64,000 nucleotides of DNA from an uncultured Gemmatimonadales bacterium (GCA_963850905.1 CAWKMU010000003.1:2272001-2336000), one strand, 5' to 3'; numbered from the stretch's first letter, positions 1 through 64,000 are shown. Translations and numbers: made by a program. Notes: a model not told the origin generated them from the letters alone.

Positions 1-2006
1 CCGCGCTCCGCGCGCGGCGCGGCAGCGCGATCATTCTCGTCATGCTGACGACAGTCGCGCTGGCCGCGCTGGCCCTCTCGGCCATTTTCATGTCATCGAG
101 CTCTGTGCTCATGACCAAGTACTACGACAAGGAGCGCGACTTCCGCTACGCCGCGGAGCAAGCGATCCAGCTCGGCATGAGCCAGATGCAGCAGGACACG
201 GCGTTGCACCTGCCCGACAGCGGCTTCGTGACGCTCCTGTCGAACGCGCAGCTCATGGACGCGTACAACAACCCAATCCCAACGGTCCGCGTGAACCTCT
301 ACGCCGGCCAGAGTGGCACGAACACCGGGCAGTTCGGCGCTTTCGCTAGCCTCGTGGCGCAGGCGCAGGACTCATTGGGCAACACGCGCTACGTCCGGCG
401 ACTGGAGCTCATGGAGGACAACTTCGCCCGGTTTGCGATGTTCATCAACAATTTCCCAGGTGGCATCTGCTACGCAAACGGCGAGTTCATTAAAGGCGTC
501 GCCATGAGCAACACGAGCTGGTACTCCTGCCAGTCGCCTGGGCCGACATACTACGACACCGTCTCTGCCCATGGAACGGTCAGCGGGACGGCTACGTACA
601 TGAAGGGGAGTAAGAACGGTGTGCCGATCATCCCGTTCCCGACGGTCGCGAGGCTGGCGGCGCTGCCGGGATACGCAGCCGCTGCGAACAACAGCTTCAC
701 ATCGGTCACGCGGGGCACGCGCCTCGAGTTCGTCGCGGTCAACATGAATCCATCGGCCACGGACACGACCGAGGACGATCCGAATGAGGGCTTCTTCCGC
801 GTCTTCAATGACACGGCGGGCAATACTTCGGGCGAGGGTGTGCAGGGCTCAGGGTTCGACCGCGCGTTCGGCTATTACTATGACTCGTCGACGGTCAATC
901 ATTGGGCCGTCTACAACGACCAGTGTGGTGACTGGCACACGGTTGGCGGACGCGTGGAATTCTTCCCCGTCGCGGTACACAACCAGGCGTGGTTCAAGGC
1001 GGGCGTGTCGGGCGGTTCTCCGACCATCACGCAGCCGTGGGCCATCGATTCGATTCACACCAACGCGACCGGCGCGAATCGGGCGACGATCATGGGCCAC
1101 ACCACACCACGACAGGCGCGTTGCTACCCTGCAGGCGATCCGCACCTGGTAGCTGTCGAGCGCAATACCGGGTCCGGATACCTGGCGACGGACACCGCGA
1201 AGGGCGGGGAAGACTCGACCTTCACGCCGGTCAGCCGAAGCGGCTATTGGTCGGTCTGGACAGGGGGCGTGCCAGCTGGGCTGGCACCCGCGACGACCTG
1301 CGGGCAGCAATCGATCGGGAATACGTCGCTCTGTCCGCCGGGCATCAACACGGTCGAGGAGACGTACCTTTTCCCCCTCTACCGCGCGTACAACCCGAAC
1401 ACCAAAGGCGTCATCTACTTCAATGGCAGCGTCGGGATGAGTGGTTACTTGCGGGGCAACGTGACCGTGTACGCGTCCGGTAACGTGTACTTCACCGACG
1501 ATTTGTTCTACACGCAGGACCCGACCGTGAACGTCTGTGCGAATGAGCTCGGTATCATCGCCGGCGACACCCTCTACCTGGCAAACACGGCGATGAACCG
1601 GCCGCAGAACCCGACCACGCCCAGCAGCCCGACGGGGCCCGCGAACAGCGTGTTCATGAGCGACAACAAGAACTTCTATCTGGACGCAGTGACGCTGTCG
1701 CTGACGGCCGCGTTCGACGTGGAGAACTGGAACGGCGGCGCCTTGGGCATGGCGAACTGCGACGGGTTCAACGTCGGCGGTGGGTGCCTGGCGCAGACCG
1801 GCGGCGTGATCTCGCAAGGCATTGGCGTCACCTGGAACGGCTCAAACTCTGGGTTCCCGGAAAACCGCGCGGTTGACCCGTGCCTCTCGCAACAGTCGCC
1901 ACCCTATTTCCCGGTGACGGGCAAATACACGGCTAATCGCTACTACGAGCTCGATCCGGCCCAGTTCAACGTCGACTCGCTGTACAAGGGCCTACAGACG
2001 CAATAA
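1..2006 (+). CDS. PilX-like large minor pilin / pilus assembly protein, 5' end truncated by the window edge
   Basis: Frame is open from base 3: ALRARRG|SAIILVMLTTVALAALALSAIF, a basic leader plus Gly followed by a hydrophobic pilin helix. Shares many blocks with 22317..24497 (DPNEGFFRVF, CYPAGDPHL, KGVIYFNG, PPYFPVTG). Confidence 0.75.
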   Translation, partial: ALRARRGSAIILVMLTTVALAALALSAIFMSSSSVLMTKYYDKERDFRYAAEQAIQLGMSQMQQDTALHLPDSGFVTLLSNAQLMDAYNNPIPTVRVNLYAGQSGTNTGQFGAFASLVAQAQDSLGNTRYVRRLELMEDNFARFAMFINNFPGGICYANGEFIKGVAMSNTSWYSCQSPGPTYYDTVSAHGTVSGTATYMKGSKNGVPIIPFPTVARLAALPGYAAAANNSFTSVTRGTRLEFVAVNMNPSATDTTEDDPNEGFFRVFNDTAGNTSGEGVQGSGFDRAFGYYYDSSTVNHWAVYNDQCGDWHTVGGRVEFFPVAVHNQAWFKAGVSGGSPTITQPWAIDSIHTNATGANRATIMGHTTPRQARCYPAGDPHLVAVERNTGSGYLATDTAKGGEDSTFTPVSRSGYWSVWTGGVPAGLAPATTCGQQSIGNTSLCPPGINTVEETYLFPLYRAYNPNTKGVIYFNGSVGMSGYLRGNVTVYASGNVYFTDDLFYTQDPTVNVCANELGIIAGDTLYLANTAMNRPQNPTTPSSPTGPANSVFMSDNKNFYLDAVTLSLTAAFDVENWNGGALGMANCDGFNVGGGCLAQTGGVISQGIGVTWNGSNSGFPENRAVDPCLSQQSPPYFPVTGKYTANRYYELDPAQFNVDSLYKGLQTQ

Positions 2007-2044
2007 TCCGCGCCGGAGCGACGCGGTCGGTTTCCGTCCCTTCG

Positions 2045-2078
2045 ACACGGGCGTCCATGAAGCAATGGACGCCCGTGT
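2045..2078 (+). terminator. Hairpin, probable terminator
   Basis: Perfect 14-bp stem ACACGGGCGTCCAT / ATGGACGCCCGTGT with a 6-nt loop just after the stop codon; U-tract is weak. Confidence 0.6.
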
Positions 2079-2099
2079 TCGCGCTTCGCCCGGTCCGGA

Positions 2100-2873
2100 G
2101 TGGTCGTGGGCCTGATCGCCGCCCTCGTGCCGGCGCAGGCCTGTCGCACCCGACTGGAGGCCGCAGTTCATGGAGCGCATACGGTGCGTTTCTGCGACGA
2201 CTGGGTCACGCTCACGCGGGCATGCGAGTCAGAACCGGTGCATCTCGCGGTGTTCGACCTCTACGCTGCGGGTCACACCAGCTTTGATCAGGTGCGGCTT
2301 CTGCATCTCCGTTTCCCCCGGGTCGCGCTGCTCGGGTACGTAGCACTCGAGGCGCGACACGCACGCGACATGTTCGATCTGGCTCGATGCGGAGTCGACG
2401 ATCTCGTGGTCGCCGATGTCGATGATAATCCGACCTCCCTTCGGGCGCACGTCGACAAGGCCGAAGCGCGGAGCGCCGCAGCGGTCGTCCGTCCAGCCGT
2501 CGGCGGGTTGCCTACGCTCGTGCGGGATGCCGTCCTCGCGGCGGTCGCGAGAGCCCACGAGCGACTCACCGCCGAAACGCTCTCACGCCGCCTCACGACG
2601 ACCCGGCGCGAGCTGACAGAGGCGCTCGCAGGCGCCGGCCTGCCCCCGCCCAATCAGCTGCTCACGTGGGGCCGCTTGATCGTGGCTGCCCACCTGCTGG
2701 AAGAGACCGAGCAGAGTGCCGAAGGCGTCGCCGGCATTCTGGACTTTGCTTCGCCGAACGCCTTTCGCAGTGCCTGTCGGCGCTACCTGGGTGCCACGCC
2801 GCACGAGGTCCGCGCGCGCGGCGGAGCGGCACACGTCGCCAGCCTGCTACTGGGGGCGGCGCCGCGCAGTTAG
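2100..2873 (+). CDS. AraC-family transcriptional regulator with receiver-like N-terminal domain
   Basis: C-terminal HTH pattern VAGILDFASPNAFRSACRRYLGATPHEVR; N-terminal HLAVFDL resembles a receiver fold. Confidence 0.8.
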   Translation: MVVGLIAALVPAQACRTRLEAAVHGAHTVRFCDDWVTLTRACESEPVHLAVFDLYAAGHTSFDQVRLLHLRFPRVALLGYVALEARHARDMFDLARCGVDDLVVADVDDNPTSLRAHVDKAEARSAAAVVRPAVGGLPTLVRDAVLAAVARAHERLTAETLSRRLTTTRRELTEALAGAGLPPPNQLLTWGRLIVAAHLLEETEQSAEGVAGILDFASPNAFRSACRRYLGATPHEVRARGGAAHVASLLLGAAPRS

Positions 2874-2883
2874 ATCTCTGGAC

Positions 2884-3432
2884 ATGGATGGTGTGACCGC
2901 AGGAAACCCCAGCACCGTACGCATCCGGGATGCCGTCGCATCGGATGCGCACGCACTCTCGAGGTTCGCAGCCACGCTCTTTCGCGAGACCTATCGGCCG
3001 ACCGCTACCGCTGTCGACCTCGAAGCGTATGTCGCCACGCACTTCCGGCCCGAGGTGCAGGCAATGGAGATAGCCGCTCCCGATGGACGCACGCTCATCG
3101 CCGAAGTCAATGGGGAGCTGAGTGGCTATGCACAGCTCCAGACCGGATCGCCTCCGCCAATCGTGCAGGAACCGGGTGGGGCGCCGGCGCTGGCCGTGGA
3201 GATTCGTCGATTCTACGTCGCCCCTCAATGGCAAGGGCGAGGCATCGCACAGCAGCTGATGGCCGCCTGTCTCGAGACACGCCAGGACGGTCGTCCTGTC
3301 TGGCTCGGCGTCTTCGCGCACAATACGCGGGCGATCGCGTTCTACTCCAAATGCGGGTTCCGTATCGTCGGCGACACCACGTTCTATATGGGAGCGACGC
3401 CGGAGCGGGACCATGTGATGGTAAGGGGCTAG
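2884..3432 (+). CDS. GNAT-family N-acetyltransferase
   Basis: RFYVAPQWQGRGIAQQLM acetyl-CoA motif and WLGVFAHNTRAIAFYSKCGF; start moved to the ATG after the AraC stop. Confidence 0.85.
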   Translation: MDGVTAGNPSTVRIRDAVASDAHALSRFAATLFRETYRPTATAVDLEAYVATHFRPEVQAMEIAAPDGRTLIAEVNGELSGYAQLQTGSPPPIVQEPGGAPALAVEIRRFYVAPQWQGRGIAQQLMAACLETRQDGRPVWLGVFAHNTRAIAFYSKCGFRIVGDTTFYMGATPERDHVMVRG

Positions 3433-3448
3433 CGTCAGCGTCCAGCGT

Positions 3449-4360
3449 CTACGGGAAAACCGTGACCGTCGCGGATCCCGTGACACCATCTGGCGTACGT
3501 GCCGTGATCTGTGTGCTGCCGCCGGTGGTCGTGACTGCAGTCACCAGTCCGTGCTTGTTCACAGTCGCGACGGTGGGATCAGCGCTCGACCACGAGAGAG
3601 TCCGCTGGCCAGTCACGTCGTTGCCAAAGGTGTCCGTGAGCGCAGCGCTGAACTGCATCTGCTGCGCCAGGAGAAACGAGCCGCTCGTGCTCAAATAGGT
3701 AAACTGGGGACTGACTGTTACGCCCGAGATGTGACCGATCACCTTGACCGTCGCGCTGCCCGAGGGGAATCCCGAGTCGGGACTGGTAGCGGTGATGGTC
3801 GCCGTCCCGGTGCCGCTGTTCGTTCCGATCACCAATCCACCAGTGACGGAGACCAGCGCGCTATTGGTCGACCAGAACAACGGGCTGCTGGCGATCACAT
3901 GTCCCGCGGAATCGTAAGCGGTCGCCGCCAGGTGAGCGGTGTCACCAGGATGGCCCGCGTAGATGCTGTCGGCGGGTGGGGCGATCCTCACAGTCTTGAT
4001 GATCGGTTGCACGACAATGACACGCGCAAAGCCGTTGAGCCCTTGCGCGCTGGCGCCGACCTGTGCCACACCCGGTTGATGTGCGGCCACGACCCCAGAT
4101 TGGCTCACGGTGGCGACCAGGCTGTCGCTCGTCGACCAGTAGAACCTCTGGCGGGGCAGGGTGCTGCCCGAAACGCTGCGGGCGAGCGCCGAAAGGTCTT
4201 CCGAGTTGCCCGTAGCCAGGGAAACCGAATCCGGTGTCACCGAGATAGTGGCGATCGCGTCGGTGCTCGGAGCTACGGCGCCGGGTCCGCAGGCAGACAG
4301 TGCACCCGCCAAAGCTGTGGCAGCGACGGCAACACGACAGCCCGCCCGGAGAAGTTGCAT
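3449..4360 (-). CDS. Lipoprotein with tandem Ig-like (Big_2-type) domains
   Basis: Lipobox LSAC; repeats WSTSDSLVATVSQSGVV and WSSADPTVATVNKHGLV. Confidence 0.8.
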   Translation of the reverse strand: MQLLRAGCRVAVAATALAGALSACGPGAVAPSTDAIATISVTPDSVSLATGNSEDLSALARSVSGSTLPRQRFYWSTSDSLVATVSQSGVVAAHQPGVAQVGASAQGLNGFARVIVVQPIIKTVRIAPPADSIYAGHPGDTAHLAATAYDSAGHVIASSPLFWSTNSALVSVTGGLVIGTNSGTGTATITATSPDSGFPSGSATVKVIGHISGVTVSPQFTYLSTSGSFLLAQQMQFSAALTDTFGNDVTGQRTLSWSSADPTVATVNKHGLVTAVTTTGGSTQITARTPDGVTGSATVTVFP

Positions 4361-4524
4361 ACGTGCTCCGGGGTCTGGGGTGTTGTGCGAGCCTGTCTGC
4401 CCCGCAGCGAGCGCGGCCACGCGGCCCAGATCCGCAGAAGCTGTGCCGGTAACCGGCACAGCCATCAAACCCTTACATCGGCTGAAGTACTGCGGCGCGC
4501 GTGCTGCAGCACTCGAGAGACGGT

Positions 4525-6405
4525 CTACGGGCTATTGCCGTGTGGGAAAGACCCGGCCGGGGATTTCGCACTCGTCGGGCGGGACCGCACACCCGCGCTT
4601 GGCACGATCGGCGAAATGGACTGAGGTCCGGCGGGCCGCGCCATCCCCTCGTCGGCACCTCGATCGGCGCCGTCCGAGGCGGGAGTCGGTTCGGCCTGGG
4701 TCTGCCTCGAGGGGGCAGGTGCCTGGCTTGAATCCGCAGGCGAGTTGCTGGGATTAGGGGCCGCGCTCGACTGGGACTGAACCGTCGTGTCCGAGTCGGT
4801 GTTGCCAACGGAATCTGCGCCCGTGGATCCAGGCGCGGGTGCTGCGACCGAGGCCGTCGAATCCGTATCGTCAGGTTCGCCCTGCCCGGTACTCGGATGC
4901 GATCGATGGTGGGTGGCCGCAACGGCGATGAGCCCCACAACAACGACGGCAGCGATAGCAGCCGCAATGCGTCGCGCTCCTGGCCGGTGCCACCAGGGCA
5001 AGAATGAATCGGAGTCGAAGCCCCCGTCCAGCGCCGCGACGTCCGAGGTGAGCACGAGATCGGCTCGCGGGAACACCTTGGGCCGAGACCGAATGGGTCC
5101 GGTCAGTGCCGCGGCCTCGGGGAACTCTGACTCCCATGTCGGAACGCTGCTCGTAGCCTCGGGATTCTCTACGTTGCCCGTGGCCGTGGCCTCCGATGCG
5201 GTGGGACGTGTGACCTCGTCGGGGGCTGCGACCGGAACGGTGTCGATCGGTTCCGCCGGAGGCGTCTCGATGACCGAGTGGTCGTGCGGCTGCGTGTCGG
5301 GCTCCTCGTGCACGAGACCGAGCGTGATCGGAGCCGGACGATCGTCCGGCTCTGCCTCGACGTCGAGGAACGGCAGCATTGGCAGCACCGAGTCTTCGGT
5401 CTTTGCCGGCACCAGCGGGCTCGGGTCTTCAGTGGCGTAGAATCGCTCGGATGGTGCTGGCTCCCCCCGTAGGCGCGTGTCGATCGGCTCGCGTAGGTCA
5501 GCCGGCTCCGGCTCGTTGACTCGCCCAGGTATGGCGGCGGGCTGCGATCCATCGACCGGCTCCAAAGTGTCGGCCGCCTCGAGAGCGTCGGCCGGCTCGA
5601 GAGCGTCGGCCGGCTCGAGAGCGTCGGCCGGCTCGAGAGCGTCGGTCGCCTCGAGAGCGTCGGCAGCCACGAGAGCGTCGACCCGGTCTTCGGTCTCGAC
5701 TGGGGCCACTGTGCCGAGCGCCTCCGGGTCGTCGGGGGCGAGGCCCTGCCTGATGGGCGGCGCCGGGTCCCGCGTTTCGGACCCACTCGTCCCACTCGGG
5801 GCGGGCAGATTGAGCTCGATATCGAGGCCAATGTCGATTGGGAGATATGACGGCGTGGCATTTGGCTCGAGGTCAGCGGGATCGAGGTCTGACCCTGTTT
5901 TTGGGCGCACCTCCACGGCCCCGTCTTCCCTGGTGTCTCCAGGCGCACCTTGCCCCGCTTGATCTGGCCTCGGCCAAGTGTCTGAGGTCAGCCACGAAGG
6001 CTTGGAGACGGCACTCTCCTTTTCGGCCCCGGTTGGGTCAGCGGTGGGAGCATCGCTTGGCGGATCTGCAGGTTGTCCGGCGAAGGGGCGCCGCGCGCGC
6101 TCCAGTTCCTCCCAGGTCGGATCGCGCCCGTACATATAGGCTTCGAGGACCGTCGGAAGCGAGATTCGCTCCCCGGATTCGTACAGCCGGACATGCCAGT
6201 CATCGCCGGGCGGGTCCTCGGTGACGTCCCGTGGAGACGCGTAGTAGTCGAGATAGTCTCCGCGCGCATCCTGGCCGAAGTTGAAGCGCACACTCCAGCC
6301 GGCGTGCTGGATCAGCCCCGCTCGGCGGGTTGCTGCCGCGTCGGCCGGAAGGTGGAGGTCCCACCGTGCAAAGTCGTTTTCAAAAGCCTCCACCGCTCGG
6401 TCCAT
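4525..6405 (-). CDS. Hypothetical membrane-anchored protein: compact N-terminal domain, long acidic Pro-rich linker, one TM helix, low-complexity tail
   Basis: Start MDRAVEAF follows a GGAGGG SD-like sequence; TM segment IAAAIAAVVVVGLIAVAA. Confidence 0.65.
   Translation of the reverse strand: MDRAVEAFENDFARWDLHLPADAAATRRAGLIQHAGWSVRFNFGQDARGDYLDYYASPRDVTEDPPGDDWHVRLYESGERISLPTVLEAYMYGRDPTWEELERARRPFAGQPADPPSDAPTADPTGAEKESAVSKPSWLTSDTWPRPDQAGQGAPGDTREDGAVEVRPKTGSDLDPADLEPNATPSYLPIDIGLDIELNLPAPSGTSGSETRDPAPPIRQGLAPDDPEALGTVAPVETEDRVDALVAADALEATDALEPADALEPADALEPADALEAADTLEPVDGSQPAAIPGRVNEPEPADLREPIDTRLRGEPAPSERFYATEDPSPLVPAKTEDSVLPMLPFLDVEAEPDDRPAPITLGLVHEEPDTQPHDHSVIETPPAEPIDTVPVAAPDEVTRPTASEATATGNVENPEATSSVPTWESEFPEAAALTGPIRSRPKVFPRADLVLTSDVAALDGGFDSDSFLPWWHRPGARRIAAAIAAVVVVGLIAVAATHHRSHPSTGQGEPDDTDSTASVAAPAPGSTGADSVGNTDSDTTVQSQSSAAPNPSNSPADSSQAPAPSRQTQAEPTPASDGADRGADEGMARPAGPQSISPIVPSAGVRSRPTSAKSPAGSFPHGNSP
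5560..5680. repeat. 18-bp coding tandem repeat (ADALEP), about 6.5 copies
   Basis: CTCGAGAGCGTCGGCCGG is exact at 5578, 5596 and 5614, with degenerate flanking copies. Confidence 0.9.
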
Positions 6406-6541
6406 GCACCCTCCGCCCTCGACGGGCCGCGGGCCCCGGCGGCCGCCCCCAGGGGCGGGATGCGGATGGGCCCGAATAGGGACGACCGACACATCGGACG
6501 CGGAACGAGGAGAACCGAACAGAAGCCGGCATTTTCGATGA

Positions 6542-7693
6542 CTACATCTGTTCCGTTGCCGCGGCGAGGGCGACGAAGAACGCTTCCAATTCATCGTCGG
6601 TCGTGTAGAAGTGCGGCGACACTCGAATGCCGGCACCGGGCCGATAATCCACAACCACGTCTCGTCGGGCCAGCGTCTCGACAACCGCGTGCCCGTTCGG
6701 GACGTCGAGGGTGACGGTCCCGCCACGGACCGCGGGATCCCGCGGACATGCGACAGGTATGCCCGCCGCGTCGGCGAGCTCGATCAGACGTTGCGTCTGC
6801 CGAATGGATTTGGAGCGAATGGCCGGTACCCCAATTTCGCCCACGATCTCGTACCCCGACCGCGCCGCGTATAGGGCGGGCACGGCTGGTGTGCCGTTGA
6901 GAAAACGGTAGGCGTCATCGGCATACGCGATGGCCCCGTCCTCAAAGGCAAATGGCTGGCGATGGGCCATCCACCCCGTCAACCGCGGTTCGAGAGTCGG
7001 CCACAACTCCCGCCGCACGTACAGGTAACCAGCCCCCGGTCCCCCGCACAGCCATTTGACCGAGCCGCCCGTGGCGAAGTCCACCTGTAGCGCGCCAACG
7101 TCGACGGGAACGGTGCCCGCGGACTGGTACAGATCGACGAGCACGAGTGCTCCGACCTCATGCGCACGTCGGACAATGGCTGCCAGGTCCTGGACAAAGC
7201 CACTCCTGAACACGACGTGCGAGATCGAGACGAGCCGCGTGCGCTCGTCGATAGCCTCGAGCATCGGGCCCAGCGGAACCGTCATGCCGTCCTCGGACGC
7301 AACACCGGTGATGCACGCGCCCTCTCGCTCGAGCGCATGGAAGAGATAGAGGTTCGAGGGAAAATTGATCTCTTCGGTGACGAGACGATTACGGTCGGCC
7401 GGCCAGTCGAGCGCTGACAGCACCGTGGCTTGAGCGATCGACTGGTTCTGATGCATGACGACCTCGCCCGCCCCCGCGCCAATGATTCCGCCGATGAGAT
7501 CTCCCACGGTTCGCGGCATTTCCCACCACCCTTCGCTCCAGGCCCGCACCCCGCGCGAGGCCCAGACGTCGGTGAACTCCGACAGGCGTTCGCGCGTGCG
7601 CCGCGGCATCGCGCCGAGTGAATGGCTTACGAGGTAGACCGTGCGGTCAACAATTGGAAACTCCTTCCGCCAATTCAACAGATCGTCAGTCAT
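6542..7693 (-). CDS. kynU: Kynureninase (class V PLP enzyme)
   Basis: YLVSHSLGAMP, DLYQSAG, GGSVKWLCGGPGAG, GWMAH motifs. Confidence 0.8.
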   Translation of the reverse strand: MTDDLLNWRKEFPIVDRTVYLVSHSLGAMPRRTRERLSEFTDVWASRGVRAWSEGWWEMPRTVGDLIGGIIGAGAGEVVMHQNQSIAQATVLSALDWPADRNRLVTEEINFPSNLYLFHALEREGACITGVASEDGMTVPLGPMLEAIDERTRLVSISHVVFRSGFVQDLAAIVRRAHEVGALVLVDLYQSAGTVPVDVGALQVDFATGGSVKWLCGGPGAGYLYVRRELWPTLEPRLTGWMAHRQPFAFEDGAIAYADDAYRFLNGTPAVPALYAARSGYEIVGEIGVPAIRSKSIRQTQRLIELADAAGIPVACPRDPAVRGGTVTLDVPNGHAVVETLARRDVVVDYRPGAGIRVSPHFYTTDDELEAFFVALAAATEQM

Positions 7694-7826
7694 GTCTCGG
7701 TCCTTGATTCGTATCTCGATGCGACTGCGCGAGTTGGGATATCACCCGCTAGCCTCCTGGCCCTGCCATACTTATGTTACCTCCGTGTCGCAATAGGCTG
7801 GGCCCGTCGACTAAGGTGGTCACATA

Positions 7827-9041
7827 ATGCAGGTGGGAAGGAACGCCCCATCCGGACTCCGGACGGAAGTGGATATCTTACGGGGCGTGCCCCCGATTCT
7901 TCTGGCGGCGCTCATGGTCGCGGCGTGCGCAAGCGTGGGCGCGGCGCAAATGCCGGCTCCTCAGGCGACGCTACGATATACGGTCGACTCCGTGCACCGG
8001 GAGATCGTTGTCGAGTTATCACCGCTCAACCTGCCGGCGCATGCATCCCACCACGACATCGCACAGTTGCCCCCACAGGCGCTGGTGATCCCGGTGACGG
8101 GTTGGTTCGAGGGGTACGCCGGCGAAGTCGTCGACTCCGCCGGACGTCCCATCCCGCAGACGGTGATACATCACCTCAATTTGATCGTGCCGCAACGTCG
8201 CGAGCTCTTCAGCACGATCATGCAGCGAATGGGAGCCGCTGGGGCAGAGACGGCTCCGGTCAACCTGCCAGCGGTGTTTGGCCACCCGGTGCTGGGCTAT
8301 CCCGTTCATCAGGGGGATACCCTGCTCATCACGATCATGCTGAACAACCCGACCGCGGTGACATACCACGACGCGCGCCTCCGTGTGCGCCTGCCGTATG
8401 TCCCCCGCAGCGAGTGGCCGCGCCCGATTTCGATATTTCCCTTTTACGTCGACGTGACGCCGCCCGCGGGGCAACACGACTACGATCTGCCGCCGGGTCA
8501 TTCAGAGAAGAGCTGGGAGGGCCGTCCAGCCGTGTCGGGCCGAATGCTGGCGGTCGGTGGCCACTTGCACCAGTACGGGGTTGGGCTTCGATTCGAGGAC
8601 GTCACGACCGGTCGAGTGCTCTGGCAGACTGCGCCGATCACCGACGGAGCGGGACACGTGATCGGGTTCCCCACGAAGAAGTTCTGGTGGCGGTTCGGAG
8701 TGCCGCTATTCCCTGACCACACGTATCGCTTAACGGCGGTGTACGACAATCCGACGGGTCATACGATTCCTGACGGCGCGATGGGGACGCTGGGCGGAGT
8801 GTTTTTGCCACACGACATGGATCGATGGCCACCAGTCGATCGGACCACGGCGGAGTACCAGCGAGACGTAGTGGTGACGTACGACACCCGGATGGCAGAC
8901 ATGGATGACATGCATGGCATGGATCGATCGCCGAGGACGCAGCCCGCGGCACCGGGCGCGGCCGCGGAGACGCACGCGGGCATGCGCGAGGGCATGCTCA
9001 ACCCCAGCATTCCCACTCGACGCCCAGCCCAGACCCCGTGA
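7827..9041 (+). CDS. Exported protein resembling copper type II (PHM/DBH-like) monooxygenases; start may be GTG 7869
   Basis: Signal peptide; HH (VIHHLNL), HxH (GGHLH) and downstream Met (DGAMG) in the order of PHM copper ligands; Met/His-rich tail; GTGA overlap with the next gene. Confidence 0.5.
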   Translation: MQVGRNAPSGLRTEVDILRGVPPILLAALMVAACASVGAAQMPAPQATLRYTVDSVHREIVVELSPLNLPAHASHHDIAQLPPQALVIPVTGWFEGYAGEVVDSAGRPIPQTVIHHLNLIVPQRRELFSTIMQRMGAAGAETAPVNLPAVFGHPVLGYPVHQGDTLLITIMLNNPTAVTYHDARLRVRLPYVPRSEWPRPISIFPFYVDVTPPAGQHDYDLPPGHSEKSWEGRPAVSGRMLAVGGHLHQYGVGLRFEDVTTGRVLWQTAPITDGAGHVIGFPTKKFWWRFGVPLFPDHTYRLTAVYDNPTGHTIPDGAMGTLGGVFLPHDMDRWPPVDRTTAEYQRDVVVTYDTRMADMDDMHGMDRSPRTQPAAPGAAAETHAGMREGMLNPSIPTRRPAQTP

Positions 9042-10312
9042 AATCCAGCGCCCAGCCCGCCGCTCCCGCTGCGGCTTTCCAGCGACCGCGATCGGCCGAG
9101 ACCGCGGAGACGCCCCAGTCGATCGCGCACGCGGGCGACGTGTTCACGAAGGCCCAACAGTTCACTCGTCTGCGCGAAGTGCAGGCGATGGGGCTCTACC
9201 CGTATTTCGTGCCAGTGCACGCCTCGGGCTCGACCGAAGTCATCATCAACGGCAAGCGCGGCGTGATGGTCGGCTCGAACAACTACCTGGGCCTCAGTCA
9301 CGACCCACGGGTGGTGGCGGCTGCCCAGGACGCGATCACCAAGTACGGGACCGCGTGTACCGGTAGCCGCTTCCTGAATGGCAACACGGAGTTGCACGAG
9401 ACGATCGAGTTCCGCCTGGCGAAGTTGACCGGGAAAGAGGCGGCGCTCGTCTTCTCCACCGGCTTCCAGACCAACCTCGGCGTGATTTCGGCGCTCGTCG
9501 GTCGCGACGATGCGGTGTACATCGATAAGCTCGACCACGCGAGCGTCGTGGACGGGTGCCGTCTGGCGGCCGGCGACACTGTCCGCTTCCGGCACGGCGA
9601 TCTCGACGAGCTCGAGACGAAGCTGCGCCATGCCCGTTCAGGCGGGAAGTTGATCGTCGTGGACGGCGTGTTCAGCATGGAAGGCGATATCGTCGATCTG
9701 CCGCGGGTGGTCGAGCTCAAAGAGCGCTACGGCGCCCGGCTGGCTGTCGACGATGCCCACGCGATCGGCGTGTTGGGAGCGACGGGTGCCGGCACGGCGG
9801 AGCATTTCGGCCTGACCGACCAGGTCGATCTGATTATCGGCACGTTCAGCAAGTCGTTCGCATCGATCGGCGGCTTTGTAGCGGGTGAACAGGTCGTGAT
9901 CGACTACCTCAAGCATCACGCGCGTGCGTTGATCTTCAGTGCGTCGATGCCCCCGTCCGCCTGCGCCGCCGTTTTGGCGAGCATCGACATCCTCGAGCAG
10001 GAGCCCGAACGCCGGCTCGCGCTGTGGAAGAACGCGGCTCGCATGCAGGAAGGGCTGCAATCGCTCGGATTCGACACCTGCGGGAGCGAGACACCGATCG
10101 TGCCGGTAGTGATCGGCGATGATCTGCTGACGTTCGAGTTCTGGCGACAGCTGTACGACAACGGGGTGTTTGCCAACCCGGTGGTCGCGCCCGCCGTGCC
10201 GGCTCATGCCGCGCGGATTCGAACGTCCTACTCGGCGACGCATACGCCGGAGCAGCTCGACTTCGTGCTCGACGTCTTCGCGCGGGTCGGGAAGGGGCTG
10301 GGGGTCATCTGA
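9038..10312 (+). CDS. spt: Serine palmitoyltransferase-like alpha-oxoamine synthase
   Basis: GLYPYF, GSNNYLGL, GSRFLNG, DDAH, GTFSKSFASIGGF (PLP Lys); adjacent bCerS- and CerR-like genes favour Spt over BioF/Kbl. Confidence 0.8.
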   Translation: MKSSAQPAAPAAAFQRPRSAETAETPQSIAHAGDVFTKAQQFTRLREVQAMGLYPYFVPVHASGSTEVIINGKRGVMVGSNNYLGLSHDPRVVAAAQDAITKYGTACTGSRFLNGNTELHETIEFRLAKLTGKEAALVFSTGFQTNLGVISALVGRDDAVYIDKLDHASVVDGCRLAAGDTVRFRHGDLDELETKLRHARSGGKLIVVDGVFSMEGDIVDLPRVVELKERYGARLAVDDAHAIGVLGATGAGTAEHFGLTDQVDLIIGTFSKSFASIGGFVAGEQVVIDYLKHHARALIFSASMPPSACAAVLASIDILEQEPERRLALWKNAARMQEGLQSLGFDTCGSETPIVPVVIGDDLLTFEFWRQLYDNGVFANPVVAPAVPAHAARIRTSYSATHTPEQLDFVLDVFARVGKGLGVI

Positions 10313-10349
10313 GCGGTCGACGCGCCGGGCCTCTCCGTCGGAGGCTCCG

Positions 10350-11477
10350 CTGATCGACGTCGCCCCAGTCCGCTCCGGTGCAGAGCGGCGGGAGTTTATA
10401 GAGCTGCCATACCGGCTCTATCGCGATGATCCGCTCTGGGTGCCGCCGCTGCGGCGCGACGTGGCAGATCTATTGAACCCCCGCCATCCCTTTCATCAGC
10501 ACGCGCAGGTCGAGCTATTCCTCGCGCGTGACGATCGGGGACGCATCGTCGGCCGGATTGCTGCTGCAAAGAACGACGCCCATCTGGCTCAGCATCACGA
10601 CGGCGCGGGATTCTTCGGCTTCTTCGAGACGGAGCGAGATCCCGCCATCTCACCGACGATGTTCGACGCGGCCGCCACGTGGCTGCGTGAACGTGGCCTG
10701 ACCGTCATGCGCGGACCCGCCAGCTTTTCGGTGAACGAGGAGTGTGGGCTGTTGGTCCGCGGGTTCGATACGCCTCCTGCCCTCATGATGCCTCACAATC
10801 CGCCGTGGTACGCGGACGTTATCGAGGGCTATGGCTTCGCCAAGGCGAAAGACCTGATTGCGTACTGGCTACCTGATGCGCAGGTGCCCGAGCGCGTGGA
10901 ACGCGTGGCTGACGCGCTCGCGAAGCGGCATGAGATCGTGATTCGTCCGCTCAACATGAAGGATTTCGACGCCGAGGTTGCGCGCATCCGGTCACTGTAC
11001 AACGAGGGGTGGCAGGCGAACTGGGGCAACGTCCCAATGACGGATGCCGAGTTCACGCACATGGCGAAGCAGTTCAAGCCTGTCGCGGTGCCTGGAATGG
11101 TGCTCTTCGCTTATGTCCGAGGCAAGCTCGCTGGGTTCGCCTTGGCCCTGCCTGACTTCAACGTCGCGTTGCGCCACATGAAGGGCCGCCTCCTCCCCTT
11201 CGGGTGGGCGCTCGCTCTGTGGTACCAGCGAAAGATTGACCGGGGCCGCGTACTGACCCTCGGCGTGTTGCCGCAGTTTCAACGGACCGGCGCTGCCGAT
11301 CTCCTCTATCTCACGCTCATCAAGAACGCGAAGGCCAAAGGATTCGTCTGCGGCGAGGCGTCGTGGATTCTCGAGGACAACGCGCTCATGCGGGTGCCGA
11401 TCGAACGGGTGGGCGGCGAGGCGTACAAGACGTACCGCTTGTACGACAAGGCGATCGGAGCTCCGGCATCGCGTTGA
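10350..11477 (+). CDS. Bacterial ceramide synthase-like GNAT acyltransferase; proposed CTG start
   Basis: FIELPYRLYRDDPLWVPPL, GRIAA, GFFGFFE, NEECGLLVRGF, MMPHNPPWY, EASWILEDN, YKTYRLY are typical of the bCerS family; GGAGG at 10340-10344. Confidence 0.75.
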   Translation: MIDVAPVRSGAERREFIELPYRLYRDDPLWVPPLRRDVADLLNPRHPFHQHAQVELFLARDDRGRIVGRIAAAKNDAHLAQHHDGAGFFGFFETERDPAISPTMFDAAATWLRERGLTVMRGPASFSVNEECGLLVRGFDTPPALMMPHNPPWYADVIEGYGFAKAKDLIAYWLPDAQVPERVERVADALAKRHEIVIRPLNMKDFDAEVARIRSLYNEGWQANWGNVPMTDAEFTHMAKQFKPVAVPGMVLFAYVRGKLAGFALALPDFNVALRHMKGRLLPFGWALALWYQRKIDRGRVLTLGVLPQFQRTGAADLLYLTLIKNAKAKGFVCGEASWILEDNALMRVPIERVGGEAYKTYRLYDKAIGAPASR

Positions 11478-11489
11478 TCACCCGCGCCC

Positions 11490-12470
11490 GTGAATGATGT
11501 GCAGCCAGTCGAGGCGGTCGTCACGGGCGCGACCGGGTTTGTCGGCAGCCATCTGGTCGAGGCGCTCCTCGCTCGCGGTGATCGAGTCCGATGCCTGACG
11601 CGCCCCACGAGCGACCGTCGTTGGCTCCCGCCGCAGGTCACGCAGATTCCCGGTAGCCTGGACGACGTCGACACACTCGCGAAGGCGGTCGCCGGCGTCG
11701 ACGTGGTCTACCACTTGGCGGCCGTCACCTCGACCGCACACCCCGCGGACTACGACCACACGAACCGCGGCGGGGTCGTCCGCCTCCTCACAGCGCTCGC
11801 CGCGCGGGCGCCTGCCGCCCGGCTCGTGTTCTGCTCCAGTCTCGCCGCCGGAGGCCCAGCCCGCGCGGGACGTCCGCTAACGGAAACCGATCCACCGTCG
11901 CCCGTCGGTCCCTACGGCGTCTCGAAGGCTCGGGCTGAGCAGGAGATCGCAACGGCTCGCATCGACGCGGTGATCATCCGCCCTCCGGCCGTCTATGGTC
12001 CCCGTGACCGCGATGTGCTCGCGGCGTTTCGCCTGGCATCGCGTGGTCTTGCGGTGCGGACTGGCCCGCCCGCGCAGCAGCTCGCGCTGGTGCACGTGGC
12101 AGACCTGGTGCGCGCGCTCGTGAGCGCAGGCTACACACCTCGTGCGAACGGCCTCTATTACGTGAACGGCGGAAATCACAGCTGGGAGGACATCGTCTCC
12201 GCAATGGGCGATGCGGTCGGGCGGCGCCCTCGCGTCATCCCGGTGCCGGCGCCGTTCGTGCGCGGTGCCGGGCACGCCGCCCGGATCTGGGCGCGCATCA
12301 CGGGCGCAAAACCGTTGCTGACCCCGGAACGCTCGTGGGATCTCGTCCAGCAATCCTGGACATGTGATGATGCCCGCGCGCGCGGCGACCTGCACTACCA
12401 ACCACAGGTCGGACTCGCCGAGGGAATGCGCGTGACCGCTGCGTGGTATCGCGAGCAGGGCTGGCTCTAG
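11490..12470 (+). CDS. NAD(P)-dependent extended SDR, probable ceramide reductase (CerR-like)
   Basis: TGATGFVG nucleotide-binding motif, YGVSK catalytic motif, RPPAVYGPRD; position after spt and bCerS. Confidence 0.7.
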   Translation: MNDVQPVEAVVTGATGFVGSHLVEALLARGDRVRCLTRPTSDRRWLPPQVTQIPGSLDDVDTLAKAVAGVDVVYHLAAVTSTAHPADYDHTNRGGVVRLLTALAARAPAARLVFCSSLAAGGPARAGRPLTETDPPSPVGPYGVSKARAEQEIATARIDAVIIRPPAVYGPRDRDVLAAFRLASRGLAVRTGPPAQQLALVHVADLVRALVSAGYTPRANGLYYVNGGNHSWEDIVSAMGDAVGRRPRVIPVPAPFVRGAGHAARIWARITGAKPLLTPERSWDLVQQSWTCDDARARGDLHYQPQVGLAEGMRVTAAWYREQGWL

Positions 12471-12486
12471 GGCCGCGGTTGCTTCC

Positions 12487-13533
12487 TCACGATTCCGTCG
12501 GGCTACCGCGGGCTGGCTGCGGCTTGGTCGGTTGGCCGCGTTTGAGTACCAATGCCACGGTGAGACCGATCCCGATCCAGGCCAGCTCCCGGAGCCGCGT
12601 GATCACGCCGGTATAAACTCCCAGTGCTGGTGACAGCCCCAGCAACGAGTACGCGAAGGTGATGCCGCCTTCTCGAGATCCGAGCTCGAAGGGCACGAAG
12701 ATGAACAGGATGATGGCCAGCTGCGAGATCGCACCGATGAGAAAGGCGGTGGCGTAGCTGATGCGAAGGCCTTCAGTGTGTGCGACGATGTAGAACTCGA
12801 GCATCGCGATACATCGCCCGAGGACCTCGAACAGCACCGCCACGATGAGGCGAGGTCGCTCGCCAACCGTCAGTTCCGCCATCTGCTCATCGATGTGCGC
12901 GAGCGTATGACGAAAGCGTTCGGCGCGCGGCGCCAGACGTCGGAGCAGTGGGAGGTGGTGGAGTGCGTCGAGCGCTCGCTCCACGAATCCATGGCGAAAG
13001 AGGAGGAGGAGGAAACAGCACACCCCGATGAGCACGAGCCCCGTCACGAGCAGCACCACCCGTACGGCCACCGTGTGCGGCAGCAGGATCCACCCGATGG
13101 GAAGTGCGAGGAGCCAGAAGATCATCTGTCCGAGGGTGTGCGTCACCCGGAAGCTGACAACCGAGGCTGCCGCGCGGTCGGGTCCAATCCAATCGGCGGC
13201 TTGCGCGAGCTTGAGCGGCTCGCCCCCGAGCGCCACAAAGGGCGTCGCGTAGTTGATCGCGAAGCTCGCGACGCTGATGGCGTACGCCTGAAGAAAGGGG
13301 ATGCGATCGTGGGTTCCGCCGCGGCCTTGTCGGGCGGCCGTCGCACCGATGAGCGCGGACCACGCGATCGTATTGCTGACGTACACGACGGCCCAGACAC
13401 CCACGATGGCCAAGAACGCCCATCGGGCATGCTGCAAGGTCGCGATGAGGCCACCGACACCGGCCTGTAGGACCAGGACGACGAAGAAGATGAGACCCGC
13501 GACGAGAATGAGCAGTCGCGCCGCGCGGCTCAT
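12487..13533 (-). CDS. Lysylphosphatidylglycerol synthase TM-domain / flippase-like membrane protein
   Basis: About 8 TM helices; FAINYATPFVALGGEPLK and PFELGSREGG motifs. Confidence 0.8.
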   Translation of the reverse strand: MSRAARLLILVAGLIFFVVLVLQAGVGGLIATLQHARWAFLAIVGVWAVVYVSNTIAWSALIGATAARQGRGGTHDRIPFLQAYAISVASFAINYATPFVALGGEPLKLAQAADWIGPDRAAASVVSFRVTHTLGQMIFWLLALPIGWILLPHTVAVRVVLLVTGLVLIGVCCFLLLLFRHGFVERALDALHHLPLLRRLAPRAERFRHTLAHIDEQMAELTVGERPRLIVAVLFEVLGRCIAMLEFYIVAHTEGLRISYATAFLIGAISQLAIILFIFVPFELGSREGGITFAYSLLGLSPALGVYTGVITRLRELAWIGIGLTVALVLKRGQPTKPQPARGSPTES

Positions 13534-13542
13534 CGGCGTGTG

Positions 13543-14625
13543 TTAGTCGAGGGTGACTCGGGTGCCGGTCGCGGCGGCGGTGTACGCGGCCTCGAGCACG
13601 CGCGCGACGCGGTCGATTTCATCGAGCGCTTCCGGGGCGCCGCCCCGGTCGAGGGCATCCGCGAAGGTTCCGAAGAGCGCGGCAAACCAACCGGCGTAGG
13701 ATCGTTTGTCCAGCTGCGATGAGAAATCGAGTGGCTCGCCCGGGTGCCCGGCGCGTTCCAGGGTGAGGACCCCACCCTGCCAGTCGATGCTGCCCCGATC
13801 GCCGATGAATCGCACGCGATTCTCGCGGTGTGTGGCGGCCCACGTCAACATCATCGTCGCGATGCGGTCTGGAAACTCGATGATGAGCTCCGCCGTGTCC
13901 TCAACACTATACTCACGATGGCGCAACCGGCCGGTCCATGCACGAACAGCCGTGGGCATCGCACCGGCCGCGTCGAGCAGCGAATACAGCAGGTGTGTGC
14001 CGTGGTCGAGCAGGATCCCGCCGGCTCCCTCGGCCGCGACTGTGCGCCACGGGCGCGCCGCTTCGCTGCGCCCCGCATCCGCCGCAGGGCGATACACCGA
14101 GAGTTCGGCGAGGTGCCAGTGCCCAATCACACCGTCGCGCAGCCAGCGTTGCATCTGTTGCCAGGCTGGGTTGAAGCGGTGCTGATGACACGGTATCACG
14201 ATGCGCTGTGCCCGACGGGCAGCCACCGCGATCGCACTTGCCTCGGCGCGTGTGGTCGCGACTGGCTTCTCGCACAACACGTGCAGCCCATTGTCCAGGG
14301 CCCATAACGTCGTGGCGAGATGGAGACCGGTCGGCGTGCATACGTCGACGAAATCGATCGGGGCAAACGCGTTCAGGCCTCCCCGATCCGGGATGACCGG
14401 GATATCCGCGTCGCCCTGCGCACCCGGGGCCGGGTCGACCGCGACCACGATCGCCAGCCGCTCTCGCAGGCGAGGATCCTGGCGCGCGCCCGGAAGGTGG
14501 GAGTTGCGCGCCACCCCTCCAAACCCGATGAGCGCCCCACGGTACACGTCGCGCGTTACCGCCGAACGGTGAACCGCCCCGCTGCGCGGCGCGGGCGCGG
14601 ACGCGCCCGCGACGGCATCACTCAC
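13543..14625 (-). CDS. Gfo/Idh/MocA-family NAD(P) oxidoreductase
   Basis: LIGFGGVA, HVLCEKP, GGILLDHGTH; GTG start overlaps the upstream stop. Confidence 0.85.
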   Translation of the reverse strand: MSDAVAGASAPAPRSGAVHRSAVTRDVYRGALIGFGGVARNSHLPGARQDPRLRERLAIVVAVDPAPGAQGDADIPVIPDRGGLNAFAPIDFVDVCTPTGLHLATTLWALDNGLHVLCEKPVATTRAEASAIAVAARRAQRIVIPCHQHRFNPAWQQMQRWLRDGVIGHWHLAELSVYRPAADAGRSEAARPWRTVAAEGAGGILLDHGTHLLYSLLDAAGAMPTAVRAWTGRLRHREYSVEDTAELIIEFPDRIATMMLTWAATHRENRVRFIGDRGSIDWQGGVLTLERAGHPGEPLDFSSQLDKRSYAGWFAALFGTFADALDRGGAPEALDEIDRVARVLEAAYTAAATGTRVTLD

Positions 14626-15616
14626 CGCCAATGGCGCGAGCGGGAGCCGCCGGGGAGGCGGACCGGGTGCGATCCAAGACACGCAGCGCGTTGTCCGCCC
14701 CGCGTTCCTGCGCGTGAATCAGCCAGAGCAAGATCGCGTTCATCGGTGCGATGGTCATCCACAGCAAGCCGGCCGGCCATCCGGCAACTGCAGTGACGCC
14801 CAGAATGATGAACCGGAAGTTCTGACCGAGCCACGCGCAGTGTCTGAGCAGCGGCGCGACCTCGGCCCGGTAGTAGCCGGCGGCCGGTCCCCGACCCTCT
14901 TGCCGCGTGGCGCGCAGCAGCGCGACGGTGCGGGGAAACATGCTCGCCTGTCGACGGTTGTACGTCTCGTATATCCGTACGCCGACGCGACGCAGCCACG
15001 ATCCGTTGCCGAACTGCCTCGTCGCGCCTTCCATATCGAGCTCGCTGCCCCGTCCGACGGCCAACGCCAGGAAAGCGTGGCGGATGAAGTCGATCGCCGA
15101 GCTCTGAAAGGACTGGCTGACCGCTGCCGCAGTGACCAGTGCAGTCGCCCCGAGCCAGCTCCAGTGCTGCGCCAGGACGAGGCGAATGAGCAGGTGCACG
15201 GCTAGATTGATGAACCGCGCGGCGTCCGAGGTGCCATCCAGGATGCGACCGAGTGGCGTCGACGTCCCCCGGAGGCGTGCAAGCTGCCCATCAGCGCTGT
15301 CAAAGATGTCGGAGATGATGAAGAGCACGAACCCGGTCGCATTGAGCCAGGGACTCGCGTACACGAACAGATGGCCGGCGACGAGGCCAATGAGGAGACT
15401 CAGGAACGTGACCTGATCCGCCGTGACCCACGTCCGCGACAACCGGTGCGCGATGCGGGCACCGATGGGGCGGAAGAAGTGAAGATCGAGCCACTCCTCG
15501 ACCTCGTCGCCCTTCGTCGCGAGGGGATTGGCGCCCGGACCGGGTAACCGCGGGTCTGGGCGGGTATGAAGCGCGGGGCGGCGGGACCGGCCCGACGCCG
15601 TCGAGCAATGCGTCAT
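14618..15616 (-). CDS. CDP-alcohol phosphotransferase
   Basis: Signature DIFDSADGQLARLRGTSTPLGRILDGTSD. Confidence 0.9.
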   Translation of the reverse strand: MTHCSTASGRSRRPALHTRPDPRLPGPGANPLATKGDEVEEWLDLHFFRPIGARIAHRLSRTWVTADQVTFLSLLIGLVAGHLFVYASPWLNATGFVLFIISDIFDSADGQLARLRGTSTPLGRILDGTSDAARFINLAVHLLIRLVLAQHWSWLGATALVTAAAVSQSFQSSAIDFIRHAFLALAVGRGSELDMEGATRQFGNGSWLRRVGVRIYETYNRRQASMFPRTVALLRATRQEGRGPAAGYYRAEVAPLLRHCAWLGQNFRFIILGVTAVAGWPAGLLWMTIAPMNAILLWLIHAQERGADNALRVLDRTRSASPAAPARAIGGE

Positions 15617-17004
15617 GCCCCGATCCGCTCCGCCGTTTCCTGCAGGACCTGCTTCATCGTTGCAAGCGCTTCCATCGCCTCAGCCTCGCGGATGACCAGC
15701 GGCGGATTGATCCGCACCTCTGGATTGTAGATCATCGCCAATACCCCGCGACTCAGCAGCGTGTCGAAGATCCACCGCGTCTGATCCTTGGGCAGTAGTC
15801 GGTCGGTCCCTGGAACGACCAGATCCATCCCGATCATGAGACCGCGCCCGCGCACGCCGTGCACGATGGGGATCGTCCGTTCCCACGATTTCATCTCGGC
15901 GAGCATTCGCGCACCGAGGGACCGACTGTGCTCGACCAGTCCTTCCTCGAGAATCGTCTCGATGGCCACGCGCGCAGCCGCGGCGGCGAGCGGGTTGCCG
16001 CCATAGCTCGACGAGCTCCCGCTCGGATTGGCCCACGGCTTCGCGTGGGCCACGGTCTCGCGGGCGATCAGTCCGGTCATCGGGAAGCCGCCGCCGAATC
16101 CCTTGCCGATCGTCATGATATCGGGCACGATCGCGTCATGCTCGACCGCGAACATGGTGCCGGTGCGACCGAATCCCGTGAGCATCTCGTCCGCGATGAG
16201 CACTGCACCGATCTTGTCCGCGAGTGCCCGGAGGACGCGCAGATAGCCGGGCGGTGGCACGATGTTCCCGGCGGTACCCTGAATCGGTTCGACGATGATC
16301 GCCGCGACGTCGTTCGTCGTCTCGAGCTCGATCTTGCGACGGAGAAACTCGACGCAGTGCCACTCGCACGACGGGAACGTCTTGTCGAAGGCACACCGAG
16401 CGCACGACGCGTACGGCGCGCTGTACTCTCCCGGCATGAGCGGCCCGAGCGCGTGCTTGAAGTTCGATCCGAGCAAAGGGAGCACGCCCGCCGTCTTGCC
16501 GTGAAACCCGCCCCAGAAGCCGATGACCTCGGTCTTCCCCGTATAGGACTTTGCCAGCCGCAACGCGGATTCGACCGCTTCCGCTCCGCTGCTGTACAAC
16601 TGAGTGCGCGAGAGGTCGCCGGGCGTCACCTCGGCGATCAGCTTGACGAGCGCCGCGCGGTTCTCCGACGTGAAGCTGCCGACGTGGATCCGCGCCACCT
16701 GCCGCTGGACCGCGGCAACAAATTTGGGGTGGGCGTAACCCAGGCTCGCCACGCCGACGCCTGCGAGCAAGTCGATGTACCGCTTGCCGTCCACGTCAAC
16801 CAGCACCGCCCCCTCGCCGTGGTCGATGCACAGCTTGCTGAAGAGCGCGACGCTCTGGGTGCCCGGCGCGAGGAACTCCGCCTCAGCATCAAACAGGGCT
16901 ACGGACCGGGGACCGGCGGCACGCGGCGGTGTGGGCGGGGTCGTCGGGCGAAGTCGGGGCTCGGCGAGCGCCGTCGGTTGCTGCGTCACGTTGCGGATAC
17001 TCAA
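15613..17004 (-). CDS. Class III PLP-dependent aminotransferase
   Basis: SGAEAVE, FHGKT, IIVEPIQG, IADEMLTGFGRTG, DIMTIGKGFGGG. Confidence 0.9.
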   Translation of the reverse strand: MSIRNVTQQPTALAEPRLRPTTPPTPPRAAGPRSVALFDAEAEFLAPGTQSVALFSKLCIDHGEGAVLVDVDGKRYIDLLAGVGVASLGYAHPKFVAAVQRQVARIHVGSFTSENRAALVKLIAEVTPGDLSRTQLYSSGAEAVESALRLAKSYTGKTEVIGFWGGFHGKTAGVLPLLGSNFKHALGPLMPGEYSAPYASCARCAFDKTFPSCEWHCVEFLRRKIELETTNDVAAIIVEPIQGTAGNIVPPPGYLRVLRALADKIGAVLIADEMLTGFGRTGTMFAVEHDAIVPDIMTIGKGFGGGFPMTGLIARETVAHAKPWANPSGSSSSYGGNPLAAAAARVAIETILEEGLVEHSRSLGARMLAEMKSWERTIPIVHGVRGRGLMIGMDLVVPGTDRLLPKDQTRWIFDTLLSRGVLAMIYNPEVRINPPLVIREAEAMEALATMKQVLQETAERIGA

Positions 17005-17900
17005 GCGGGAGAGTGGGACAGATGGGACGCGGCGTAGGCCGCGATATGACGGGCGGCTTCCGCGCGGAAGGGCGCGAAACTCGGCCAGTCGTTGAGATCG
17101 ATCAGCACCGGCTCATCACGTGCCGGCAAGGCGACATCGCCGCCAAAAACATCGAGTCTCAGCTCCTGCGCCGCCGCGAAAGCTAGCGCGCGCAAACGCT
17201 CCTCGTCGACGTCGGGACGTGGACCGCCGGGACCGGCGTCGGCGCCATAATACTGGAAGAACTGCCCGTCGGCGACTCCATAGAACTTGACAACGGGCCC
17301 CGGGACATGCTCCTGCAGCGCAACGCGCGCAATGCCGCGACCCCCGAATGCCGCGATGGCGTGGCGCAGGTCGTCGCGCGTCACCGCGACGACGTCCGCC
17401 GCGCATTCGGCGTGGACATCTCCGCGCTTCACCCAGACTGCCCGCCCGTCGGCTCCGAAGCCATCGAGCTCCGGATCGCCCGCCGTAGCGACGACCGCCG
17501 TGCGTGGAAAGGCGACCCGTCGGTGGGCGAGGATATTCACCAGGCGGTGGCGATGGCACCCGAGCACGCTCGACGGGCGATTGATGAGGCGCACCCCCGA
17601 CGCTTCGGCCTCGAGGAGGCGCTCGGAGGCATCCGGACCCTGGCACATGTTGAGCACGACGTCCGCACCGCGAAGCACATCCGCGGACAGAGTCCCTCGG
17701 ACGACGTCGGACTCGGATGCGCGGGTGGTGAGCCAACCCAGTTCCTCGAGGCACGCGACCGTGGCGTCCAGAATCGCCTCATCGTTCGCGCGGTGTTGAT
17801 TGGGCGAATATGACGGCTGACGGTACAGCGCGACCGCTCGCTGGCCCGTGGCCATCACGGGCTTCGACCCGGGCGAGCCGTCCAAATTGCGCTCACTCAT
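17001..17900 (-). CDS. ATP-grasp fold protein, possible inositol-phosphate-kinase-like enzyme
   Basis: WVKRGD, LQEHVPG, VKFYGV, DVFGGDV, IDLNDWPSF. Confidence 0.6.
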   Translation of the reverse strand: MSERNLDGSPGSKPVMATGQRAVALYRQPSYSPNQHRANDEAILDATVACLEELGWLTTRASESDVVRGTLSADVLRGADVVLNMCQGPDASERLLEAEASGVRLINRPSSVLGCHRHRLVNILAHRRVAFPRTAVVATAGDPELDGFGADGRAVWVKRGDVHAECAADVVAVTRDDLRHAIAAFGGRGIARVALQEHVPGPVVKFYGVADGQFFQYYGADAGPGGPRPDVDEERLRALAFAAAQELRLDVFGGDVALPARDEPVLIDLNDWPSFAPFRAEAARHIAAYAASHLSHSPA

Positions 17901-18633
17901 CCTCTGCCCCGAGCCATGCGTTTGCGAGCTCCAAGTCCTGTCGGCGGTCGACGTCGACGATGCGTGTCACCTCGACCGTCGCGACGCGTGCGCCTTCGTC
18001 GACGAGCCGGCTGAGGAAGCCGCGCATTCGGCTGATGCCTTCACGCCGCGCACGAGCTGCCTCTGCGCGCGCAGCGACGCCGAAGGCGTAGACGCCGCCC
18101 GTCACGCACGGCGGTGACGCGGGCGCGTCGCCGAGGCGTCGCACGATACCTGCCGGGTCGCGCTCGACCCACAACGGTCGTTCGTCGTCGACGAAGGGGG
18201 TGACGGCAAGGACGGCGTCCGCACCGGCGGCGAGCAAGTCGGTCGCCGCCGTGTACACGACATGCCAATCCCGGTTTCGCATCACGGTGTCCACCATCGT
18301 GCAGAACACGTCCCCTGGGGGCACGGTCGCCAACCCGTCGACGAGCGTATGCAGCGAGGATGGCGTGCGGCATAGCACCACACGCACCGCGGTCGACCCG
18401 AGCTCCGCCACCCCATCGAGCAGGGCCCGCATGCCATGCGCCGCGCTCGCGCTGGCGTCCCCGGCGCTGTCGCGCAGCATGCAGGTGATCGTCGGGCAGC
18501 CCAGGTCGTGCAGCGTCCCAACGAGACGTACCAGCTGCGGCCGACCAGCGATCGCGACCGCGGCTTTGGGTCCATCGACGCCGTCGGCGGCAAGGCGCGA
18601 CCCCGTGCCCCCGGCCAGAATCAAGCCATGCAT
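17893..18633 (-). CDS. NTP transferase (nucleotidyltransferase)
   Basis: GLILAGGTGSRL...PKA N-terminal motif; IVDVDRRQDL C-terminal motif. Confidence 0.85.
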   Translation of the reverse strand: MHGLILAGGTGSRLAADGVDGPKAAVAIAGRPQLVRLVGTLHDLGCPTITCMLRDSAGDASASAAHGMRALLDGVAELGSTAVRVVLCRTPSSLHTLVDGLATVPPGDVFCTMVDTVMRNRDWHVVYTAATDLLAAGADAVLAVTPFVDDERPLWVERDPAGIVRRLGDAPASPPCVTGGVYAFGVAARAEAARARREGISRMRGFLSRLVDEGARVATVEVTRIVDVDRRQDLELANAWLGAEDE

Positions 18634-19379
18634 CGCTGTCGTCCCGCGTGGGTCGACGCGCCAGCCGTCTCGAGGACGGCCGTGAGCTGCGCTAAGGATT
18701 CGAGTCGGACTGTCGGGGGGACACCCGGCGGCACCGCGCGATCAGCCGGTGTCAGCCACGCGGTGCGCATGCCCAACTGCTGCGCCGGTCGAATGTCGGC
18801 CTGGAAATTGTCGCCGACCATCCAGGCTCGGTCAGGCGGTACGCCCAACGCCTCCAACGTGGTCGTGAACGGGAGCAGGTCGGGCTTCGCGGTCCCGAGG
18901 ACCCCCGAGTCCGTGACGACGTCGAACAAATCGGCGATCGCCACCTCTTCGAGGCATGGGCGCAGATTTCCAGTGAAGTTCGACACCACGCCGAGGCGAT
19001 AGCGCGTGCGCAACGCGGCCAGGATGGGTCGGTTGCGCGCGATCACCGCTACCGCGTCGCCGTGAACTCGATCAGCTATATCATGCACATCCATCGCGGA
19101 TCCGTCGGGAAGCAAGGTACAGAGAATCGCGGCCTGAGCGTCGATCATGCCGCGCAGGCCGAGGGCACGAATGCCCGTGTGCGTCTCGAGACGGCGGTCC
19201 GACAGGCTGAACAACGGATCAAATGCCTCAAAACTGAGGCGACCGCCGCCGCGCGCGTATGCCGCGTGGAATCGGACACTCCAGCGCACGCCATCGGCGT
19301 CCAGCGTACCGCCAAAATCGAATAACACCGCACCGCGAGAGTCCCTCGCGCGCTCATCACCAGCATCGACCAGGACCAC
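18621..19379 (-). CDS. HAD-family hydrolase (DxG motif I variant)
   Basis: VLFDFGGTLD, VVSNF, KPD, MVGDNFQADI; start placed at the GTG downstream of the predicted promoter. Confidence 0.85.
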   Translation of the reverse strand: MVLVDAGDERARDSRGAVLFDFGGTLDADGVRWSVRFHAAYARGGGRLSFEAFDPLFSLSDRRLETHTGIRALGLRGMIDAQAAILCTLLPDGSAMDVHDIADRVHGDAVAVIARNRPILAALRTRYRLGVVSNFTGNLRPCLEEVAIADLFDVVTDSGVLGTAKPDLLPFTTTLEALGVPPDRAWMVGDNFQADIRPAQQLGMRTAWLTPADRAVPPGVPPTVRLESLAQLTAVLETAGASTHAGRQRCMA

Positions 19380-19398
19380 TCCGGGCGAACACCACAAT

Positions 19399-19427
19399 AC
19401 TGTATCGTAACCGTAACATCCGGGCAA
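19399..19427 (-). promoter_or_regulatory. Putative sigma70 promoter of the head-group operon
   Basis: Minus strand TTGCCC-17 bp-TACAGT; the spacer contains GTTACG twice in tandem. Confidence 0.5.
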
Positions 19428-20099
19428 GCGCTTCCGGCGTCGAACTATACACGTGAGTAGGGACGATCGGCCGGCCACCCAGCGCACGTCGCCGTTACGG
19501 AAGCCGGTTTCGTCGTTACACGGCGCCGCGGGATCGTGCACGATCGACCGGCGCCGACGGCGAGCGCGATCTCGGCGTGCCGGCGCCTGATTCGGGATCA
19601 CGCCGAGCTGCGGCGCAACCCACGGCGTGCCTGCGTCGGCGGCATGCCACCACGCAAGCTCGCCGCTGTTTCACCACGCGCGCCCGATCGCACGTCGTAA
19701 CACGTGTCGTCCGGGGGGGTGATACGGATTGCGGCGTCCGTGCCACAACGGGCGTCAGTAGCTCTCGCAATCCGCGTGAGCCTGGGCAGCCTGCAATGTA
19801 TGAATTGGCGACAGCGTCGGGGACCCCGGCCCGTAGACCCGCGGAATGGGCCTTCGCTCAAAAAGCGCTTTCGGCGGCTCGCGTTTCCTCGGGTCAACTC
19901 GCCGCCCTCCCGGACGGCCCCGTTGCTGCAAAAGGGAGGGCAAAACCGGCGCGAGCCGGGTGTGGCACAGGAGGGCTGGCGTGGACGGCTGGCTGTCCGT
20001 GCTGGCAATCCCGCTGTCCCTCGAGACCGCGAGCGATATGGCTCGCGTTGTTGTCGGAACCCTCACACCGCGAGCGTTGGCATGACACGGTGCACAACG

Positions 20100-20672
20100 A
20101 TGGCACGTCGGGCTGCGGTGACGCTGGTTGAGGTCATGATCGTGCTCACGATCATTGGGATCGGCTCCGCCGTCGCGCTATGGAAACTCGACATCGCGTC
20201 ATACCAAACCATGGGTGACATGCAGGCTATTGGGTCGGCGTTGATCGCGGCCCAGCGGCAAGCCATCGCGCATCAATGCAACGTGATCGTCACGTTCGAT
20301 ACGACCGCGCGGGTAGTCCACTTGATCGTGGACGCGAATAACAACGGGTTGCAGGACCCGGGCGAGCACGAGACGGCGTATGCGCTCGGCGATCGCGTGC
20401 GATTCAGCATGGGGGCGACGCCAGTCGGTGACGTCGGCGCCGGGCCGATCACCTTCAGCAACACGACGAACGGTCTGCCCTCGGTGACGTTCTTCCGCAA
20501 CGGGGCCGCGAGCCAGGCTGGCGGCGTCTACATCACGTCAATGCGTGAGGCGATCACCAACGATCCGCAGTATGCTGGCCAGACACACATGGTCGAGGTC
20601 GCGCGCGCCACCGGCCGCGCCGACTGGTGGCACTACGACCCCGGCACCGCCGTCTGGGTGAGGGGGTTCTGA
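20100..20672 (+). CDS. FimT/GspH-like minor pilin
   Basis: MARRAA|VTLVEVMIVLTIIGI pilin helix with Glu5; VTFFRNG motif. Alternative ATG at 20082. Confidence 0.8.
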   Translation: MARRAAVTLVEVMIVLTIIGIGSAVALWKLDIASYQTMGDMQAIGSALIAAQRQAIAHQCNVIVTFDTTARVVHLIVDANNNGLQDPGEHETAYALGDRVRFSMGATPVGDVGAGPITFSNTTNGLPSVTFFRNGAASQAGGVYITSMREAITNDPQYAGQTHMVEVARATGRADWWHYDPGTAVWVRGF

Positions 20673-21076
20673 TGACGACGACACAGAATCGCTCCGGCTT
20701 CTCGCTGGTCGAGGTGATGGTGGCGCTGGTCATTCTCACCATCGTCGTCGCCGGACTCGCGGGCACGACGGTCACCTTCCAGCACCAGATGTCGCTCGGT
20801 CAGATCGAAGCGCGGGCCCAGGCCGTTGCCAACTCGCAGCTCGCGCAGATTCGCGCGTATCCGGACTACACCCAGCTGGCGACGTTCGCGGGCACGCAGA
20901 CCAACTACCCGACGACCGGGTGGTCACTGCAGACGCAGGTGATTCGTGACACGTCTGCAGTCACCGACTGTGTCACCCCGCCATGCGCCAACAACAATGT
21001 CACCCGCATCATGGTGAGTGTGACGGCGCCTGGGCTGTCGTTGCCCGTCGCGCTGTCGTACTCCATCGCGCCGTAG
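20672..21076 (+). CDS. PilV-like minor pilin
   Basis: RSG|FSLVEVMVALVIL; TGATG coupling with the upstream gene. Confidence 0.8.
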   Translation: MTTTQNRSGFSLVEVMVALVILTIVVAGLAGTTVTFQHQMSLGQIEARAQAVANSQLAQIRAYPDYTQLATFAGTQTNYPTTGWSLQTQVIRDTSAVTDCVTPPCANNNVTRIMVSVTAPGLSLPVALSYSIAP

Positions 21077-21108
21077 TGGCTCGAGCCGTGAGCATCCTGG
21101 AGGCCGTG

Positions 21109-22275
21109 ATGTCGGACCACCCACTCGATCCGCAGGGTCGCTCGGTACCTTCCGTGCGTCGTCGCGGTATGACCCTGATGGAAGTCATGATCGCCATGGT
21201 CATGATGGGGCTCGTGCTTGGCGCGGCCATGAGCTTCTTCGTGAGTCAGTCGCGATCCTACAGCGCGGCAGCCAAGGCGTTCAACCAGGTGCAGAACGTG
21301 CGCTTCGGTGCTGATCTCCTCGACCAGCACCTCCGCGCGGCCGGGGCGAACACGACGCCGGGCCAGCCTCCATTGGTGTATCTGGGCCCGAGCGCATTCG
21401 CATTCAACGCCGACTACTCCTCCAACATCTCTGGGACGACGGCGATCTTTTACAACCCCGGCGCGCCTTCGCTCGAGACGGAAGGCGTGCTCTCGGCCAA
21501 CCAGTTCAACCTGCCGGGTGTGGCACCCGCGTACGCCTATCCGACGGTGGACTACGCGATCGCGCCCGGCGTGCCTAGCCCGGCCGAGCTCATCACCTTC
21601 TGGTTCCAAATCGACAGCACCTCGCCGGTGCCGGGGACGTACGCGCTGTATCGTGAGGTGAACAACGGCACGGTAGAGGCGGTGGTTCGAAACATCCTGC
21701 CCGACAGTGTCCCGTTCTTCCAGTACTACAAGCTTGTGACCAATGCCGTCACCGGCTTGCAGTCGCTGGCACTCGTGACGCCGGCCGAGCTCCCGGCTGC
21801 GTACACGACCACGCTCATGATCGACAGCATCCGCGCCGTCCAGGTGACATATCGCGTGTCCAACGGCGACACGGGCTCCGCTCAGCGGATTCAGTCGTTC
21901 AGTCTCACGTCTGCGCTTCCGAATCTCGCGAACCCCGCGCTGGCCACATGCGGTGACGCACCGCAACCGGTGCCCTCAGTCACCGCGGTGGCGTCGGGGA
22001 TTCCTCACACTGACAGTGTGACCGTGTCCTGGCAGCCCAGCCCCGACGAGTGGAGCGGTGAGCGCGACATCATGCGCTACATCGTCTGGCGTCGGTTGGC
22101 GACCGACTCGACGTGGAACAACCCTTTCACGTCCGTACCGAACGGACTGACGTCGTACACGTTCGTCGACCTGACCGCTCCGGATAGTGTCGGCGTCGAG
22201 TATGCCGTCTCAGCGCAGGACTGTACGCCGTCGTTCTCCAGCCCAGTCAGTAGCAGCATGGTGACGCCGCCGTGA
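21109..22275 (+). CDS. PilW-like minor pilin with C-terminal fibronectin type III-like domain
   Basis: RRRG|MTLMEVMIAMV; C-terminal VTVSWQPS...YIVWRR...YTFVD...YAVSAQD. Confidence 0.75.
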   Translation: MSDHPLDPQGRSVPSVRRRGMTLMEVMIAMVMMGLVLGAAMSFFVSQSRSYSAAAKAFNQVQNVRFGADLLDQHLRAAGANTTPGQPPLVYLGPSAFAFNADYSSNISGTTAIFYNPGAPSLETEGVLSANQFNLPGVAPAYAYPTVDYAIAPGVPSPAELITFWFQIDSTSPVPGTYALYREVNNGTVEAVVRNILPDSVPFFQYYKLVTNAVTGLQSLALVTPAELPAAYTTTLMIDSIRAVQVTYRVSNGDTGSAQRIQSFSLTSALPNLANPALATCGDAPQPVPSVTAVASGIPHTDSVTVSWQPSPDEWSGERDIMRYIVWRRLATDSTWNNPFTSVPNGLTSYTFVDLTAPDSVGVEYAVSAQDCTPSFSSPVSSSMVTPP

Positions 22276-22316
22276 CCGGCGTCGCTCGTCGTGTTTTCTC
22301 GAACCGGGATCTCGCC

Positions 22317-24497
22317 ATGATCCGACCCACATCACCGTTCCCGCGCGACAAGCGCGGCGCGACGCTCGTCGCGGTGCTCCTCATTGCGCTGGTGGTCGCC
22401 GCGATTGTGGTCCTGGCGGCAGCTACCACGGCCAACGCGGGGCTGATCGCGAAGAACAGCGCTCGCTCGGGCGTCCTCTATGACGCCGCGGAGTCCGGCG
22501 TCGCGGAAGCGCAGAACTGGATCAACACGCACCCGAACCAGCAACCGTTCCGGTCGGCGGATAGCGGCGAGATCGCGCTCGAGAACAACGTGCAGGTGAA
22601 CGACGCCCTCGGGAACCCAATCGCGGGGATGTACCGCACGACCTGGATCGGGAAGGGCGGAAGCCGCACGGGCGAGTTCGGCATCTTCGGCGCCATCATC
22701 AGTCAAGTCACCGATGCGGTCGGGAACACGGTCGTTCACCGTGCGGCGATCTATCAAGACACTTTCGCCAAGTACGCCTACTTCTCAAACAGTGAAGGCG
22801 GCATCTACTTCGGCGGTGGCGACCAGATCTTCGGGCCGGCGCACTCCAATGACTTCATTCGCATCGCGCCGTCAGGCGTGGAATTCCACAGCCAGCTGAC
22901 GACCTCGCAGACGATCACTACAGGTCTGGCCTATGGCATTTTTGACCAAGGCTACCAGCAGCACGTGCCGGTGATCCACCTCCCGAGCGTGTCGTCTCTC
23001 ACGTCGCTCAAGGGTTTGTCTGACGTCGGCAACGTCACGGTGCTCGGGAGTGGCACCGTCGGCAATGGGTACCAGGCCACCACCCGCATCGAGTTCGTCT
23101 CGCTCGATCTGAACAATGACGGGGATTCGACCGACCCTGATGAAGGATTCATGCGCGTCTTCCAGAGCACGGACCCGCGGTATGTCGTCGCCGGCACCTT
23201 CGGATCGAACGACTATGGCGACGTCATGAATCCCGGCAACACGAATTGCGGTTCGTACTACGCGGGGGACTCGTCCTTCAAGCTCGTGAGCACGCTCGTG
23301 GCCAACGGGGTGACGGGTGCGCAACTGGAAGACAGCCTGGGCAACGGGCGCGGGCAGTGCTATCTCGGTGGCGACGAGCACCTCAACAGCCCCATACACG
23401 TAGGCCCCACGTTCCAGGCGACTGGCTGGCCGGGCGGCGGTCAGTGGCTACCAAATCCAATGGCGTACGATCCACGCCTCGGACAAGCTGGCGCCAAACG
23501 ACAGGATTCGCTCTACCTCTGGCCGATCACTCACGCCGAGAATCTCAATTTCAAGGGCGTTGTCTTCGTCGACGGCAAGGTGGCCGTCAGCGGGAAGTTG
23601 CGCGGCCGACTGACGCTCGCGTCGCCGTACAACATCATTTTCGTCGGCAATACGAAGCTGCAAACCGACCCCGCAGTCGGCACGTGCCCGGACTACCTCG
23701 GTGCGTTTGCCGCTGACGACGTCGTCGTGGCGGACAACATGTTGCTATCGCCTCAGGCGGCATCCTCGACGCCAGGCGACTCGGTCTGGCGGTTCCAGCC
23801 CCCCGCGCCGACGCAGTCGACCTATTTGCAGGTCTCGCTGCTCGCGTTGAACAAGTTCCAGGTCCAGAACTACACGGGCGGTGTGATCGGCGCTCTGCCC
23901 TGTCAGACCGTGCCCGCTGGACGTGGTTGTCTGTATCTCACCGGCGGGATCATTCAAGGCACCCGCGGCGCTGTCGGGACCATGTGGCCAGGCGGCGACA
24001 GCGGGATGACCGGCTACATCAAGCGATATCAGTACAACATGTGCGGGCTGACGCTGCCGCCGCCGTATTTCCCGACAACGGGTCGCTTCTCGGAGGACCG
24101 ATCGTTCGAGATGGACCCCGTCAACTTCAACGAGCACGCGTGGTTCGTGATCCCGTCGTTGGCCGCGCAGGATTCGTTGTTGATGCTGCCCGTGCCGCCC
24201 CCGCCCCCGCCGCCGGTGACGCCGCCGACGAGTCCTCCGCCCCCGGTGACGCCGCCCCCGGTGACGCCCCCGGTGACGCCGCCGCCGCCCCCGCCACCGG
24301 TGACGCCGCCGCCGCCGCCGCCCCCACCGGTGACGCCGCCTACGGGACCGCCGACGACGCCTCCGCCGCCGCCGCCCCCGCCCCCGCCGCCGCCGCCACC
24401 GCCGCCGCCGGCACCGCCGCCACCGCCACCGCCGCCGGTGACGCCGCCGCCGCCGCCGCCGCCCCCGGCGCCCCCGCCGGTGCCGATCGTAGACTAG
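22317..24497 (+). CDS. PilX-like large minor pilin with about 100-aa poly-proline tail
   Basis: DKRG|ATLVAVLLIALVV without Glu5, as typical for PilX/GspK; last gene of the pilin operon; paralog of 1..2006. Confidence 0.75.
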   Translation: MIRPTSPFPRDKRGATLVAVLLIALVVAAIVVLAAATTANAGLIAKNSARSGVLYDAAESGVAEAQNWINTHPNQQPFRSADSGEIALENNVQVNDALGNPIAGMYRTTWIGKGGSRTGEFGIFGAIISQVTDAVGNTVVHRAAIYQDTFAKYAYFSNSEGGIYFGGGDQIFGPAHSNDFIRIAPSGVEFHSQLTTSQTITTGLAYGIFDQGYQQHVPVIHLPSVSSLTSLKGLSDVGNVTVLGSGTVGNGYQATTRIEFVSLDLNNDGDSTDPDEGFMRVFQSTDPRYVVAGTFGSNDYGDVMNPGNTNCGSYYAGDSSFKLVSTLVANGVTGAQLEDSLGNGRGQCYLGGDEHLNSPIHVGPTFQATGWPGGGQWLPNPMAYDPRLGQAGAKRQDSLYLWPITHAENLNFKGVVFVDGKVAVSGKLRGRLTLASPYNIIFVGNTKLQTDPAVGTCPDYLGAFAADDVVVADNMLLSPQAASSTPGDSVWRFQPPAPTQSTYLQVSLLALNKFQVQNYTGGVIGALPCQTVPAGRGCLYLTGGIIQGTRGAVGTMWPGGDSGMTGYIKRYQYNMCGLTLPPPYFPTTGRFSEDRSFEMDPVNFNEHAWFVIPSLAAQDSLLMLPVPPPPPPPVTPPTSPPPPVTPPPVTPPVTPPPPPPPVTPPPPPPPPVTPPTGPPTTPPPPPPPPPPPPPPPPPAPPPPPPPPVTPPPPPPPPAPPPVPIVD
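24188..24486 (+). repeat. Low-complexity coding repeat (CCG)n / PPPPVTPP
   Basis: Repeated CCGCCG and CCGGTGACG units. Confidence 0.9.
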
Positions 24498-24531
24498 GCC
24501 GAGGGGGAGTAGCAGGGCAGGACCTGAAGAC

Positions 24532-24567
24532 GAAGGGCCTGTGGCAGAACACCGCCACAGGCCCTTC
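24532..24567 (+). terminator. Hairpin after the pilin operon
   Basis: Perfect 14-bp stem GAAGGGCCTGTGGC / GCCACAGGCCCTTC with an 8-nt loop. Confidence 0.65.
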
Positions 24568-24592
24568 TCCTGTGAGGACCTAACGGCAGGAG

Positions 24593-24815
24593 GATCGGCG
24601 GGTAGGGGTCCGGGCGGACGTGCACCAACCAACGCTGACCGCACGGAACCGGTTGATCGGCGGGTAGGGGCGACGCATGCGTCGCCCGCCGTCGGTGGCG
24701 TTGCCACGATACCGACGGTTGCATTGGGCGCGGCCGCGCCAACGTTGCGTCGCCCCTACCCGCCGGGTTGCCCGTGTTGTGGTTGTTCCCTCACCCCTGA
24801 CCCCTGACCCCTGCT
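24593..24815. repeat. GTAG-type REP composite element
   Basis: GTAGGGGCGACGCATGCGTCGCCC at 24664-24687; 20-bp inverted repeat 24658-24677 / 24746-24765; 16-bp direct repeat at 24593 and 24655; CCCTGAC heptamers at 24788-24815. Confidence 0.75.
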
Positions 24816-24826
24816 GTTTTCGCCCC

Positions 24827-25426
24827 CTACAGCGAAAACGGCAGCTCGACCCTCTCGCCGCCACTGCGACGGCCGGGACGCTTTAGCCAGTGCCACTGGC
24901 GGGCGGCATGATCGACGGCCGCGGCACGCGCGGCGTCGGCCTGGGGGTCCAACGTGCTTGATTCACAATAGCGGCACACATCCCTGGGAGCGGCGAATTC
25001 CTCGACGCTCGTGGCGAGTTGGGCCACGCCGTCAGCCGTGTGCGTCTCGATGCGCTCGAAGACCACGTAGTCGCCGCTCTCGGAGAACATGATCTCGACT
25101 TCGACCGCCCGAGACCCTTGACCTCGCTCATCGACCGATTCGGCTCGGCTCGAGCCGATCGTCCACCCCATGAACGACAGCGCTGGCCCACTGTCGCTCA
25201 GCAGGACCAAGTGTGACGGGCCGCCGAACAGCCGATCCGCTCTCACGAGGGGATCGGCGTCGGCCGCAACGGCAGCAGCCTGCCGCGCTGACGGCGCGGC
25301 CGGCGACCCTGGCTTGGATTGCGCGAGCTTCAGAGAGCGCATAGGGGCGACGCGGAGACCGGAAGACTCGGGCGGGCCGCCAGGCTCACGAAGTGTGAGA
25401 AAAGGACCTCGCCGTGCATCGGTCAC
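24827..25426 (-). CDS. Hypothetical protein
   Basis: 199-aa ORF filling the gap, with a globular-looking central region (LSFMGWTIG...VEIMFSESGDYVVFER). Confidence 0.5.
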   Translation of the reverse strand: MTDARRGPFLTLREPGGPPESSGLRVAPMRSLKLAQSKPGSPAAPSARQAAAVAADADPLVRADRLFGGPSHLVLLSDSGPALSFMGWTIGSSRAESVDERGQGSRAVEVEIMFSESGDYVVFERIETHTADGVAQLATSVEEFAAPRDVCRYCESSTLDPQADAARAAAVDHAARQWHWLKRPGRRSGGERVELPFSL

Positions 25427-25727
25427 AATGGCAAACGACGGGCCGCTGCCGAGTCTGCTGTCCTCGGTGTGCTCGTTTTGCTAAGTCGCAGCGGGATTTA
25501 GAGTTATAATGGTCGAGCCAGCGCGATTTTCCAGGACCGCGCGGGCGTGTGGCGACGCAACGCCGCATTGTGAGAAAAGTCTCGCCAATCGCCGACCGAC
25601 CCCGGGGTCGCCAAGCTTGCCTGGCAGAAACGAGACGGCGGCGCTAGACCAACCGCTCCCGGCGGCGTCTTCTCTCTACGTTGTGCTGTCCTACTTACCA
25701 GCGCCCGCGGGCGCCCGGGGGTCCACT

Positions 25728-26334
25728 GTGAACCAAACGTGGCACACGATTCTGCAGGACATGCTGGTGCCTGGCGTGCCGCTTCTCGAAAAAGTGCTCC
25801 GGACCTTGGCGGTGTACGCCTTCCTGTTGGTTGGTCTCCGGCTCGCCGGCAAACGGGAACTTGGCCAGCTCAATCCGTTCGACCTCGTCGTGTTGCTGGT
25901 CCTCTCGAACACGGTGCAGAACGCGATCATCGGCAACGACAACTCGCTGGTCGGGGGATTGCTTGGCGCAGCCATTCTCCTGGTCGTCAACTACGGCGTG
26001 GTCAAGTTTCTCTACGGCCACCCGGCGCTCGACCGACTGATGGAGGGCAATCCCAATGTCCTCGTGCAGGATGGCCGGATCAATCGGCATCGGTTGGAAC
26101 GCGGAGATGATTACCCAGGCGCAGCTCGAATCGGCGGCGCGGCGACAAGGCATCGAGCATTTGCACGACGTGAAGGTCTGTCGACTCGAGACCGGGGGCG
26201 CGCTGACGTTCGTCGCGCGCGAGCAGACCATCGACGACCACCGGCACCGAGCGATCCTCGATCGACTCGCCGCGATCGAGACACGCCTCGGCGTGGCGTC
26301 CCCAGGCGCTCAATCGACCGACGGCGCGCGGTAG
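25728..26334 (+). CDS. DUF421 / YetF-family membrane protein, one +1 frameshift near 26100
   Basis: LRLAGKRELGQLNPFDLV; continues in the next frame as ITQAQLESAARRQG...LETGGALTF. Confidence 0.8.
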
Positions 26335-26430
26335 ACGACACTGCGGCCACGGACGGTCGCGACTCCATCGTCATCGTGCCACTATGGCTTCCTGGGAACC
26401 TCCGGGAGGGCGACGCGTGCGTCGCCCCTA

Positions 26431-27690
26431 CTAGTCCCCCGACGGTTGCTCCCCGGGCACTAGCTCCGCGACGACGGCGCTATCGAGTGGACCCAACCGG
26501 CGCAGCGTTGGCCAGCGCCACGCAACGGCCGCCACCACCAGCAGCGTGCCAATTGCTCCCGACACGACCGACGCCACCGGGCCGAACGCGCCGGCAACTG
26601 CTCCCGACTCGAAACCACCGAGCTGATTCGATGTACCGATGAACAGATTGGCAATGGCGCCGACTCGGCCACGCATCTCGTCCGGCGTCAGGAGCGGTAC
26701 CAGCGTGGCACGGACCACGACGCTCACCATGTCGAAGGCGCCCAGCGCCATCAGCATGGCGAGCGACAGCGGGAACGATCGTGAAAGGCCGAAGACGAGG
26801 GTTGCGACGCCGAACCCTGCCACCGCCCAGAGCACCGTTCGACCCGCCCGCTGCATGGGCGGCCGCGACGCCAGCAAGGCCGCCATGATGACCGCGCCCA
26901 GCGAGTCGGCTGCGTTGAGCCAGCCGAGGCCAGTCGGTCCTACACCGAGGATGTCTTTGGCGTAGATCGGTAGCAGCGTCGTTGCGCCGCCCAGTAGGAC
27001 GGCGAACAGATCGAGGGTGATCGTGGCGAGAATCATTGGCGTGTTCGCCACGAACCGCACGCCAGCGGCGAGCGCCTTGAGCGTCAACTCCGAGTGCAAG
27101 CGCGCGACCGGCCGGGGTCGAATGGCCGCCGCGAGAAACAAAAAGACGGCTGATCCCGCCGCTGCGCAGCCGTATACCACCACTGCTCCACCGAGAGCAG
27201 CGATCATTGCCCCGCCGATAGCCGGGCCGACGACGGCGGCCAGCTGCCACCCGCCGCTGTTCCACGTGATCGCGTTCGCGAGGATGTCGGCTGGCACGAG
27301 CGATGGGAGCAGCGCATTCCGAGCGGGAGCCTGAAAGGCGCGCGCGATGCCGTTCACGAGGATGCAGCTGTACAAGGCGATGATCGGCGCGTGCCACCAC
27401 GACACGAGCGCGAGACCGAGTGAGCTGGCGATATATGTCGCTTGGGCGGCCATGAGCACGTGCCGGCGATCGCGCGTGTCGACGACGTGGCCAGCGGGCA
27501 GCGCGAGCGCGACGAGGGGCACGACGCCGACGAGCCCGAGCATCCCGAGGGCGTAGGCCGAGTGAGTCCGCTCGTAGAGCTCCCACCCGATCGCTGTGGT
27601 CTGCATCTGCAGACCGACCGTCGAGACGACGTTCCCGACGAGCAGTAATCGGTAGTCGCGCCACCGCAGGGCGGCTGACGGTACATGCAC
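26431..27690 (-). CDS. MFS transporter (EntS/MFS_3-like)
   Basis: 12 hydrophobic segments; LDLFAVLLGGATTLLP, MRGRV, SNQLGGFESG. Confidence 0.9.
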   Translation of the reverse strand: MHVPSAALRWRDYRLLLVGNVVSTVGLQMQTTAIGWELYERTHSAYALGMLGLVGVVPLVALALPAGHVVDTRDRRHVLMAAQATYIASSLGLALVSWWHAPIIALYSCILVNGIARAFQAPARNALLPSLVPADILANAITWNSGGWQLAAVVGPAIGGAMIAALGGAVVVYGCAAAGSAVFLFLAAAIRPRPVARLHSELTLKALAAGVRFVANTPMILATITLDLFAVLLGGATTLLPIYAKDILGVGPTGLGWLNAADSLGAVIMAALLASRPPMQRAGRTVLWAVAGFGVATLVFGLSRSFPLSLAMLMALGAFDMVSVVVRATLVPLLTPDEMRGRVGAIANLFIGTSNQLGGFESGAVAGAFGPVASVVSGAIGTLLVVAAVAWRWPTLRRLGPLDSAVVAELVPGEQPSGD

Positions 27691-27712
27691 CCGGGCAATC
27701 TAGCCGGTACCT

Positions 27713-27761
27713 TGGACGCTGGACGCTGGACGCTGGACGTTGGACGTTAGACGTGAGACGT
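27713..27761. repeat. Heptamer tandem repeat, 7 copies
   Basis: TGGACGC x3, TGGACGT x2, TAGACGT, GAGACGT. Confidence 0.9.
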
Positions 27762-27762
27762 G

Positions 27763-29799
<2,037 letters not shown>

Positions 29800-29825
29800 A
29801 CAGGAACGCTCAGATCGGGGGACGA

Positions 29826-30950
29826 ATGGCCACGCAGACTGCTCCAGTCGCTCGCGAAGCGACCGACACGTTTCCAATCAACGGCACGGACTACGTAGAG
29901 TTCTACGTAGGCAATGCCAAGCAAGCCAGTGTGTACTACCGCACGGCGTTCGGCTTCCGCCTCGTGGCCTACCGCGGCCCCGAAACGGGTGTCCGAGACC
30001 GGGCGAGCTACATCATGGAGCAGGACAAGGTCCGCCTTGTCCTGACGACCCCGCTGCGGCCGACCGGTACGGTCGCTGCGCACATCGCCAAGCATGGCGA
30101 CGGCGTGCGGGACATCGCGCTGTGGGTTGACGATGCGCGCCGGGCCTTCGAGTTGGCCGTCGAGCGAGGGGCGACCGCGGTGCAAGAGCCGACCGTGCTC
30201 CGCGATGACGACGGGGAAGTGGTGACCGCCGCGATTCAGACGTACGGCGACACGATCCACTCGCTTGTCGAGCGACGGAACTATCGGGGCGCCTTCATGC
30301 CGGGGTGTCAACGGGTGGAGTCGCGATACAATCCGCCCTCGGTCGGTCTCAAGTACGTCGACCATTGCGTTGGCAACGTCGAGTTGGGCGCGATGAATCG
30401 ATGGGTCGAGTTCTACGAGCGAGTGCTGGGGTTCTACAACCTGATCTCGTTCGACGACAAGGCCATCTCCACCGAGTATTCGGCGCTGATGTCCAAAGTG
30501 GTCGCCAACGGGAACGGGCGGATCAAGTTCCCACTCAACGAGCCCGCGCAGGGGAAACGCAAGTCGCAGATCGATGAGTACCTGGAGTTCTACGACGGAC
30601 CGGGCGTCCAGCACATCGCCATTGCGACCGACGACATCGTGACGACGGTGCGCGCGCTCCGTGATCGCGGTGTCGAGTTTCTCCGTGTGCCAATGACCTA
30701 TTACGACACGGTGCTCGACCGCGTCGGTCGCATCGACGAAGACATCGCGCCGCTTCGTGAACTCGGTATCCTGGTCGATCGCGACGATGAGGGGTATCTG
30801 CTGCAGATCTTCTCGAAACCCGTGGAGGATCGCCCGACCCTCTTCTATGAGATCATTCAGCGAAAAGGTGCCAAGAGCTTCGGCGCTGGCAACTTCAAGG
30901 CGCTGTTCGAGGCGATCGAGCGCGAGCAGGCCCTGAGGGGCAACCTCTGA
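29826..30950 (+). CDS. hppD: 4-hydroxyphenylpyruvate dioxygenase
   Basis: DHCVGNV, GPGVQHIA, YLLQIF, FYEIIQRKG, FGAGNFKALFEAIE. Confidence 0.97.
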   Translation: MATQTAPVAREATDTFPINGTDYVEFYVGNAKQASVYYRTAFGFRLVAYRGPETGVRDRASYIMEQDKVRLVLTTPLRPTGTVAAHIAKHGDGVRDIALWVDDARRAFELAVERGATAVQEPTVLRDDDGEVVTAAIQTYGDTIHSLVERRNYRGAFMPGCQRVESRYNPPSVGLKYVDHCVGNVELGAMNRWVEFYERVLGFYNLISFDDKAISTEYSALMSKVVANGNGRIKFPLNEPAQGKRKSQIDEYLEFYDGPGVQHIAIATDDIVTTVRALRDRGVEFLRVPMTYYDTVLDRVGRIDEDIAPLRELGILVDRDDEGYLLQIFSKPVEDRPTLFYEIIQRKGAKSFGAGNFKALFEAIEREQALRGNL

Positions 30951-32143
30951 TGCCGATCTACCACACACTCGGTCAGATTCCACGCAAACGACACACGGTG
31001 TTTCGCCGGCCCGACGGCGGCCTGTACGCCGAAGAGCTCATGGGGCACGAGGGGTTCACGGGAACGTCGTCGCTCCTGTACCACACCCACCCGCCGACGA
31101 CGGTCAAGTCGGTGCGCCGGATTCGCGACATGGCGTACGAGGCCGACGGCGACGAGGCGCTTCGGCATCGCCATTTCCTTACGTCGCGACTGCGCCCGGG
31201 TGGGAGCCCGACACTCGACCGCACGCCGCTGTTGTTCAATCAGGATGTGGCGATGCTGTTCGTCGAGCCAGACGAGCAGGATCCGCACTTCTACAAGAAC
31301 GGCCAGGCCGACGAGTTGGTGTACGTGAGCAAGGGCAGCGGTGTGTTGGAGTCGGTGTTCGGCGATCTGCCGTACCGCGAGGGCGATTACCTGGTCATTC
31401 ACCGCGGGATCACCCACCGGTTCAAGCTCGATATTGCGGCCGGGCCGACGAAGTTCCTCGTGATCGAAAGTCGGGGACACGTGCGGTGGCCCAAGCGCTA
31501 TCGCAACGAGTTCGGCCAGCTCCTCGAGGGTGCTCCGTACTCGGAGCGTGACATTCGGCGCCCCGCCGAGCTGCGCACGGTCGATCAGATGGGCGACTTT
31601 CGGATTCTCGTCAAACAATACAACGGGCTGAGCGAGATCATTCTCGATCACCATCCGTTCGACGTCATCGGATGGGACGGATATTTCTACCCGTGGGCCT
31701 TCAACATCCACGACTTCGAGCCGATCGTGGGTCGGGTACATCAACCGCCGCCGGTGCACCAGACCTTTCAGGGCGACGGGTTCGTGGTCTGCTCTTTTTG
31801 TCCGCGGCCCTTCGACTTCGATCCGAACGCGGTCCCGGCACCGTACAACCACAGCAACGTCGACTCGGATGAGGTGCTGTACTACGCCTCCAGCGAATTC
31901 ATGAGCCGCAAGGGCATCGAGTTCGGGAGCATCACCCTGCATCCCGACGGGATTCCCCACGGCCCCCATCCGGGTCGGGCCGAAGCCAGCATCGGCGCCA
32001 AGTACACCAACGAGCTGGCGGTGATGATGGATTCCTTCCGGCCACTCAAGATCGCGAAGTCAGCCTTGGCGGTCGAAGACCCGAGTTACCACCGGTCGTG
32101 GGTCGAGGCGCAGCATGTGCAGTTCAATCCGCCGACGACGTAG
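30950..32143 (+). CDS. hmgA: Homogentisate 1,2-dioxygenase
   Basis: HPFDVIGWDG, HQPPPVH, PYNHSNVDSDE, TLHPDGIPHGPHP; coupled to hppD. Confidence 0.92.
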   Translation: MPIYHTLGQIPRKRHTVFRRPDGGLYAEELMGHEGFTGTSSLLYHTHPPTTVKSVRRIRDMAYEADGDEALRHRHFLTSRLRPGGSPTLDRTPLLFNQDVAMLFVEPDEQDPHFYKNGQADELVYVSKGSGVLESVFGDLPYREGDYLVIHRGITHRFKLDIAAGPTKFLVIESRGHVRWPKRYRNEFGQLLEGAPYSERDIRRPAELRTVDQMGDFRILVKQYNGLSEIILDHHPFDVIGWDGYFYPWAFNIHDFEPIVGRVHQPPPVHQTFQGDGFVVCSFCPRPFDFDPNAVPAPYNHSNVDSDEVLYYASSEFMSRKGIEFGSITLHPDGIPHGPHPGRAEASIGAKYTNELAVMMDSFRPLKIAKSALAVEDPSYHRSWVEAQHVQFNPPTT

Positions 32144-32717
32144 CCGGTGATCGGAGTGAGCGGGTCTTGTGCACCGGTACCTCGGTGACGCCGCCCGAGA
32201 CGATGAATGCCATGACTTCTGGACTCTCGGCATCGAGGCGTTGCACGACGCCGACTGGGTAAATGACCAACCGGCCTGACAGGCTGTACGAGAAGGGCAG
32301 ATAGACGGTGACGTGATCGGCGAGGCCGAGCTGTGCCAGCGATTCCTGGGTGATGAATCCCAGGGCGCGGCCTTGGCCGCTCGGGTCGACGGGAACGAGC
32401 ACGGGCGCATTGAATCGCCGATGCTCGCCGACGAAGGCATTGAGCAGATCTTTGGTGGCAGAGTACAATAGCCGCACGAAGGGCAGGCGATTGACCGCGG
32501 CATCGACCGCCGAGAGCAGGCTGGTGGAGAGAATCGTCGAGGCGAGGAACCCAATGAGGGTGATCACTGCCACGGTCACCGCGAACCCCAGCCCGGGCAC
32601 CGGGAGTCGAAGCCACCCGTCGATGGTCTGGAAGATGTAGATGCAGGCGTACGCGGTCACCGCCAGCGGCGCGACGAACACGAGTCCGCGGAGGAAGTAC
32701 GAGACGAGTCGGCGCAT
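32124..32717 (-). CDS. DUF502-family membrane protein
   Basis: FLRGL...PLAVT, RLPFVRLLYS, LGFIT, VYLP, FIVSGG. Confidence 0.85.
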   Translation of the reverse strand: MRRLVSYFLRGLVFVAPLAVTAYACIYIFQTIDGWLRLPVPGLGFAVTVAVITLIGFLASTILSTSLLSAVDAAVNRLPFVRLLYSATKDLLNAFVGEHRRFNAPVLVPVDPSGQGRALGFITQESLAQLGLADHVTVYLPFSYSLSGRLVIYPVGVVQRLDAESPEVMAFIVSGGVTEVPVHKTRSLRSPATSSAD

Positions 32718-33489
32718 GGCGGTAACTTACACGCTCGATGAGCGGAGGCACGCACTGACGGCATGTCGGCGCGCTGCAGCCATCCGGCAGTCCATCGCGT
32801 GGTCGGTTGCCGCGGCGTCGCTGCTCGGTTGCGCGAGCGGGGGCTCCCCGCTGCGGGCACCCCCACTCGCGCCGGGTTCCACCCCGGAACCGGTCCGGTA
32901 CGAGGTCGTCGTGCCCGGGGGCCGACTCGACGTACGCGAACGCCTCGTTCGCGAGCTGTCCGACTCGTTGTTTCATGTCACTCCGTCCGAAGCCGGCCCG
33001 ATCACGGGCTACAACCTGGCACGGCTCGTCAAGGTTCATGTGGATCTGAAAGGGATCGGCAAGGACTCGACGCGTGTCGGGCTGACGGGCGAGCTGTATG
33101 TGGGCGACACGACGCGCCACGACAGTATCTCGGGACTCCCGGAGCGATGGCGTCTCATCACCGCAACCGACGCTCGCTCGCTCGTGTTGCGTGACCTTGC
33201 GCGAGCTGCGCGGGCGAATCGCGGCGACGTGCAATTCGCCGAGCCAACTGGCGAGGCGGACGCCGGTCCGGCGGACCGTGGCGTGGAGGGGTCCACAGGG
33301 GACCCGCGGGTCGTGGCTGTCCTCGCCGGTACGCCGGTGGGCCATACGGTCGACGTGTGCCGCAGTGCGTCAGTGCCCCCCGGCTGGCTGATCCTGTACT
33401 GGTCGCTCGATCGCACGCGGTGCACCCACCTCTCGGACAGTCGCTATCCGGGCGAACCCAACGTGATGCGGATCGAGCGCGAATGGTGA
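32716..33489 (+). CDS. Hypothetical lipoprotein (start uncertain)
   Basis: Lipobox LLGC; C-terminal two-Cys module. Confidence 0.55.
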   Translation: MAVTYTLDERRHALTACRRAAAIRQSIAWSVAAASLLGCASGGSPLRAPPLAPGSTPEPVRYEVVVPGGRLDVRERLVRELSDSLFHVTPSEAGPITGYNLARLVKVHVDLKGIGKDSTRVGLTGELYVGDTTRHDSISGLPERWRLITATDARSLVLRDLARAARANRGDVQFAEPTGEADAGPADRGVEGSTGDPRVVAVLAGTPVGHTVDVCRSASVPPGWLILYWSLDRTRCTHLSDSRYPGEPNVMRIEREW

Positions 33490-33528
33490 CGAGCGTGAAA
33501 CGCTCGTAGCAGCGCCTCGTCATCCAGT

Positions 33529-35271
33529 GTGCCCCCGCCTACCGCGCCCGAGCCGAGCCTCGCTCCGACGCTGATCCCCCGGCTGACTCCCAACGGTGGG
33601 GGGCGGCTGTCTGCCCCGCGCGAGCTCACGACTCTCGAAGGTCTCGCGTTCCTCGATGTCAATGATGGGGCGGAGCGTCGGGGCGCCCGGTTGCGCACGA
33701 AGATCATTCTCTTCGTCATCGTGTCGCTGCTGCCGGTGTTCTTCATCCTGAGCGCCGTGTATCTCCCACGCGAGTTCTGGGAAGTACAGCTGGCGGAGGC
33801 TCGCGAGAGCGCCGGCACCGTCGCGGCGATCATCGGGCGCCATGCAACCGCGGAAGAGATCGACGACGCATTCGGGGCGTCGCTGGGCCAACTCGTGTTT
33901 CTGGGGGTCGTCGACTCCTCGGGTCATGTCGTCCTCGCGCGGTCCTCGCGCACGCAGCGCACGGCACCCCCCGAAGTCATGGCAGCGCCGTTCCTCGACG
34001 GGCTGCGCCGCGACCAGGAAGGGACGCTCTGGGTTGTGCGTCCGACGCGAGACCGGCAGCGCGTCGTGCTCGGCTGGTCGCTCGAACGGGCAACGGCGGC
34101 GTGGTACAAGACACGCACGGTGTTTGGCGGGGCCACGTTTGCCGCCGTGGCCATCGCCTCGCTCATCGCCTATATGCTGTCGCGGTCCGTGACGCGACCG
34201 CTCGAGTCCGTGACTGTCTCGCTGGACCAGCTGACCCGCCAACCACGCTGGGACCTCCGAACGCGGGTCGCCGTTCGCACGCAGGATGAGATCGGCGACC
34301 TCGCCGTTTGCGTCAACCGCTTCATCGCCGAGCTCGCGCAGGTCGTCGCGGCGACGCGCGCGAGCGCGGAACAGGTCGTACGGCGGACGGAGGATCTGAG
34401 CGCGTCGACGCAGGAGCTCAGTGCATCCGGCCAGGAGCTCACGGCGACCGTCGAGCACGTGGCGGCCGATGCCGCGGCGCAGGCGACCGCCGCCACCCGC
34501 ACGCGAGAGGAGGCTATCGCCGCGGGCGCTGCCGCGGAGGCCGTGCTTGGCGCGAGTCAGCGAGGCCGACGCGATCGCGGAGGACACGCTTCACGCGGCG
34601 CAGGCTGCTCTGTCGGGCGTGGCCGACGCCGACGCGGCGATCGAACGCATTGTGGCCAGCGGCCGCGGAGGCGCGGGGCAGCTTCACGGAGGTCGAAAAG
34701 CGGCTGCGCGCGATCGCGGGAGCGACGACGAGCATCGCCGGCATCGCCCACACCACCAACCTGATCGCGCTCAACGCCGCGATCGAGGCCGCGCGTGCGG
34801 GTGAGCATGGTCGGGGATTCGCAGTCGTCGCCGACGAGGTCCGCAAGCTCGCTCGCGCGTCGGCGCGCCTCGTGGAGCAGATCCGGGGTGAGGTGGTGCT
34901 GATTCAGCAGGGTACGCGTGCCACCGCGAGCGATCTCGAACGTGCGAACGACGAGGTCATGGCCGGCCGCAAAGTCATCGGCGACGACGGCCACGGCTAT
35001 TCGCCAATCGGCGACGCGCGTCGAAGAAGCCGCGACGATCGTGCGCGGCGTCGCCGAGCTCGCGAATGCGCAGCGCGAGGCCGTTCGCCGCATCGAAGGA
35101 CAGGCGGCGCACGTGGCCGCTCTGTCCGGCAACCAGGCGACCGCGGCCGCGCAGATGGCGGCGTCAACCGGCGGCCAGGCCTCGGTCATCGCCACGGCCG
35201 TCGCCGACCTGAGTGCATTACAGCGCGTGGTCGTCGAGTTGCTGGACGCCGTCGACCGGTTCCAGGTGTAA
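33529..35271 (+). CDS. Methyl-accepting chemotaxis protein, three +1 frameshifts
   Basis: Two TM helices, HAMP (QDEIGDLA), signalling hairpin [33 protein letters not shown]. Confidence 0.85.
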
Positions 35272-35337
35272 GCAACCTGGTGTCAGGGCGACGGCGGCGC
35301 GTTAGCGGCCAGTCGCCCCACGTAGTTTTCGGCACTC

Positions 35338-36427
35338 GTGCGAACGCAGCGTAGTTTCCAGTACACGACGCTTTGCGGAAACGTGTACGCGGGCGTCCGC
35401 CGTCCGCGGCCGACGCAGGGACGCGAGCTGGCCGGCCCGCCCCGCTCGGAGTCCCGCGCGGCGGCAGTGCGAGATGGCGCGCCGCAGGCGGCGGAGTCCG
35501 ATCGCGCGAGGTCGTGGCACTCGTGGGCCTCGACCTCGACGTGCGATCCGGCGAGTTCTTTGGGCTGCTGGGTCCCAACGGCGCGGGCAAGACCACGACG
35601 ATCGGCATTCTGACCACACGCGTGCGGCCAACGGGCGGCGAGGCGATCGTGGCCGGAGCCGACGTCCGTGCGACTCCCGTGACCGTCCGGCAGCGGATCG
35701 GTGTCGTCCCGCAGCGTCCCAATCCGGACCGCAGCCTCAGCGTGCTGGAGAACCTGGTCTTTCATGCAGCGTACTTCGGCGTCCGGGACGGCCCTGCAAC
35801 CGCGCGCGCGCGGGCTGCTCCTCGAGCATTCTGGCATCGCCGATAAGGCCAGGGCGAAAGTCGACGAGCTGTCCGGCGGCCAGCAGCAGCGGTTGATGAT
35901 CGCCCGCGCGCTGATTCACGAGCCGACCGTGCTCTTCCTCGACGAGCCGACCGTCGGTCTCGATCCGCAGGCCCGACACGCGCTGTGGGAGATCCTGCGC
36001 GAGCTGCACGCGCAGGACCGGACGATCGTCATGACAACGCACTACATGGACGAGGCCGACCAGCTGTGCGAACGGACTCGCCATCGTCGATGGAGGTCGG
36101 CTGCTCGCTGTGGACACGCCCAGCGCGCTCAAGGCGCAGGCGCCGGGTGGCACGCTGATCGAGCTCGCGCTCGACGGTGACGCGGCCGCGGCCGCGGCCC
36201 GCGCGAGCGCGCTTCCGAACGTGCTCTCGGCGGACGGGCGCGGCGAGCTGCTGCGGGTGTACAGTCCCCGCGGCGGCCAGATCATTCCGGCACTCATCGA
36301 GGTCGCACAGGCGACAGGGCGCGCGGTCACGAACATTCACCTCGCGAGCCCAAGCCTCGAGACGCTGTTCATTTCCCTGACTGGCCACGGGCTGACCTCT
36401 GACCAACGGGGCGGAGCGGCGCCGTGA
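35338..36427 (+). CDS. ABC exporter ATP-binding subunit, frameshifted
   Basis: [24 protein letters not shown] and TTHYM lie in successive frames; start uncertain. Confidence 0.85.
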
Positions 36428-37271
36428 CCACAGGCATCGACGTCGTCCCGCGCGTCGGAGCTCCCGACGTCGCTCGCCGCATCGCGCCGCCGCCGCCGCA
36501 CGCCCTGTGGGTCTTCGGTGCGCTTCTCCGGCGCGACGTCCGCGTGTTACGTCGCGAGTTGCCGTATTTTCTCGTCCGCACCGTCATGCAGCCGATGCTG
36601 TTCATCGTCGTGTTCGGCGCGTTGCTGCCGAAGATGGGGTTCGTGCGCGGCGGCTACACGACCGCGCTGCTGCCCGGCGTCCTGGCGCGTCAGCCTGACG
36701 CTGTCGGCCATCCAGTCGGTCGTGCTGCCGATGGTTCAGGATTTCGGCTGGACGCGGGAGATCGAGGACCGGTTGTTGGCGCCGATTCCGATACCCCTGA
36801 TTGCAGTCGAGAAGATCGTGATCGGAGTCGTGCAGGGCATCATCGCCGGCATCGTCGTGCTGCCCGCCTCGCGCCTCATCATGGGACCGATCCCGGGCCT
36901 CACGCTGGCGCATGCGGGTACCGTGGTCGCCGTGACATTGCTGGGGGCGGCCACGTTCTCTACGCTGGGCCTGCTCATGGGATCGGTCATCAACCCGACA
37001 GCAAATCGGCCTGATGTTCAGTACTATCGTCGCGCCCATGATTTTCTTCGGCTGCGCGTATTATCCATGGCGCGGCCTCGATGCGGTGCCGGTGGCGAAA
37101 TACGCCGTTCTGGTCAATCCGCTCGTCTATGTGGCAGAGGGGATGCGGGCAGCACTGACACCGGACGTGCCCCACATGTCGCTGGCCGCGGTGGTCGGGG
37201 CGCAGCTTCTGATCCTGATCCTGTTTTTCACGTTGGGGCTCCGCAGCTTCATGCGGCGGGCACTGGGGTAA
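36424..37271 (+). CDS. ABC-2 type permease, frameshifted
   Basis: MQPMLF, REIEDRLLAP, NPLVYVAEGMR spread across three frames. Confidence 0.8.
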
Positions 37272-37276
37272 CGAAC

Positions 37277-39319
37277 ATGGCGATTGCGGGCGGTGTGGCG
37301 ACTGAGACCGTGAACGGCAGTGGCGCGGCGGCGGTGACGACGGAGGCCGAGCGACAGCGCGGGCCCGGCGCGCAGTCTGGGCGGCGGGGCGCTGCCGCAC
37401 CCGTGGACCATCGAGGACGCGCGGGCGCTCTACAACATTGAAGGCTGGGGGGCGGGGTTCTTCGACGTGAACCCGCGCGGCCACGTCGTCGTGCGTCCCG
37501 ATGCCGAGCCAGCCCGATCGGGAGTTGGATCTCTTCGAGGTCGCGCACGACCTGGAAGAGCAGGGGCTGGCGCTGCCGGTGCTGCTGCGATTCTCGGACA
37601 TTCTCCGCTCGCGACTGGCGGCCGTCAGTATGCGCTTCTCCGAGGCGATACAGGAGTTCGGATACACCGGCGGCTACACGACGGTGTATCCCGATCAAGG
37701 TCAACCAGCAGCGGCACGTCGTGGAGGAGATCGTGCGGTTCGGGGCATCGCACGGAGTCGGATTGGAGTGCGGGTCCAAGCCGGAGCTCCAGGCGGTGCT
37801 CGCGATGTCCGAGTCGACCGAGCACATGATCGTCTGCAACGGGTACAAGGACGAGGAGTTCATGCGACTGGCCCTGATGGGCCAGCGGCTGGGGCATCAG
37901 GTGTTCATCGTGCTCGAGCAGTTGAGCGAGATCGACGTGCTGCTGCAAGCGGCCGACGACCTGGGCGTCACGCCCACGGCCGGCGTCCGCATCAAGCTGC
38001 GCTCTGCCGGGTTTGGCCGGTGGGCGCAGAGCGGCGGTGAGCGATCGAAGTTCGGGTCTGACCGCTGCGCAGCTGGTGAAGGCGGTCGATCGTCTGGCCG
38101 CCGCCGGGACGACTCGACATTCTCAAGCTGATCCACTTCCACCTGGGCAGTCAGATCAGCGACATCCGCTATATCAAGGCGGGCCTGCAGGAGATCGCCC
38201 GCTTCTATGCGGAGCTGCGTGCCATGGGCGTCGACATCACGCACGTCGACGTCGGCGGTGGACTCGGGGTGGACTACGACGGTTCGTCGTCGACGGCCGA
38301 CGCGAGCGTCAACTACACGCTCCAGGAGTACGCCAACGACGTCATCTACGTCCTCGGCGAGACCTGCCGGGAGCTCGAGCTGCCGATGCCGCACGTCATC
38401 AGCGAGTCCGGCCGCGCGTTGACGGCGCACCACGCGCTGCTGTTGCTCAAGGTGATCGATGTCGAGTCCCAGGCCGAGCCGGTGCTTCCAGAGGTGACCG
38501 AGGACGACCACCCGCTGCTTCAGGACATGGCTGGCGACTACCGTGACCTCATCAAGCCCGGTGTGCGCGGGCCGCCGGGTGGTGGAGGCGTATCACGACG
38601 CGACCTTCGACCGCGAACGCGCGCACGAGCTCTTCACGAGCGGCGTGCTCACGCTGAGCGGGCGCGCGGCGGCGGAGCAGATCTACTATTGCATCCTCAA
38701 TGCGGTCGCCCGGATCGCGGACCGCGACCCGGGGCGCTACGACGAGATCCGGCCTGACGTCGAGGCCACGCTCGTCGACCGGTACTTCTGCAACTTCTCC
38801 CTGTTTCAATCGCTGCCGGACAGCTGGGCGATCGACCAGGTCTTCCCGATCATGCCGATCCATCGCCTGACGGAGCCGCCGAGTCGGCGCGGCACGATTC
38901 AGGACATCACGTGCGACTCGGACGGGAAGATCGATCATTTCGTCCGGCGCGGTCGCGGCCCTGCGCTCAACGTCAATCTCCATCCGCACCGCGATGCGGA
39001 GGAATACATCCTCGGGATCTTCCTCACCGGTGCGTATCAGGAGATCCTCGGCGATCTCCACAACCTGTTTGGCGACACGAACGCGGTACACGTGCGACTG
39101 TCGCCCACCGGCTACGAAGTCACGGACGTCGTGCACGGCGACACGGTGACGGAAGTGCTCGAGTACGTGCAGTTCCAGCCCTCGGTCTTACTTACGACAT
39201 TCCGGCGAAAGGTCGCTGGCGCAAAAGGTCTCTCGCGGCAGGACGCGAACACGTTCATCGCGGAATTCGTGGCCGGGCTGGAGGGGTACACGTATCTGGA
39301 GGGGGAGGCGGCGCAGTAG
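37277..39319 (+). CDS. speA: Biosynthetic arginine decarboxylase, multiple +1 frameshifts
   Basis: [70 protein letters not shown]. Confidence 0.93.
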
Positions 39320-39591
39320 GGCGTTACTGCAGCGGTCAGGGATCACGGTCAGGAACCAGCAACAACAACCGCAACGACGACGGAGGGCGGCCTGAAGGCC
39401 GCCCCTACATGTCGGTATGGACGGCGAAGCTCCCGGGTGTCGCCCGGGTTTCAATCACGGTCGACGAAATGGAATCTGGGGCCGTCCGCAGGGACATGTA
39501 GGGGCGGGCTTCAGCCCGCCCCTGTTTTTCATCGGCGTCGTTGTAGCGGTTGTTCCGTGATTCCTGATCCCAGACCCGCAGCGAAGCCCTA
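39317..39591. repeat. Long imperfect inverted repeat containing two GTAG-type REPs
   Basis: REPs at 39385-39408 (minus) and 39498-39521 (plus); similar outer arms begin with TAGGGC on both sides. Confidence 0.8.
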
Positions 39592-40238
39592 CCGCGGGCC
39601 TTGTCGAACCGCTTCCCCACCTCGCCCCAGTTCACCACGTTCCAGAAGGCCGCGATGTAGTCAGGCCGCCGGTTCTGGTACTTCAAGTAGTACGCATGTT
39701 CCCACACGTCGAGGCCGAGGAGTATGTCGCCGGGACGGGCGCCATCCATGACCGGGTTGTCCTGGTTGGGCGTGGATGTGATTGCGAGCTTGCCACCCTG
39801 ATGCAGCAGCCACGCCCAGCCCGAGCCGAATCGGCCGCTGGCCGCGGCAGCGAATTGCTCCTTGAACTTGGCGAAATCACCAAAGGAGGAGCGAATCGCC
39901 TCGGCGAGCGCGCCCGACGGCTCGCCACCCCGTTTTGCCGGGTCGAGCCACAGCCAGAACAGCGAGTGATTCCAGTGTCCGCCGCCGTTGTTGCGGACCG
40001 CGGTGCGTACCGACTCCGGGACCTTGGCCAGTCCCGCCAACAGGTGATCGAGCGACTGACCGGCGAGCTCGGGTGCCTTGCCGATGGCCGCGTTGAGGTT
40101 CGTGACGTACGCGCCGTGATGCTTGTCGTGGTGGATCTGCATAGTCTGCGCGTCGATGTACGGCTCGAGCGCGTCGAACGCATACGGCAGCGGTGGCAGT
40201 GTGAAAGGAGCAGCTGGGGGCGCGGCAGTGGCAGCCAT
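39589..40238 (-). CDS. sodA: Superoxide dismutase, Mn-type; ORF as assembled reads on to 39405
   Basis: [39 protein letters not shown] homology ends near 39595. Confidence 0.93.
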
Positions 40239-40286
40239 TGGATGAGACCCGGTGAGGGTGGGATATCAAAACAACGCGCGAAAGGC

Positions 40287-40943
40287 TCAGGAGGACGATG
40301 GCGGCGTGACGACAGCGACCCGAGCGGTACGGCGCTCGCGCCACCACCCCATGATGCCCGGCAGAATGGATACAAAGATCACGCCAATGATCACGAGCTC
40401 GATGTGGCGCGCCACGCCCGGCACGTATTGGCCTAGAAAATAGCCGAAACACAGCATTCCCCAGATCCAGGCTGTACCGCCGAGGACGCTGAACGTCAGG
40501 AATGTCCGGTAATCCATGCGTCCCACCCCGGCGACGAGTGGGGCAAAGGTCCGGACAATCGGCACGAAGCGCGCGAGGAAGACCGTCTTGGGTCCGTAGC
40601 GCGCGTAGAAGTCGTGCGCGCGATCGACGTACGCGCGCTTGAAGAAAAGCGAGTCGTCGCGGCGAAAGACGCGCGGACCGGAGAGCCGCCCGATCCAGTA
40701 ATTCGTGTTGTCGCCCGCGATGGCCGCGACGGCCAGCAGCCCGCACAGGGCTGCGAGACTCAAGGGCAGGCCCTGCGAGATGAGCAATCCCGCGGTGACG
40801 AGCAGGGAATCGCCCGGCAAGAAGAAGCCGACGAAGAGTCCCGTCTCCGTGAAGACGATCGCCGCAAGGCCGACATAGCCCGCCCACTGCACAAGCGCGG
40901 GCAGGTCCGAGAGGCGTTGAATGAGCGTGTGTGCGAGGTCCAT
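40287..40943 (-). CDS. DedA-family (VTT domain) membrane protein
   Basis: FTETGLFVGFFLPGDSLL, ARFVPIVRTFAP. Confidence 0.92.
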   Translation of the reverse strand: MDLAHTLIQRLSDLPALVQWAGYVGLAAIVFTETGLFVGFFLPGDSLLVTAGLLISQGLPLSLAALCGLLAVAAIAGDNTNYWIGRLSGPRVFRRDDSLFFKRAYVDRAHDFYARYGPKTVFLARFVPIVRTFAPLVAGVGRMDYRTFLTFSVLGGTAWIWGMLCFGYFLGQYVPGVARHIELVIIGVIFVSILPGIMGWWRERRTARVAVVTPPSSS

Positions 40944-40989
40944 TGGAAGGAAGCTAGCGAAGAGCCCCTGGACGGATTAGGGGTTAGGC

Positions 40990-41748
40990 ATGTCGTTGCT
41001 CGACCGTGTCGTCGTCGTGCTGTACGAGCCTCAGGATCCCGTCAACATCGCCGCGACGGCCCGGGCGATGAAGAACATGGGGGTGTCGGAGCTGCGGCTG
41101 GTCCGTCCCGTGGCCTACGAGCCCGAGCGATTGGAATACGTCGCGCATGGCACGGCCGACTTGATCGCGGCCGCGCGGCACGAGGCTGACCTCGACGCGG
41201 CGATTGCCGACTGCGCCGACGTCGTCGCCTTTACCGCCCGGCGGCGCGCGGCCAAGCGGACCGTGCTCACACCGCGCGAGGTGGCCCGGCGATTGCTCGA
41301 CGCTTCCGCGGCAGGCGCCGGGCCGGTCGCCGTCTTGTTCGGACGGGAGGATGCTGGCCTACCAAACGCGGCCGTAGACCGCGCGCGGGCGGTCTGCACG
41401 ATTCCGACTGCTGCGCACGCGTCGCTCAATCTGGCGCAGGCCGTAATCATCGCGCTCTACGAGCTGCACCTCGCCGCGGGCGATGCGACGCGGGCGCTTG
41501 CCCCGCCCCGCCACGACGTTCCGGCCGCCCGCGCCGAGCAGTTCGAGCAGTTCTTCACCGACACCGCGCGGGCGCTGACCGCGATCGATTTCTTCAGGAC
41601 GCGCCACCCCGAACACGTCATGCGGACGGTCCGATCACTCGCGAGCCGTGCCGCACCCGACGCGCGCGAGATCACACTGCTCCGCGCCATGGCGCTCGAG
41701 GTCTTGCGAACGATCGACCGCTTGGGCATCATACCGCGCACCGAATGA
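40990..41748 (+). CDS. TrmJ/LasT-type SPOUT RNA methyltransferase
   Basis: NIAATARAMKNMG, LFGREDAGL, SLNLAQA. Confidence 0.88.
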   Translation: MSLLDRVVVVLYEPQDPVNIAATARAMKNMGVSELRLVRPVAYEPERLEYVAHGTADLIAAARHEADLDAAIADCADVVAFTARRRAAKRTVLTPREVARRLLDASAAGAGPVAVLFGREDAGLPNAAVDRARAVCTIPTAAHASLNLAQAVIIALYELHLAAGDATRALAPPRHDVPAARAEQFEQFFTDTARALTAIDFFRTRHPEHVMRTVRSLASRAAPDAREITLLRAMALEVLRTIDRLGIIPRTE

Positions 41749-41809
41749 CTTTGTGAAAAAGTTCACAACGTCGCCGTCTTCCTCGAGCCGATACGGCGGA
41801 TTGCATTGA

Positions 41810-42596
41810 ATGACAAGACGGAGGCAGTGGGCGGCGATTCCGGCGTTCGTCGCTATCGCTTCTGCCGTGGCCGCATTGGCGGCATACCAGGGCGCCTCGT
41901 CGCAGCAGGTCGCGACGCCGAAACCTCCCAGCGACACTGTCATCACGCACGACCCAGGGCCGGGTCCGTGGGGCTACCACGGGGCCTCGTCCCCGCAGGG
42001 GTACAGCCCCGTGCAGCCGATCAAGTTCCCCCACCCGAAGCACGTGCAGGGCTTGGGGATGAACTGCGTGTATTGCCACTTTTCTGCCAACAAGTCGATG
42101 GACCCCGGGCTGCCCGGCGGTCGGGACTTGCATGGGATGCCATCAGTTCACGTTCAAGCTGGCCAGGCGGCCAGAGATCGTGAAGCTGACCGACTACTGG
42201 AACAAGAAGCAGCCCATTCCATGGGTTCGCATTCATCGGCTGCCGGAGTACGTCCACTTCCCCCACATGCGTCACGTCAACGCCGGCGTGACCTGCCAGA
42301 CGTGCCACGGCCAGATCCAGGAGATGTACCAGGTCTACCAGTTTGCCTCGCTGAACATGGGCTGGTGCGTCAACTGCCACGTCAATGGCTACACGGCTGC
42401 CCAGGGTGACGAGGCGGCCGGCGAGTCCGCGCGGCGCCTCGGCCCGCCTGGCGCGACGTCCGTCGCCAATGTCGGGGCAAACGGAACGACCGAGTCGAAG
42501 AACGGCACGCCGGGTGACACCGGCCGCAACATTGGACCGCCGCTGACCGACCAGGTGCACCGGGCGCGGTACGACTGCAGCACATGCCACTTCTGA
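41810..42596 (+). CDS. actA: Alternative complex III pentaheme cytochrome c, one frameshift
   Basis: QPIKFPH; CVYCH, CMGCH, CQTCH, CVNCH, CSTCH; WVRIHRLPEYVHFPH. Confidence 0.88.
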
Positions 42597-42627
42597 CCGC
42601 GCATGTTCCCGCATGAGGGCGAGCCCG

Positions 42628-45760
<3,133 letters not shown>

Positions 45761-45773
45761 CGGAGGCGTACGA

Positions 45774-47241
45774 ATGGCGACCATTGCCACGCCGGAGCGG
45801 GGCACGCGCGACTGGGAACGTCGGCCGCACCCCAACGTCGCGACGGCCGAACAGCGACTTCCGGACGTTGCCGACTACGCGCAGGTCGATCGCGAGATCA
45901 TCGGCGACGATGCATCCGACCGCCGGCTGGCTCGCTGCGGTGGGGATCGCCGTGCTCTTCATGGTGATCGGTGCGGCGACGTGGATGTATCAGATCTACT
46001 CGGGGCTCGGCGTTGCCGGATACATGCCGCCGGTGATGTGGGCGGTCTACATCGTCTGCTTCGTGTTCTGGATCGGTATCGGCCACGCCGGCACGCTGAT
46101 CTCGGCGATTCTCTACTTGTTTCGCGCCGGCTTTCGCACGACGATCTATCGCTGCTCGGAGGTCATGACGGTCTTCGCGGTCATGACCGCGGGACTCTTC
46201 CCGATTCTGCACCTCGGCCGGCCGTGGAAGTTCTTCTGGCTGATCCCGTATCCGACACTGGCGGATGATCTGGCCGCAGTTCAAGAGCCCGCTGGTGTGG
46301 GACGTGTTTGCCGATGCTGACGTACCTCACGATCTCGGCCACCTTCCTGTTCATCGGATTGCTGCCCGACTTCGCGGTCCTGCGCGACCGCGAAAAGAAT
46401 CCGATTCGCAAGGCCATCTACGGAGCAGTTGTCGTTGGGCTGGCGCAATAGCGATCGGGAGTGGCGCCACTTCGCGCGGGCCTATCTGTTCCTTGCCGCG
46501 TTGGCGACGCCGCTCGTGTTGTCGGTGCACTCGGCGGTGTCGTTCGACTTCGCGATGGCGAACACACCCGGGTGGCACGCGACGATCTTCCCGCCGTACT
46601 TCGTCGCGGGCGCGATCTTCTCGGGCATGGGGATGGTGTTCACGATCATCATCCCACTGCGCCGCTTCATGAACCTGAAGCAGTACGTGACGCTGAACGA
46701 TCTGGACGCCGGGGCGAAGCTCTGCCTGTTTACCTCGCTCGTCGTGGGCTGCGCGTATCTGACCGAGTTCTTCGTGGGGTGGTACTCCGGCAATCCGGTG
46801 GAACACGAGTTCTGGTGGAACCGCGTCTTCGGGCAGTGGTGGTGGGCCGCCTGGATCATGCTGCTCTGCAACTGTGTGCTGCCGCTGTCACTCTTCTCGC
46901 AGAAACTCCGGCGGAACACGATCTGGCTCTGGATTCTGTCGATCTTCATCAATCTCGGGATGTGGTTCGAGCGGTTCGTGATCTTCATTCCGTCGCTCTC
47001 CCACGAGTTCGAGCCGTGGCAGTGGCACTACTACACGCCGACCTGGGTCGACATTTCGATCCTGTGCGGCAGCTTCGGCTGGTTCTTCATGTGGTTCCTG
47101 CTGTTCATCCGACAGATGCCGATCATGGCGATTTCTGAGCTCAAGGAGATCTCGCCGAGGCCTCGGCGCGGGCCGGGTCGCGGGCCGGCGCTGGGCGCGC
47201 GCGCGCCTGCGCCGCTGCCGGCAGCCGGAGGAGGGGACTGA
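45774..47241 (+). CDS. actC: Alternative complex III NrfD-like quinol-binding subunit, frameshifted
   Basis: FWIGIGHAGTLISA, HLGRPW, SPLVWD, LATPLVLSVH, GMWFERF. Confidence 0.92.
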
Positions 47242-47741
47242 TGCAGGGCGTCATTGGTGCATTCGACGATACCAATGCAACGGTCGCCGCGATCGAGGAA
47301 GTGAAGCGTCGCCGGTGGGGTGACGTGACGGTCTACATGCCGGCGCCCGATCACGCGATCGAGCACGCGATCGACGCGGGCCCGAGCGTCGTTCGACGGT
47401 TTGCCCTGATCGGCGGGTTGTGTGGCATGACGTTCGGCTATTGGATCCCGATCTGGATCTCGCGGTACTGGCCGCTGGTGGTCGGTGGCAAAGCCATCGC
47501 GTCGTGGATTCCCTACACCATCATCAGTTTCGAGCTGATGGTGTTGATCGGTGGGCTGTCGACGGTCGCGGGGCTCTTTATCGCGGGCCGCCTGCCCAAG
47601 ATCACGACGACCGTCGGGTATGACCCGCGGTTCAGCCTGGACAACTACGGCGTATGGGTGGAGTGCCCGCCCGACAAGGCACGAGATGTCGAAACGGCGC
47701 TCCGACGCGCCGGGGCGGTGGAGGTGCGCAGTGAGAGCTGA
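47241..47741 (+). CDS. actD: Alternative complex III subunit D (DUF3341)
   Basis: WPLVVGGK, ISFELMVL, YDPRFS; operon position. Confidence 0.88.
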   Translation: MQGVIGAFDDTNATVAAIEEVKRRRWGDVTVYMPAPDHAIEHAIDAGPSVVRRFALIGGLCGMTFGYWIPIWISRYWPLVVGGKAIASWIPYTIISFELMVLIGGLSTVAGLFIAGRLPKITTTVGYDPRFSLDNYGVWVECPPDKARDVETALRRAGAVEVRSES

Positions 47742-48558
47742 CGGATTCTGCGGAGTCGGGAGTCCGTGGACGGCGGTCCGGGGCCGGCAAAGACCGGACA
47801 GCAGACCGGCGGGGTCCGCATCCGGTCGGTCGCGGGTCTCTCGCTTCGCGCGGGTAGTGGCGATGGTTGGTGCAACGACGATTGGCGTATCCGGCTGCTC
47901 GTGGTTCACGGCGTTCGTCGAACAGCCCAAGGTGGATCCGTGGGAGGCCATCAGCTTCCCGACGAACACCTTGCAGCCGTCGCGCGGCAACCCGCAGTAC
48001 TCGGTCCCGATCACCGGCACATTCGTCGCCGGGTTCCAGGTCTCGTACGCACAGTTCCCGACCACGATCGACTCGATGTCGGGGCTCAAGAACCCGACGC
48101 CGGCTCTGGGCGCGTCGCTGGTCAATGGGCGAAAGCTGTATCAGATCAACTGCAGCCCCTGTCATGGGACGGCCGGCAAGGGCGACGGGCCCGTCGGGAA
48201 GTACGGGTTGCCCGCACCCAGCTTGCTCACCGAGTCGGCGAAGGGTCGGACCGATGGGTACATCTGGGGCATCATTCGCAATGGTCGTGGTCCAATGCCG
48301 ACGTACAACCGCATCGAGGAAATGGACCGCTGGGATGTCGTGAACTACGTCCGCGGCCTGCAGAATCAAAGCGTGCCGACGGGTCCGGTCGGCTATCCGG
48401 GGCAGACGGGCGCCGCGTTACCGGGACCGACGATCGATGCGCCGACCCGGCCCGCGCCGTTTACGTCTGCGTGGATGGATTCAGCGCGGATGATCCGATC
48501 CCAGGCCGCGAGCGCCGCGGCACCGGCGTCGCCGGCGCGAGCGGAGGGGGCACGATGA
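47731..48558 (+). CDS. actE: Alternative complex III monoheme cytochrome c lipoprotein (start uncertain)
   Basis: Lipobox VSGC; CSPCHG; GPMP; DRWDVVNYVRGLQ. Confidence 0.85.
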   Translation: MRADGFCGVGSPWTAVRGRQRPDSRPAGSASGRSRVSRFARVVAMVGATTIGVSGCSWFTAFVEQPKVDPWEAISFPTNTLQPSRGNPQYSVPITGTFVAGFQVSYAQFPTTIDSMSGLKNPTPALGASLVNGRKLYQINCSPCHGTAGKGDGPVGKYGLPAPSLLTESAKGRTDGYIWGIIRNGRGPMPTYNRIEEMDRWDVVNYVRGLQNQSVPTGPVGYPGQTGAALPGPTIDAPTRPAPFTSAWMDSARMIRSQAASAAAPASPARAEGAR

Positions 48559-49880
48559 GCGAGCACAACGGACACGCCCCGTCGCGCTCGGAGCTCGCCG
48601 CGCTCGCGGCGCAGCCCACACCGCCGGGCGTCAAGCGCGCGGCCGCAGTGGCCGCAGCGGTGGGACTCGTCGTCTTCCTCGCGTATTTGTACATCGACGC
48701 GGACCGCGCCTGGCGTGCGTTCCACGTCAACTGGTTGTTCTTCGCCGGCATCTCGTCGGCCGGCGTGACGCTCGCGGCGGTGCAGCGTATTTCCACGGCT
48801 CGCTGGTCCCGTGAAGTCATCCGGATGGTCGAGGGCTACGTCGCGTTCTTGCCCGTGGCGCTCGTGTTTCTCGTGCTGATCCTGACCGTCGGCCGGAGCC
48901 ACATCTTCCCGTGGGTGACCGTCACGCCGCCGGCTGCTGAGAAGCAGCTCTACCTCGCGCCCGGCTTTTTCATTCCGCGTGTCCTGATCCTGTTCACCAC
49001 GATCGTCGCGTTGGCCGTGTGGTTCGTGTACCGTTCGGTGCGCCTGGACGTCGCGGTGGTGCCGGAGAGCGGCGCGTCATGGGCGGCAGGGATTCGCGCG
49101 CGGATGCGCAGCGGGTTCGGCGATGAGCGACGCGAGTTGCACACCACCCATTCGGTGCAGGGCCGGCTCGCCACCTGGATCGTCCTGACCTTCGGGTTTT
49201 TCTGGGTGATCCTGGCGTTCGACCTCTCGATGACGCTCGATCTGCATTTCGAGAGCACGCTCTACGGATGGTGGTGGTTCATGACCGCCTGGATTGGCGC
49301 CATCATGACGTTCTCCCTCTTGACGATGTGGTGGCGGAAGACACTGCACGCCGAATCCCTGGTGCAGGAACGGCACTTCCACGACCTCGGCAAGCTCGCG
49401 TTCGCCTTCACGGCCTTCTGGGGATACCTGACCTTTGGGCAGTATCTCGTGCTGTGGTACGGCAACATGGGGGAGGAGACGCATTTCTTCCGTCTCCGAG
49501 CGATCGCGCCGTGGGCGCCGCTCACCGCCACCATCGCAACGCTGACGTTCGTGCTCCCCTTCTTCGGACTGTTGTCGCGCGCAGCGAAGGTCTACCTCCC
49601 GACGTTCGCGCTGTTTGCGTGCTCGAGCATCATCGGGATCTGGTTGCAGCGCTACGGTGAAGTCTACCCGTCGCTCTACGGTATTCCCGCGCGCATGCCG
49701 CTGGGGATTCCGGAGCTCGGCGTGCTGCTCCTGTATCTGGGCGTGTGGGGCATGTGCTACTTCGCGTTCATGGACGCGTTCCCGAAGATTCGCGTCTTCC
49801 TCATGACGTCGCCGTACCGCGATGAGGTGCAGGTCCCGGTCGACCCGCGCACCATGGAGCCGCTTCCTGCGACCGAATAA
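48555..49880 (+). CDS. actF: Alternative complex III membrane subunit F
   Basis: MTLDLHFESTLYG, HDLGKLAFAF, QYLVLWYGNMGEET. Confidence 0.88.
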   Translation: MSEHNGHAPSRSELAALAAQPTPPGVKRAAAVAAAVGLVVFLAYLYIDADRAWRAFHVNWLFFAGISSAGVTLAAVQRISTARWSREVIRMVEGYVAFLPVALVFLVLILTVGRSHIFPWVTVTPPAAEKQLYLAPGFFIPRVLILFTTIVALAVWFVYRSVRLDVAVVPESGASWAAGIRARMRSGFGDERRELHTTHSVQGRLATWIVLTFGFFWVILAFDLSMTLDLHFESTLYGWWWFMTAWIGAIMTFSLLTMWWRKTLHAESLVQERHFHDLGKLAFAFTAFWGYLTFGQYLVLWYGNMGEETHFFRLRAIAPWAPLTATIATLTFVLPFFGLLSRAAKVYLPTFALFACSSIIGIWLQRYGEVYPSLYGIPARMPLGIPELGVLLLYLGVWGMCYFAFMDAFPKIRVFLMTSPYRDEVQVPVDPRTMEPLPATE

Positions 49881-50052
49881 ATTCCGTCGCCCGCGGTGCT
49901 GCGCTCCGCGAGAGAGTAGCGGTACAGATAGTAGAAAGTAGAGGAGCTAAATCACGGCGAGGGCGGGCTCGCGCCCTCCGCCGGCTTGTAAAGCTGTTCG
50001 TCTACTCTCTACTTTCTGAAGTTCCACTTTCTCGCGGTGCGCAGCACCACCC

Positions 50053-50125
50053 GGGGCGGTAGCTCAGCTGGGAGAGCGCCTGGTTTGCAACCAGGAGGTC
50101 GTGGGTTCGATCCCCATCCGCTCCA
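50053..50125 (+). tRNA. tRNA-Ala(TGC)
   Basis: Acceptor stem GGGGCGG/CCGCTCC with G3:U70; anticodon arm CCTGG-TTTGCAA-CCAGG; T-loop GGTTCGATCC; CCA not encoded. Confidence 0.97.
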
Positions 50126-50376
50126 TTCGGCTCGTCATAATCGTGAGCTTTTGTGCCGCACGAATCAGGGGCAGTCGCCCCCTCGTCGGCGCTCGTCGGT
50201 TCCGTTGCTAGCCCGCGCGGCGCCGTCCTGTTGGTCTGGCCACCTGACCGCCTGCCGGTGAGTCCGCACTCATCGCGGCCGGCAAGGCCATGCTGACTCG
50301 GATGTGACTCCGGCGCCAATGCCGCGTTTCGCCGCTCCAGCCGTCAAGATGTCGGAGTGGGATGGTCCGGGTTGAT

Positions 50377-50399
50377 CTGGTTTGCAACCAGGAGGTCGT
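50377..50399 (+). repeat. 23-bp duplication of the tRNA-Ala anticodon arm (att-like)
   Basis: CTGGTTTGCAACCAGGAGGTCGT is identical to 50080-50102. Confidence 0.85.
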
Positions 50400-50520
50400 A
50401 ATTGCCTGCACGCGGCTGCCCGGCTGTTATCCTTCAAGGGGGGCCGGCATGTTGGTACCTCAGAGGCCGCCTCACCTGTCTCCTCTTTCGGGCGACGCCG
50501 CGTATCGTCGGCGCTCGACT

Positions 50521-51057
50521 ATGACCGAAACTCCGTCGGGTAAGCCTATGAGCGCGTATGGTCGAGTTGCTCTGCCGGACGACGTCCACGCCGCATTGTC
50601 GGAGCTTATCAGGACCGATTTCGGGGAGGTCATCTGGCGTGACCGCCACCGCTTTGGCCCGATTGCGGCCAGCGTGTCACCGGTATCGGGGCGGACATAT
50701 CTGTACGACGCGGTCGCCGGCGGAAAACTCAGCGCGGCGAAGTGGTTGGTGCGATTGGGCGGCCGAGTGCGAGAGCCGCAAGCCGGCGTGACGCCCGCAC
50801 ATCCCTGTCCGTGGCAAGCAGCGATGTCGACGGCGAATCCGCTGCCAATGCTGCGCGTCCTGCTGACAAGTGCGGACTTTACGCCCGTCGACCTCGGCCG
50901 CTGTGCGGACGACCTGCTGACGCTTCGCCAGCGGGCGTCGTCGGCACGCGATATGACCGCGGCGAATGACGCGTACTCGGAGACGTGCCAGCGGATCGGG
51001 CGCAAACCGAGTCCCCCGCCGGCCGGAATGCCACTGGGACCTGCTGCCCGCCGTTAA
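50521..51057 (+). CDS. Hypothetical protein with ankyrin-like repeats
   Basis: GRTYLYDAVAGGKLSAAKWLVRLGG fits the ankyrin consensus; a second degenerate unit follows. Confidence 0.45.
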   Translation: MTETPSGKPMSAYGRVALPDDVHAALSELIRTDFGEVIWRDRHRFGPIAASVSPVSGRTYLYDAVAGGKLSAAKWLVRLGGRVREPQAGVTPAHPCPWQAAMSTANPLPMLRVLLTSADFTPVDLGRCADDLLTLRQRASSARDMTAANDAYSETCQRIGRKPSPPPAGMPLGPAARR

Positions 51058-51204
51058 CCGACGACCCTCGAGCTTGCGGCACGAGCAGGTCAAAGTTCTT
51101 CTGGTTGACGCACAGGCAACACAAAGTGGGGGTGCACCACTGAGCTGGCAGCCTCCCGCGGGGTATCTGCGGATACGTTCGCGACAACCTGGACCGGAGA
51201 TGAC

Positions 51205-51600
51205 ATGGAGATCAAGCCAAGCGGCTCCCAGCCATCCAGCAAGGGTCCAGCGAATTACTTCAGCGGAACGGTTCGCATTGATCCCTTGTTTGATGCACCT
51301 GCACCAGCGCGAGGGCGTGGCACCAGCGTGACGTTCGAGCCGGGTGCACGCACTGCATGGCACACGCACCCCCTGGGACAGACACTGATCGTCACGGCGG
51401 GTTGCGGCTGGGCGCAGCGGTGGGGCGCCCCGGTCGAGGTGATTCGGCCGGGCGACGTCGTGTGGTTCCCGCCGGGTGAAAAGCACTGGCATGGTGCCAC
51501 GCCGACTGTCGCGATGGTGCACATTGCCGTTCAGGAACAACTCGACGGCAAGGTCGTAGACTGGTTGGAGCAGGTCAGCGACGAGCAATACCGTCTCTGA
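51205..51600 (+). CDS. Cupin-domain protein
   Basis: [29 protein letters not shown]. Confidence 0.9.
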
Positions 51601-51769
51601 GCCCGTGTGCGACGCACCGACACGCAATAGGCCGATCGATGTGGGGGCGACGCTCGCAGGACCCCGCCAAGGCCGCGTCTGATCAGGGGTCTCTTGCGTC
51701 CCGACGCCCGGCTCCATAGGCATATACCAGGGCCACTGATGGTGTCCCCCTTTCAGGTCCGCGGGCGTC

Positions 51770-52438
51770 ATGCAACCCACCCGACTCGCGATCTGTCTCC
51801 TGTTGTTGATCGGCGCCACGGAAGCGGCGGCGCAGAGGGCGGATAGCGCCGGCCATACCGGAGGGCCATCGCTTCCGGCGCCTGGATCGGGCGTCGCACC
51901 ACAAGACTCCCCCGGCCGATGGGCCGATGGCACAGCGCCGACCTGCTGGCTCGGATGCAAGGGATCGCTCCAGGTGAAGGCACCCGGGGAATGGTCGAAG
52001 ATGCAAGCGGTCCGGCAGGACTCGTTGGCGGCACGCACTCGCCGCAGGAGCTTGGCGAATTGGGCGGGCGGCGCTAGAGAGTCGAACCCCGGATCGCCCG
52101 GGCAACGGGCCTCCGGCTCGGGCGCGGCGGAGAGTGCAGGCGGCGCGAGCACCCGTCCGGCCACTGAAGCCGAAGGCCAGCGATTTCTGATCGAGGAGTG
52201 GCGCCGATCCGAGCTCGAGGTCGCGGACAGTGTGCATCACCTGGTCCTCGTGCGCCTCAACCGCCTCTATGATTCGGCGCAGAGCCGCTCCGTCTCCCCC
52301 GGCGACCGCCTACGCATCCTGCGTGAAGTCGATGGGGTCAACGTCGCCAACCAGGTGATGTGGCTCGAACGGCGCACCGATGTCATGCGCACGGCCGACA
52401 GCACCGCGCGCGCCGTGGGTCTGCCCCGTGCGCCATGA
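51770..52438 (+). CDS. Secreted hypothetical protein, CWLGC paralog 1
   Basis: Signal peptide; clear homology to 59408..60076. Confidence 0.7.
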   Translation: MQPTRLAICLLLLIGATEAAAQRADSAGHTGGPSLPAPGSGVAPQDSPGRWADGTAPTCWLGCKGSLQVKAPGEWSKMQAVRQDSLAARTRRRSLANWAGGARESNPGSPGQRASGSGAAESAGGASTRPATEAEGQRFLIEEWRRSELEVADSVHHLVLVRLNRLYDSAQSRSVSPGDRLRILREVDGVNVANQVMWLERRTDVMRTADSTARAVGLPRAP

Positions 52439-52652
52439 GTCACTCGGCAGACGCGGGCGTTCCAACAATGCGTGGCCGCCGCAGAACTAATGCGCGTGGG
52501 ACGCTGGAGTTGTCGTTCGAGCGAGTCCCGTGAGCGAACGCCGGTGAGGCTGCGCCTCAACCCGGATATGAGTACGTTACACCCGCTCGGCTTCGCGACT
52601 CGGTGAAGCTGAGTCACTTGATGCGCCGCCATGTGTTGCGGCAGGAGGCGTG

Positions 52653-52907
52653 ATGGAGACGTTGGATCAACGGCTCGCCGCCCTCAAAGCGGAGATGAGC
52701 AAACTGCAAGGCGAGCTTGCGGCCGCGGGCGCAAAGGCCCAAGCCGCGTCTGCACAGAAGCTGGCGGACCTGCGCGGGAAGGCCAACGCGGCCAAGCAGC
52801 AAGCCGGTGCCGCCACGCACGCCGGGCTGACGAAGTTCGAGGCCGAGCTGGCACAGCTGGAAGCAAGAGTGCGCGCCGCGGTCGGTACGCCGAAAGCCAA
52901 GCCATAG
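52653..52907 (+). CDS. Small Ala/Lys-rich coiled-coil protein
   Basis: AGGAGG SD; heptad pattern. Confidence 0.6.
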   Translation: METLDQRLAALKAEMSKLQGELAAAGAKAQAASAQKLADLRGKANAAKQQAGAATHAGLTKFEAELAQLEARVRAAVGTPKAKP

Positions 52908-52928
52908 GCGCACGCGGCGCCACGGCAC

Positions 52929-55395
52929 GTGAACAACGAGCCGCATCGCCTGGCATCGACCTGGCGGCGCATGGGCGATCATGCGTCGATCCGGCCGGCC
53001 TTGGGATTTGTAGTTTTCACCACAGGGTACTATTTCGCGTACCGGTACGGAATGGCGTTCGGCGAAACGATCGCTTCGCCGTTCTGGTTCCCGGATTCCG
53101 TGTTGTTGTGCGGCTTGTTGTGGGCTCGACCGGATTGGTGGTGGGCACTCCTGGCGGTGACGGTGCCCATTCGCGTGCTCATCGCCCTGCCGCCCGACGT
53201 GCCGCTGCCATTTGCGGCTGCCACCACCCTCATCGACTGTGGCAAGGCTGTCGCCGCAGCCATGCTGCTCCGTTGGACGCTCCGCAATCCCCTCCGCTTT
53301 CAAACGGTGCGGGATTTTGGGGTGTACTGCCTCGTGGTGGTGCTCGCCGTCCCGGCGCTGAGTGCGGTCGCCGGAGCGCTGGCCCGCCGGATCATCGGGT
53401 ATGACTTTTGGCCGGGTTGGGACCAGTGGTTCCTGGGCGATGCCCTGGCGAGCCTGATCATCACCCCGTTCATCTTCTACTGGGTCTTGTCGCCGCCCGA
53501 TGCGCGTCAGATCACCGCGCCGCGGCGGATCGAGGCCATCGTGTTGGCCGGCTGCTTGCTCGCCAGTTTCTGGGTCGCGTTCGAGCCGACGTCGAGCGCG
53601 TTGGGCTTCGCCGACTCGCGGCTGTATTTGCCAACCGCCCTCCTGGTGTGGGCCGCAATCCGGTTTGGCATGGTTGGGGCCTCGGGTGCCATTGCGCTCC
53701 TGGCAGCATTCGCCGTCGCGAGCGCGCTGAGTGGCCGCGGTCTCTTCGCTGCCGATTCTCCGGAGGCCGCAGCGGCCAACCTGCAACACTTCTTGCTGCA
53801 CACCGCGCCGCTGTACCTGGTGGCGGTCCTGATTGATCAGACCCGGCGTGGCGCCGACTCGCTGCGCGAAAGCGAGCGCCGATTTCGTGTGCTGGCCGAT
53901 ACCGCCCCGGTGCTGATCTGGATGGCCGGCACAGACAAGCTCTGCGACTTCTTCAACAAGAACTGGCTGGATTTCACTGGCAGAACGCTGCAGGAGGAAG
54001 CGGGCAACGGTTGGGCCGCGGGCGTGCATCCGGATGACTCCCAGCACTGTTACAAGCTCTATGTGTCATGCTTCGACGCACGGCTGCCATTCGAGAATGG
54101 ACTATCGCCTGCGCCGACATGATGGCGAATACCGCTGGATCCTGGATCGCGGCGTCCCGCGGTACGGCCCCGCCGGCGAGTTTCTCGGCTACGTCGGGAC
54201 GGCTATCAATGTGACGGATCGTCGTCAGCAAGAAGAGGCGGTGCGGCGGAGCGAGGAGCGCTATCGCGACGTGGTAGAGAAGCAGACGGACTTCGTATGT
54301 CGCTTCGTTGCGGATACGACCTTGACGTTCGTCAATGAGGCGTACAGTCGATTCCTCAGGTGCGAAAAGCACGAGCTGCTCCACCAGAAGTTCCTGTCCT
54401 TGTTGCCGGCGGCCTCACAGGCGAGCACGCTCGCCTCCCTCGCGACCGCCGTGTCATCGCGGGGAGCGTGCGAGTGGGAGTGTGACGCGGAGTCGGGCGA
54501 TGGTGCGCTCGCATCGGTGCATTGGACGTGCCGCGCGCTCTTCGATGCCACGGGGCAGTTTCAGGAGTTTCAGGCGATTGGTCAGGATATCACCGACCGC
54601 AAACGGGCCGAGGAAGCCGACCGCAAGCTGGCCCACACGGGCCGCCTCGCCGCGCTCGGAGAGCTGACCGCTCTGGTGGCGCATCAGATCAACCAGCCCC
54701 TCTGCGCTATCGTCAGCAACGCCGAGGCGGCCGGAGCCATGCTGCGGAACCCGACCCCGCCTGTGGGCGAGATGCGCGAGATTCTGGCGGACATTTCGAA
54801 GGACAGCCTGCGTGTCTCCGAGGTGGTCCAGGGTATCCGCACGATGACGCGCAAGCGTGACCCGGAACGGCACCCGATCGATCTGAACCAGACAGTGGAG
54901 AGCGCCCTGCGCCTGGTCAGTGGCGACGCGCTGCGTCGCCGCGTGCAGATCCGCCGCGAGCTCGCAGCCGACTTGCCACTGGTCTACGCGGACGCGCCGT
55001 CGCTCGAGCAGGTGATTCTCAATTTGATCGTGAACGGTATGGACGCGATGAATGAGATTGCGCAGAAGGCACGACAAATTACGGTGAAGACTCAACGCGG
55101 GAGCGGCAGCGTCATCGTCGCCATTGCGGATCGCGGCCACGGCATTCCGCCCGAAGGCATGTCCCGGCTGTTCGAGTCGTTCTTTACCACCAAGCGCGAT
55201 GGCGTGGGGCTCGGCCTATCGATCTCGCGCTCGATTGTGCAAGCACATGGCGGCCGGATCTGGGCGGAAAACACTCCCGGCGGAGGCTCGACCTTCTGCT
55301 TCACGGTTCGCGCCGTGGAAACGGCGCCAATGGCGCTGCACGTACAGCGCGAGCTCGGACGCTCGGGCGACGTCTCTCCATCACTCAGCACCTGA
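52929..55395 (+). CDS. MASE1-PAS-PAS sensor histidine kinase, one +1 frameshift near 54095
   Basis: SPFWFPD and WFLGDALA (MASE1); FRVLADTAPVLIW (PAS); AHQINQPL H-box; NLIVNG; DRGHG; GVGLGLSI. Confidence 0.88.
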
Positions 55396-55491
55396 CACAT
55401 TCGCCGGGGGATGTTGCGGCCATGGCTCGCTTTTCCATGAGGTCGATGCGGCTCCCCGGGTTCGCGGGTATGGCGGCGAGCGGAGCGGCCG

Positions 55492-56328
55492 ATGGGCTAC
55501 GCTGACCAGTTCAGGGTGAAGTCGGGAAGCAAGTTCAAGATCGCGCACGTCGATCCTGGCTATACGTGGAAGCACGAAAACAAGGACACGGCGAAGCGTG
55601 AGATTGCACAGCAGCTACGCAAGCTGTGGGACCTGCAGTACCGCCTGTTTGCCGAGAACCAGCGGTCCGTCCTGATCTGCCTGCAGGCGATGGATGCCGG
55701 CGGCAAGGATGGGACGATCAACCATGTGATCGGCGCCATGAACCCGCAGGGCGCGCGCGTCCACTCGTTCAAGGTTCCCACGCCGGTGGAAGCGGCGCAC
55801 GATTTCCTCTGGCGGATCCATCGACAGACGCCGGCCAAGGGCGAGGTGGTCGCGTTCAACCGATCGCAGTACGAGGATGTCCTCGTCGTGCGTGTGCACA
55901 ACCTGGTTCCCAAGGCCGTCTGGTCGAAACGCTACGACCTGATCAATGCGTTCGAGCACAATCTGGTCGAAGCCGGTACCCGAGTCCTGAAGTTCTATCT
56001 GCACATCAGCAAGGAGGAACAACTCGCGCGATTCAAGGATCGGGTCGATGACCCAGCCCGTCGCTGGAAGATCAGCGATGCGGACTATGCCGAGCGCGCG
56101 CTGTGGCCCCAGTACCAGGCCGCGTACGAAGAGGCCATCACGAAGACGAGCACGAAACACGCGCCGTGGTACGTGATTCCCGCCAACCACAAGTGGTTCC
56201 GCAATCTGGCCGTCTCCACGATCGTCGTGGAGGCACTCGAATCACTCCACATCCAGCTGCCCAAACCCACCGTCGACATCGCGGAGATTCGTCGCAAGTA
56301 TCACGCAGCGGCCGCTGATAAATCGTGA
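55492..56328 (+). CDS. ppk2: Polyphosphate kinase 2 family protein (class III-like)
   Basis: QAMDAGGKDGTI, HDFLWR, FNRSQYEDVL, APWYVIPANHKW. Confidence 0.92.
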   Translation: MGYADQFRVKSGSKFKIAHVDPGYTWKHENKDTAKREIAQQLRKLWDLQYRLFAENQRSVLICLQAMDAGGKDGTINHVIGAMNPQGARVHSFKVPTPVEAAHDFLWRIHRQTPAKGEVVAFNRSQYEDVLVVRVHNLVPKAVWSKRYDLINAFEHNLVEAGTRVLKFYLHISKEEQLARFKDRVDDPARRWKISDADYAERALWPQYQAAYEEAITKTSTKHAPWYVIPANHKWFRNLAVSTIVVEALESLHIQLPKPTVDIAEIRRKYHAAAADKS

Positions 56329-56460
56329 GCCCGCGGCCGCCCGCGACATCCATTATTGGGTCCAGAGCGAAGTGTCATGGTCCGTCTCGGGATACGTTCG
56401 ATGAACGACGAGCGTCGTGAAAAACCCCTATCACGCAGCTGAGTGGACCGCGAGGACGCC

Positions 56461-57249
56461 ATGAGACATGCTTGGACCGCCGTCGGGCTGCTGGTCGCCG
56501 CGCCAGTGCTGCCGCCGGTGACATCGGCGGCGCAGAGCGCACCTGCCGCGCAGAGCGAGTGGCGCACCCCCTGGAGCTACGAGGGCGCACACGGGGCCGA
56601 CCATTGGGGAGATCTGGATCCCGAGTATGCCACATGCAAGACTGGGAGGCAGCAATCTCCCATCGATATCCGCGGTGCCACCAAAGCCAGGCTCGAGCCC
56701 CTGCGCTTCGAGTACAAGGGCGCCCCGCTCGCGCACTTCGTCAACAATGGCTACACCGTTCGCGTGAACTACCCGGCCGGCAACGGCAATGTCCTCGTGG
56801 TGGGGGACACGCGCTACGAGCTCACCCAGTTCCACTTCCACCGCCCCAGTGAGGAGTACGTCGACGGGAAACCGTTCGATATGGTCATCCACCTGATGCA
56901 TCGCGCGAGCGACGGACACATCGTCGGCGTCGCCGTGCTGGTCACGAGTGGCCGCGCGAACAGCACCGTCGAGCAACTGTGGGCGCACATGCCGCAGAAA
57001 CCGGGCGACGACGTGGCGGCTCCGGGTGTCGAGATCAATCCCGCTGGCCTGCTACCATCTGGCGCCGCCTACTATGCGTACCAAGGCTCGCTCACGGCGC
57101 CGCCATGCCGAGAGGGTGTAACATGGTACGTCCTCAAGACGCCAGTGACTCTGTCCTCCGACCAGATCCGCGCGTTCGCCACCCTGTACCCGCACGACGT
57201 GCGGCCGCTGCAGCCTCTCAACGGGCGTGTCGTGCAACAGAGTGAGTGA
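56461..57249 (+). CDS. Alpha-class carbonic anhydrase, exported
   Basis: Signal peptide; WSYEG, QSPID, QFHFH, GSLTAPPCREGVTW, RPLQPLNGR. Confidence 0.93.
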   Translation: MRHAWTAVGLLVAAPVLPPVTSAAQSAPAAQSEWRTPWSYEGAHGADHWGDLDPEYATCKTGRQQSPIDIRGATKARLEPLRFEYKGAPLAHFVNNGYTVRVNYPAGNGNVLVVGDTRYELTQFHFHRPSEEYVDGKPFDMVIHLMHRASDGHIVGVAVLVTSGRANSTVEQLWAHMPQKPGDDVAAPGVEINPAGLLPSGAAYYAYQGSLTAPPCREGVTWYVLKTPVTLSSDQIRAFATLYPHDVRPLQPLNGRVVQQSE

Positions 57250-57355
57250 ACCGGGACACACGGCACTCGCCACGTGGCTCGCCACCAATCGTCCCCCGGT
57301 TAGATTGGGCTGCGTTCTCCGGGGCCTCGAGCAAACCCACACGGGCGACATTCGA

Positions 57356-58330
57356 ATGACTGACTCGCGAAACACTCCGTGCGACCGTGCCGCTGCACGC
57401 GACCGGGATCGACGGCAGCGTTGCGCCGCGGCCGTCTTCGGCCTCCTGTGCCAATGCATCGTACCCGTGATTCGGGCACAACAACCCGTCCGTCACACCG
57501 TCGCCGCAGACGACGGCCACGTATTGACCGTTTGGGAGAAGCGGCCGACCGCGCCGCGCGGGAGCATCCTGCTCCTCCATGGTCGCACCTGGCCGGCGCT
57601 CCCCGACTTCGATCTGCAAGTGGCGAGTGATCCCGTGTCGCTCATGGACGCGTTGGTCGCTCGGGGTTTTGCGGTGTACGCCCTCGATGCACGCGGCTAT
57701 GGCGCAACACCGCGCGATTCATCCGGGTGGCTCACGCCAGATCAGGCGGCGGCAGATGCGATCACGGTGTGTCACTGGGTTGCCAAAAACTCCGGGGTGG
57801 CGGGTGCACCCGTCCTGTTCGGCTGGTCGCAGGGATCCATCGTCGGCCAATTGGCTGCCCAGCGGGCGCCGGACGCCATGTCGGCGTTGGTGTTGTTCGG
57901 GCACTTCACCTTTCCGGCGCCGTTGCCCGCCGACACGATGCACGGGCCACCCCCGCGTGTGGCGACGACCGCCACCGCCGCTGGCGAAGACTTCATCACC
58001 TCTGCGGCGACCGACCCGGCTGTCCGCAATGCGTACGTCCGAGCGGCGCTGGCCGCCCAGCCGGTGAGACCGGATTGGCGCCGCATGAGTGAATTCAATG
58101 CGCTGGATCCGGCCGCGGTCCACGTGCCGACACTCGAGCTCATGGGGGAGCGCGATCCCGTTTCGAACCAGGTACCGGGTGGCGAGGCCGTGTTCTTCGG
58201 CCGACTGGGGACGCCGGATCGCGAGTTCGTCGTCCTGCCGGGCGTCGACCACGTCGCTCTGCTGGAAAACGAACGCCAGAGGTTCGTGGAGGCGATCGTG
58301 GACTTTGTGGAACGGCCGCGCCCCCACTAG
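57356..58330 (+). CDS. Alpha/beta hydrolase (start uncertain)
   Basis: LLLHG, LDARGYG, nucleophile elbow GWSQG, GERD, DHVALLE. Confidence 0.85.
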   Translation: MTDSRNTPCDRAAARDRDRRQRCAAAVFGLLCQCIVPVIRAQQPVRHTVAADDGHVLTVWEKRPTAPRGSILLLHGRTWPALPDFDLQVASDPVSLMDALVARGFAVYALDARGYGATPRDSSGWLTPDQAAADAITVCHWVAKNSGVAGAPVLFGWSQGSIVGQLAAQRAPDAMSALVLFGHFTFPAPLPADTMHGPPPRVATTATAAGEDFITSAATDPAVRNAYVRAALAAQPVRPDWRRMSEFNALDPAAVHVPTLELMGERDPVSNQVPGGEAVFFGRLGTPDREFVVLPGVDHVALLENERQRFVEAIVDFVERPRPH

Positions 58331-58344
58331 AGGCGCAAAACCGG

Positions 58345-59145
58345 CTACGCCCCGGCTGCGACGGTCTTGCGCGCCTCCGCGAGTCGGGCGCGCAGGCCCG
58401 GCACGGCGCTCGCCGTCGTAGGGTTGGCCGCCAGGCGATTGATCGCCTGATTGATCGTGTCGAGACCGAGCGTTAAACCGAACCGCGTCGTCGCTCGGCT
58501 CAGAGCGCTCTGGAAGGCAGGATCTGCCTGCAGCTCGGTTTCGCCGAGTGCTTGCGCCTTCGAGACGAGGTCGGTGAGCACCGATACGGCTCGAGCGGCG
58601 TTGGCAGGCGAGGTGAGATCCTGACCTTTGGTGAATTGCTCGATTTCCGGTAGGCTGGTCGCGAACTGGCGCATCGCGTCGGCCTGAGCGGCGTTTCGCG
58701 GATGGGTTGAATGCATGAGTGCCTGCGCCGCTCCCATCATCGCGAATGGCGCGAGTGCGGCATGGCTCACCAACGGCGCGCCGGAGAACACGCCCCCGAA
58801 CGCCAGGCCGGCGAAGAGCAGCGCGCCCAGCCCGTGAAACATGTGCAGGGTCGTCCCTCCAACGCGGAATATGCCGCCGACGATTGGACGTAGCGGTACG
58901 AGAGCCAGGCCGCCCGCTGCAAGCAAGCTGACGAGCGCCGGCGCCGACTGGCCCAGGAGCTTGTAGTGCTGATGCGCACCCAAGGCAAACAGGGCACCCG
59001 CGACGCATAGGCCATAGAAGACGAGCCGATGCGCGGTCGGATGCGGGACGCGCGCGCGCGGCGAGTACTGCTGCAGTGCCTGCTGCTGCACCGAGCGCTG
59101 CTTCACCTTGCGGCCGTTGATGATGACGTCGGAGCCAAGATCCAT
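58345..59145 (-). CDS. Hypothetical membrane protein (about 4 TM helices plus helical C-terminal domain)
   Basis: Hydrophobic segments in the N-terminal half. Confidence 0.6.
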   Translation of the reverse strand: MDLGSDVIINGRKVKQRSVQQQALQQYSPRARVPHPTAHRLVFYGLCVAGALFALGAHQHYKLLGQSAPALVSLLAAGGLALVPLRPIVGGIFRVGGTTLHMFHGLGALLFAGLAFGGVFSGAPLVSHAALAPFAMMGAAQALMHSTHPRNAAQADAMRQFATSLPEIEQFTKGQDLTSPANAARAVSVLTDLVSKAQALGETELQADPAFQSALSRATTRFGLTLGLDTINQAINRLAANPTTASAVPGLRARLAEARKTVAAGA

Positions 59146-59407
59146 AACCCAATGCCTCGCGCCCAAGATTGCGTATCGAACACTACACGCCCACTCATCT
59201 CGCGTCCAATACTTTGCCCGAACCACGTCCATAGGCTTTGACTATCGGCCGCCGTGGCGGACGGCGGCAGGCGCGCCCGCGCACCGCGCGATAGTGCCGC
59301 AATGAGCTCAAGGTCTGATGAGCTGAGGCGTACGTCGAATGCGTTAACCTAGAAGCTTGCGGACGCATCGTGTGCGGCCACGCCTTGGTTGGGGATCCGT
59401 AGGCGTC

Positions 59408-60076
59408 ATGAAACTGTGTGGACTCGTCGCAAGCATCCTGCTCCTGGGCGCCACGCAGGCGCGAGCGCAAAAGGCCGATAGTATAAGTCGCCCAGCAGCG
59501 TCTCCGTCGGTCGGTAGCACCAACGGCCCCGTCGGCCCGACCGACGCCGACACCGCTGTGGCGATCCCGCGTTGCTGGCTCGGCTGCAGAAATTCGCTCC
59601 AGCGGAAAGGCCCCGCGGAGTGGGCGGGTACGGCGCGATCCCGCATGGACACACTCGAGTCGCACCTGAGTCGAAAACATCACCCACTCGCCGCCGCGGC
59701 AGTCGGGGCCAGCGCGGCGGCGTCAGGCGGAGCTGCTGCGACGACCGCCGAATCGAACGGCGATGTGAGCGTCAAACCCGCGAGTCCCGCCGCCGCCGCG
59801 TCCGAGGTCGAAACGCAACGATTCTTGATCGAAGAGTGGCGGCGATCAGAACTGAGCATCGCCGACAGCTTGCACCATGCTGTTCTCGTCCGGATCTCAC
59901 GCCTTTTTGATTCGGCTCAGCGCGCGACGGTGTCGCCGGACGATCGGCTGCGGATCGACCGGCAAATAGACGGCATCAATTCGATCAATCAGATGACCTG
60001 GCTCCAGCGACGGGTCGCCATTTATCGTCAGGCCGACAGCGCGATCGAGGCGATACCGGGGACATCCTCGCACTAA
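59408..60076 (+). CDS. Secreted hypothetical protein, CWLGC paralog 2
   Basis: Signal peptide MKLCGLVASILLLGATQARA; homology to 51770..52438. Confidence 0.7.
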   Translation: MKLCGLVASILLLGATQARAQKADSISRPAASPSVGSTNGPVGPTDADTAVAIPRCWLGCRNSLQRKGPAEWAGTARSRMDTLESHLSRKHHPLAAAAVGASAAASGGAAATTAESNGDVSVKPASPAAAASEVETQRFLIEEWRRSELSIADSLHHAVLVRISRLFDSAQRATVSPDDRLRIDRQIDGINSINQMTWLQRRVAIYRQADSAIEAIPGTSSH

Positions 60077-60100
60077 GGCTGCAGGGACCACGACGTCCAG

Positions 60101-61759
60101 TCATCCGACCGTAGCCGCTGCGGCAATCCCGGCGGCACGACCGGAAAACAGGCAGCCGCCGAGAAAGCTGCCTTCGAGCGCACGGTACCCGTGCATCCCA
60201 CCCCCTCCGAACCCGGCCACCTCTCCCGCCGCGTAGAGACCTGCGATCGGAGTACCGGTCGGTGCCAGGACGCGACTCGACAGGTCGGTCTGTAAGCCCC
60301 CAAGCGTCTTGCGGGTCAACACCCAGAGCCTCACCGCGATCAGCGGGCCGACCTCCGGGTCGAGAATGCGGTGCGGAGCGGCGGTGCGAATGAGACGGTC
60401 ACCCCAATATCGTCGTGCTGAATGGAGGGCGACGATCTGCGCGTCCTTGGCAAATGCATTCGCGATCTCGCGATCCCGAGCCCGAATGACGTCCTCGATC
60501 TGTTCTGCGTCGAGCAGCGGCGCGCCGACGAGCGTGTTCATGCCGCGAACGAGGTCTGTCAGCTGGCGCTCGACGATGAAGTCGACGCCCTGGCGCCTGA
60601 AGGCTTCGACGGGACCCGGCGCGTTGCCTCCTCGCCTCCGGCCCAACACCTGACGCCAACTGCGGCTCGCGATGTCGGGATTCTGCTCGGAGCCAGAGAG
60701 TCCGAACTCGCGCGCGAGGATCTTTTGCGAGAGAATCAGCCACGAGTGGTCGAAGCCAACGTTTCGCAAATAGGCGAGCGTGCCGAGGGTATCGAAGCCG
60801 GGAAAGAGCGGCGCTGGGAGACGATTGCCGCGCGCGTCGAGCCAGATGGAAGAAGGTCCGGCGAGAATCCGGATGCCGTGGCGCGGCCAGATCGGGTTCC
60901 AGTTCTCGACGCCCTCGACATAGTGCCACATGCGGTCCCGATTGATGACCGAGCCGCCGGCGGCTTCCGTGATCGCGAGCATCTGCCCATCGACTGAGGC
61001 TGGGACGCCGCAAAGCATACGCGTGGGCGCTGATCCGAGCCGGGCCGGCCAGCACGCACGCACCAGGTCGTGGTTGCCGCCGATGCCGCCGGACGCGACG
61101 ATCACGGCCTGGGCCCGCATCTCGAAATCTCCAACGACCACCCGGGAGCTGGGTGCACCACGTGCGACTTCGCTCGCCTCGAGAATCTCCCCCCGCACGC
61201 CATCGATCGCGCCACCGGTCAGCGTCAATCCCGTGACGCGATGACGAAATCGCAAAGTGATCCGGCCGCGTTGTTCCGCCTCACGCACGAGGCGGACGAA
61301 GGGCTCGAGCACACCCGGTCCCGTTCCCCAGGCAATGTGGAAGCGTGGCACCGAGTTCCCGTGTTGCGTGGCCAGCCCGCCGCCGCGCTCTGCCCAGCCA
61401 ACCACCGGGAAGAATCGCAAGCCAAGCGCCCGCAGCCAGGCGCGCTTCTCCCCGGACGCCCATGCGACGTACGCCTCGGCCCATCGACGCGGCCAGACGT
61501 CCTCTTGACGATCAAAGGCCGCCGAGCCCAGCCAGTCTTGCAGCGCCAGCTCCGGTGTGTCGCGAACACCAAGTCGACGCTGCTCAGGCGAGTTGACGAG
61601 AAACAGCCCGCCAAGGGACCAGAAGGCTTGGCCACCGAGCGCTACCTCGGATTCTTGGTCGACGATGACGACCCGGCGGCCTGCCGCTGCAAGTTCCGCG
61701 GCGGCGACGAGGCCGGCTAACCCAGCGCCGACGACGACTGCATCACACTCCGATCGCAT
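60101..61759 (-). CDS. FAD-binding dehydrogenase (KsdD-like)
   Basis: VVGAGLAG, GGQAFWSLGG, PRFHIAWGTGPG, RKTLGG, GYRALEG. Confidence 0.9.
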   Translation of the reverse strand: MRSECDAVVVGAGLAGLVAAAELAAAGRRVVIVDQESEVALGGQAFWSLGGLFLVNSPEQRRLGVRDTPELALQDWLGSAAFDRQEDVWPRRWAEAYVAWASGEKRAWLRALGLRFFPVVGWAERGGGLATQHGNSVPRFHIAWGTGPGVLEPFVRLVREAEQRGRITLRFRHRVTGLTLTGGAIDGVRGEILEASEVARGAPSSRVVVGDFEMRAQAVIVASGGIGGNHDLVRACWPARLGSAPTRMLCGVPASVDGQMLAITEAAGGSVINRDRMWHYVEGVENWNPIWPRHGIRILAGPSSIWLDARGNRLPAPLFPGFDTLGTLAYLRNVGFDHSWLILSQKILAREFGLSGSEQNPDIASRSWRQVLGRRRGGNAPGPVEAFRRQGVDFIVERQLTDLVRGMNTLVGAPLLDAEQIEDVIRARDREIANAFAKDAQIVALHSARRYWGDRLIRTAAPHRILDPEVGPLIAVRLWVLTRKTLGGLQTDLSSRVLAPTGTPIAGLYAAGEVAGFGGGGMHGYRALEGSFLGGCLFSGRAAGIAAAATVG

Positions 61760-61987
61760 GGCGAAGCGGTAAACCCTCGTCAGTCTGGTACGCCAACAGC
61801 CCGTCGTGCCCGGCTACGAGTTCAGAGCAGACCCGGCTAGCATCGGCTGTGAGTCGCGGAAATGTCTTCCGCGACACTGTTGCTGAGCAAGAGCCGACCG
61901 CAAGACCCGGCGCCATACGGAGAGGCTTTCGCGGGTTCGAACCGTTCCTTACGTTGAGCGCTGAAGGTGAGATCAGGGAGTCGAGGC

Positions 61988-62518
61988 ATGCTGGTTTCGT
62001 CGATTGTACCAGCACGACCCCGCGCGATCGGCATCGTCGCGTCCGGCGCCGCGGTGCTTGTCTCTGCGCTCGCGAGCTGCACGCTCAATCCGACCCAGCC
62101 TGCGCAAACCGACTGGGCGCGGGCCATCGCGAACGGCGCGATTCCCGGTGCCACCGTCTCCGGCGGCGGCCTGTACCTGCCAGGCCACCTGGCCTGCATT
62201 GTCGCGGAGATACGCGACGCGCGTGCGCCGTGGAGTGATGCGTATCAGGCGGTGTACACGGCAGCGATCGGGCAACGCTCGCACATCGCGACGCCCGTGG
62301 TGAACTACGACGTGCCGGGCTACTACGAGGACCCCTCTGCGTTCAACACGGCCGTTACCCCAATCACGACTGATGCTGACGCCGCCTATGAGCTCGCGGC
62401 GATCTATGCGATGAGCGGTGACACGAGTTTTGCGGCACCATCTGCGGCCATCTGCTCTTCGCTCGGCCGAGCTCCGACCCCGGGTGCGAGTCGACCGGCC
62501 ACCCACGCCGCGGGATGA
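61988..62518 (+). pseudogene. Apparently truncated lipoprotein resembling the N-terminus of alginate-lyase-like alpha/alpha proteins
   Basis: Lipobox LASC; DADAAYELAAIYAMSGDTSFA, after which the sequence degenerates near 62450. Confidence 0.4.
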
Positions 62519-62538
62519 TTCGGCCCGCGGAGCTACCG

Positions 62539-62758
62539 TCAGCCGCCGAGTCCGCCCTGGCGCATTTGCGGGATGGATTGTCGAGGCACTCCGAGCAAGG
62601 CATCGCACACCTCGCAGACTTGCACCAGCAGCCCGCCAACCACAAACCGCGTACGTGGAAACTCGAGCGCGCGGCGTACCAGGCGCGCGCGAACGAAGTC
62701 GCGGCATGAGGGGCATACAGCGGACGCCGTATCACCCTCGGTCCAAGGCGTCTCCAAG
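62539..62758 (-). CDS. Small zinc-ribbon protein (start uncertain)
   Basis: CPSC...CEVC pair. Confidence 0.5.
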
Positions 62759-62888
62759 GCGCGTCTCCTTTTCGAGGCAGTGGTAGGGAAGCGTGCAGCC
62801 CTGTCCACTGAGGACGACTCGCGGGCCAAGAGTTTTCAGAGAAGCCAGAACCCATCCCTTCGGGATTGGGGATTTGGGAGCCAATGAC

Positions 62889-64000
62889 CTACGGTGCCCT
62901 GCACGCAGGATCGGTCGGCACGGTCGTCGCTGGCAGCTGAGCGAGATGCGCTTGCGCCAGAGCGGCGTTCACCGCCGGCGTGTCCGTCGCCTGCAACTGC
63001 TGAAGGCCTCCAAGCGCCGCGTCGATCGTTCGGCAATCCACTTCCACCGCGGCGACGTCACTCGACGTCGGATCCAGATCGCCGAACTCCATGTCCTCGA
63101 GGTGGCGGGTGAGGTCTCGGTTCGCCGGGCCAAAGCCCCTGTCCCCCGCGCTGGCCAGCGCGGCGAGGTGGCCATCGAAGGCCCGCAACTGCGACACCAG
63201 CAGTGAGTCGGCGCCTCCGCGGTGCGCGGCAAGCGTATCCGCGGTGAGTGCGTCACGCATGCGCTGAATCGAGTTGAACTGCGCGAAGCTGACGGCGATC
63301 GCGGATACCATCTGGAGTTGCAGATTGAGCTGCGACACGAGCGCGGCTTGGGTGACAGGGATTCGCGGATCGTTCTCGATGTTCAGCTCCTGCGCGTACG
63401 TGCGCCCGCCCGTCCGCAATTCGATGCGGTAGATACCGGGTACCACCAGGGGGCCGCTCGGTTGCACACGCGGCGTTTCGCCCTTGATCGCGTGGATATT
63501 GAGTGTGTACTCCCGGTAGTCGAGGAGATCACCGAAATAACTGTAGTTCAGCGGCGTCGGTGGCGGATAACGGAGATCCCAGGCAATGCGGTGCATGCCC
63601 GGCGACGTCGCGAGAACCGTCGGCGGCGCGAACCAGTATTCGGCGATGTTCGGCCGGACCGTGTCGGGCGGCGGCACCACGCTCGAGAACTCCCGAATCA
63701 GGTGATTGGCGCCGTCGTACACCGAGAGCGTGACCAGGCCATCCGCAGGCGCTTTGAGGTAGTAGTCGATGATCGCCCCCTCAGGCGGGTTGTCGCCCGC
63801 CGGCACCTCGGGTGGAAGCGGCGTATCCTGGATGTTGTCCCCCCGGACCCGATATGCGGTCTGGGGGCGAAACAGATAGGCGGGTGATGTGCTGGCCGCT
63901 ACCGCTCGAACCTGACGCAGCGGCGTGAGATCATCCAGGATCCACAGCGCGCGGCCGTAAGTGGAGATAGCCAGATCGTTGCCATGGACATCGATGTCGG
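62889..64000 (-). CDS. C-terminal part of a VPS10/BNR-repeat glycosyl-hydrolase-like protein, truncated by the window edge
   Basis: Frame is open to the edge: NDLAISTYGRALWILDD...GDNPPEGAIIDYYL...GMHRIAWDLRY...DPR. Confidence 0.85.
   Translation of the reverse strand, partial: DIDVHGNDLAISTYGRALWILDDLTPLRQVRAVAASTSPAYLFRPQTAYRVRGDNIQDTPLPPEVPAGDNPPEGAIIDYYLKAPADGLVTLSVYDGANHLIREFSSVVPPPDTVRPNIAEYWFAPPTVLATSPGMHRIAWDLRYPPPTPLNYSYFGDLLDYREYTLNIHAIKGETPRVQPSGPLVVPGIYRIELRTGGRTYAQELNIENDPRIPVTQAALVSQLNLQLQMVSAIAVSFAQFNSIQRMRDALTADTLAAHRGGADSLLVSQLRAFDGHLAALASAGDRGFGPANRDLTRHLEDMEFGDLDPTSSDVAAVEVDCRTIDAALGGLQQLQATDTPAVNAALAQAHLAQLPATTVPTDPACRAP

Follow-up and report, generated by a model that had tools for sequence, protein, structure and literature searches.

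A convergent gene cluster in an uncultured Gemmatimonadales bacterium suggests a candidate route to an amino-inositol phosphosphingolipid

What might a bacterium make from a ceramide operon that directly faces an operon for building a phosphorylated head group? The question arises from a 64,000-nucleotide stretch of the genome of an uncultured Gemmatimonadales bacterium (GCA_963850905.1, CAWKMU010000003.1:2272001-2336000; hereafter the window), where eleven open reading frames, all eleven without internal stops, occupy positions 7827..19379. On the plus strand the first two genes (7827-9041 and 9038-10312) overlap by 4 bp, and the seven minus-strand genes, counted from the HAD phosphatase gene onward, are joined by overlaps of 13, 8, 4, 4 and about 8 bp and then a 9 bp gap. 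At their converging ends the operons are 16 bp apart, which bears out the eleven-gene convergent cluster of a preliminary description made from the sequence alone; its guess that the lineage was Gemmatimonadota was also right, the relatives of the locus being Gemmatimonadota. The GC content of the two operons is 0.66 and 0.67, against 0.66 for the genome. Pfam and NCBIfam agree on the families of nine genes; the copper protein and the ATP-grasp protein had no match in the Pfam search and were assigned from their folds.

The plus-strand operon encodes a predicted serine palmitoyltransferase (Spt; 9038..10312), a call based on PDB matches, NCBIfam models, a tree and motifs. Its best PDB matches are the SPT structures 8guh and 3a2b (E 1e-125), with the next family at 1e-89. 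The NCBIfam Spt models are lineage-specific, and the protein scores below every one of their cut-offs (520 bits against 640 for SerpalmtaseCFB, the top model; 407/500 and 330/670 for others), as it does below those for BioF and Kbl. In the phylogeny that the preliminary description had proposed as a check (IQ-TREE, 22 rows, HemA left out, references labelled by context and similarity rather than assay), it grouped in an Spt clade of 10 (support 97/95) with the Spt proteins of Sphingomonas, the E. coli ygh locus and B. finegoldii (Bacteroides), and Kbl and BioF fell outside. It carries the PLP lysine motif TFSKS, together with PAVP, where the Kbl and BioF rows instead have TLGK, TFGK or TLSK; PATP, PACA and PAVP are substrate motif types of Spt named in PMC10865984.

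Downstream are a bCerS-like GNAT (10350..11477, plus strand) and a CerR-like extended SDR (11490..12470, plus strand). The former, which probably starts at the CTG at 10350 after GGAGG (the longest ORF runs from 10170), resembles the N-acetyltransferase encoded in the Sphingomonas sphingolipid locus (36% identity, E 8e-76), to which it is the sole match in the genome, and E. coli YghO (36% identity). The SDR is the genome's best match to the NAD(P)H-binding protein adjoining ACP-Spt in Sphingomonas (34% identity, E 2e-38). Both matches are full-length and better than the E 1e-30 threshold of PMC11334938, both genes are clustered with spt, and an identical Spt-GNAT-SDR order occurs in Rubrobacter. 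These two assignments were made against the Sphingomonas locus, which is laid out like the Caulobacter region as described, rather than against any Caulobacter sequence. Judged by homology, the three are likely the ceramide-making genes. No other genes in the genome match those of the Sphingomonas locus better, and all three also match the E. coli ygh locus, but in contrast to the Sphingomonas/Caulobacter pathway the cluster here is without a dedicated ACP, acyl-CoA synthetase or LptFG2, its Spt is nearer the Bacteroidota type, and a PHM-like gene heads the operon.

That gene (7827..9041, plus strand) encodes a predicted exported two-copper monooxygenase of the PHM/DBH fold with a hydrophobic stretch at its N-terminus; in its AF2 model (pLDDT 85) the leading Foldseek matches are all PHM (E 4e-10). 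Among 97 homologs H115, H116, H246, H248 and M319 are invariant and M171 is kept in at least 90%. If the ligands are, as a mapping by motif rather than by structural overlay would have it, those of a CuH site (His, His, His) and a CuM site (His, His, Met), then five ligand-like residues are invariant and the third CuH position is apparently Met171. The genome has two paralogs elsewhere, and the gene was seen in 14/80 related loci; in the pathway it may be no more than a passenger, or it may hydroxylate a lipid.

The minus-strand operon includes a HAD phosphatase (18621..19379, exact start uncertain; PF00702/PF13419), an NTP transferase predicted to make a CDP-activated head group (17893..18633; PF12804), an ATP-grasp protein (17001..17900), a CDP-alcohol phosphotransferase predicted to transfer the phospho-head to a lipid (14618..15616; PF01066) and an LPG_synthase_TM (MprF/AglD/HpnL-like) membrane protein with at least six hydrophobic segments, a predicted flippase (12487..13533; PF03706, E 7e-26). 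All five are reciprocal best hits of genes in clusters from P. distasonis, P. nigrescens and B. finegoldii, at 26-34% identity for the four other than the ATP-grasp protein (E 2e-28 for HAD, 3e-32 for the NTP transferase, 2e-40 for the CDP-alcohol transferase and, with the B. finegoldii gene, 5e-44 for the LPG-synthase-like protein). DxGGTxD is kept in 120 HAD rows, and the DSADGQLAR..G...D...D motif of the CDP-alcohol transferase, whose top PDB match is AF2299, is intact. A PDB search with the NTP transferase did not single out IPCT (inositol-1-phosphate cytidylyltransferase); a homolog aligned with IPCT over the whole domain (E 1.5e-6 to 1.5e-5), with MurU, GMPP and RmlA scoring higher, and sugar-1-phosphate enzymes appear at least as close to the NTP transferase as IPCT is.

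These genes link the locus to the alternative inositol lipid cluster of Bacteroidota (Phocaeicola vulgatus/Prevotella type), which Heaver et al. (2022, PMC9246714), in their section on it, present as putative and "not confirmed"; species with such a cluster, they note, lack the B. thetaiotaomicron genes and yet make inositol phospho-dihydroceramide. The NTP transferase, CDP-alcohol transferase, HAD and LPG-synthase-like genes have orthologs there, and the unannotated gene between the two transferases is the ATP-grasp ortholog. With five of its seven genes orthologous to that cluster, the operon is therefore not wholly novel, contrary to the preliminary description; what is new is an added pair of enzymes, an aminotransferase of class III and a dehydrogenase of the Gfo/Idh/MocA family, and this pair predicts a modified product as opposed to PI-DAG or PI-dihydroceramide. 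The locus here also differs in being joined to Spt-bCerS-CerR and in its unlinked inositol-phosphate synthase, which lies about 70 kb off (C3:2360989-2362308). Two of the three Bacteroidota clusters compared contain an inositol-3-phosphate synthase; a synthase in the direct vicinity, a trait of that cluster type, was not found here, and the same section of PMC9246714 has exceptions within Bacteroidota too. Since a synthase was found in 189/201 Gemmatimonadota, its absence from the operon is explained. The seven-gene set is complete in 58/80 related loci with order and strand kept in 58/58, so the order is not due to chance.

The first added gene (15613..17004, minus strand; PF00202, E 1e-94) encodes a predicted inosose aminotransferase. 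It is present in 78/80 loci at 68-98% identity and its PLP motifs are kept in 103 rows; it scores under the cut-off of each NCBIfam model shown, and with best plasmid matches of 31-38% identity it has no close characterised relative. Thr and Lys replace the Glu and Arg of GABA transaminase (EPIQGE and FHGRT motifs). The second (about 13543..14625, minus strand, start estimated; PF01408/PF22725) encodes an NAD(P) dehydrogenase whose predicted role is to oxidise a single hydroxyl of inositol, with CEKP and D-H-G-T-H motifs kept in at least 95% of 85 rows. Its top PDB match, 3q2i (E 2e-17), is annotated simply "dehydrogenase"; at E 2e-9 and 1e-8, the two entries for scyllo-inositol dehydrogenase are far below the leading matches, and this protein likewise has no close characterised relative. 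Both genes occur together in 24/80 metagenome loci, the dehydrogenase without the aminotransferase in none, and the loci with the aminotransferase only (16/16) end within 277 bp of the gene. In 12/24 paired loci, which are from other lineages, the inositol-phosphate synthase lies beside the module on the same strand, in one operon with the pair; in 9 of the remaining 12, less than 1.6 kb is left downstream. A comparable series is described for the hygromycin A branch in the relevant part of PMC10949010, where Hyg18, Hyg25, Hyg17 and Hyg8 (synthase, phosphatase, PF01408 dehydrogenase and aminotransferase) lead from inositol to inosamine, Hyg17 being a myo-inositol dehydrogenase in vitro and Hyg8 the aminotransferase proposed to yield neo-inosamine; that product is an antibiotic rather than a lipid, the assay concerns Hyg17 only, and the likeness is one of description rather than of Hyg17 or Hyg8 sequence.

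The ATP-grasp protein (minus strand) has an AF2 model of pLDDT 94.5 with an ATP-grasp fold, and as modelled this fold does not separate kinase from ligase: the first Foldseek match is D-Ala-D-Ala ligase, with ITPK1 as far down as rank 39, and a profile search places the PsnB-type ligase entry 7drm above ITPK4 (second). Among 110 homologs K158, K205, D268, N270 and P273 are invariant, and the KFY and DLNxxPSF motifs align with plant ITPK4 (E 4e-7). The ligase-type R and E-x-N are replaced by K and D-x-N; ITPK4 has KFY and DLN, whereas RimK and PsnB have RCF/RVY and EVN/ELN. Pfam Ins134_P3_kin matches weakly, below cut-off, in 13/110 members. Because ITPK is not the top structural or profile match and the Pfam score is below cut-off, the protein is better said to work like ITPK1 than to belong to its family. 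Like the ITPK1 kinases of eukaryotes and Asgard archaea (PMC6900528), it combines the fold with K-F-Y and D-x-N-x-x-P motifs, and genes of its kind adjoin inositol-phosphate synthase, as in Lokiarchaeum; it stands apart from them with a structural identity of about 16% and does not clearly preserve the residues equivalent to H167 and R212. In other bacteria it is fused to the NTP transferase (several phyla), to HAD or to the CDP-alcohol transferase. On its motifs it is a predicted inositol (phosphate) kinase, and it may be a bacterial inositol kinase.

Far from never co-occurring in relatives, the outcome that the preliminary description had set against its reading, the two operons do co-occur and are often linked. 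In a family sample of 301 genomes the ATP-grasp gene was found in 16 and bCerS in 58; all carriers (16/16) have bCerS, as do 5/5 further carriers examined, and in 13/16 it is on the same contig within 12 kb (5 genera). The 16/16 count among kin may represent one ancestral event, and co-occurrence says little in the main carrier family, where almost every genome has bCerS (96/97). bCerS lies within 10 kb in only 19/80 Gemmatimonadota-type loci (14/34 with full flanks), 9/26 phylum-sample carriers and 2/80 metagenome loci. The convergent layout is one among several arrangements in which the two gene sets stay linked: 16 loci are convergent with differing spacers, 3 have the ceramide genes upstream in tandem, loci L007-L009 are one-strand runs of Spt-bCerS-CerR-HAD-...-flippase, and L113 unites Spt, bCerS, the module and the synthase. 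In other lineages the module neighbours lipid transporters (MlaE/F/D, MlaA, MlaC, MMPL). Another route to inositol lipids is on offer in this genome, through a separate PgsA/PIPS-like gene that adjoins the synthase and through a PAP2 gene of the AUR1-like kind.

Taken together, these data support the preliminary interpretation with refinements: a phosphosphingolipid with an unusual head group is supported, the head is narrowed to an inositol derivative that is probably aminated, and ceramide is the presumed acceptor. We give about even chances to a pathway in which CDP-inositol is converted to its amino-deoxy form and moved onto ceramide, giving a zwitterionic inosamine-phosphoceramide. Spt would condense serine with an acyl thioester, bCerS would N-acylate the product and CerR would reduce it to (dihydro)ceramide, as their orthology suggests. 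The synthase about 70 kb away would supply inositol-1-phosphate; the Gfo enzyme would turn one hydroxyl of the ring into the keto group of an inosose, which the class III enzyme would transaminate, the substrate being the free cyclitol or CDP-inositol. In what is the weakest step, the HAD phosphatase and the ITPK1-like kinase would shift the phosphate to the position that the NTP transferase needs to make a CDP-cyclitol. The CDP-alcohol phosphotransferase would then pass the cyclitol phosphate to the C1 hydroxyl of ceramide, directly or via a glycerolipid, and the LPG-synthase-like protein would flip the product. The Caulobacter CPG/CPG2 genes (CC_1152-1161), in the part of PMC11324152 that treats them, likewise place a nucleotidyltransferase, a CDP-alcohol transferase and a phosphoesterase beside ceramide genes. 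The scheme in which such transferases attach the head group, invoked in the preliminary description, does exist there, but as a proposal from mutants rather than from enzyme assays. That pathway differs in starting with a ceramide kinase and CDP-DAG-synthase-like activation, in its glycerate head and in having no aminotransferase; among the eleven genes here there was no Pfam match for either activating enzyme.

An unlikely though credible alternative is that the amino-inositol phosphate goes to a glycerolipid (diacylglycerol or alkyl glycerol, as with Rhodothermus IPCT/BEPIS) or another membrane alcohol and that the ceramide stays undecorated. Diacylglycerol is the first acceptor proposed in the cluster section of Heaver et al. 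(PMC9246714), BEPIS offers a precedent in the summary given in PMC4587543, most loci are without ceramide genes nearby, some adjoin MlaC and MMPL, LytB or radical SAM genes that hint at a hopanoid setting, and the flippase has a weak match to HpnL. The complete co-occurrence and tight linkage with bCerS in a sample where bCerS is rare, its presence in the five further carriers, the one-strand runs and L113 argue for ceramide instead. We consider it slightly less probable again that the product is a phosphoceramide without amino-inositol, the added pair epimerising inositol or aminating a sugar or open-chain polyol nucleotide, or the class III protein being a racemase or lyase. Racemases, epimerases and ammonia-lyases are among the class III matches, sugar and nucleotide-sugar dehydrogenases among the Gfo matches, and the Thr/Lys replacements and the synthase outside the operon point the same way; against this stand the location of the pair beside the synthase in half of the paired loci and the strict pairing of a dehydrogenase with a PLP enzyme, the usual hydroxyl-to-amine route.

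Two further readings concern the ATP-grasp protein and the destination of the head group. As an amide ligase, the protein would couple the new amine to an amino acid or an acyl group, and the head would be N-aminoacylated; its leading fold and profile matches (Ddl, RimK, ArgX, PsnB) and its place directly upstream of the aminotransferase in 78/80 loci are in keeping with this, yet orthologs with the same invariant residues occur in Bacteroidales clusters without aminotransferase and Gfo genes, a cluster type tied to plain inositol phosphoceramide in that section of PMC9246714, and the fusions to the NTP transferase and the K and D-x-N residues, against R and E-x-N in the aligned ligases, make a ligase improbable. 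The IPCT/DIPPS system draws on the two families to which the NTP transferase and the CDP-alcohol transferase here belong, and the archaeal AF2299 is the transferase's top PDB match, as might be expected if the seven genes made a soluble phosphodiester solute like di-myo-inositol phosphate beside ceramide genes by coincidence. This is very improbable given the conserved flippase-like gene, the Mla transporters at other loci, the repeated ceramide-gene linkage and the lipid nature of the Bacteroidota products in the account of PMC9246714.

The inosamine-phosphoceramide, if made as proposed, would add a hitherto undescribed lipid to those of bacterial membranes; we found no sphingolipid work on this lineage in the literature. 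Its mass, that of PI-ceramide minus 0.984 Da, would make it detectable, and the uncultured lineage in question is a common one. More tentatively, Gemmatimonadales, Ignavibacteria and other environmental lineages might all follow a CDP-cyclitol route to this zwitterionic lipid, with the shared ATP-grasp protein as an ITPK1-like inositol kinase, the same gene having been overlooked in the Prevotella/Bacteroides/Parabacteroides cluster. It would then be a candidate for the missing bacterial kinase for using outside inositol in lipids. Tannerella forsythia, in the part of PMC4587543 concerned with it, depends wholly on inositol import for its inositol phospho-dihydroceramide, and no inositol kinase came to light in it. 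A predicted function is gained for an unannotated gene in the inositol-lipid cluster, itself unconfirmed, of Bacteroidota from gut and mouth. An amine on the head group would cancel the negative charge that the outer-membrane lipid would otherwise carry.

All eleven open reading frames of the preliminary description were present in the window, and the junctions it gave for the two operons (gene overlaps, a 9 bp gap and 16 bp between the convergent ends) were borne out. Pfam and NCBIfam assigned a family to nine of the eleven genes, and AlphaFold2 with Foldseek typed the other two as an ATP-grasp protein (17001-17900) and a PHM copper-monooxygenase fold (7827-9041). A recent foreign origin of the cluster was ruled out, as GC contrast is absent. 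Type IV pilin/PilX-like genes lie on either side of it (42-2006 and 19704-24497), a kynureninase gene (6542-7693) is divergent from the plus-strand operon, and genes for acetoacetate-CoA ligase and HPPD are found at 27760-30950.

The enzyme encoded at 9038-10312 had been claimed as Spt-like, and a phylogeny run against BioF and Kbl agreed, placing it in a 97/95 clade with Spt-type sequences of Sphingomonas, the E. coli ygh locus and Bacteroides, with Kbl and BioF outside (22-row tree). Its best structure matches were SPT (E 1e-125); it scored below every NCBIfam cut-off, those for Spt, BioF and Kbl alike, and the highest-scoring model was a Bacteroidota Spt. The genome of the window, G000, has separate Kbl-like and BioF-like paralogs, and identity as BioF or Kbl was ruled out by the tree, by motifs and by these paralogs. 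A BioF-like gene of G000 that adjoins a BioA-like gene (contig C3, 1347399-1348566) is split across two reading frames by a frameshift or assembly error.

The original paper on bCerS and CerR is reportedly that of Stankeviciute et al. from 2022. The window GNAT (10350-11477) and SDR (11490-12470) are the best matches in G000 to the N-acetyltransferase (36% identity) and the NAD(P)H-binding gene (34% identity) of a Sphingomonas locus. That locus was taken for the ceramide region on the strength of a layout shared with the Caulobacter region that part of PMC11324152 describes, and the names bCerS and CerR for its two genes are therefore putative. A single-sequence PDB search with the window bCerS gave no match; homologs occur in 132 of the 201 Gemmatimonadota genomes sampled. 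The operon with Spt, bCerS and CerR very probably directs ceramide synthesis, adding new members to a pathway already known. In two other genomes, bCerS homologs are paired with an oxoamine synthase that lies outside the Spt clade and has a TLSK motif (G073:C9:333361-339175 and G005:C105:11363-14546), in G073 within a 1649-aa open frame, possibly representing a PKS-like or non-serine sphingolipid route. In the actinobacterium Rubrobacter radiotolerans (plasmid 1, 6914-12506; L185) an Spt-bCerS-CerR-like operon is followed by an LTA synthase family gene, and similar pairs were seen in Streptomyces and Nonomuraea records.

The two operons had been expected to co-occur in relatives, and they do: in a sample of 301 genomes from the window's family, the ATP-grasp gene was found in 16 and bCerS in 58, with bCerS in all 16 carriers, 13 of them on the same contig within 12 kb and the other three split between contigs of fragmented assemblies. 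This rules out chance adjacency of the module and the ceramide genes for the family; a naive hypergeometric P of 6e-13 ignores kinship and carries no weight in the conclusion. Across the phylum sample bCerS was present in 26/26 carriers, only nine within 10 kb, and nearly all genomes of the main carrier family have it. Arrangements vary from convergent at 16 bp, through convergent with several spacer genes, to tandem on one strand, so the linkage was kept or remade more than once, although kin are not independent. The tallies include an unpublished non-carrier genome, G153, on which no conclusion depends.

A metagenome scan with distant homologs yielded 589 confirmed loci, and among the best 80, from outside Gemmatimonadota, bCerS was adjacent in only two; module neighbours there are often Mla-type lipid transporters. 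In L089, L091, L112 and L144, MlaE/MlaF/MlaD genes separate the NTP transferase gene from the ATP-grasp gene, and at this site L089 has an additional gene whose product weakly matches the ATP-grasp protein. At L146, L087, L117 and L114 the module adjoins MMPL and MlaC, radical SAM/SPASM, LytB or DXP synthase genes, which hints at a hopanoid or isoprenoid context. Elsewhere G000 encodes an AUR1-like protein that could transfer the head group onto ceramide from a glycerolipid.

The minus-strand module is patchy in the phylum, with 26 carriers among 201 genomes sampled (27 matches became 26 on removal of a weak ATP-grasp match in G121, E 4e-11, and a weak second copy in G170). A scan of species-representative genomes found at least 492 loci among 600 candidate stretches, and in the best 80 the ATP-grasp gene was accompanied by the aminotransferase in 78, the NTP transferase in 77, HAD in 74, the CDP-alcohol transferase in 71, Gfo in 68 and the flippase-like gene in 61, almost all losses falling at contig ends. 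All seven genes were visible in 58 of these 80, in identical order in all 58. L041 has an ATP-grasp ortholog (54% identity) but lacks the rest of the module over 10 kb upstream and 2 kb downstream.

The plus-strand gene at 7827-9041 encodes a predicted exported PHM-fold copper protein, hydrophobic over a stretch at its N-terminus, in which six His/Met residues of PHM-like motifs are conserved. Its Gemmatimonadota family has at least 410 homologs and no Pfam match, and Met apparently replaces the third CuH histidine; a single-sequence PDB search gave no match. Two G000 paralogs (C3, 706781-707956 and 2782657-2783754) are unlinked. The gene occurs in 14 of the best 80 of the at least 492 loci, where it precedes either Spt or HAD. 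A role as lipid hydroxylase is possible but unsupported and forms no part of the proposed mechanism.

The ATP-grasp protein had 855 matches at E ≤0.001 among 50%-identity representatives, and residues invariant in 110 aligned homologs include R27, D40, R117, K158, G201, K205, Y207, D268, N270 and P273. It might be an amide ligase: ligase 7drm led the profile matches (E 6e-8), ahead of plant ITPK4 (E 4e-7), RimK, and human and Entamoeba ITPK1, and D-Ala-D-Ala ligase ranked first in Foldseek, with ITPK1 at rank 39, a search that did not separate kinase from ligase. A single-sequence PDB search gave no match. In the profile alignment, however, KFY and DLNxxPSF are common to the family and ITPK4, whereas ligases carry R and E-x-N instead. 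Clusters that lack an amine-forming enzyme also retain the gene, and elsewhere the protein is fused to NTP transferase, HAD or CDP-alcohol transferase (fusions labelled Elusimicrobia, Planctomycetes and Thermoanaerobaculia). Because of this retention and these fusions, a kinase is a more economical reading than an amide ligase. At best it would work like ITPK1, while falling outside that family; according to sections of PMC6900528, ITPK1 phosphorylates inositol monophosphate, and Asgard ITPK1 homologs flank inositol-phosphate synthase genes.

The best 80 of the 589 metagenome loci contain two module versions, one plain and mostly Bacteroidales-like, the other with aminotransferase and Gfo. Where the contig permits a view the amination genes are strictly paired (24 loci have both, and no locus has Gfo alone); the 16 loci with the aminotransferase alone all end within 277 bp. 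Inositol-phosphate synthase lies beside the module in 12 of the 24 loci having both genes, and in 24 of the 80 overall after removal of a weak match in L121 (25%). In a midpoint-rooted FastTree of 58 loci chosen by hand, all with their downstream context visible, ATP-grasp versions without the pair fall among those with it, a pattern that, on midpoint rooting only, fits loss of the pair in Bacteroidales. Homology searches found no characterised close relative of the aminotransferase or Gfo (the labels of sequences clustering with these aminotransferases are Ignavibacteria, Melioribacteraceae, Bacteroidota and Candidatus Acidoferrum). Class III enzymes include racemases and lyases, and the aminotransferase may instead act as one of these. 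From the strict pairing, the synthase in 12/24 loci and the precedent of hygromycin A for a dehydrogenase and aminotransferase acting on inositol (in part of PMC10949010), we infer an amino-deoxy-inositol head group. Searches with the NTP transferase do not single out IPCT. That the head group derives from inositol in some form is likely.

The synthase is encoded in 189/201 Gemmatimonadota genomes sampled. In G000 it lies about 70 kb from the cluster, outside the window, with a PgsA/PIPS-like CDP-alcohol transferase gene immediately 5' of it (C3, 2360300-2362308; L082:9301-11312), suggesting a second, conventional phosphatidylinositol route. L113 (2282-14808) has a one-strand run of Spt, two bCerS-like genes, a second CDP-alcohol transferase/NTP transferase pair, LysE, the plain module and synthase, possibly two head-group systems within one operon.

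A literature search that mostly excluded subscription journals found no paper on this module's ATP-grasp gene, on sphingolipids or other lipids of Gemmatimonadota, or on an inosamine lipid; a supplement of PMC11334938 lists phyla with Spt-like genes, among which Gemmatimonadota may already figure. Through a distant homolog, the ATP-grasp gene was traced to records of Parabacteroides, Prevotella and Bacteroides (L083, L084 and L085), where it sits between NTP transferase and CDP-alcohol transferase. HAD accompanies them, an LPG-synthase gene does so in some, and inositol-3-phosphate synthase in two of the three. This gene set is what Heaver et al. (PMC9246714 and preprint) term the 'alternative inositol lipid cluster' and call unconfirmed; their text covering the cluster does not discuss the ATP-grasp gene. 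In the cluster the ATP-grasp ortholog is annotated as a 'hypothetical protein'. No synthase adjoins the cluster of P. distasonis or occurs elsewhere on that 375 kb record, as would be consistent with a kinase salvaging inositol. Reciprocal best hits link five window genes to the Bacteroidota cluster genes, so the head-group operon, initially described as novel, is not wholly new; it stands as an expanded variant of that proposed cluster, and the chances are about even that its full product, with the ceramide genes, is an inosamine-phosphoceramide.
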